NCBI GenBank assembly: GCA_903897765.1
Contig: CAIUCY010000073.1
Span: 1-37,534 of the forward strand
Reading direction: 5' to 3'
Origin: an uncultured Candidatus Marinamargulisbacteria bacterium
GTDB taxonomy: Bacteria > Margulisbacteria > Riflemargulisbacteria > GWF2-35-9
Length of the DNA stretch: 37,534 nt
Positions within the stretch are counted from its first letter, which is position 1, and each line of letters starts with the position of its first letter. This document shows, piece by piece, positions 1-37,534 of the stretch. The translations under genes and the position numbers were made by a program. A model generated the notes under the pieces. The model did no database searches, had not been told where the DNA came from, and saw nothing but the letters and a program-made list of their open reading frames with translations.

Positions 1-51
1 AAATCCCACTAGCATTTTTGCAAACAAATCCCTATCATTTACCTGAGCCAT
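1..51 (-). CDS. 5' start of a gene running off the window edge (MAQVNDRDLFAKMLVGF...)
   Basis: Minus strand reads AAGGAGG-aaaacg-ATG at 51, and the frame is open to position 1. Product cannot be identified from 17 codons. Confidence 0.7.
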   Translation of the reverse strand, partial: MAQVNDRDLFAKMLVGF

Positions 52-505
52 CGTTTTCCTCCTTCGTTTTTTGCCGATTATGAAGAAGTTTACGATGGCT
101 CTCTCTTTTCTTCAAATTGCGAACATTATCGTACACGATCGAAAAAACAGTATTTCTGATACTTTGAAAAGCCTCAAAACAATCGATTAGTTCATCTTTG
201 CTCAATAAATCACTACTGGGATATCTCAACTTTGGCAAATACTTATCGATTAACAAAATATTTTGTAATTCAATCGAGATCGAAGGGTACATGGCTTCAA
301 GTTGCCGAAAAAGTTGGTCTAAAAAATGGACCTTGGGGGGAATGACATGATTATTAATAAAAAGGGCTTTTAATAGTTTTTCTACGGCTTGATGCACATG
401 GTAAATACCGATATCAGGATAGCCATCATTTTGTATAATTAGCCGAGCTGTTTCTGAATCGTGCTTAGCTACTTCCAACCAAAGCTTAAGTTCTTGCTCG
501 CTCAT
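35..505 (-). CDS. HEPN domain protein, putative toxin partner of an MNT-HEPN pair
   Basis: Motifs WLEVAKHD, YHVHQAVEKLLKA, PKVH and LRYP are typical of small HEPN proteins. Overlaps the upstream MNT gene. Confidence 0.88.
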   Translation of the reverse strand: MSEQELKLWLEVAKHDSETARLIIQNDGYPDIGIYHVHQAVEKLLKALFINNHVIPPKVHFLDQLFRQLEAMYPSISIELQNILLIDKYLPKLRYPSSDLLSKDELIDCFEAFQSIRNTVFSIVYDNVRNLKKRESHRKLLHNRQKTKEENDGSGK

Positions 506-809
506 AAACCTTTTTACCTTCTTTTACTATTTGAACAATTAGCGGATCATTCTGAATTATTTTATCGTTAAACCCTTTTTGCGAATAGGTCAGCAAATCA
601 AGATGATAGTCTCGCGGATATAACGCCTTACTTATTTCGAAAGTTAAATCCTTTGCTTGATTCGTCTGGGTTGCTCGGTCATCAATAATCAATAAATCTA
701 AATCACTTGCCTCGGTTTGGGTTCCTCGAGAATAACTTCCAAAAAGATATATTCCTAGGGGATTAAATTGTTCAATAACTTTATTAATCTCATGAGCAAC
801 GTTGATCAT
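486..809 (-). CDS. Minimal nucleotidyltransferase (MNT), putative antitoxin
   Basis: LFGSYSRG...SDLDL (GSx10DxD motif), 107 aa, C-terminal EGKKVYE, paired with HEPN. Confidence 0.9.
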   Translation of the reverse strand: MINVAHEINKVIEQFNPLGIYLFGSYSRGTQTEASDLDLLIIDDRATQTNQAKDLTFEISKALYPRDYHLDLLTYSQKGFNDKIIQNDPLIVQIVKEGKKVYERART

Positions 810-815
810 TATTTT

Positions 816-824
816 ATTATATCA
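816..824 (-). promoter_or_regulatory. Extended -10 promoter (TGaTATAAT) for mnt-hepn, probably leaderless
   Basis: TGATATAAT on the minus strand, 6 nt before the ATG at 809; no SD. Confidence 0.65.
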
Positions 825-878
825 CACGAATATTTTGCGTAGAAATATCATTGATTGTTCCACTTGTAACAATATGTT

Positions 879-907
879 TTGATTTTAAAGAACACCCTTG
901 GTAGAAT
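879..907 (+). promoter_or_regulatory. Sigma70-type promoter of the hyd maturation operon
   Basis: TTGATT(879-884)-N17-TAGAAT(902-907), 9 nt before the hydG ATG. Confidence 0.6.
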
Positions 908-916
908 AGCGGCAGG

Positions 917-2284
917 ATGTTTATCAAACCGGAAATAATCGACTCTCTTCTTGATCAAAAAGCTCCGCTTCGACAAGAAGTTGAGACAATATTGGCAAAG
1001 AGCCTGAACCTTGAACGGCTCTCTCTTGAAGACGTTGCCACGTTGCTTCGTGTAACTCGGCCTGCGGATATTGCCCGCATCTGGGACATGGCTGGCCAAG
1101 TCAAAGAATTGATATATGGAAAACGTGTCGTCATCTTTGCCCCCCTCTACATCTCTAATCTTTGTAAAAATAACTGCGCTTATTGTGCGTTTCGTGCCGA
1201 TAATCGAGGCGTCACACGCAAAGCTTTGTCTCAAAATGAGATCGCAGCCGAAACCTTAGCCCTTTTAAAAACAGGACAAAAGCGGGTGCTCCTCGTCGCT
1301 GGAGAGGACTATCCTCATGATGGACTAGATTACATCCTTGATTCGATAAAAACGGTTTACGCGGTCAGCGATGGGAACAATCGGATCCGGCGCATCAACG
1401 TCAACATCGCCCCCCTTGATCAAAAAGACTTTAAACGACTGCTGGCTAGCGATATCGGCACCTATCAGCTTTTTCAAGAAACCTATCACCCAGAAACCTA
1501 TGCCCAGCTGCACACCAAAGGCCCCAAATCCGATTATGCGTTTAGATTAAACAGCATGGATCGAGCCATTGAGTCTGGGTTTCAAGATGTGGGAATCGGC
1601 GCCTTGTTTGGACTTTACGATCACCGTTTTGAGGTGTTGGCCCTTATGCAACATATAGAACATCTCGAATCCACTTTTGGGCTTGGCCCTCACACCCTTT
1701 CCGTACCTCGGCTTGAGCCGGCTGAAGGCTCAAGTATTGCAGAGAACCCACCCTTCCCGATTGATGATACTACCTTTAAAACCCTCATCGCCATTCTGCG
1801 TTTAGCCGTCCCCTATACCGGCATTATTCTCAGCACCCGTGAAACGGCAGCCATACGACAAGACGCTTTGAATCTGGGCGTTTCCCAGATCAGTGCCGGA
1901 TCCAAAACTAACCCTGGGGGCTATAGTGATGATGCGGCTACAGAACAATTTTCTTTAGGTGATACGCGTCCTCTTGATGAGGTCATTGCCGATATTTGCG
2001 AGAAAGGACATATTCCCTCCTTTTGTACCGGATGTTATCGTCTTGGTCGAACGGGCACCGACTTTATGGATCAAGCCAAGCCAGGGGATATAAAATCCAA
2101 ATGTTTACCCAATGCACTTTTTACGTTCGAAGAGTATTTGCAAGACTATGCAGCCCCCTCAACCAAAGCCATGGGAAGGATTCTTATTGATCGCTCTATG
2201 CGTGATATCCCCAGTGCCCTCAAAGATAAGACACAAAAAGCTCTAAACAAAATTAGAGGCGGAAAGCGCGATATTTATGTCTGA
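917..2284 (+). CDS. hydG: [FeFe]-hydrogenase H-cluster radical SAM maturase HydG
   Basis: FAPLYISNLCKNNCAYC (CX3CX2C), YQLFQETYH, HTLSVPRLEPA, C-terminal CTGC...C auxiliary cluster motif, adjacent hydF/hydE. Confidence 0.95.
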   Translation: MFIKPEIIDSLLDQKAPLRQEVETILAKSLNLERLSLEDVATLLRVTRPADIARIWDMAGQVKELIYGKRVVIFAPLYISNLCKNNCAYCAFRADNRGVTRKALSQNEIAAETLALLKTGQKRVLLVAGEDYPHDGLDYILDSIKTVYAVSDGNNRIRRINVNIAPLDQKDFKRLLASDIGTYQLFQETYHPETYAQLHTKGPKSDYAFRLNSMDRAIESGFQDVGIGALFGLYDHRFEVLALMQHIEHLESTFGLGPHTLSVPRLEPAEGSSIAENPPFPIDDTTFKTLIAILRLAVPYTGIILSTRETAAIRQDALNLGVSQISAGSKTNPGGYSDDAATEQFSLGDTRPLDEVIADICEKGHIPSFCTGCYRLGRTGTDFMDQAKPGDIKSKCLPNALFTFEEYLQDYAAPSTKAMGRILIDRSMRDIPSALKDKTQKALNKIRGGKRDIYV

Positions 2285-3599
2285 GACCCAAAAGGCCCTA
2301 GCTAATTTTATTAGCTCTGGTCTCCCTCACTATAATGAATTATGGTACGCCCTTGCCGACGTTAAACTCGCAGCACTTCAAACAAACACGAATCTAGGCT
2401 ATATCGATGCCGAGCGTTCACATTTCATCGATCTCGCGCTCGATGAAACGATAAAAGGACAACACAATAATTGTCATATGATCGACCCTCTATCCGGTGG
2501 AGCGGGGACATCCCTTCATATGAACATTAACGAAACCATTGCCTCTCGAGCAATGGCGTTAGCCCTTGAGGAGAATATAAAAATTGAGATCCATCCTCTT
2601 GAACATGTCAATCTTCATCAATCAACCAACGATGTTATTCCAACCGCCATTCACATAGCGGTGTATCGACAGCTCCACCGGCTCGAAACAGAGATCAACC
2701 AAACCCTGCTTATTCTACAAGAGAAAGAGCAACATTTTGCAAATATTTTGAAGCTAGGACGAACTCAACTCATGCCCGCTGTTCCGACGACCTTAGGAAA
2801 AACCTTTTCTGCTTACGCTGAGGTGTTAGGGAGAGATCGTTGGCGACTAGCCAAATGCCTTGAACGCATTCGAGTCGTTACGCTCGGGGGAACAGCGATA
2901 GGCACCGGTATCGCCGCCCCTCGATCCTATATATTTGAGGTGATCAAGACCTTAAGACAAAATACTGGACTCCCCTTGTCTCGAGCCGAGAATTTAGTCG
3001 ACTATACTCAAAATCAAGATGCGCTGGCTGAAGTGTTCGCTTTGGTAAAAGTCTGCTCCCTTAACCTAGAAAAAATAGCAAATGATCTGCGACTCATGAC
3101 CCTTTTGGGTGAAATTTCCCTTCCAGAGGTTCAAGCGGGATCAACCATTATGCCAAGCAAAGTTAATCCGGTAATACCAGAAATGCTTATCATTATCGCT
3201 AAAAAGGTTCAAGGCAATGAACTTGCCGCAGCGAGCTGTATCGCACATGGAGAACTCGAATTAAACGCCTTCTTGCCCTTTATCGGATATCTTTTGCTAG
3301 AGTCGTTAGACATCTTATCACAAGGGCTAGAACGATTTCGATCACGATGTTTAACCGGTTTGACCGCGAAAGAAGACACGTGCAAATTGAACCTTTTTCA
3401 AAACCCCGCTTCAGCCACGCTACTTATTCAAAAAATAGGCTACTCTGGGGCGCAGATCGTAGCCGATCACATGAGGAACACCCATGAATCATTAACATCG
3501 AGTGTTTTAGCACTTGACGTACTATCGCCCGATGAACTGAATGTTTTATTGAGACCTGAGTCTCTATCACAATTAGGCTATGACACTTCAAGCACCTAA
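2277..3599 (+). CDS. aspA: Aspartate ammonia-lyase family protein (fumarase/aspartase superfamily), hyd-associated
   Basis: GGAGTSLHMNINE, HVNLHQSTND, KLGRTQL and signature GSTIMPSKVNP. Confidence 0.8.
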   Translation: MSETQKALANFISSGLPHYNELWYALADVKLAALQTNTNLGYIDAERSHFIDLALDETIKGQHNNCHMIDPLSGGAGTSLHMNINETIASRAMALALEENIKIEIHPLEHVNLHQSTNDVIPTAIHIAVYRQLHRLETEINQTLLILQEKEQHFANILKLGRTQLMPAVPTTLGKTFSAYAEVLGRDRWRLAKCLERIRVVTLGGTAIGTGIAAPRSYIFEVIKTLRQNTGLPLSRAENLVDYTQNQDALAEVFALVKVCSLNLEKIANDLRLMTLLGEISLPEVQAGSTIMPSKVNPVIPEMLIIIAKKVQGNELAAASCIAHGELELNAFLPFIGYLLLESLDILSQGLERFRSRCLTGLTAKEDTCKLNLFQNPASATLLIQKIGYSGAQIVADHMRNTHESLTSSVLALDVLSPDELNVLLRPESLSQLGYDTSST

Positions 3600-4812
3600 A
3601 GGACTACTCCCCCATATTGTTCTTGTGGGAAAACGTAACGTTGGGAAATCCTCTTTGCTTAACGCATTAACACAACAAGATCTTAGCATTGTCTCTGATC
3701 ATCCAGGAACAACAACGGATCCGGTTGAAAAAACGTTTGAACTCCAACCTTTTGGCCCTGTTGTCTTTATCGACACAGCCGGTCTTGATGATATGGGGAC
3801 CCTAGGTCAACAACGCATTGAAAGATCAAAGCATCGAATCGATGCGGCTGACCTCATTCTTTTCGTTGTCGATACGCCCCCTTCCGACAAAGAAACCTTG
3901 CAATTATTCAACCTATTTAAAACACGTCCTTCCTCAAACCTACTGCTCATTTTCAATAAATGTGAACAGATCAAAGCCCCTTCACTTCTCCGATCAGAAT
4001 GGGAATCGATGACCTCTTTAACCCCACTATTCGTATCCTGTTTGACAGGGGCGGGCATAGAAACCCTGCGAGAGGTGCTTGTATCAAGCTTAGAATCTCA
4101 TCGCCCTTTACCCCTTCTTCTCGCCGACCTCGTCACGCCCCCTAATTTAGTCGTGCTTGTTATTCCTATCGATAAAGAAGCGCCTCAAGGACGGCTTATT
4201 CTGCCCCAAGTTCAAGCTTTGCGTGAATTGCTCGACAACGATATTGCTAGTCTAGTTGTGAATGAGCGAGAGCTGGGCTATGCGCTTACGCATAATCTAA
4301 AAACACAGCCTGCTTTGGTTGTAACCGACAGCCAAGCATTTCTAAAGGTCGTTGCTGATGTTCCACTTGATGTCCCGTTAACCTCCTTCTCTATTTTATT
4401 GGCTCGTCAAAAAGGCGATCTGATCACCTATATTAAGGGAGCCCAATTCATTTCTCAATTAAAAAATGGCGACAAAGTGTTGATCGCTGAGCTATGTTCT
4501 CATCGCCCGATCAGTGAGGATATCGGTCGCATTAAAATACCCCGTTGGCTTCGACAACATACAGGAAAGGATATTGTTTTCGAGGTCGCATCAGGAAAAG
4601 AAATTCCACAAGACCTAAGTGGATTTTCACTGATCATACAATGTGGCGGCTGCGTTGCGAACCGCGCACTGATCCAATCTCGCATTCAACAAGCTAACGC
4701 AGTTGGAGTAGCGATCACGAACTACGGTCTTTGTATCGCCTATTTACATGGCATCCTAGAAAGGTCCATTCAACCTTTTCCTGAGGCATTACATGCATAC
4801 AACCATCCTTGA
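3580..4812 (+). CDS. hydF: [FeFe]-hydrogenase maturation GTPase HydF
   Basis: GKRNVGKS, PGTTTDPV, DTAG, NKCE, GRLILPQVQ and the CSH...CGGC Fe-S motif. Confidence 0.96.
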   Translation: MTLQAPKGLLPHIVLVGKRNVGKSSLLNALTQQDLSIVSDHPGTTTDPVEKTFELQPFGPVVFIDTAGLDDMGTLGQQRIERSKHRIDAADLILFVVDTPPSDKETLQLFNLFKTRPSSNLLLIFNKCEQIKAPSLLRSEWESMTSLTPLFVSCLTGAGIETLREVLVSSLESHRPLPLLLADLVTPPNLVVLVIPIDKEAPQGRLILPQVQALRELLDNDIASLVVNERELGYALTHNLKTQPALVVTDSQAFLKVVADVPLDVPLTSFSILLARQKGDLITYIKGAQFISQLKNGDKVLIAELCSHRPISEDIGRIKIPRWLRQHTGKDIVFEVASGKEIPQDLSGFSLIIQCGGCVANRALIQSRIQQANAVGVAITNYGLCIAYLHGILERSIQPFPEALHAYNHP

Positions 4813-5833
4813 TCACGTTAAACAGGGTCAAACCATGACGGTCGAAAATATCGTCTCACTTCTGACCTTCCCAGAGGTTGACTCCCTCTATCAAGCAGCA
4901 AATGAATGTCGTCACAACAATATGGGGGATGACATCTATTTACGCGGCATTATCGAGTTTTCTAATATTTGCATAAAAAACTGCAACTACTGCGGAATTC
5001 GAGGATCAAATACCGAAATTGTTCCCTATCGTATTCCCGATAAAGACATCCTTAATACCTGTCAGAAAATGGTCGATTGGGGCTATACAAGTGTTGTGCT
5101 TCAATCGGGTGAAGATCCTTTTTATACAACGGAAAAGCTGGCCAAGTTGATCATGGTTATCAAAGAAACTACGCCATTAGCGATTACGTTGTCTGTCGGC
5201 GAACGTGATGAGGAAGCCTATCGTATCTGGAAAAAGGCGGGGATGGATCGATATTTGCTTCGTTTTGAAACGTCTGATCCAAAACTATTTAAAGCGTGTC
5301 ACCCTGACGATGACCTATTCGTTCGCCTTGAATGCCTTGAAACCCTTCGAAATAAGGGGATACAGGTCGGTTCAGGATTTCTGATCGGGCTTCCAAATGA
5401 AACCCTAGAACAACTAGCCCATGATATCCTGTTTTGTACGCAACTTAATTTGGACATGATCGGGATCGGCCCCTTTATCGCGCATCCCAATACACCGTTT
5501 GCGGATCAACCGAACTCCTTCAACTCCGATATTTTCTATAAAACCATCGCCATTTTAAGGCTCCTTAATCCCCTCGCTCATATTCCGGCGACTACCGCAT
5601 TTGATGCCATCGATCCGAACGGTCGAGACCTTGTCCTGCAACGTGGTGCAAATGTGTTTATGCCCAATGCTACCCCAATGGCCTATCGCGAGCATTATCA
5701 ACTCTATCCCGGAAAACCTTGCATCACCGAGTCGAGTGATGATTGTGCAGGCTGTGTAAAAGGACGTATAAAACGGCTTGGGCGAACGCTCGGCAACGAC
5801 GCTGGACATTCGTTCAAAAATCCGCTAAGGTAA
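4793..5833 (+). CDS. hydE: [FeFe]-hydrogenase radical SAM maturase HydE
   Basis: RGIIEFSNICIKNCNYC, VVLQSGED, YLLRFET, GIGPFIAHPNTP, YQLYPGKPC. Confidence 0.95.
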   Translation: MHTTILDHVKQGQTMTVENIVSLLTFPEVDSLYQAANECRHNNMGDDIYLRGIIEFSNICIKNCNYCGIRGSNTEIVPYRIPDKDILNTCQKMVDWGYTSVVLQSGEDPFYTTEKLAKLIMVIKETTPLAITLSVGERDEEAYRIWKKAGMDRYLLRFETSDPKLFKACHPDDDLFVRLECLETLRNKGIQVGSGFLIGLPNETLEQLAHDILFCTQLNLDMIGIGPFIAHPNTPFADQPNSFNSDIFYKTIAILRLLNPLAHIPATTAFDAIDPNGRDLVLQRGANVFMPNATPMAYREHYQLYPGKPCITESSDDCAGCVKGRIKRLGRTLGNDAGHSFKNPLR

Positions 5834-5840
5834 TTTCACT

Positions 5841-6683
5841 ATGAATTTTACAAAAATGCAGGGAACAGGCAACGACTTTATCCTCATCGATGCCCTACAC
5901 CAAAAAACAGAGGGGCTTGATTGGCCCGAACTGTCAAAGAGTTGGTGTGATCGACATTTCGGTATTGGCGCCGACGGGGTCATGCTAGTCCTTCCTTCGA
6001 AAACCGCTGATCTTCAAATGAAGATCTTCAACGCGGATGGGAGTGAAGCCGAGATGTGTGGCAATGGTATCCGTTGCTTTGCTTTTTTTGCTTGGCAACA
6101 AAAACTCGTCACCCAAAAACGCTTCTCGGTTGAAACCCTCGCGGGCATTATGGTGCCTACATTAAATGATCTGTCCGAACGGAAAGCCATGGTCACAATT
6201 GACATGGGCACGCCGTTATTAAACCCTTCCCAAATTCCGGTGAACACCCCATTAGCCGAACCCATCTTAAATCTTCCCCTTGAAGTCGGCTCACGCACTT
6301 ATTCTGTGAGTGCGATCGGCATGGGGAATCCTCATGCCATTTTATTTGTAGACCATACAAAGGGGTTTCCCGTAACAACAATTGGCCCCATGATCGAACA
6401 TCATCCTTTATTCCCGAAACGAACGAACGTCGAATTTATCGAGATCCTGTCCCCCGACGAATTCAATATGCGGGTGTGGGAACGGGGGGCCGGCGAAACG
6501 CTCGCTTGTGGAACAGGAACCTGTGCTGCCACGGTGGCAGGCATTCTTCAAGGAAAACTCAACGATACGGTCACCGTTCATTTGCTCGGGGGAGATATTC
6601 AGGTGAGTTGGAAAGACCACGATCATGTCTTTATGACCGGCCCTGCGGAAGTGGTGTTTGAAGGAAAGAAAACGACGAACTAG
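5841..6683 (+). CDS. dapF: Diaminopimelate epimerase
   Basis: FTKMQGTGNDF, NADGSEAEMCGNG, GNPH, ERGAGETLACGTG. Confidence 0.97.
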   Translation: MNFTKMQGTGNDFILIDALHQKTEGLDWPELSKSWCDRHFGIGADGVMLVLPSKTADLQMKIFNADGSEAEMCGNGIRCFAFFAWQQKLVTQKRFSVETLAGIMVPTLNDLSERKAMVTIDMGTPLLNPSQIPVNTPLAEPILNLPLEVGSRTYSVSAIGMGNPHAILFVDHTKGFPVTTIGPMIEHHPLFPKRTNVEFIEILSPDEFNMRVWERGAGETLACGTGTCAATVAGILQGKLNDTVTVHLLGGDIQVSWKDHDHVFMTGPAEVVFEGKKTTN

Positions 6684-6976
6684 ATCTTTAGCACGCACCC
6701 CATTAACTCAGCTGCAAATTGACTCGGCAAACGTTCAATGATCGCATCTTTTTTAGGTTGGCTAAAAAAAACTAGAACCTTTGCAGCACGAACCACCGGC
6801 AATCTCGTTAAGACTTTACACGTTGTTTTGATATCAAAATGACCTAACGCTGTGGCTAAAGTCTTTGGATCAGCAGTGGCTAACTCTCGACCATAACGTT
6901 CTTGATGGTTTGACGCGATCTGGAGGATCATCTCGTCAGGATTATTCATAATCGTTTTTTTTGTTTTGAAAATCAT
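6680..6976 (-). CDS. Small protein resembling the MgtE N-terminal/FliG-like helical repeat domain
   Basis: Repeating L..LP..AA.(V/E)L pattern (VLTRLPVVRAAKVL; IIERLPSQFAAELM). Start moved to ATG 6976 behind AAGGGGGG; the 7087 start would run through the dapL promoter. Confidence 0.55.
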   Translation of the reverse strand: MIFKTKKTIMNNPDEMILQIASNHQERYGRELATADPKTLATALGHFDIKTTCKVLTRLPVVRAAKVLVFFSQPKKDAIIERLPSQFAAELMGCVLKI

Positions 6977-7031
6977 GCCATCGGCCCCCCTTGATGCTCC
7001 CCTGATTTGTATACTAACTCTAATTTTTAAA

Positions 7032-7060
7032 TTGGCAAGTCTTACGTCATATAATAATAT
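7032..7060 (+). promoter_or_regulatory. Putative sigma70 promoter for dapL-rnc
   Basis: TTGGCA(7032-7037)-N17-TAATAT(7055-7060), with an overlapping TATAAT at 7050-7055. SD AAGGA precedes ATG 7103. Confidence 0.5.
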
Positions 7061-7102
7061 ATCGTTAGTTTGTATTAAAAATTTCACCGAAAAGGAAATA
7101 AC

Positions 7103-8278
7103 ATGCCCAGAACATCAAAACGTTTCGAATTTATCCCACCCTATCTGTTCGCAGAGATCGACAAAAAAAAAGCTGCTGCCATAGCCCGAGGGGTTGATAT
7201 CATAAATTTAGGGATCGGCGACCCAGACAAACCTACCTTTTCTCATATCGTTGAGGCCATGCACAAAGCCATCGATGACCCAAGCACCCACAATTATCCT
7301 CCCTACGAGGGTATCGCTCGCTTTCGACAAGCCGTAGCCACGTGGTATCAAACGCGTTTTGGGGTGACACTTGACCCCGTCGAGGAGGTCGTTTCCCTCA
7401 TTGGCTCTAAGGAGGGCATTGCTCACTTACTGTCCGCTTACCTAGACCCAGGTGATATCGTCCTTGTCCCAAGCCCTGGGTATCCAGTTTACAAAATGGG
7501 AACGATATTAACAGGAGGTACTCCCTATTACATTCCCCTGAAAGAGAGCAATGGATTTCTGCCCGAGCTTGATAGCATCCCTGAGGACATTGCCAAAAAG
7601 GCCAAGATTTTCTATGTCAATTATCCAAATAACCCCACTGCGGCCGTTGCTGATTTAAAGTTTTATATAAAACTCGTCGCTTGGGCAAAGAAATTTGACC
7701 TGCTTATCGCCTCTGACTTGGCCTATAGTGAGATGACCTATGACGGATATATAGCCCCGAGCATTCTTGAAGTTGAAGGCGCCAAGGATATCGCCATTGA
7801 GTTTCATTCCCTTTCGAAATCTTTCAATATGACCGGATGGCGTATTGGTATGGCAGTTGGCAATAAAGAGGCCATTCGCGCACTTGGCACTATAAAAACA
7901 AATGTTGACTCAGGCATCTTTAAAGCCATTCAGGAGGCGGGTATCGTTGCCTTAACTACCCCAGCCCCCCAAATTGAACAGAATAATCTTGTTTATAAAG
8001 AGCGGCGCGATGTCTTGACGGACGGACTCAATCGTTTGGGCTGGACGTTATCCCCCATTAAAGCAACCTTTTATGTGTGGGCCCCTGTTCCAAAAGGCTA
8101 TGACTCCGCTTCATTTTGCAGTAAGGTTCTTGAGGATTGCGGCATTGTCGTTGTGCCCGGTAGCGGCTATGGCCCGGAAGGCGAAGGCTATTTCCGAATT
8201 GCATTGACTGAATCGGTGCAACGGATCGAAGAAGCGCTTTTACGCCTCAAAGAAAAAGGGATCCGTTATATAGCGTGA
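7103..8278 (+). CDS. dapL: LL-diaminopimelate aminotransferase (class I/II PLP enzyme)
   Basis: PPYLFAEID, LGIGDPD, LIGSKEG, NYPNNPT, SLSKSFNMTGWR; lies next to dapF. Confidence 0.88.
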   Translation: MPRTSKRFEFIPPYLFAEIDKKKAAAIARGVDIINLGIGDPDKPTFSHIVEAMHKAIDDPSTHNYPPYEGIARFRQAVATWYQTRFGVTLDPVEEVVSLIGSKEGIAHLLSAYLDPGDIVLVPSPGYPVYKMGTILTGGTPYYIPLKESNGFLPELDSIPEDIAKKAKIFYVNYPNNPTAAVADLKFYIKLVAWAKKFDLLIASDLAYSEMTYDGYIAPSILEVEGAKDIAIEFHSLSKSFNMTGWRIGMAVGNKEAIRALGTIKTNVDSGIFKAIQEAGIVALTTPAPQIEQNNLVYKERRDVLTDGLNRLGWTLSPIKATFYVWAPVPKGYDSASFCSKVLEDCGIVVVPGSGYGPEGEGYFRIALTESVQRIEEALLRLKEKGIRYIA

Positions 8279-8946
8279 GCGATATCGCCTCTATACTCGG
8301 TTTTTCGTTCAACGATCCAGCCTTGATCGAGGAGGCACTTACTCATGGCTCTACGCTCAACAGCGACGTTGATTATGAGCGTTTGGAGTTTCTTGGCGAT
8401 GCCATCTTAAAGCTTGTTCTAACCGAAGCCCTCTTTATGAAGTATCCGGATAAAACAGAGGGTGAGCTTAGTGGTCTTCGTTCCATTTTAGGTAGTGATC
8501 AATTATTAGGACGTAAAGCAGCCGAAATGGGATTAGCTCCGTTCATCCAAGTTGCACCGCATGAAGATCAACTTCGACATCATGAACGAATACTCGGCGA
8601 TGTCCTTGAAGCGCTTTTTGGCGCGATCTATTTGGATCAGGGACTTGAAAGGGTCCGAGAATGGATTTGCGAAATTTACGCTAACGCTCTCGATGGAACC
8701 GAAGATCTAAGTGAGTTGCAGGATTACAAAACGGCGTTACAAGAACGCACCCAATCAAAGAATTTAGGACAACCCAACTATATTTTAATGAGCGAAGACG
8801 GTCCCGTACACGAACGAACCTTCACTGTTCAAGCCCAAATCGATCGTGAGGGAATAACGCTTTTGGCATCAGGCGCTGGCCGCAGCAAGAAACATGCCGA
8901 GCAAACCGCAGCCAAAGCCTTGCTAAAACAACTCGATCTCATCTAG
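8275..8946 (+). CDS. rnc: Ribonuclease III
   Basis: ALTHGS, YERLEFLGDAIL, DVLEALFGAIYLD, dsRBD DYKTALQE...GRSKKHAEQ. Confidence 0.97.
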   Translation: MSDIASILGFSFNDPALIEEALTHGSTLNSDVDYERLEFLGDAILKLVLTEALFMKYPDKTEGELSGLRSILGSDQLLGRKAAEMGLAPFIQVAPHEDQLRHHERILGDVLEALFGAIYLDQGLERVREWICEIYANALDGTEDLSELQDYKTALQERTQSKNLGQPNYILMSEDGPVHERTFTVQAQIDREGITLLASGAGRSKKHAEQTAAKALLKQLDLI

Positions 8947-11900
8947 TAGTATCGTTTGTTGTTCGTCTGTCCTGTCTGATAAGCTTTTAAATTGTATGGT
9001 CATCGCATTAGCTAATGCTAGAGATAGTTGCGCAGGCAAACCCCATCCTGCTTGTCGAAACTGGCTAAAATAAAGTGTATAGCATATCCATTGGTTCGGC
9101 AGTGGATGGATCGGGTACAAAAAGTCGTCATAATCGGTAACCACCGAGGATGTCGCCGCAATAACCACCCCAATTGGTGCATTCGTTTGTGTTTTTATCC
9201 AAAAACGCAGCCCTTTATACGACGATAAATCCATCAATTGATGATGCTGCCTCAAGTCGATGTAGGCCATGGCTTGAGGACCTACAACTCCTGATAGGAC
9301 GCCTAATGTATAGGAAAAAGACAAAACATGACTATCCAATAATCCTTGAGATTGTCGTGAAATATTGGCCAGTGTCCCAGAATTTTGTGACAAAGCCCCC
9401 CAGTCCGTACTAAATTCTGAAAGAAGCCTTGAATCAGGAAATTCAAAGTTGTCGATTTTTGTTGTCGATCCTTGGTTAAGTTCAAGATAGAGTATCGCTC
9501 CATAATACCCTGTTCTGGCTGACTGTTTATCAACAACAAGCCCTAAATGATAGGCGCCCAAGGCTACGGGGTTCTGGCCTCTAAGCAATACCGATGATGT
9601 CGTATCTTGACGATCATATATGTCGAGCCATGCAGCATTGGGTGAAGACGGAAAACTAATCACATTTGTGGTTAGCAACATTTTTACTGGAAGGACTTGC
9701 AAGATATTTCCCGATGCGTCCTTTCGTGCCAATCCAGCAGATCCTGACTCCGAAACGACTTGATCCGAAAACGCTCGAATATTCCATGAGGGATCGGCTG
9801 CACTCATTTGGATAGCATTGGTAACCGTAAAATAAACAAATCGAGCTGAAGAGGACACGTTCCCCATTGAAATATTAAGGGTGAGTTGAGACAGGTAGTC
9901 TCCTGAATAGGGATAAAATATGCTTGTGTTCCCTAAATCCGTTTGCCAACTTCCATAGGTATTTTTCTTGGCATCGATCGCATTCCAGTTCGTGGCTACA
10001 TTACCCGTACCCCAATTACAGCTGATGACATAACTTAGAGTAATACTCATCACCGACCCCGTCACAGAGTACTCCCAAGAAGCATCCTTAATGGCTTGGT
10101 TGGGATTATTTACGATCGATAGCGAAGGCCACAATGCTTTCGGAAGCGAGAACTGAACCGCCCCCCCCCCAGTGCCACTGTAGACCTGAGCAATATCCAC
10201 CGTGCTAATATAACTGCCTCCTGCCGTTGAGTTGAGTCGCAAAGCAACATGATTAATGGATTTGTTGTGAAGTCGAGTTGAAACAGCCCCTGAAACATAG
10301 CTGGGCGCTACCCCGGGATTAACCAAATCCGTCAAAACATTAGGCATCGCCCCCGTAATAAGTAGGGCAGACAAAAGGCCTAGACTTTGGCCAAAATAAT
10401 CATATTTGCCTGCCGTATCGTAATCAACCGCTAAGAAAGAATATTTTTCGCTATATGAATAATTTAAATACCCATCAAATACTGTTTTCCAGTTACTTAT
10501 ATAGTTGCCGTCACCACTCCCCAAAGCACCGGCTCCCATCATGGCAATAAGCGGCAAATTCGGGCCATACAGATCATTCCCGTTCAGATCCATAAATTTT
10601 ATTGAGGCCAAAGTTTTATTCGCCCCAATATAGTTGCTGGCATTGGTTAAAAAGGCTTGCGCTTTCGGTTCATTAAACCATATTTTATCTGTAGCTAACC
10701 GCCAATAGGTTCTAATGGCGTCCCATGCCATGGTATAACCGTTCCCCCCGCTTTGTTCTCCCCAACTGTTACTCCAGTCGGGTACAAGCCCTTTCGAATA
10801 TCCAGGATTAGACGAAATCGTTGAGTAACCTTGTGCGATCACGGGATTCCAATCATGATTTTGATTCTCATAGAGCAAATAATTCTTGTACCATGCAGGA
10901 GAAAAATACGATGAATTGGTTAAGAGACGTCCCCCATTATAATAGTCGCCTAGTCGTATATATCGACTGAACTCCAGATCATTCTTGATATATTGATGGA
11001 TGAGTGTCTGCGCTTTAGTTGAGTAACTATACCCTGTGTTCGTCCAAAAGCCCTTCTGTACTAAAATGTCGGCAAACATTAACGCCGTGGCAACATCACC
11101 ATCAGCATCCGTGGCAGAATGGGGATCGGCTACCGTTCCATTGGCACTCACTTTCCAGGCGAGAAGATTGGTTGCCCCAGACGTCGCCATGATCGTCCAT
11201 GTTTTATTCAGCAATTGGTCAAAAAAAGGTTGATCGTTCATGAATATCGCGATAAGAAGCCCATATCCTGAGGCTTCCGAGGTGGCATAATCTAACGCAT
11301 CTTGTTGTGAAGAGCTTCCTTTCCCTGGATCAAAAATGAGGCCATAAGCTGAAGAGGACACAACCCCCTGATACTTTTCAACAAATTGATACTTATACCC
11401 CTTCCAAAGGTGTTGAATTTCTCGGCGATAATTGGCCATACTTGGATAGGCCCCAGCACTGAGATTCCCCGATGCCACCAAGCGATCGATCAATAAGGTA
11501 TTAAAGGTTGATGTAACATCAGTTTGATCAAAAAAAATATTTCTGACCGATATTTGATGGAGAACTCCGGATGAGGCATCAACAGGGTTATACTGGATCT
11601 GCTTAACTCTTGTCATATCGATCCCTTGAAAGGAATCAAGGTTGATCTCAATGGTTTTATATTGTGTCGCACTTAAATCATCAATATGATATCGTTTCGA
11701 CTTAACACCATTAACCGTTGAATCATCAATTAAAAATAAATCCACCTTGCCTGTATCACTCTTAATATCGAGGAGAAGTCGCTTGTAGTTTTTTAAGTTA
11801 ACAACAGTCCAATTAACATCAAAGGGATGATTAATCCAAGCCCAACCACTTGGCAAAAAGTTATAGGTAATAAACATTTCTGTTGAGGAATTAACAAAGG

Positions 11901-12033
11901 TTCCAAAAGTGCTACCCGAACTTGTGCCTCCATACGGTACCCCTGTGACAAAATAGACTGGAAATGTGCTTGCGAAAACTGAAGCATTAACAAATAAAAA
12001 GAAAATGGCTAACCGCAACCACATGGTTTTCAT
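8923..12033 (-). CDS. Secreted multidomain glycoside hydrolase family 8 with N- and C-terminal carbohydrate-binding-like domains
   Basis: Signal peptide (MKTMWLRLAIFFLFVNASVFA). GH8 motifs TSEASGYGLL, SATDAD, SYFSPAWY, WDAIRTYWR. C-terminal CBM11/CIA30-like DLSSYKGLRFWIK...LDEIELF. Confidence 0.82.
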   Translation of the reverse strand: MKTMWLRLAIFFLFVNASVFASTFPVYFVTGVPYGGTSSGSTFGTFVNSSTEMFITYNFLPSGWAWINHPFDVNWTVVNLKNYKRLLLDIKSDTGKVDLFLIDDSTVNGVKSKRYHIDDLSATQYKTIEINLDSFQGIDMTRVKQIQYNPVDASSGVLHQISVRNIFFDQTDVTSTFNTLLIDRLVASGNLSAGAYPSMANYRREIQHLWKGYKYQFVEKYQGVVSSSAYGLIFDPGKGSSSQQDALDYATSEASGYGLLIAIFMNDQPFFDQLLNKTWTIMATSGATNLLAWKVSANGTVADPHSATDADGDVATALMFADILVQKGFWTNTGYSYSTKAQTLIHQYIKNDLEFSRYIRLGDYYNGGRLLTNSSYFSPAWYKNYLLYENQNHDWNPVIAQGYSTISSNPGYSKGLVPDWSNSWGEQSGGNGYTMAWDAIRTYWRLATDKIWFNEPKAQAFLTNASNYIGANKTLASIKFMDLNGNDLYGPNLPLIAMMGAGALGSGDGNYISNWKTVFDGYLNYSYSEKYSFLAVDYDTAGKYDYFGQSLGLLSALLITGAMPNVLTDLVNPGVAPSYVSGAVSTRLHNKSINHVALRLNSTAGGSYISTVDIAQVYSGTGGGAVQFSLPKALWPSLSIVNNPNQAIKDASWEYSVTGSVMSITLSYVISCNWGTGNVATNWNAIDAKKNTYGSWQTDLGNTSIFYPYSGDYLSQLTLNISMGNVSSSARFVYFTVTNAIQMSAADPSWNIRAFSDQVVSESGSAGLARKDASGNILQVLPVKMLLTTNVISFPSSPNAAWLDIYDRQDTTSSVLLRGQNPVALGAYHLGLVVDKQSARTGYYGAILYLELNQGSTTKIDNFEFPDSRLLSEFSTDWGALSQNSGTLANISRQSQGLLDSHVLSFSYTLGVLSGVVGPQAMAYIDLRQHHQLMDLSSYKGLRFWIKTQTNAPIGVVIAATSSVVTDYDDFLYPIHPLPNQWICYTLYFSQFRQAGWGLPAQLSLALANAMTIQFKSLSDRTDEQQTILLDEIELF
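10161..10170. repeat. C10/G10 homopolymer inside the GH8 gene
   Basis: Ten consecutive C on the plus strand, encoding T-G-G-G-A on the minus strand. Confidence 0.9.
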
Positions 12034-12061
12034 TGTAAACCTACCCTGCGGATAAATATAT

Positions 12062-13168
12062 CTAAATTAGCGCTAACCTTGTTTTTGTGTCAAACAAATG
12101 CAGATTCTTTAAGTAAAAACCAAGTTCAACTTTTTGTCCTAGCTTAAATTCAAAGGCAGGATCCACTTCAGCCAAGAACTTCGCTTTACCAATCGAGCAA
12201 TGTAAGAAAGTCTGAGGGCCAAGCAACTCGGCGAAGTCTATCTTGGCGAGAACTTTCTCTTCAGTATACTTCTTTCGCAATGCCTTTTGGTAATCGACAA
12301 TATCTTCTGGGCGAATCCCTAAAGTAACGTCGGTTCCTACCACTTTTTTAAATTCATCAGCAAGCGCTTCGGGTAAACTTAGCTCAAAATCCGCATTCTG
12401 AAAGGTGAACCCTGTTTTAGCTTTAATGATCGTTCCTTCAAAAAAGTTCATTGAGGGTGAGCCGATAAATCCAGCAACGAATGTTGTTCGTGGCTTTGAA
12501 TACACATTGAGGGGCGCGTCAAACTGCTGAATGATCCCCTCATCCATCACACAAATTCGCGACCCTAATGTCATGGCCTCGACTTGGTCGTGTGTAACAT
12601 AAACAAACGTTGTATTTAATTTTTCGTGAAGATTCTTGATCTCTCCTCGTGTTTGGACACGAAGTTTGGCGTCTAAATTAGAAAGAGGCTCATCCATCAA
12701 AAAGACCTGTGGATGACGAACGATAGCACGGCCAAGTGCCACGCGCTGCCGTTGTCCACCTGAGAGTTGTTTGGGTTTTCGTTCTAATAGTTTGTTTAGC
12801 CCTAAAATCTCCGATGCTTCATCAACCCTTTGTTGGATAAGATGTTTGGGTTGACGTCGGATCTTCAGCGCAAATTCCATGTTTTCACGAACGGTCATGT
12901 GAGGGTAAAGCGCATAGCTTTGAAAAACCATCGCAATATCTCTTTCCTTCGGGGGTATCCATGTAACATCTTGATCGCCAATAAAGATATTGCCGGCTGT
13001 AACTTCTTCTAGCCCAGCGATCATGCGAAGAGTCGTTGTTTTTCCACAACCTGAAGGACCCACCAAAACAACAAACTCCCCTGGGGCGATATCTAGATCG
13101 ATGCCTTTTACAACCTCAACCTTACCAAAATTTTTTACGACTTTACGCAGCGAAACTCCAGCGGTCAT
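12062..13168 (-). CDS. Carbohydrate ABC transporter ATP-binding protein (MalK/MsmX/UgpC family)
   Basis: [41 protein letters not shown]-terminal GIRPED TOBE region. Confidence 0.95.
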
Positions 13169-13623
13169 TGTAGCTGCCTCTTTAGGTCGCTCATTTCGAG
13201 TGCACTCACGGCAGCCTCCCAGCCTTTGTTGCCGGACTTTGATCCTGCGCGTTCGATAGCCTGTTCTATATTATCCGTTGTTAACACACCAAAAATAACC
13301 GGCATCTTAGCAGACACCGCTACACTAGCCACGCCACGAGATACTTGGGATGAAACATAATCAAAATGGGGGGTTGCGCCTCGAATGACTGCGCCTAAAC
13401 AAATAATAGCATCAAAGGGTTTGTCGACAATACTGTTCAAAATATAAGGGATCTCAAAGGCACCGGGCACCTTGTAAACCGTGATATCCTTTTCGGACAC
13501 ATCATGACGAACAAGTGCGTCAATAGCACCTTCCAATAACTTTGAGCCCACAAATTCGTTAAATCGGCTCCAAATTATCGCGATCTTCTTGTCTTTTCCG
13601 GTGATTTTTCCTTCAATGATCAT
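13165..13623 (-). CDS. ribH: 6,7-dimethyl-8-ribityllumazine synthase
   Basis: [33 protein letters not shown]; SD GGAGG. Confidence 0.97.
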
Positions 13624-13659
13624 GGGCCGCCTCCGTTAAAGTGAGTTTATTATAGGGGT

Positions 13660-14868
13660 TCATTTCAGATTTAGTAAATGACCCATTTTGCTTTTCTTGG
13701 TTTCTAGGTATCGTCCACTGAACTCGGTCGGAGCGATCTCTACCGGAATACGATCCACGATCTCGATACCAAACCCGCTAAGTGCCACGATTTTTTTAGG
13801 ATTATTGGTAATTAAACGAATGGACTTTAGCCCTAGATCATAAAGGATTTGAGCCCCAACTCCATAGTCTCGCAAATCTTCCTCAAACCCAAGATCAACA
13901 TTCGCCTGAACGGTATCTCGGCCTTGCTCTTGGAGCCTATACGCCTTTAATTTATTAACAAGACCTATCCCTCGACCCTCTTGTTTGAGGTAAACAAGTA
14001 CTCCCGTCCCCTCCTTAGCTATCATCCGAAGGGCGGCCTCGAGTTGTGCTCGACAATCGCAACGAAGCGAATGAAAGACATCTCCTGTTAAGCATTCTGA
14101 GTGGATCCGAACCATGACGTCGTTTTTATTGGTAATATCGCCCATGACAAGGGCTATTTCTTCGCCACCCCCGATTTGATCGCGATAGCCATACCCTCGA
14201 AAGGTTCCAAATTCCGTTGGCAGGGTAATGTCCACTTCGCGAAGGACAAAACGTTCGCGTTGCAACTTGTACTGGATCAACGCCTCGATGGTGATGATCT
14301 TTAAATGATGCTTTTTAATAAAGGGCTCTAAGTCTTTAACCCGAGCCATTTCGCCATTTTCTTTAATGATCTCACAAATAACACCCGCTTCGAGCAGCCC
14401 CGCCATTCGTGCTAAGTCAACCGAAGCCTCGGTATGGCCAGCGCGTTTAAGAACGCCCCCTTCTTTTGCAATAAGAGGAAAAACGTGTCCAGGCTGAACA
14501 AGGTCTTCAGCTTTACTTTGAGGATTAATGGCAAGTTGTATCGTTTTTGCTCGGTCTGCCGCACTGATCCCTGTGGTTACACCATGTATCGGCGCCCCGT
14601 CAATACTAGCGGTAAACGCCGTTCGCATGGACTCAGTGTTATGGGTGACCATTTCCTTTAACCCGATCCGTGTGGCCATTTTTTCGGTCATGGGCAAACA
14701 AACGAGTCCTCGACCGTGAGTGATCATAAAGTTAATGGCTTCCGCCGTTACAAATTGCGCTGCCATGACCAGATCGCCTTCGTTTTCGCGATCTTCGTCA
14801 TCCACAACGACGATCATGTGACCGTTGGCTAGATCGTTGATCGCCTCTTCTATTGTATTAAAATCCAT
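13660..14868 (-). CDS. ribBA: Bifunctional DHBP synthase / GTP cyclohydrolase II
   Basis: [38 protein letters not shown]. Confidence 0.97.
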
Positions 14869-15499
14869 GATTCCTTAAAAACTCCTCGCTTAGATTGCTG
14901 GTAGGGACTTGCTTTGCCTCGAGGTAATGATACACGTATTTGCCTAGTATATCCACCTCTAGATTAACAATTTCCCCAACACGAAAGCGCCCAATAATGG
15001 TATCACTGAGTGTCGTTGGGATAATTGAAACGCTTAGGGTGTTCGGCGTAACGTTCACTAGGGTAAGGCTTACGCCGCTCAGCGTTATCGATCCCTTGGG
15101 CACACAATATCGCGTGACTGTGTCGGGGGCATCAAGGGTTATTATTGTATAGCCTTGTGACGGCTGAATTTGTTTGATGATCCCCGTTCCATCTACATGA
15201 CCTTGAACCCAATGGCCGCCCATCGATTCGCCTGCCCGAAGTGCAGGCTCTGCGTTAACTGCTTGCCCCACACGAAGCGATTTAAGCATTGAATGGTCAA
15301 GGGTTTCGCGCATTACATCAAAACGTACCGATTGATTAGTGAGGGTCGTCACCGTCAGACAAACCCCGTTTATGGCGATACTATCCCCTCGTTTAACGAG
15401 TTTTGATAGTTGAGGCAAAGATACACGCAGCGCCATCGACTCCTCAGATGAAGATAACTGCTCGATGGTGCCTATTTCTTGAATGATCCCTGTAAACAT
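14858..15499 (-). CDS. ribE: Riboflavin synthase
   Basis: N-terminal [34 protein letters not shown]. Confidence 0.96.
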
Positions 15500-15924
15500 T
15501 AGTCCGCGACTTCCTTTTGCAAGCTCTCTCGGTTCTTAGCAATGCCGCCCAATATCCCGTTCACAAATTTTATGGCTTCATAAACACTATACTTGGCGAT
15601 CAATTCGATAGCCTCGGCAATGACCACCTTAACAGAGCTGTCGGTAAAAAGAAGTTCCCAGATAGCAACACGCAAGATAGCCTTATCGATATGGGCAATA
15701 CGATCTATTTTCCAGTCGATCGAATAGGTGACAATGAGGTTATTAATAAAAGCATCGTGCGCTATCACGCCTGCAAAAATAGCGGCAGCAAAATCTCGAG
15801 TATCGGGAATAAAATCGTGATCGTCTAAGGTGTACGCAATGATCTCGTCTGCATGGCCTTTTTGGATCTGGTATTGATACAACGCCTGCATCGCAAGTTT
15901 TCTTGCTGTTGTTCGCTTGCCCAT
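15499..15924 (-). CDS. nusB: Transcription antitermination factor NusB
   Basis: RTTARKLAMQALYQ, DKAILR, FVNGILG. Confidence 0.95.
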   Translation of the reverse strand: MGKRTTARKLAMQALYQYQIQKGHADEIIAYTLDDHDFIPDTRDFAAAIFAGVIAHDAFINNLIVTYSIDWKIDRIAHIDKAILRVAIWELLFTDSSVKVVIAEAIELIAKYSVYEAIKFVNGILGGIAKNRESLQKEVAD

Positions 15925-15942
15925 AAAATCAAGTTCCTTCGC

Positions 15943-17298
15943 TTATTCGCCTAATAGCGCACTTAAATGATTCTCGATGTAGTTCGTATAAACCTCACCG
16001 TTTTGAAAATCTCTCTCGTCGAGCAATCGCAGATGGAACGGAATTACCGTTTTCACCCCATCGATAATAAATTCATTCAGCGCACGTCTGGCTCGAGCGA
16101 TCACTTCGGCTCTATCTTTGCCGGTCACGATCAACTTTGCTAACATCGAGTCATAGTTTGGTGGGACTTTATAGCCTGCATAAAGATGGCTATCTACGCG
16201 AACACCCGGACCACCTGGGGGCAAATATAGAATAACCTCCCCCGGACTGGGCATAAAGTTCTTGAAGGGATCTTCGGCGTTAATGCGAAACTCTATCGCA
16301 TGTCCGGTGATGGTAATGTCTTTTTGCTTGTAGGATAACTTCTCACCCATGGCCACCATGATTTGCTCTTTCAGTAAATCAACACCCGTGACTTGTTCGG
16401 TCACAGAATGCTCCACTTGAATACGTGTGTTCATTTCCATAAAATAAAACTTTTTATTCACATCCAACAAAAACTCGATCGTTCCCGCCCCAACATATTT
16501 AATCGATTTAGCTGCTTTTACAGCTATGGCACCAATTTTTGTTCGGATCTCAGGCGTAAGTGCTATCGAGGGGGCTTCTTCCAGTAGTTTCTGGTGTCGA
16601 CGTTGCATCGAACAGTCCCGTTCACCAAAGTGAACCACATTGCCATATTTGTCCGCCATAAGCTGAACTTCGATATGACGGGGTTGTTCGATAAATTTTT
16701 CCATATAGACATCTGGGTTTCCGAATGATGCAAGGGCCTCTGCAGACGCCATGGTAAAAAACTTTTTGAGTTCTTTCACATTGCGTGCCACGCGCATCCC
16801 TTTGCCCCCCCCACCCGAAACCGCTTTAATAATAACGGGGTAGCCGATCCGTTTGGCGATTTTTTCAGCATCCACGAGATCGGTCAACACGCCTTTGTTT
16901 CCGGGAATGACAGGAACCCCCGCCTTTTGCATGGTGACCTTGGCAACTGCTTTATCGCCCATCATCCGAATATTTTCAACAGTAGGACCAATAAAATTAA
17001 TGCCATGTGTTCGACACACCTCGGCAAAGTTGGCATTCTCAGACAAAAAGCCATAGCCCGGATGGATCGCATCAGCACCGGTCACTTCGGCCACGCTTAT
17101 AATGGCGGGAATGTTGAGATAGCTTTGAGATGAGGGCGCAGGGCCGATACAAAAGGCTTCGTCGGCCATTTTAACATGAAGCGAATCACGATCGGCTTCA
17201 GAGAAAACCGCCACCGACTGTATCCCTAGCTCTCGGCATGCTCGAATGACACGAACCGCAATTTCACCTCGATTAGCGATAAGAATTTTCTTAAACAC
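15943..17298 (-). CDS. accC: Biotin carboxylase subunit of acetyl-CoA carboxylase
   Basis: [47 protein letters not shown]. Start placed at GTG 17298 after GGAGG. Confidence 0.96.
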
Positions 17299-17340
17299 GT
17301 TGAACCCTCCCGACACTTTAAGTTGAGTTAATGACGAGCA

Positions 17341-17349
17341 AGTATATCA
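17341..17349 (-). promoter_or_regulatory. Extended -10 (TGaTATACT) for the accC-nusB-rib operon
   Basis: TGATATACT on the minus strand, in the short intergenic region upstream of the accC SD. Confidence 0.5.
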
Positions 17350-17367
17350 CATTCCCTAAATATCTTG

Positions 17368-18573
17368 CTATGTTCGCAAACGGGAATCCACAAGCGAGCA
17401 CACCTCATCAACCGTAATGCTTTTCAGGCAAACGTTGTCATTGCACCTTGTTTTTCGGTGGTTCATTGCCGTTAAACAGGGACTGCACGTAAACGGGGCA
17501 TAGATCGCCACGGTTTTATCTGAAAGTGGTTTATAGAGTGCGGGGGTTTCGGGGCCAAAGAGAACCAGGTTATGAACAGGGATGAGGGATGCAAAATGAG
17601 CAGGCCCACTGTCGTTAGTCAAAAAGACATTGGCAAGGCTGAGCACATGAATTAGCTCGTTAAGGTTTTGGGTTTGACCGGTCAAATCAATAAGATTAGG
17701 GTCGTTATGGCATAACCCCCGAATAAAATCAGCATCTTCTTTGGCACTCGCTAACCCCACGATCACAACACGGGCGCGGCTCTTCGTAAGGGCATATTGC
17801 GCCACTCGGGCAAACGCTGCGTGCCCCCAGTTTCGGATAGGAAGAAGCTTGCCTGGGTTGGGATTTATAACCAAAATAGGCAGATCGCTGCCAATAATGT
17901 CTTTGAAGCGAGCTTCGATAGCTGTATCTGTCTTAAAAGGAGGAAGGCTCACCTTATAAGACGTCGTTGGTTTTCGAAGATAACTGTGCTCATCAAGGCA
18001 GAGCGCGTCCGCCAATGCCAAAAAATTATAGACCATATGAACATGCGGATTATAGTAGACATTGTGGGTCAACAGATTGCCTCGATACAATCCTTCATGG
18101 GTATATTTATAAAACCCTACACGGCAGGGGATATGGGCCATGTAGCTTAAAATCGAGGTAAACCGGCTAAAAAGCTCCAGATCAAGAACCACATCAAAGC
18201 GCGTTCTCCACGCCCGAAAAAGGAACCCGAATGTATCCTTCAAGAACGACATCAAGCCATCATCACGAATGACCCAAATATTTTGAGGGGGAATAATTCC
18301 CAGCAACTCAACGCTCTCTTTGTTTTTTTCAAAAATAAGAAAGGATAACGCGGCCTCGGGAAACGTCTCTTTCAGCTTTAATATCGCTGAATATGCGATC
18401 ACAGTCGACCCCATCTCCGACAGCTCTATAAGGAGTATCTTTCGCGGTGATCGTTGGGGTTTTGGGCGACGCACGTGTTGAAGAAGCGATATCAGCTTAC
18501 GATGAAGCGACAGAACGAAGCAAATCGGGATACCTATATATTTATCAACAAAGCGAACGGTTTCTATGTTCAT
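17368..18573 (-). CDS. Glycosyltransferase family 9 (LPS heptosyltransferase-like)
   Basis: LSEMGS, DLTGQT, NDSGPAHFAS, LFGPETP, Cys-rich CSPC...C...C tail. Start moved to ATG 18573 because the 15 upstream codons contain its promoter. Confidence 0.88.
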   Translation of the reverse strand: MNIETVRFVDKYIGIPICFVLSLHRKLISLLQHVRRPKPQRSPRKILLIELSEMGSTVIAYSAILKLKETFPEAALSFLIFEKNKESVELLGIIPPQNIWVIRDDGLMSFLKDTFGFLFRAWRTRFDVVLDLELFSRFTSILSYMAHIPCRVGFYKYTHEGLYRGNLLTHNVYYNPHVHMVYNFLALADALCLDEHSYLRKPTTSYKVSLPPFKTDTAIEARFKDIIGSDLPILVINPNPGKLLPIRNWGHAAFARVAQYALTKSRARVVIVGLASAKEDADFIRGLCHNDPNLIDLTGQTQNLNELIHVLSLANVFLTNDSGPAHFASLIPVHNLVLFGPETPALYKPLSDKTVAIYAPFTCSPCLTAMNHRKTRCNDNVCLKSITVDEVCSLVDSRLRT

Positions 18574-18585
18574 GTGAAGAACGAA

Positions 18586-18637
18586 AGCATACGAAGTAAC
18601 AGATTGATTGTCAAGCAAGCGGGGTTCTTGATAAGAT
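18586..18637. promoter_or_regulatory. Back-to-back divergent promoters with overlapping -35 hexamers (GT9 / ArnT-like)
   Basis: Minus: TTGACA(18614-18609)-N17-TATGCT(18591-18586). Plus: TTGTCA(18608-18613)-N18-TAAGAT(18632-18637) with TG extension. Confidence 0.65.
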
Positions 18638-18644
18638 TAAGCCC

Positions 18645-20183
18645 ATGCGAAATATCCTGCTTTTAGTCCTTCTGGGTGTTTTCTTGTTTATTGTGGGGAA
18701 CAATCAATTCACGATGTTTGATAATTCCGAAACCCATGGCTCGATGGTCGCAAGAGAAATTGTCACCCTTAAAGACCCCTTCACCATGCACTCGAATGGT
18801 AAACCTTGGTTTGTTCACCCTCCGTTGTCTTTCTGGCTTCAAAGTGCCACTTGTCAACTTTTCGGTTGGACCGATTTTAACTTGAGACTGAATGAAGCGA
18901 TTTTTGGGATCGTGGGGCTTATTGTCACTTTTATGATAGGGCGATTATTCTTGACTGAAGCTGTTGCACTTGCGGGCAGCCTTATCCTTGGCACCTCGAT
19001 GTACTATTTCGTCATTGCTCGAATGGCTATCTTTGACACGATACTCAACACCTTTATTCTGCTAGCGATCTATTTCTTTTTTAAGGCTTATTTAAACCCT
19101 CAAAAGAAAGGGCGTTATTTTTTGGGTTATGCTCTCGCCACGGTGCTTGCCGTTTTATCAAAGGGGCCGATCGGTTTGGTTCAACCTGGGATGATCATCG
19201 TCCCTTTTTTATTCTTCAAGAAAGACTTAAAATTTCTATGGGATAAACGCGTTGGGCTCAATTTCCTCTTATTCCTTGCACTAGCGAGCCCTTGGTATCT
19301 CTACGAGTTTTCCATTCATGGGATACAATTTTTTAATGTCGCATTGAAGGACTATACGTGGTTTCGCTTTTTCGGCGTGGTCGAAAGCCAGCCCGGCCCG
19401 TGGTATTACTATGTCTCCGCCCTTCTCTTTTTCTTTCCTTGGGTGTTTCATATCCCAAGCACACTCAAGTCGGGCTTGTCACACACCCCTCGTAATCGCG
19501 ATTTCTTTCTTTTTTCTTGGCTCTTTATTGGGATCTGTTTTGTCTTTTTTTCCTTTGCGGGAACCAAACAGCCCAATTACATCATCTCGATATTCCCCTT
19601 TCTATCGCTGCTGATGGCACAGTCCTTGTTTGAGACCACCTCAAAGCGTTGGGTGTTGGTTGAAGCGTTGCTTACGTTGCTATTCGCGCTCTTTCTGACT
19701 ATTGCGGTCACCAAAATGGCGTTACCCCCGATGTATATGGCTGACCGTCCACTGCTGATCTGGTTTTTTGGGATCCCTACGGTCACCGCACTCGTCGCCT
19801 TGGTGGGTTATGCTCGAAACAAGGCTCGGGGGCTCGTCACGGCTCACGTTTTAGGGACGATAGTCTGGCTATTCTTTATGACGTTTATTTTCTTCCCTGC
19901 TATCGATAAATATAAAGACAGCGAAACCTTTGTTAAGGCCATAAAAGCCGAAAAGATAACCAACTACACGCTGGTTAATTTCCATGGCTATAGCCCGTAT
20001 TTGATGTATTATTTGGATCGAGAGGTCAAACATTCCGACTCGCTTGACGAGATTATGCAGTTATTAAAACCATCCGGGGTCTATTATTTAATCGTTGGTA
20101 AATCGTTTAACGAAAAGATCAAGAACTTAAAGCACATTACCGACGGATATCATCAGTCCCTCTATCGGATAATCGTTCCCTAA
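18645..20183 (+). CDS. ArnT/PMT-family (GT83/GT39) multi-pass membrane glycosyltransferase
   Basis: DNSE motif, KPWFVHPPLSFWL, LSKGPIGL, PWY, KQPNYI, many hydrophobic segments. Confidence 0.88.
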   Translation: MRNILLLVLLGVFLFIVGNNQFTMFDNSETHGSMVAREIVTLKDPFTMHSNGKPWFVHPPLSFWLQSATCQLFGWTDFNLRLNEAIFGIVGLIVTFMIGRLFLTEAVALAGSLILGTSMYYFVIARMAIFDTILNTFILLAIYFFFKAYLNPQKKGRYFLGYALATVLAVLSKGPIGLVQPGMIIVPFLFFKKDLKFLWDKRVGLNFLLFLALASPWYLYEFSIHGIQFFNVALKDYTWFRFFGVVESQPGPWYYYVSALLFFFPWVFHIPSTLKSGLSHTPRNRDFFLFSWLFIGICFVFFSFAGTKQPNYIISIFPFLSLLMAQSLFETTSKRWVLVEALLTLLFALFLTIAVTKMALPPMYMADRPLLIWFFGIPTVTALVALVGYARNKARGLVTAHVLGTIVWLFFMTFIFFPAIDKYKDSETFVKAIKAEKITNYTLVNFHGYSPYLMYYLDREVKHSDSLDEIMQLLKPSGVYYLIVGKSFNEKIKNLKHITDGYHQSLYRIIVP

Positions 20184-20188
20184 ACGAT

Positions 20189-20314
20189 CTAAGCCTTCTT
20201 TAATATCTTTCCGGTAACACGAATAATCCGCTTAGCACCATAAAAACTATCTCCGAGCATCAGAAATCCGTTTTTGTGAGCGACGTTTAGCGTTTCTTTT
20301 CTGGCAGTAAACAT
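20189..20314 (-). CDS. Putative 41-aa basic small protein (MFTARKETLNVAHKNGFLMLGDSFYGAKRIIRVTGKILKKA)
   Basis: Strong SD AAGGGGAGGGG before ATG 20314. Fills the gap up to the convergent ArnT stop. Confidence 0.5.
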   Translation of the reverse strand: MFTARKETLNVAHKNGFLMLGDSFYGAKRIIRVTGKILKKA

Positions 20315-20331
20315 TTGGTCATCCCCTCCCC

Positions 20332-20361
20332 TTGTGTTTGATATAAATTTATCGAACACAA
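20332..20361. repeat. 12-bp inverted repeat (hairpin or operator)
   Basis: TTGTGTTTGATA-taaatt-TATCGAACACAA, one mismatch (G-U on the plus-strand RNA). Confidence 0.7.
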
Positions 20362-20384
20362 ATCGCGAGAATTGCAGGGAAAAT

Positions 20385-21671
20385 TTAGGGTGGATTTTTT
20401 GCTCCAGGAACGTTTGCGTCTGTTGGTTTGGGCTGACTAGGCTCGTAGACACGTTTTACAAGTTCCCCGTCTTTTTCAATGAGAATCACATTATCATTCT
20501 TTATTTGTTCTAGAGTCGGCTCAACCCATGACGTTTGATCGATGTTAAGGTCTGGGTACTCTTTTACTAGTTGTGTCCCTAATTTATGTAATGTGTTCCC
20601 TGCATCGGTTGGTCCTTTCTGTTCCAAATTAAATGTTTCTTCGATTAATTTTGCCGACACAGGGGTTCCTTTACAATGCTTATTAATCTCCTGAGCCGCA
20701 TAACGAAGTAAAATGGCCATCTCTTTCCTGCCCAGTTTATAAAAATCAATATCTTTCAGACAGCTTAATTTCTTTAATAGGGCAATAAACACCCCAATAC
20801 TTGCGCCATCTTTGTTTCCAAAGAGCGGATCGTTTGGACTCATTGCCTCGAGGAAAGTTTTAAGTGGGCGAGGAAACTGGGCGATGCCGTTGGGGTCTTT
20901 TGCGATATCTCTATTTCGAGAGGCATTATTAAACTCAAACTGCTGATCTTTTTGGTCAGCAGTTTTCATCTCGTCAAAAAATCCACGCTCTCCCGGTTTT
21001 CCATAAAGGGTATCTCGTATCTCGTTTATGGTTGGATTCGACTTTAGATTCGTTGATTTGGCATAATTGATCATGATCGTATTTAGTAGTATTTGATCCA
21101 GTTCGGCGAGTTTAGCTAGGTCGCCCGTTTTATGTGCCTCGGATATTTTAGGGTGTAATTCATCAACTAAGGCCTTAAAAAAATTGCCCGCTCCAGCTAG
21201 GGCATCAAGTTCTTTCATTTGATTAGCGTTTAATGACACCCTGCTTATGTCGTCCTTGATCTCGGGATCCCAAAACAATATTATTTTTGCCATGTTCTTT
21301 AAATAATCGCCTTCATATTTTCGGCCGTTTAGGATGATGCCCCCAATTAGCCCCGTACTGCAACTTCTCCACTTGTTGTACTGGGAAGCTATGGCTGTCC
21401 ACTGTTCGGACGTTATTTTATCAAGTTTGCCTGGGTTTATGGACTCCGATATCATAGCCATTTCCACAATTTCGCCCCTTGTTAAAATTTTGGATGCTTG
21501 GCTTTTGTTGATATTTCCCCACTTCGTTTCCTCATAATCGGGATTAATTCGGTCGCCGAGCCGACTGTTATCGGCCGTAGCAGAAACAGGGGTTTGACTT
21601 TTTTCTGTACCTGGCTTGACAGGAACAGAGGTGGGCTTATTAGGGGCTGGATTAACAACTCCACCCGCCAT
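20385..21671 (-). CDS. Hypothetical protein (428 aa), no recognisable family
   Basis: Long ORF; ATG 21671 overlaps the upstream small ORF stop (TGATG). Pro/Ser/Thr-rich termini, helical-looking core. Confidence 0.8.
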   Translation of the reverse strand: MAGGVVNPAPNKPTSVPVKPGTEKSQTPVSATADNSRLGDRINPDYEETKWGNINKSQASKILTRGEIVEMAMISESINPGKLDKITSEQWTAIASQYNKWRSCSTGLIGGIILNGRKYEGDYLKNMAKIILFWDPEIKDDISRVSLNANQMKELDALAGAGNFFKALVDELHPKISEAHKTGDLAKLAELDQILLNTIMINYAKSTNLKSNPTINEIRDTLYGKPGERGFFDEMKTADQKDQQFEFNNASRNRDIAKDPNGIAQFPRPLKTFLEAMSPNDPLFGNKDGASIGVFIALLKKLSCLKDIDFYKLGRKEMAILLRYAAQEINKHCKGTPVSAKLIEETFNLEQKGPTDAGNTLHKLGTQLVKEYPDLNIDQTSWVEPTLEQIKNDNVILIEKDGELVKRVYEPSQPKPTDANVPGAKNPP

Positions 21672-21802
21672 CAATAATCCCCGGGGGCATCAGCCAATTG
21701 TAAGACGATAGGTGGCAACTCAGGTGGGCGAACCGGATTTTTGATCTGGTTGAGTCGCTCCTGCATGAGCCATGATTGGATATCGAGGTCGACGGGAATC
21801 AT
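21671..21802 (-). CDS. Unlisted 43-aa small protein (MIPVDLDIQSWLMQERLNQIKNPVRPPELPPIVLQLADAPGDY)
   Basis: Start overlaps the upstream stop (ATGA) and stop overlaps the downstream start (TGATG). Fills the intergenic gap exactly. Confidence 0.7.
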   Translation of the reverse strand: MIPVDLDIQSWLMQERLNQIKNPVRPPELPPIVLQLADAPGDY

Positions 21803-22671
21803 GCGGTGAGTTGTTTGGATTGACTCAATATAGCTGCTAACAAATACCCTTCAGCTTTCAAATTCCTCGCACCGAGAGATGCTTGATTGCTAGTCTCTTG
21901 GGAAGGATTCTTATCTGAATTTGCTATTAGTTCATTAATGAGAAATTCTAATAATATTTGTTTTTTATCAATTCCCTTGTTTCTCAACTCGGCATTCAAG
22001 GCGATGTTCATATCGGCCGTTGGGGTGCCCCCTTTTTTTAATACAGCGATCATATCCATTAATGTTTTGTTCTCCCGTAGCGCTTGCAATTTTTTTTCAA
22101 TATTTTTTTCCTCAGCTTTTTTTGCCATCTGTTTCAGGTTTTCTTTGTCTTTGGCTGAATTTTCTTCAATGGTTTTGACGAATTGTTTGACTGCTTCTTC
22201 TCTCACTTCCATCGGCATCTTAAGAATTTGAGCGAGAATATCGCGACACCACTGTTGTACCGCCGTATCTTTGGACGTTAACATGCCCATAAATTTTGTA
22301 GCTATAAAGGAGTTGCCTTTTTTTAGCTTGAGACTGATCGTGCCATCGTCTTTCTTTTCAAATTCGGTAGCACCCATCTCTTTAAGAGTATTAATCGCTT
22401 GCTCATCAACCCCCATTAAATTCAAGAACTCAGCAACCGCATCCTCACCCTTTGACGCAGTCGTCATGAGTTTGTCGGTTTGCTGCTTTGATAAAACGAA
22501 GGTGATCGGGATAATACTCCCCGACAGGTTTGTAAAGGTTGCTTTCAAAGCCCCATCCAAAGAGGTAGTAATGTCAAGTGAGCCGGAGTTCGTCTTGAAT
22601 GTTTTTTCAGACTTTTTAGCATTTGCTTGAGGAATTCCCGCTAGAGCAGATACATTTGCAGGACCAACCAT
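21799..22671 (-). CDS. Hypothetical Lys/Glu-rich protein (290 aa) with probable coiled coil
   Basis: SD AGGGGGAG before ATG 22671 (MVGPANVS...). Charged helical stretch EENSAKDKENLKQMAKKAEEKNIEKKLQALRE. Confidence 0.8.
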   Translation of the reverse strand: MVGPANVSALAGIPQANAKKSEKTFKTNSGSLDITTSLDGALKATFTNLSGSIIPITFVLSKQQTDKLMTTASKGEDAVAEFLNLMGVDEQAINTLKEMGATEFEKKDDGTISLKLKKGNSFIATKFMGMLTSKDTAVQQWCRDILAQILKMPMEVREEAVKQFVKTIEENSAKDKENLKQMAKKAEEKNIEKKLQALRENKTLMDMIAVLKKGGTPTADMNIALNAELRNKGIDKKQILLEFLINELIANSDKNPSQETSNQASLGARNLKAEGYLLAAILSQSKQLTA

Positions 22672-22751
22672 ACACTCTCCCCCTATCTTTTCGACTGTAA
22701 ATTTATTGTGCCCAATATTTGCGATCTTAAACCTGCTTTTTTGAAATCCGG

Positions 22752-22766
22752 TTAACATGTTAAACT
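22752..22766 (+). promoter_or_regulatory. Extended -10 (TGtTAAACT) for nadA overlapped by a perfect 12-bp palindrome
   Basis: TTAACATGTTAA at 22752-22763. TAAACT 22761-22766 lies 6 nt before ATG 22773; no SD. Confidence 0.55.
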
Positions 22767-22772
22767 GTCCCC

Positions 22773-23681
22773 ATGAAAGACATCGACACGATCAGGGCGA
22801 TTAGGCAGCTGAAGCAACAAAAAAACGCCATCATTTTAGCCCATAATTATCAGCGCCCCGAGATCCAAGAACTGGCTGACCTCGTCGGCGACTCGCTGGA
22901 TCTTTCCCGTCGAGCAGCAGCCACATCGGCGGAGATGATCGTATTTTGCGGGGTTCGGTTTATGGCTGAAACGGCCAAGATCCTTGCTCCTCAGAAAACC
23001 GTCCTCCTGCCCAATCACAATGCGGGTTGTCCGATGGCCGACATGGTCACCGCGGACGATGTCATTGCTATGAAGGCGGCACACCCTTCCGCTACGGTCG
23101 TTTGCTACGTCAACACCCCTGCAACGGTTAAGGCCGAGGCTGATATTTGCGTGACCTCCGCCAATGCCGCCACGATCATCGAACGCTTGCAAACCGACGA
23201 GATCCTCTTTTTTCCCGATAAAAACCTTGCTGCATGGTGCCAACGATTCACGACTAAAAAAATCATCGCTTGGGACGGGTATTGCTACGTTCACAGTCGC
23301 TTTTCGGCTGCCGAGGTTGCGGCTAGTCAAGCTCGATTCCCTGACGCCGTTTTACTTGTCCACCCCGAATGCCCTGCTGACGTGGTCGATCTCGCCGACG
23401 AGGTGCTTTCCACCAATAAAATGGTCGCCTTCGCTACCGCGTCGAACGCCAAGCAATTCCTCATCGCAACCGAAGAAGGTATCATTCATCGTCTTCGACG
23501 TGAAAACCCTGACAAACAGTTTTATGCCGCCGGAAACGCCAAGAGCTGTTTTAATATGAAAAAAACCACACTCCAAGATATTTATCTGGCTCTCCTCAAA
23601 GGCCGAACCGAGATCAACCTTGACCCCACCATTATGGATCGCGCCCGCCACTCGCTTGAAGAAATGGTTAAGTTTGGATAG
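22773..23681 (+). CDS. nadA: Quinolinate synthase
   Basis: ILAHNYQ, GDSL, FCGVRFMAET, AGCPMAD, YVNT, GYCYVH, HPEC, CFNMK. Confidence 0.97.
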   Translation: MKDIDTIRAIRQLKQQKNAIILAHNYQRPEIQELADLVGDSLDLSRRAAATSAEMIVFCGVRFMAETAKILAPQKTVLLPNHNAGCPMADMVTADDVIAMKAAHPSATVVCYVNTPATVKAEADICVTSANAATIIERLQTDEILFFPDKNLAAWCQRFTTKKIIAWDGYCYVHSRFSAAEVAASQARFPDAVLLVHPECPADVVDLADEVLSTNKMVAFATASNAKQFLIATEEGIIHRLRRENPDKQFYAAGNAKSCFNMKKTTLQDIYLALLKGRTEINLDPTIMDRARHSLEEMVKFG

Positions 23682-23688
23682 GCGCCTC

Positions 23689-23817
23689 ACTTTCACTATC
23701 CTTGAAGCAAGAACAATGCCTCGCCAAACAGATCGACACGACGTCGATCACTTTTCAACCTGTTCAGGACAGGACGGTTTGAAAAGTTTAAAGAGGCTAT
23801 TGTTCTTGCTAGAAAGT
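23689..23817. other. Multi-stem palindromic intergenic element (candidate ncRNA, cis-regulator or miniature mobile element)
   Basis: P1 23706-23722/23793-23810; P2 23731-23737/23743-23749; P3 23750-23763 with 23769-23773 and 23779-23787; outer ACTTTC/GAAAGT. Confidence 0.6.
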
Positions 23818-23825
23818 TTAAGACG

Positions 23826-24935
23826 ATGAATGTCGTTGTGGGTCTAAGTGGTGGGGTGGATTCTGCGGTTACCGCGCATCTGCTTCAACAACAAGGCCAC
23901 TCGGTTATCGGCGTGCACATGAGTGTATGGTCGCCATCGCACCCACAACCTGATACTTCGACCCTTCGACAAGCGCAGGGTCCAACGCCACACCAACTAG
24001 CAAGAGAGGCGTGCTATTGCCCAGGGGACACCCGCGACGAAGCCGACGCCGCAGCCATTGCCAAACGACTTGATATTCCCTTTCATATCCTAGATGTCAG
24101 CGCGGATTATGCCACGAATGTACTTGATTATTTTGCAAGCGAATACGCCGCTGGGCGCACCCCTAACCCCTGCATTGCTTGTAACCAAAAGATAAAATTC
24201 GGTGCCCTGCTTCGCGAAGTTGAAAAAGCCGGTATCCCGTTTGATCGCTTCGCCACGGGTCATTACGCGCAGGTATCCCTTGACTCTGTTTCAAGCCGCT
24301 ATTCCCTCAGACGAGCCGTTGACCGACGTAAAGACCAAACCTATTTTATTTATCGTCTATCTCAAGACCAATTGAGCCGTTGCGTCTTCCCTCTGGGTAG
24401 CTATGAAAAAAACGAGATCAAAGTCATTGCACGAAACCTCGGATTGGCAGTAGCTGATAAACCCGAAAGTCAGAACTTCATCAACGGCGACTATGGCTAT
24501 CTCCTCAAAGAAACGCCGCTTCAAGGGCCGTTTGTCCTAGAAGATGGCACCATCCTAGGCACCCATCGCGGGATCGCCCATTACACCATCGGACAACGTC
24601 GCGGATTAGGCATCGCATGGACGGAGCCTTTGTTCGTTATCCGTATCGACGCCCCGACGAATACCGTTGTTTTGGGCACAGGTGATTCACTTTTTGGCCA
24701 TCGCCTCATTGCGACGGATTGCACATGGTCAAGCATCGCCGCCCCAACAGCACCGTTTACCTGCTCAGCAAAGATCCGCTATGCCAGTCCTGATGTCGAG
24801 GTTGATGTCACGCCCATTGATGAGAGTCGCTTCGAAGTGTCGTTCCATTCACCGCAAAAAGCTATCACGCCAGGGCAGTCCATTGTCTTGTACGATGGGG
24901 AGATCGTTTTGGGTGGTGGGATTATTGCGTTGTAA
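23826..24935 (+). CDS. mnmA: tRNA 2-thiouridine(34) synthase
   Basis: SGGVDS, GRTPNPCIACN, ATGHYA, KDQTYF, YTIGQRRG, AITPGQS. Confidence 0.96.
   Translation: MNVVVGLSGGVDSAVTAHLLQQQGHSVIGVHMSVWSPSHPQPDTSTLRQAQGPTPHQLAREACYCPGDTRDEADAAAIAKRLDIPFHILDVSADYATNVLDYFASEYAAGRTPNPCIACNQKIKFGALLREVEKAGIPFDRFATGHYAQVSLDSVSSRYSLRRAVDRRKDQTYFIYRLSQDQLSRCVFPLGSYEKNEIKVIARNLGLAVADKPESQNFINGDYGYLLKETPLQGPFVLEDGTILGTHRGIAHYTIGQRRGLGIAWTEPLFVIRIDAPTNTVVLGTGDSLFGHRLIATDCTWSSIAAPTAPFTCSAKIRYASPDVEVDVTPIDESRFEVSFHSPQKAITPGQSIVLYDGEIVLGGGIIAL
23956..23982. repeat. REP-like palindromic remnant inserted in frame in mnmA
   Basis: CTTCGAC-C-CTTCGACAAGCGCAGGGTC, with stem GACCCT/AGGGTC. Encodes TSTLRQAQGP in an extended loop. 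Confidence 0.55.
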
Positions 24936-24937
24936 CG

Positions 24938-25885
24938 CTACCCTGCCTTTCGCATGGGCACGCGACCAGCTTGCTCGATGAGCTGCCAGTCTAAGTCGAC
25001 AGGGTTGCCCGTTGTTGTTAGATAGTTTCCGACGAGCATGGCGTTTGCACCGGCCGAGAACATATACCGCTGCCACTCGCCTAAGTTTCGCTCACGTCCC
25101 CCGAAAAGACCAATGATCTTCGTGGGCATGACCCATCGAAACATGGCGATCAGCTTTAAAATATCTTGGGGACGGATCGGGTCGACCTTGCCAAAGACTT
25201 TTGTGCCTTCAATGGGATATAATATATTGATCGGAACCGAGTCCACATCAAGATCGCGCAGCTCCATCGCCAGTTCGACACGCTGTTCTAAGGACTCACC
25301 TAACCCAAAGATCCCACCCGAACACACCTGCAAGCCCACTTCTTTGGCTGCACTAATCGTGGCGACACGTTCGTCATAGGTATGTGTCGTACACATTTCG
25401 TTAAAAAAAGACCGCGCCGTCTCCAGATTATGATGATATTTATCCATGCCGGCATCCTTCAGCTGCTGAAGTTGCGCTTTTGTCATGATCCCAAGGGACG
25501 TACACCGATAGGTTCCGTCAAAGCCTGTCAAAGCCGAGAGAATAGTATCGAAATCCTTCCCCGTGGGAACCCCTTTACCTGATGTAACGATCGAGAAGCA
25601 GCTCACCCCGTCACCTTTTGACCGATTGTGAGCACCCATTAAAGTCTCTTTGGCCATTAAGGGGTAAACGTCCGCCTTCGTATGATGATGCGCGGACTGC
25701 GAACAAAAGGAGCAATCCTCGCTGCACTGTCCACTTTTGGCATTAACAATGCCACACAAAAGCACTGCGTTACCTACCGTCTCAAGGGTTAATGCCTCGG
25801 TGCGCGCTAATAATTCATCGAGTTGATCGTCGGAAGTATTCAAAATTGAAAGAGCATCGGTAAAAGAAAGGGCTTGGTTGTTCAT
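24938..25885 (-). CDS. bioB: Biotin synthase
   Basis: NAKSGQCSEDCSFCSQS, YHHNLET, CSGGIFGLGE, VPINIL, GNYLTT. Confidence 0.96.
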   Translation of the reverse strand: MNNQALSFTDALSILNTSDDQLDELLARTEALTLETVGNAVLLCGIVNAKSGQCSEDCSFCSQSAHHHTKADVYPLMAKETLMGAHNRSKGDGVSCFSIVTSGKGVPTGKDFDTILSALTGFDGTYRCTSLGIMTKAQLQQLKDAGMDKYHHNLETARSFFNEMCTTHTYDERVATISAAKEVGLQVCSGGIFGLGESLEQRVELAMELRDLDVDSVPINILYPIEGTKVFGKVDPIRPQDILKLIAMFRWVMPTKIIGLFGGRERNLGEWQRYMFSAGANAMLVGNYLTTTGNPVDLDWQLIEQAGRVPMRKAG

Positions 25886-25892
25886 GGGCGTT

Positions 25893-25907
25893 ATTGTACG
25901 TTATACT
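25893..25907. promoter_or_regulatory. Compact divergent -10 elements for bioB and the NRPS
   Basis: Minus TACAAT (25898-25893), 7 nt before the bioB ATG; plus TATACT (25902-25907), 14 nt before the NRPS ATG. Intergenic gap is 36 bp. Confidence 0.5.
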
Positions 25908-25921
25908 GAAAGCAAGCGTAA

Positions 25922-28900
25922 ATGAAAAAAACCCCTCTCTCTCCGATTGAGCAGCAGTTCTGGCACGAACAACAGATTTTCGCCGATAGTCCTGCCCTAA
26001 ACATTGGCGGATACACCCTAATCGATGGGCATATCGATGCATCCACTTTTCAACAATCCATTCGATTCTTTTTAAGGCATACCTATGCGTTTTGCCGATT
26101 CTTTCTAAATCGTGATATGGCCGACATCAACCCTAATCCCGATTACACGGTCAGGGTCATGCATCAATCCGATGAGGACAGCCTGACTTGGATGCAAACC
26201 GCGATGCGCCAACCCTTTGACGTCGGACACTATCCCCTATTTGATATAAACCTACTGTATTCTGATTCACACACTTATTTCTTTGCACGCGTTCATCATC
26301 TGCTAACCGATTCATGGGGATTGTCACTTTTTCTGCAAACGATATCCATGCTCTATAACCATTACCGCCGGTTTGGATCTTTTCCTACTTCAACAGGATG
26401 TTTTCCATACAACGACAGCATCGAACAAGTTTTGTCATATGCAAGATCCTCACACTATGAAGCAGATAAAGCCTATTGGCTGGGGAAGTTTTCCTCTCTA
26501 CCACCAACCCTCTTCGACCAAAAGGAGCCCAAACATGCCTTGGCCCTTCGAGAAAGTTTTACCATCCCTCGCGAGACACTAAATGATATCGAGGCGTTTG
26601 CCCATAGCAAGGACGCGACGGTTTTTCACTATTTTCTTGGAGCGCTCTATCTTTGTCTTGCGTTGCATTACACTCAAACCGATCTCGTCGTCGGAATCAA
26701 CCTTCTAAATCGTTTTGACAAAAAACAAAAGCAAACCATTGGCACCTTTTTTAATACCCTCCCCTTACAAATTTCTATTCATGAAGATGAACCCTTTAGA
26801 ACGCTTCTTAAATTAATCAAAAAAACCCTTCGAAGCGACTATCGTCACGCTCGCTTCCCTAGTCGAGATATTGCCTCGATGATAAACAAAGCGGGGCTAT
26901 TTGATATCATCTTCTCTTATGAAAAACATCCATACGCCACAGATTTTGATCATTACGCAACACAAAGCATTGCGATTTCGTCGGGCATGATGCGCGGCAA
27001 ACTAAACATATACATTCGAGACTATTCATATTTACATAACGTAGACATAGATATTGACTTCAACGCCAAGGTATTCAGTCGCTCCGATAGACAAGCGCTC
27101 ACTGAATCATTTAAGGGCTTGATTTACAAACCGCTTGATACTATCAACTATCAAGCGGACATCTATAGAATGTCCAAAGGCAAGGTCTTATCACACAATC
27201 ACGAGACAATCCCTGCTGTTTTTGAGCATCAAGTTAGTCTCACCCCTCATCGAATCGCCCTTATAGTTGATCAACAAGCCTATTCCTATGAAGAATTGAA
27301 CGCGCGGAGCAATAGGGTAGCCCACGCTTTGCGAGAACAGGGCATTAGTGTAGATAGCCTCGTCGCCATACTCTTTGACTATTCCCTTGAGATGATTGTC
27401 GCAATACTGGGCATTCTAAAGGCGGGCGGGGCGTATTTGCCTATTAATCCCGACGACCCTGCCCCCCTCATCGCCCATCGAATCGCCCATAGCCAAGCAA
27501 AACTTGTGCTTCGAACTCTACCCACCCATAGCAACAACCAAAACCTGCCACACATCAATGAGCCATCTAACTTGGCTTATGTGATCTACACCTCTGGATC
27601 GACCGGTGACCCCAAAGGTGTCCTTCTCGAACACAAAGGCGTCATCAATGTCCTGCGTCATTGGGTCGAAGCCTATGACCTGACACTGAACCCAACGACA
27701 TTGCTTCAGCTATCGGATTACACACACGATGTGTTCACCGGCAATTGGGTTAAAACGTTGCTTACGGGAGGGACGCTCGTTATTCCGTCCGGCATGGAAC
27801 GAAAAGACCTCGGAGGCTTGGCTCGTTTGATGTCCACACATCGGGTAAGTATGCTCGACACCACCCCCGCCATTATTCTTCGTCTAATTGACTATATTAA
27901 AGAAAATAACCTAGAAAGCGCCTCGACATTAACACACATTCTGCTCGGCTCTGACCTATGCCATCTGGAAGACTATCGAAAACTCGCCAAAGCATTTTGG
28001 GGGCAAGCTCGCGTGATTAATACCTATGGCGTCACCGAAGCCACCATTTATAGTTGTGATTATCAAACACCCCTCGACGAGATCCCTCTTCATGGAGCCA
28101 CGCCCATCGGTAAACCATTTTGCAACACTCAACTATTCGTACTTGATAAGTCCTTAACGCTGCTTCCTCAAGGTGTTGAAGGTGATCTCTACCTCGGGGG
28201 GGACGGCTTAGCCAGAGGCTATTTAGACCGTCCGGACCTAACAGCCAAAAAGTTTATTGCTTCACCTTTTGATGTAAACAAGCGCCTGTATGCCACAGGT
28301 GATCGTGCTAAATGGGCACAAGATGGACAATTAATTTTTCTGGGGCGTAGCGACTTCCAAGTAAAGATCTCTGGTTATCGAGTGGACATCGAGGAGATCG
28401 AGAACACGCTAAGACAACACCCTCTCGTCGAAGAAGCGATTGTTGTCGGCGTGAACAAAGACCCAAACAGACAAACCCTCATAGCGTATTACGTGTCAAC
28501 AACACCCATATCAGATGAGGCCTTTCGCCAATATTTAAGCAATAAGTTGCCACGACATATGATTCCGACCCGATATATTTTCAACGTTTCCCTCCCCTTA
28601 AACACCAGTGGCAAGGTGGATCGTAAAGCCCTTCGCGAAAAAGCCAATCAACCTCAAAACACAGTAGCCCCCACAGAGATGACCCCAAGGCAAAGCCAGC
28701 TACTAAATATTTGGGAAACGGTTCTCCATCAACGGCCTATCGATATTAACGACGATGTATTCGATCTCGGGGCGGATTCGCTTGATTGCGTTAATATGCT
28801 GAGCCAACTTGAAAAAGAAGGAATTCACCTGACATTGGCAGACTTGTACCATTATCGCACCGTGTCTGATTTAGCAAAGATATCAGAGCGACAAGAAGCT

Positions 28901-30226
28901 TCCTTCCATGTTGATTTCGCGGCTCCCATACTCGAAAGCGATGGCATTGATGCTCAAACTTGCAAGCCACTGATATATTCACTCTGGCAACAAGAGAACG
29001 CTTACATTCAGCAGCTCATCTCACGTCCCGTCAGCCACATTTTCTCGCCCATATTGTATAAAAACAATCATCGCATCTTTGCCCGCGAGGTCTATTTTGC
29101 CAAACATCTCATCCTTGAAAACACCGACTTTTTGCGTTTAATAGCTGCCATTAACGGTCTCCTAGTCGAACAAAGCCTACTTCGCAGCACGTTCACAAAG
29201 AAAAATGATGAATACGTTTGGCACGAATACCTTCATCAGGATCTAGCCCATTTTCCGTTTCTCGATCTCTCTGCCTATTCACCTGCTTGGATAAAATCGT
29301 TTTGGCTAAACATTTTGATCCCTTATTATGAAGACATAAATCCCCTTCGAAGGCTTCCTTTTCGTTTTGCCCTCATCAAACATGCCGAAAAGAACCACTC
29401 GATCGTGTTCTTAATGGATGAGTCCATACATGATACCTATGGCGAGGATATTATTTGCCAAACACTGCAAGACATTTACGATCAAACGCGAATCCCAACA
29501 CCCCAGCCTCGCTATGAGGACTATCTGTCGTTCCTTCAGTCGAAGGGAGCGTTATCGTTAGAGCAAAACAACCTGTTTGGGTTTCAACGCCATGTCGACG
29601 CCCTGACACAAGTCCGTCAATATCTAGAGACTTATCCTAACGGCCAAACATTCGCGCATTTTTCTATTCCCCTTGATGTGCCTGCCAAATACCAAACTTT
29701 AACTAAATGGGAGCTCGCCATTCGAATATTCACGGCTTTCTTGCGGGCCTATCTACCCCTTCAACTCGTTCCCTTTTTTATGGTGGATGACTGTCGCCGT
29801 TTCAACCATGACCAATTTGTAAATACGGTTGGGGGGTTTGGGGATTATAGGCCACTACTGCTCGATATATCAAAAGATAATGCAACCCTCGCCACCTCCA
29901 TTCACGAAACATTGCAACATTATGTACACCATGGGGTTCATTTTCTCTCTCTTCTTGAACAAAACAAACTTCCCTCTGACTATCAAGACGATGCCTCCAT
30001 TAAAAAGGCAATGATTCTCTTTCGTTTCAACGCCCATTACAGTAACCTCCAAAGCGAGGAACTTCACGATAGCCTTACTCATCAAAAGAACTACGGTCGC
30101 GATCTTCAACGCTGGGGAGAAGGACTTTATTTCTTTGTCTCTTTTAAGGACGACCATCCACTCCTCACAGTGCGCACCCCATTTAAGCTGAGCGAGGATG
30201 AATTGAAACAATTACTTTTTCATTAA
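25922..30226 (+). CDS. Single-module non-ribosomal peptide synthetase: C-A-T plus degenerate terminal C-like domain, no TE
   Basis: C: HHLLTDSWG, IGTFFNTLP. A: LKAGGAYLP, YTSGSTGDPKG, NTYGVTE, YATGD, QVKISGYR, SGKVDR. T: FDLGADSL. Terminal C-like: EQSLLRSTF, DESIHDTYG, RYEDY, TVGGFGDYRP. Confidence 0.9.
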   Translation: MKKTPLSPIEQQFWHEQQIFADSPALNIGGYTLIDGHIDASTFQQSIRFFLRHTYAFCRFFLNRDMADINPNPDYTVRVMHQSDEDSLTWMQTAMRQPFDVGHYPLFDINLLYSDSHTYFFARVHHLLTDSWGLSLFLQTISMLYNHYRRFGSFPTSTGCFPYNDSIEQVLSYARSSHYEADKAYWLGKFSSLPPTLFDQKEPKHALALRESFTIPRETLNDIEAFAHSKDATVFHYFLGALYLCLALHYTQTDLVVGINLLNRFDKKQKQTIGTFFNTLPLQISIHEDEPFRTLLKLIKKTLRSDYRHARFPSRDIASMINKAGLFDIIFSYEKHPYATDFDHYATQSIAISSGMMRGKLNIYIRDYSYLHNVDIDIDFNAKVFSRSDRQALTESFKGLIYKPLDTINYQADIYRMSKGKVLSHNHETIPAVFEHQVSLTPHRIALIVDQQAYSYEELNARSNRVAHALREQGISVDSLVAILFDYSLEMIVAILGILKAGGAYLPINPDDPAPLIAHRIAHSQAKLVLRTLPTHSNNQNLPHINEPSNLAYVIYTSGSTGDPKGVLLEHKGVINVLRHWVEAYDLTLNPTTLLQLSDYTHDVFTGNWVKTLLTGGTLVIPSGMERKDLGGLARLMSTHRVSMLDTTPAIILRLIDYIKENNLESASTLTHILLGSDLCHLEDYRKLAKAFWGQARVINTYGVTEATIYSCDYQTPLDEIPLHGATPIGKPFCNTQLFVLDKSLTLLPQGVEGDLYLGGDGLARGYLDRPDLTAKKFIASPFDVNKRLYATGDRAKWAQDGQLIFLGRSDFQVKISGYRVDIEEIENTLRQHPLVEEAIVVGVNKDPNRQTLIAYYVSTTPISDEAFRQYLSNKLPRHMIPTRYIFNVSLPLNTSGKVDRKALREKANQPQNTVAPTEMTPRQSQLLNIWETVLHQRPIDINDDVFDLGADSLDCVNMLSQLEKEGIHLTLADLYHYRTVSDLAKISERQEASFHVDFAAPILESDGIDAQTCKPLIYSLWQQENAYIQQLISRPVSHIFSPILYKNNHRIFAREVYFAKHLILENTDFLRLIAAINGLLVEQSLLRSTFTKKNDEYVWHEYLHQDLAHFPFLDLSAYSPAWIKSFWLNILIPYYEDINPLRRLPFRFALIKHAEKNHSIVFLMDESIHDTYGEDIICQTLQDIYDQTRIPTPQPRYEDYLSFLQSKGALSLEQNNLFGFQRHVDALTQVRQYLETYPNGQTFAHFSIPLDVPAKYQTLTKWELAIRIFTAFLRAYLPLQLVPFFMVDDCRRFNHDQFVNTVGGFGDYRPLLLDISKDNATLATSIHETLQHYVHHGVHFLSLLEQNKLPSDYQDDASIKKAMILFRFNAHYSNLQSEELHDSLTHQKNYGRDLQRWGEGLYFFVSFKDDHPLLTVRTPFKLSEDELKQLLFH

Positions 30227-30248
30227 CATTTTGATGCGACTTACATCC

Positions 30249-31238
30249 TTACTCGAGGATAACCCTCAATGCGGGAACATCGACGGTGATCGTTCTATTC
30301 TTGAATCGACGTTTAAAGTGTCTAGGGATTCCTCTCGGCAATTTAACATGAAGGGAATAGGATTCAAGCTCCTGCCAACCTAACCAATGCTCAGGATGTT
30401 TTTTTAATAGCGCCTCAAAAGCCTGAGTGATCAGGGTTGCATCTTCGGGTGTAGCTCGCATCCGTTCTGACTCAAGAGTTAGCCCATCCTCCCAAGTAAA
30501 AAGTCCTAGGGTCGGCATGAAGATTAATAAAGGAAAGGGGCTTGAACGTGTTAGCCAGTCTGGCCACCAATCGGCCAGTATAAGTGATAATTTAGATCCG
30601 ATGGCTATGTTTAGGGGGATGTCCCTTCGACTTTCAACATAAGGACGATCCGCCACGACAAGCACTCTCATTTTAGAACGCCCTTCAACCATGGTGGGTA
30701 AGACAACGCTTTGACTGGTTTGCCATACTACAAAGCGACGCTTAAAATCATCATGACGGGGATCAGCTAAAACAAGGTCTAAATAATGGTTTATCTGTGT
30801 TTGCCATCGTTGCGGCAGCACCAAAATAAACTGAGCATCTGGATCTTCTTCCATCGCATAAGCCATAAAGAATACAATCAGCATCATAAAGCCACTGGTT
30901 TGAGCGACTAAAAGATTAACACACAGCGACTCCGAATATACCGACAAACGTTGACGAAAACCATCATAATGATAGGGATAGTCACGAAGAACCCATTGAT
31001 AGGGCGTTAACTCGTTAAAGGGAAGCAACCACGTATTATAATAATTCCATCGGCTCGCCATCAAGGTACGATGAAGAAATCGTTTCGCCCCCATCAGCGC
31101 TAGCATTGCCCACATGACCTGTAAAAAAAACTGTTTTTGCCGCGAGGGATCAAAATAGAACTCGTCATGTGCCTCGACTCGGCTTCCACGGTACCGAGAG
31201 AGCCGGATCATTTCTGAAATTTTACTCATGATAGCCAC
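30249..31238 (-). CDS. Divergent LpxL/lysophospholipid acyltransferase-like protein
   Basis: FEALLKKHPEHWLGW resembles the LpxL E..I...PEQW.W motif and LVVADRP resembles the L..DQ motif. Catalytic HX4D/E is not evident. Start may be ATG 31229. Confidence 0.5.
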   Translation of the reverse strand: MAIMSKISEMIRLSRYRGSRVEAHDEFYFDPSRQKQFFLQVMWAMLALMGAKRFLHRTLMASRWNYYNTWLLPFNELTPYQWVLRDYPYHYDGFRQRLSVYSESLCVNLLVAQTSGFMMLIVFFMAYAMEEDPDAQFILVLPQRWQTQINHYLDLVLADPRHDDFKRRFVVWQTSQSVVLPTMVEGRSKMRVLVVADRPYVESRRDIPLNIAIGSKLSLILADWWPDWLTRSSPFPLLIFMPTLGLFTWEDGLTLESERMRATPEDATLITQAFEALLKKHPEHWLGWQELESYSLHVKLPRGIPRHFKRRFKNRTITVDVPALRVILE

Positions 31239-31300
31239 CCTAAGCTATTGTATTACAAAGAAGGTCGTTTTTACCCCCATTTTATATTATACTTATGGGT

Positions 31301-31984
31301 ATGAAGAAAATTATTATCGTCTTTCTTTTGTCGTGGGCTTTTTGTCTCGACACCACCATGACCTTAACCGGTCAAGGATCGGTCAAATATCGGCCGAATA
31401 TGGCGGTCATTCAATTAGGGATCGAGGAGACTTATACCGATGCTGCCGCTGGACAAAAAGAAAGCAACAAAAAGATAAACGAATTTATTAAAAGTGCCAT
31501 GGGATATTTACCCAAAGAGCAGATGGAAACAACCGCACTTCAGGTTAACAGAAAGTTTGATTATCGGGATGGTCGGACTGTCTTTGCCGGTTATGATATT
31601 AAACAATCCATTCTCATATATTGTACCCACCTCGAACTCATCGGAACGCTTATTGACCTCAGCATGAAATGCGGACTCAATTCGCTTTATGGCGTTTCAT
31701 TTAGCCACACCCAACCCGATGCCTTTCAAAAGAGCGCCCTTGAACTCGCTTTAAAAGATGCAACCCAAAAAGCAAAACTCATCGCTCAAACCCTTAGTCT
31801 TAACCAAGTTGAACTCGTTGATCTTCAAATCAATCCGTCCCAAATACCGATCAATTTCGAGCCTCAACCTCGACTTATGTCGATCCAGAGCGCTGACACT
31901 ACAACCACAGCGCTTCCCAGTGAGTTAACAGCCACTCAGCTCATCACTGCTAAATTTAGCTTCAAAAGCAAGCCCATCAAATAG
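31301..31984 (+). CDS. SIMPL (DUF541/BP26/YggE-like) periplasmic protein
   Basis: Signal peptide MKKIIIVFLL, TGQGSVKYRPNMAVIQLGI, ALKDATQKAKLIA. TATACT lies 7 nt before ATG 31301. Confidence 0.85.
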   Translation: MKKIIIVFLLSWAFCLDTTMTLTGQGSVKYRPNMAVIQLGIEETYTDAAAGQKESNKKINEFIKSAMGYLPKEQMETTALQVNRKFDYRDGRTVFAGYDIKQSILIYCTHLELIGTLIDLSMKCGLNSLYGVSFSHTQPDAFQKSALELALKDATQKAKLIAQTLSLNQVELVDLQINPSQIPINFEPQPRLMSIQSADTTTTALPSELTATQLITAKFSFKSKPIK

Positions 31985-31993
31985 GAGGTTTTC

Positions 31994-32440
31994 ATGAAAG
32001 ATATTTTGATTATTATGGGGAGTCGATCAGATGAGCCCATTTTAGACGAGGCGACCCCTTATCTCGATAAATTTGGACTAACCTATGACAGGGTCATTGC
32101 TTCAGCACATCGAAACCCAGAACGAGTAACAGAACTCGCGAAAACCGCTTCGCAGCATTACCGTGTCATCATCGCTGCAGCGGGGAAGGCAGCCCATCTA
32201 CCTGGCGTTTTTGCAGGCCACACCACCCTTCCTGTCATTGGAGTCCCTATCAAAACCTCCGATCTCGGGGGCGTGGATTCTTTATATTCCATCGTTCAGA
32301 TGCCAAGAGGTGTTCCCGTCGCGACAGTTGCTATCAATGGTGCAGCGAATGCAGCGATACTCGCCGCACAGATCCTCGCTATTGCTCAACCGGAACTCCA
32401 ATTAAAACTTGAATCCTTTAAAGAGGAATTAAAAGGATAG
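31994..32440 (+). CDS. purE: N5-carboxyaminoimidazole ribonucleotide mutase
   Basis: IIMGSRSD, SAHRNP, AGKAAHLPG, SIVQMPRGVPVATV; SD AGGAGG. Confidence 0.97.
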   Translation: MKDILIIMGSRSDEPILDEATPYLDKFGLTYDRVIASAHRNPERVTELAKTASQHYRVIIAAAGKAAHLPGVFAGHTTLPVIGVPIKTSDLGGVDSLYSIVQMPRGVPVATVAINGAANAAILAAQILAIAQPELQLKLESFKEELKG

Positions 32441-32444
32441 ATCC

Positions 32445-32960
32445 TTGATCAGCATCCTAGACATTATCGCTGTACTAGTTTTAGGGTATGGGGCCTATAA
32501 AGGTTTTCGTGCCGGTCTCATTCATATGGTTTTTGAGATTCTTGCGGTAGGTTTATCGTTCTGGTTTACGATTCATCACTATCGAAAGGTGGGCTTATTT
32601 CTCCAGAATACTCTTCATATTCGGATCGGTTGGACAAAAGTTGACACATGGGACAACGTCCTTGTCTGGCTCCTCACTTTTATTCTCTGTTTTATCCTTT
32701 TCAAATTGGCAGGTGCCTTTTTAACACGGTTTTTTGAACGCACGTATTTAGGCTCTTGGAATCGTTGGGCTGGACTAGGTTTAAACTTTTCTAAATGGCT
32801 CTTATTATTATGGTTGATAGCCATTGTATTAATGCAACTTCCCTTAAAAACTCTTCGTCTCTATACCAAAAAGTCGGCCACATTTAAGTCCTATCAAGCG
32901 ATTTCAATCCTTGTCCCCTTAAAAACTTTGCTTCCTAATAAATTCCAACATTTTTTATAA
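32445..32960 (+). CDS. cvpA: CvpA (colicin V production) family membrane protein
   Basis: LDII...GAYKGFRAGLI, LGSWNRWAG, hydrophobic helices, next to a pur gene. Confidence 0.78.
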   Translation: MISILDIIAVLVLGYGAYKGFRAGLIHMVFEILAVGLSFWFTIHHYRKVGLFLQNTLHIRIGWTKVDTWDNVLVWLLTFILCFILFKLAGAFLTRFFERTYLGSWNRWAGLGLNFSKWLLLLWLIAIVLMQLPLKTLRLYTKKSATFKSYQAISILVPLKTLLPNKFQHFL

Positions 32961-32961
32961 T

Positions 32962-33588
32962 ATGACATCTCGAGTCCTTATTGTTGATGACACAGGGTAT
33001 AATCTAAAAGTCCTCTTTGACCTGCTTAGTCAAGAATCCTATGAAGTCTTGGTTGCCCAGTCGGGCAAAAAAGCTCTTGAGATTCTTTCTGTCACGGAAC
33101 CAGACCTCATCCTTTTAGATGTCATGATGCCAGAAATGAACGGATTTGAGGTATTGAAAAAGATAAAAATAACCTCAGTTTGGCGAGATATCCCCGTTAT
33201 CTTTCTTACGGCCAAAACCAACCATGAAAGTCTGGTCGAAGGTTTTCAACTCGGCGCCGTGGACTATATTACGAAACCCTTTCAATCTGATGAATTAATT
33301 GCACGAGTCAACACCCACTGTTCCCTTCGCAAAGCACATCAGGATCTCCAAAAACAACATACTGAGCTTGAACGCGCTTATGATGAGATTAAAATGCTTC
33401 AAAGTTTACTGCCCATTTGCTTTAACTGCAAAAAGGTAAAGGATGACAAAGGGTACTGGATGAAGTTAGAAGAATATCTCTCCAACACCATGCATGTTAA
33501 AATCTCTCACGGGCTTTGTGATGATTGTTTGAAGATGCTTTATCCACAAGAAGCCGAACGAATACTTACGTCCCGTGATTCAATTTAA
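32962..33588 (+). CDS. Response regulator: REC, coiled coil and Cys/His-rich C-terminal domain
   Basis: VLIVDD, LLDVMMP, FLTA, KPF; tail [17 protein letters not shown]...SHGLCDDC. Confidence 0.92.
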
Positions 33589-35284
33589 ACGTTTTCCCGC
33601 ATCTATTCGGATTTTCTTCGGTGTTTCAATCGCGGTTCTACTAAGTTTAATGGTCAGCACCTTATTACTCACTCACGCACTCGTCGATATTAACGACAAG
33701 ATACTTGAAACCAATGAATCCCTGAGCTGGCTTCGTCGAATAAAATCAGATCTTCTTACCTCTCAAGTCTCACTCAAAGATTATTTTCTTTATGGAGCGC
33801 AGATAAATTTACAAGCTTTTGAAGACGAAACGATCCATATCCTAGCCTCGATCGACCACCTTAAAACGCTTATTGAGGCAAATAATCTCGCCGAATCATC
33901 ATCCTTAGAGACCCTTCAGAGATTCCTCGCCTCTCGCTTTACAACACAAAAACAACTTATTGCACAATTTCGTGTCAGGAAGAATACCCCTTCGATCCTT
34001 GAATCGCTTCAAAACCATACATCTGATATTATCGATTTATCGACAAAACATCTCGGGATCATCGAACAAACAGAAAACAAAGAATTGAAATATTTTAATC
34101 AACGCTCCAATCAAACCGCTCAATTTCTTGTTATTATCGTCGTTCTCGGCGTCCTTTTGTCCATTGCTCTCCTTAGTCTTGCATTTCGACTCTTATCCAA
34201 TGAATCCCAAAAAGCAAAAGCCCTCGCCAAATCTCTTGAAATTGCCAAGAATGAGGCAGACAAAGCAAACCAAGCTAAAGGTGAGTTCTTGGCCAATATC
34301 AGCCATGAAATCCGAACCCCATTAAACGCGATTCTAGGCTTTACCGACTTGCTTCGAAAATCAGCGATCAACGACCGTGTTTATCTAGACTACATAAGGT
34401 CAATTCAAATTAGTGGTAAAGCCCTTTTAAGCCTAATAAACGACATACTCGACCTCTCAAAACTAGAAGCGGGGGCTCTAAAACTAGAACCATCGCCCAC
34501 AGAGATCCGAGTCCTTATTAACGATCTTATTGGTGTTTTTTCGCTTAGGGTTCGAGAAAACAACATTCTCATTAAACTCGGCATTGAACGCATCGTTCCG
34601 GAACGGTTGATGCTTGACGAAACGCGACTCCGACAGATTCTGTTTAATCTTATCGGGAATGCCGTCAAATTTACTCACGAAGGAAGCATTACGGTTCAAG
34701 TCGCCTGGGTCGACGGTATCGATTCTCATCTTGTTATCTCTATTGAAGACACGGGAATTGGCATTCCTCTAGAAGATCAAAATAGAATTTTTGAACCCTT
34801 TATGCAGGCGACCAATCAAAGTCAAAAAACGTATGAAGGTTCGGGGTTAGGCCTCGCCATTTCACGACGACTCGTTCAGTCAATGAATGGAAAATTAAGC
34901 CTAAAAAGCACCGTGGGCATCGGCTCTTGTTTCACAGTGGACCTTCCCAGCCTTCGTTGCGGAGATCCAGAAAAAACCTTTCAAGATCAAAACGATCTAA
35001 ACAAAACATCTCAGGATGGTTACATTCTATTGGATAAAGTCATTCCGGCTAATATTAAAGTTGTGTGGAAAAAAGAGATCATCGCACCCGCCATTAAGTG
35101 CATACAAACAATGTCTGTTAACAGATTAACTGAATGGTCTGACGCCCTGATCGAATTCTCAATACATCATGATCTTGACGAAATCAATCAATTCGCAAGA
35201 CAAATCCGAGACAATCTGAAGTCCTTTTCGCTGAAGGAAGCCGAAGCACAAATTCGGAGACTTATAAAAGCTACATCCGAATAG
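33575..35284 (+). CDS. Membrane sensor histidine kinase (CHASE3-like periplasmic domain, HisKA, HATPase)
   Basis: Two TM helices, [35 protein letters not shown]. Confidence 0.93.
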
Positions 35285-36281
35285 ACTCCCACGCTTGATT
35301 GAACTTTATTACCCCCTGCCCCAAATCTTCTTTAAGTTGGCATTTATCGAGATCCTCGATGTTGTAATGGGGACTGCGCTTAATGAACGGAGAAGCACCT
35401 GTGTTGATTGCGGGGAGCTGTAAATAATCCGCAATTTTGGCATAAATTTCCGGTTCATGGATAAAGTTAATAAATTTATAGGCTAAATCGATATGGGGCG
35501 CATTTTTTAAGATAACCATGCTATCGATATACATAGTTGTTCCTTCTTTAGGAATAAAGAAATCAACTGACTTGCGTTGTTCTTCATCAAGCTCTAAAAA
35601 CACATTCTCAGCGTAGCCTTGAACAACCCAATATTCTCCGGCTGCAAATCCTTTTGCAAAGGATTCAGCGTCAAACTTTAATATGTTCTTCTTCCAACGC
35701 AATGCAACAGCTTTCGCTTGTTCAAGTTCCGACGGGTTAGTGCTGTTCACCGAGTAACCTAAACTTTTTAAGGCCATACCGAGCACTTCTCGCATATCAT
35801 CTAAAAGCGTCATTCGTCCCTTTAAGTCTGAACGATCAAAAATAGAGCTGCTGTGGTCATAATCCTTGACACATTTTTTGTTAACGGCGATACCTGCAGT
35901 CCCAACCATGTAGGGAACGCTGAACATATTTCCGGCATCAAAGGTAATTTTATTAAGGATCCGATTGTCTAAATATTTTAAGTTTGGGAGTTTAGATTTT
36001 TCAAGTTTTTCAAGCATCCCCTCATGGATCATTATCTTTACAAAATCTCCACTTGGAAAAACTACATCATATCCACGCCCTCCAGCTTTAAGTTTGGCAA
36101 ACATTTCTTCGTTAGAGGAATAAACATCATAAACGACCTTGCACATATATTTTTTCTCGAACTGTTTGACTACATCATCGGGGATATAGTAGGTCCAATT
36201 ATAGACATACAAAGTCCGTCCACCACACCCCATTAAACCAAAAAGAACCAACAGCAATAGCCCTGAAAATAAACGGTTCAT
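35271..36281 (-). CDS. potD: Spermidine/putrescine ABC transporter substrate-binding lipoprotein
   Basis: Lipobox [32 protein letters not shown]. Confidence 0.92.
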
Positions 36282-36298
36282 TGTCTCCTCCTTCGTTA

Positions 36299-37084
36299 TT
36301 ATTTTTGTATGACGTATTTAAATAATCGGCTAGTCGAAAAAGCAATAATGGCCGTAGCTACGATTAATACTACCGATAAGGCATTGATCACCGGCGATAC
36401 GCCAAAACGGATCATCGAATAAATATAGAGCGGCAACGTTGTTGATCCCGGCCCTGCAACAAAAAATGTTATGACAAAATCTTCTAATGAAAGGGTTATG
36501 CTCATCAGTAAACTTGCTGCAATGGCGGGTCGACACATTGGAAGAATGACCTTTGTCAAAACGACCCACTCTGAAGCGCCTAGATCATAGGAAGCCTCGA
36601 TTACCGAATAATCAAACTCATCTAGCCTTGCCGTCATGATCAAAAACACGTACGGAATACAAAAGGTCGTATGGGCAATAAAGATCGTATGTAGCCCAAG
36701 AGGAATTCCCATTTTAGAAAAGAAGATCAGGAGCGACACCCCCATAATAATTTCTGGCAATAGGAGGGGCAGGAGCGTCAAGACCGTTATAACCCGTTTA
36801 TGTTTCACTGAATGCCAATATAACCCGATCGCCCCAAGCGTGCCTATCAAGGTTGCAACCAAAGAAGCCCATATCGCGATCCAGAGACTTTTACCAAAGG
36901 CGGCCCATAGATCAGGGGAATGGTTAAATAATATTTCATACCATTTAAGTGAGATCCCTTCCCACACCATTGTCTTTGAATGATTAAATGAAAAAACCGT
37001 TAATAATATGAGCGGCAAATAAAAAAACCCCATAGTTACCAGCACCATCGTCCACGTAAAAAGGCCTCTTTTTTGCTGGCTCAT
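36299..37084 (-). CDS. potC: Spermidine/putrescine ABC transporter permease
   Basis: FYLPL...FSFN, PEIIMGVSL, EASYDLGA, TTLPLYIYS. Confidence 0.92.
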   Translation of the reverse strand: MSQQKRGLFTWTMVLVTMGFFYLPLILLTVFSFNHSKTMVWEGISLKWYEILFNHSPDLWAAFGKSLWIAIWASLVATLIGTLGAIGLYWHSVKHKRVITVLTLLPLLLPEIIMGVSLLIFFSKMGIPLGLHTIFIAHTTFCIPYVFLIMTARLDEFDYSVIEASYDLGASEWVVLTKVILPMCRPAIAASLLMSITLSLEDFVITFFVAGPGSTTLPLYIYSMIRFGVSPVINALSVVLIVATAIIAFSTSRLFKYVIQK

Positions 37085-37094
37085 TCGAAGTGTT

Positions 37095-37534
37095 TCACTT
37101 GTGGGCTCTATTATTTTGATTCACGAAAAACAGTAAAGCAAAAAGGGTCACCGCCGTTATGAGTGTCGATATCGCAGCTGAAAGGGGCCAATTCCTCGTA
37201 ATGGTTAATTCTCTAGCGATAATATTGCCCATCATATAGGCCCGACTATCCCCAACTAGCTGAGGAACGGCATATTGTCCAAAAGAGGGGATAAAGCAAA
37301 ATAATATCGCGGAAAACAGCCCACTTTTCACGCTAGGTATTAGGACCTTTCGAAACGCTTGGATCCGAGTCGCTCCTAAATCCCTTGCGGCTTCGAGTAG
37401 CGAAAAATCAAATTTCTCGATGGTCGAAAACAGGGGAAGGATCGCAAATGGTAGATACGTATAAACGAGCACCAATATGACTGACACTGGGTTATATAGC
37501 AACCGTAGGGGTTGATCGATCCATCCTAATCTGA
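37095..37534 (-). CDS. potB: Spermidine/putrescine ABC transporter permease, 5' truncated by the window edge
   Basis: YLPFAILP, EAARDLGA, NWPLSAA. Frame is open to the window end (RLGWIDQPLRLLYN). Confidence 0.9.
   Translation of the reverse strand, partial: RLGWIDQPLRLLYNPVSVILVLVYTYLPFAILPLFSTIEKFDFSLLEAARDLGATRIQAFRKVLIPSVKSGLFSAILFCFIPSFGQYAVPQLVGDSRAYMMGNIIARELTITRNWPLSAAISTLITAVTLFALLFFVNQNNRAHK

Follow-up and report, generated by a model that had tools for sequence, protein, structure and literature searches.

Within the condensation superfamily of the NRPSs, Cy domains carry the motif DxxxxD, epimerisation (E) domains follow the carrier (T) domain and precede the next condensation (C) domain, and X domains, which carry HRxxxDD, serve in recruitment only. 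Ornithine lipids, whose head group is an acylated amino acid, are made by the N-acyltransferase OlsB and the O-acyltransferase OlsA, whilst the LpxL enzymes take acyl-ACP. Other condensation-like domains off-load products, including the fungal CT domain of TqaA (5DIJ/5EJD), the hydrolytic CT domain of IvoA, the chain-release C domain of enacyloxin (6CGO) and the crocacin-type hydrolytic C domain. The review PMC11546977 describes starter condensation (Cs) domains as the first domains of lipopeptide synthetases.

The window analysed here (the whole 37,534-nucleotide stretch of DNA, from an uncultured Candidatus Marinamargulisbacteria bacterium) contains a single NRPS module that faces a convergent gene of 326 aa, hereafter the neighbour. 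The window's own genome (G000, 82% complete) and a second genome of the same genus (G001, 97% complete) belong to a family of six genomes (f1, the window's own included), and a second family of the order (f3) is represented by five. We hold with moderate confidence that the NRPS is a working, reduced member of an order-specific family and that the neighbour is a fixture of the surrounding syntenic block, rather than a demonstrated partner. This reading is built on domain order, folds, the replacement of a motif, distribution, synteny and selection.

Organization of the locus and its NRPS family

The NRPS gene (25922..30226, + strand) encodes 1434 aa in the domain order C1-A-T-C*, as read from its open reading frame, its translation and its Pfam and NCBIfam domains; C* denotes the C-terminal condensation-like domain. 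Its stop codon (30224-30226) is separated from that of the neighbour (30249-30251, - strand) by a gap of 22 bp (30227..30248), read directly from the sequence. The frame of the neighbour extends from a GTG (30249-31238, -), and an ATG at 31229, the start used by relatives, gives the 326-aa protein (30249..31229, -). Divergent from it lies a SIMPL/DUF541 gene (31295..31984, +; Pfam SIMPL, 111.8 bits), followed by purE, CvpA, a response regulator and a histidine kinase, and upstream of the NRPS are nadA, mnmA and bioB, the last directly upstream and divergent (all from Pfam). Pfam analysis of the neighbouring genes placed no tailoring, PPTase, acyl ligase or transporter gene next to the NRPS; the closest transporter genes, an ABC solute-binding protein and a permease, begin about 5 kb downstream. 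No terminator was found in the 22-bp gap, and a scan for promoters and terminators was indistinguishable from shuffled sequence. Contigs from metagenome runs of two other studies cross the junction of the two genes with no differences (X2 record 15, 29865-30850; X3 record 23, 29502-32405), so the junction is not an assembly artefact. The sequence-only reading of this DNA had described a lone NRPS module among housekeeping genes, devoid of TE and reductase domains and ending 22 bp from a convergent stop codon; the frames, the sequence and the Pfam assignments, which include no match to either domain, bear out this description.

The C, A and T domains lie in one polypeptide, each above curated Pfam and NCBIfam thresholds, and constitute an NRPS module; condensation domains occur in no other gene of G000 or G001. 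C1 (25928..27127, +; residues 3-402, Pfam Condensation, 169 bits), a candidate starter (lipoinitiation) domain, stands first in the protein, with no carrier domain upstream and an intact HHLLTDSWG, the second His of which is intact in all 17 canonical C domains of the NRPS family. Its best PDB sequence matches are to RzmA-Cs (7c1k/7c1h/7c1p, E 1.6e-24 to 5.3e-23) and its second-best solved structure is another starter C domain, from 'CDA peptide synthetase I' (4jn3, E 9.3e-20), although the margin over the next match, the non-starter bacitracin synthase 3 (E 8.2e-19, with others close behind), is small. The assignment of C1 to the starter class, made earlier from sequence, thus agrees with its first position and its two best solved matches, within that small E-value margin.

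The adenylation domain, comprising a core and a C-terminal subdomain (27221..28615, +), matches AMP-binding (residues 434-768, 234 bits), AMP-binding_C (825-898) and TIGR01733 (368 bits against a cut-off of 317). The carrier (T/PCP) domain (28697..28879, +; PP-binding, residues 926-986, 48.5 bits) bears its Ser within GADSLD, in a column that is intact in 21 of 21 T domains of the family. Pocket codes for ornithine and lysine carry an acidic residue. The pocket of the window's A domain, located by motif anchors in a 21-domain alignment and numbered by the GrsA positions, would read DVGAILTIYK; as it has no acidic side chain, the basic amino acid once proposed as substrate is not indicated. Eight of the 21 family A domains share the pocket type DVG[AS][IV]x[ST]IYK, that of the f3 first module among them. 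A single PPTase gene, of AcpS size (a 141-aa frame), was found in G000; four of the five other genomes searched (G001, G002, G003 and G007) likewise have PPTase genes of AcpS size only, and G004 alone has a second, larger open frame of the PPTase family (267 aa).

Margulisbacteria are uncultured relatives of Cyanobacteria, and the order concerned here is a freshwater one. Among 61 related genomes, the window's own included, NRPSs with C* occur in 11, comprising every genome of f1 (6/6) and of f3 (5/5) and none of the 50 elsewhere in the phylum sample; a scan of metagenome contigs with a six-sequence C* alignment yielded three loci, of which L061 and L063 recur below. In both families the NRPS occupies a conserved locus, nadA-bioB-mnmA-[NRPS]-SIMPL-purE-cvpA. 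The f3 version places C-A-T-C*, A-T-C* and a stand-alone C between nadA-bioB-mnmA and SIMPL-purE-cvpA, and G000 and G001 have flanks of the f3 type around a single C-A-T-C*. Relatives have at least two modules, C-A-T-C*(-C) plus A-T-C*, of which the window's genus has only the first. SIMPL adjoins NRPS genes in G007-G010 and the neighbour in G000, G001, G003, G004 and L061. The NRPS family has stood at the same chromosomal site since before the two families of the order split. Its fixation at a housekeeping locus in both suggests that the product has a conserved role in physiology, as a lipoamino acid, a signal or an envelope component would, rather than being an accessory antibiotic. A full-text literature search turned up no described natural product from Margulisbacteria.

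The terminal domain C* and the convergent neighbour

C* (28922..30223, +; residues 1001-1434) is a lineage-specific subtype of the condensation superfamily, the hallmark of this NRPS family, and has the V-shaped, two-lobe CAT fold of the superfamily. Taken alone, these residues give a sub-threshold match to Pfam Condensation (23.7 bits against a cut-off of 30.6, profile positions 38-183), and a phmmer comparison with the PDB gave no match to a solved C, E, Cy or X chain, only chance rows (reovirus mu-1, E>=0.43). In a register taken from hhalign, HHxxxD aligns with D1166-E-S-I-H-D1171 (29417..29434, +), in which Glu stands where canonical C domains have their catalytic second His. The motif HHxxxDG with its catalytic second His is absent from C* throughout the family, this column being acidic in 19/19 C* domains (12 Glu, 7 Asp). 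A His follows three residues after the acidic column in 18 of these 19, position 1 of the motif is Asp in 16 and position 6 is Asp in 15, and the motifs are kept across families that share about 22% identity. A canonical C domain comes after C* within one protein (C-A-T-C*-C) for two of the five C* domains of the metagenome loci (L061 and L063). The resulting order, T-C*-C, fits an epimerisation domain in position, the His of HHxxxD being absent, and argues against C* as a release domain in those proteins. The subtype offers a clean target for asking what the condensation fold does without its canonical histidine.

The neighbour belongs to a very small family. It has no match in Pfam or NCBIfam even at E<=1, and its homologues have none in Pfam (G003 and L061 at E<=0.01, G004 at E<=1). 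A phmmer search of 1.84 billion representatives recovered only its own cluster, the family profile found six relatives only among 5.8 billion proteins and no match at E<=10 among PDB sequences, and JGI metagenome contigs scanned with the neighbour alignment gave 186 pattern matches and no relatives. A likeness to known proteins emerges only in profile-to-profile comparison and in a language-model structure. Against 17 PF03279 proteins, hhalign aligned the C-terminal half over 118-120 columns with probabilities of 93.3-94.7%, the best (94.7%) at E 6.3e-8 over 118 columns; among the controls, alignments of C1, C* and A gave 0.1-0.2%, all 20 column shuffles gave <=0.2% and the reversed alignment gave 0.4%. 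A direct HMM match to a PF03279 protein of the phylum scored 27.9 bits. The Atlas language-model structure of the neighbour (pTM 0.62) has PF03279 clusters among its structural neighbours, one PF03279 row (TM 0.59/0.72) reaching the naming threshold, whilst an AF2 model built from four close sequences had a pLDDT of 38 and supports no statement on the fold. By profile and predicted structure, the neighbour is remotely related to the LpxL acyltransferases (PF03279, Lip_A_acyltrans). The possibility that it descends instead from one half of the f3 stand-alone C domain, which occupies the corresponding position, was rejected, the hhalign probability against C1 and C* being 0.1%.

The likeness does not extend to the active site. 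A His and an Asp or Glu five residues apart are present in 17/17 PF03279 proteins of the phylum, whereas the seven members of the neighbour family share no invariant His and have no H(X)4(D/E) in either possible register, both of which leave the dyad columns without a His or an acid. To judge from these alignments, the neighbour is apparently catalytically degenerate, with the His/acid dyad absent. It has one hydrophobic segment, at about residues 101-126 by hydropathy, and a dN/dS of 0.13 between G000 and G001 indicates purifying selection. The LpxL-like motifs reported earlier for this gene gain profile-level and language-model-structure likeness, but neither a Pfam or NCBIfam match nor the catalytic dyad accompanies them. 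To judge by this case, an LpxL-type gene can drift so far that Pfam no longer recognises it and the dyad is gone, which bears on the annotation of lipid A pathways in candidate phyla.

Competing explanations

The sequence-only reading joined the two genes in a thiotemplated aminolipid pathway, in which the neighbour would either move an N-acyl-aminoacyl group from the T domain to a lipid or envelope acceptor or feed an acyl chain to C1, and we regard this as doubtful. The NRPS and the neighbour are convergent and adjoining in three of the four neighbour lineages (window and G001, G004, L061), among which the neighbour proteins are 16-32% identical; the genes are 22 bp apart in the window and 15 bp in G001, overlap by 7 bp in L061 and are joined in G004 through a contig overlap of 195 of 196 nt. 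Adjacency in lineages so deeply diverged could reflect more than inherited synteny. All four genomes with the neighbour have an NRPS with C*, as does L061, and the LpxL-like character, purifying selection and hydrophobic segment of the neighbour, together with an NRPS that has no release domain in cis, are in keeping with such a pathway. Co-occurrence does not discriminate, however, because all f1 and f3 genomes have the NRPS, and in seven of the 11 (G002, G005 and the five of f3) it is found without the neighbour. The G003 copy of the neighbour is flanked by nadA and SIMPL, and the NRPS of that genome is on a different contig; convergent genes are not co-transcribed, and the neighbour family has neither the conserved His nor the H(X)4(D/E) that all 17 PF03279 proteins of the phylum show. 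The expected linkage was seen in most neighbour lineages but not in most NRPS genomes. The aminolipid idea is partly supported but unproven: the starter-like C1, the LpxL-family likeness and the adjacency stand, whereas the dyad, the basic amino acid and a neighbour in every NRPS genome do not. A lineage-specific NRPS family is the better-supported proposition. A second model, which we consider unlikely, proposes that the neighbour is the late lipid A acyltransferase of f1 in diverged form, or else a non-catalytic factor related to lipid A; it would be unconnected with the NRPS and adjoin it through inherited gene order. Canonical PF03279 proteins, present in 19 of the 61 related genomes, are found in none of the six f1 genomes, although LpxC and LpxB occur in all five of those searched; the neighbour is present in four of the six (G000, G001, G003 and G004), and its steadiest flank is SIMPL-purE-cvpA, at 5/5 loci. 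Against this, the absent dyad tells here as well, PF03279 and the neighbour are both missing from G002 (95% complete) and G005 (86% complete), and Synechococcus in the control panel also has no PF03279, so that lipid A production in the absence of LpxL is nothing exceptional.

The remaining alternatives concern the NRPS itself. It is distinctly unlikely, in our estimation, that the single module is a relic of a multi-module line that releases no product and in which C* is a non-catalytic scaffold. The additional modules and extra canonical C domain of the relatives, the missing His of C*, the want of a TE or R domain, the restriction to AcpS-size PPTase genes in G000 and G001, and a dN/dS of 0.17, a value two- to sixfold higher than in the housekeeping genes on either side (0.03-0.08), would all be expected of a relic. 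Nevertheless, at a dS of 0.72 neither G000 nor G001 shows an interruption of the 4.3-kb frame, dN/dS is well below 1 in each of the four domains (C1 0.22, A 0.12, T 0.27, C* 0.16), the A domain has kept its core motifs and the T domain its Ser, and the C* motifs persist across distant families. The window's NRPS is thus a reduced but intact and selected version of the order-specific family; decay from a larger cluster, named in the sequence-only reading as a ground for refutation, is matched as to reduction from a system of two or more modules, although the intact gene and its purifying selection speak against decay. At the other extreme is a proposal that we rate as improbable, namely that C* could be a new catalytic class, in which a carboxylate and a shifted His replace the canonical His for tailoring or release of carrier-bound N-acyl amino acids, with the His-less neighbour recruited as a carrier-dependent transferase or adaptor to make an NRPS aminolipid on an envelope lipid. 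If true, an uncultured phylum of diderms would be making an aminolipid by way of an NRPS.

For the preferred reading, that of a working, reduced NRPS beside a syntenic neighbour, we infer the route from amino acid and acyl donor to product, with the part that C* plays in it, as follows. The A domain would charge the T domain with an amino acid that is not basic, and the starter-like N-terminal C1 would N-acylate this residue with an acyl group that primary metabolism supplies as acyl-CoA or acyl-ACP. C*, the sole further domain in cis and placed in the slot where epimerisation domains sit, may then modify the tethered product or off-load it to water or a small nucleophile, giving a small molecule of the N-acyl amino acid type. 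The neighbour would have branched off from the LpxL acyltransferases; it would be restricted to one family, evolve fast and have no His/acid dyad.

Comparison with known systems

In idea only, the locus resembles the OlsB/OlsA system, which also combines an N-acylated amino acid head group with a second acyltransferase. It differs in that neither gene matches a Pfam acyltransferase family at E<=1, the NRPS domains apart; the neighbour has no Pfam or NCBIfam assignment and the NRPS falls only into NRPS and acyl-ligase families. The A-domain pocket, moreover, lacks the acidic residue of the ornithine/lysine kind. The neighbour is like LpxL, LpxM and PatA in its similar length, the profile of its C-terminal half, the Asp of the 'aD(t/r)' strand and a P-E-x-W helix. 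It is unlike them in having no Pfam match and no H(X)4(D/E), in a hydrophobic segment that is internal rather than N-terminal and in a family that numbers six proteins in 5.8 billion.

The start of the NRPS is closest to the lipoinitiation modules (Cs-A-T) of the rhizomide synthetase RzmA and CDA peptide synthetase I, since C1 heads its module with HHxxxD intact and no upstream carrier. It differs from the RzmA and CDA systems in that the identity of C1 to them is low and its E-value margin over non-starter C domains small, and whereas those examples head multi-module lines that end in TE, the window has one module that ends in C*. For C*, the off-loading condensation-like domains introduced above are among the closest systems. 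Its motif, D-[ED]-x-I-H-D, in which an acid takes the place of the His and position 5 is a new His, is distinct from each of the motifs quoted in PMC11546977. There is no Cys, Ser or Thr module downstream in the window, which sets C* apart from Cy domains, but it shares with them a motif that starts and ends with Asp; like E domains it comes after T and can precede C, and like X domains it does without the catalytic His.

Domain organisation and setting of the NRPS

The NRPS gene (25922-30226, forward strand, by ORF listing and translation) encodes a 1434-aa protein in which Pfam identifies an N-terminal condensation domain, C1 (residues 3-402, 169 bits), an adenylation (A) domain (AMP-binding, 434-768; AMP-binding_C, 825-898) and a T domain (PP-binding, 926-986), with no match to a thioesterase or reductase. 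The NCBIfam adenylation-domain model TIGR01733 also matches above its cut-off (368 bits), and residues 1001-1434 alone, containing the C-terminal condensation-like domain (C*), give a weak Pfam Condensation match (23.7 bits against a cut-off of 30.6). By the same ORF listing and translation, a convergent neighbour lies on the reverse strand (30249-31238; 326 aa from the ATG, 30249-31229), the two stop codons being separated by 22 bp of sequence. The surrounding genes are housekeeping: upstream lie hydG/hydF/hydE-like genes, dapF, rnc, a GH8 protein gene, the rib operon, nusB, accC, GT9 and PMT_2 glycosyltransferase genes, two Pfam-less ORFs, nadA, mnmA and bioB, and downstream SIMPL, purE, cvpA, a two-component pair and ABC transporter genes. 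The contig (C73) belongs to a 2.16 Mb genome in 250 contigs that is 82% complete. The junction between the two genes is spanned, with 0 differences, by contigs from lake/freshwater metagenome runs of two other studies, and the same gene order recurs on a Candidatus Marinamargulisbacteria MAG contig. Domains, gap and junction contigs all agree with the sequence-only reading's observation of a lone NRPS module, 22 bp from a convergent gene, in housekeeping surroundings.

Among the upstream genes, the [FeFe]-hydrogenase maturation set (917-5833) comprises a hydG-like radical SAM/BATS gene, HydF with dimer and tetramer domains and a hydE-like radical SAM gene, with a fumarase/aspartase-type lyase gene among them. 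The sole Pfam match of the 1036-aa protein at 8923-12033 (reverse strand) is glycoside hydrolase family 8 (residues 248-557). The stretch 17368-22758 holds genes for a GT9 heptosyltransferase-like and a PMT_2 (ArnT-like) protein and, after them, the two reverse-strand Pfam-less ORFs, of 429 aa (20385-21674) and 319 aa (21799-22758), the latter with weak relatives near cvpA in loci of family f3.

C1 heads the protein and retains the motif HHLLTDSWG. Its top PDB sequence match is the starter condensation domain of RzmA (E 1.6e-24 to 5.3e-23), followed by 4jn3 ('CDA peptide synthetase I', E 9.3e-20), which we take to be the CDA starter domain; non-starter matches begin next, at E 8.2e-19. Because its best matches are starter domains, assignment of C1 to this class is supported, if not decisively. 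Neither an acyl ligase gene nor an ACP gene adjoins the NRPS in the window; starter C domains can use acyl-CoA or acyl-ACP pools. As candidates to prime the T domain, five genomes (G000, the window's own, G001, G002, G003 and G007) yielded PPTase genes of AcpS size only, whilst a sixth, G004, has a second, larger PPTase-family frame (267 aa) beside its NRPS cluster on contig C57.

A lineage-specific NRPS family and its reduction

With C* as query, the family was found in 11 of 61 related genomes, namely all six of the window's family, f1 (the window's own included), and all five of f3, another family of its order; the remaining 50 gave no match. The loci, mapped by phmmer with the window's proteins, share one conserved block, nadA-(bioB)-mnmA, NRPS, SIMPL-purE-cvpA, in which the NRPS itself varies. 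The f3 genomes G007-G010 carry C-A-T-C* (~1540 aa), A-T-C* (~990 aa) and a stand-alone canonical C domain (~398 aa; 136.8 bits, Pfam). A single C-A-T-C* protein occurs in G000 and its congener G001 and, immediately ahead of purE, in G002; in G000 and the 97%-complete G001 this gene alone bears condensation domains. G003 has C-A-T and a separate C* (Pfam 33.8 bits, above the cut-off) on a different contig from the block, G004 a multi-module line whose last two proteins are A-T-C*, and G005 a C-A-T protein plus one of 1644 aa whose A domain is interrupted by a radical-SAM/B12 insert and followed by T-C*. Three metagenome loci add two C-A-T-C*-C and two further A-T-C* proteins.

The G004 set is larger still (L024:1-13045, contig C53, and contig C57), with six Condensation matches and one 2492-aa frame that has a TGA within a match. 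Interrupted adenylation domains occur in proteins of 1594-1644 aa at L023:4983-9917 (reverse strand, G005) and L062:4398-9308 (forward strand) and in protein P0008: after ~115 residues there is an insert of ~550 aa matching Radical_SAM (172-335) and B12-binding (514-625) in Pfam, followed by the remainder of the A domain, T and C*. To our knowledge, an A domain split by a B12/radical-SAM enzyme has not been described.

The window's A-domain pocket, read from motif anchors at positions that we take to follow GrsA numbering, is DVGAILTIYK. Since this pocket type is common to 8 of 21 family A domains, the f3 first module among them, the window enzyme corresponds to module 1 of an ancestral line with two or more modules; 10 of the 21 belong to another type, which has Glu at position nine. 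Between G000 and G001 the frame is open at a dS of 0.72, with a dN/dS of 0.17 overall (C1 0.22, A 0.12, T 0.27, C* 0.16) and 0.03-0.08 for flanking housekeeping genes. The window NRPS is reduced, not broken.

The C-terminal condensation-like domain

The 19 C* domains gave a good alignment, for which hhalign against 17 canonical C domains from the loci above returns a probability of 97.4% (E 1.2e-11). The AF2 model built from the 19 sequences (pLDDT 85.1, pTM 0.84) has 238 Foldseek matches in the PDB at E<=0.001, and an Atlas feature search returns Condensation (0.97). The predicted structure proves a condensation fold but leaves the subtype unassigned, because the best matches, the TqaA CT domain and ordinary C domains, rank alike at ~1e-18. 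The C* motif D-E-S-I-H-D-x-x-G aligns with HHxxxDG of canonical C domains; the catalytic second-His column, His in 17/17 canonical domains, holds Glu (12/19) or Asp (7/19) in C*, and 18/19 C* domains have a His three residues beyond it.

C* follows T in 24/24 examples and is terminal or stand-alone in 22, with a canonical C domain next in the other two, which have T-C*-C inside one protein (L063:123-6107 and L061:1-2859, both forward strand). There C* occupies the slot between T and C that is normal for epimerisation domains. This internal order argues that C* would be neither simply an inter-module condensation catalyst nor necessarily a release domain. The window's enzyme has no cis candidate for off-loading other than C*.

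The convergent neighbour and the proposed pathway

Neither Pfam nor NCBIfam assigns the neighbour to a family at E<=1. A word-indexed search found three homologues at 77% identity, a search of 1.84 billion representatives its own cluster only, and a family profile six proteins among 5.8 billion; diverged homologues in G004 and G003, from a profile search of related genomes, and a fourth lineage at metagenome locus L061 bring mutual identities to 16-32%. PF03279 (LpxL family) clusters are among the structural neighbours of its Atlas model (pTM 0.62), one row (TM 0.59/0.72) reaching the naming threshold. Across 118-120 columns in the C-terminal half, hhalign of the neighbour family against 17 PF03279 proteins of the same phylum gives probabilities of 93.3% with six sequences and 94.7% (E 6.3e-8) with seven; as controls, the alignments of C1, C* and A give 0.1-0.2%, column shuffles <=0.2% (20/20) and the reversed alignment 0.4%. 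The neighbour HMM scores 27.9 bits on a PF03279 protein of G025, and the LpxL HMM 21.8 bits on the G003 homologue. The earlier description as LpxL-like therefore holds as remote homology but not for the catalytic dyad: His and an Asp/Glu five residues further on are present in 17/17 PF03279 proteins, whereas not one His is invariant across the neighbour family, whose His column reads Leu/Asn/Glu or Gln/Ser/Asn in the two possible registers, from hhalign and hmmsearch. The protein has one conserved hydrophobic stretch (~residues 101-126), and its dN/dS of 0.13 indicates purifying selection. It appears to be a degenerate LpxL-family offshoot, of putative role. LpxC and LpxB occur in 5/5 f1 genomes searched and PF03279 in 19/61 related genomes but 0/6 of f1, which fits an independent origin of the neighbour from LpxL.

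The sequence-only reading joined both genes in a thiotemplated aminolipid pathway. The neighbour lies tail to tail with an NRPS gene that ends in C* not only in the window but also in G001 (15-bp gap), at L061 (7-bp overlap) and in G004, there via an overlap of contigs C53 and C119 (195/196 nt), the assembly break (ends of L024 and L040) falling inside the last A-T-C* gene. Adjacency thus extends to three of four lineages; in G003 the neighbour lies between nadA and SIMPL and the NRPS elsewhere. However, co-occurrence is inconsistent, as only 4 of the 11 C* NRPS genomes hold the neighbour, whilst SIMPL-purE-cvpA flanks it at 5/5 loci; because the whole block is syntenic, adjacency may simply be inherited. 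The neighbour also lacks the catalytic residues that the pathway needs, and a functional tie is unlikely. More doubtful still is that C* forms a new catalytic class, with the His-less neighbour moving a thiotemplated N-acyl amino acid onto an envelope lipid.

On the best-supported reading, the NRPS is specific to this lineage and passed on vertically, and only its first module survives in the window. Its product would probably be small, of the N-acyl amino acid type and built on a non-basic amino acid, and C* may tailor or release it. Among the titles listed by a full-text literature search, no described NRPS product from Margulisbacteria was found. C* represents an undescribed subtype of the C superfamily. 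The C* motif is unlike any known-subtype motif that we took from PMC11546977, namely DxxxxD for Cy, HRxxxDD for X and HxxxDxxS for CT domains. It is this subtype that is new, the kind of NRPS itself being known.
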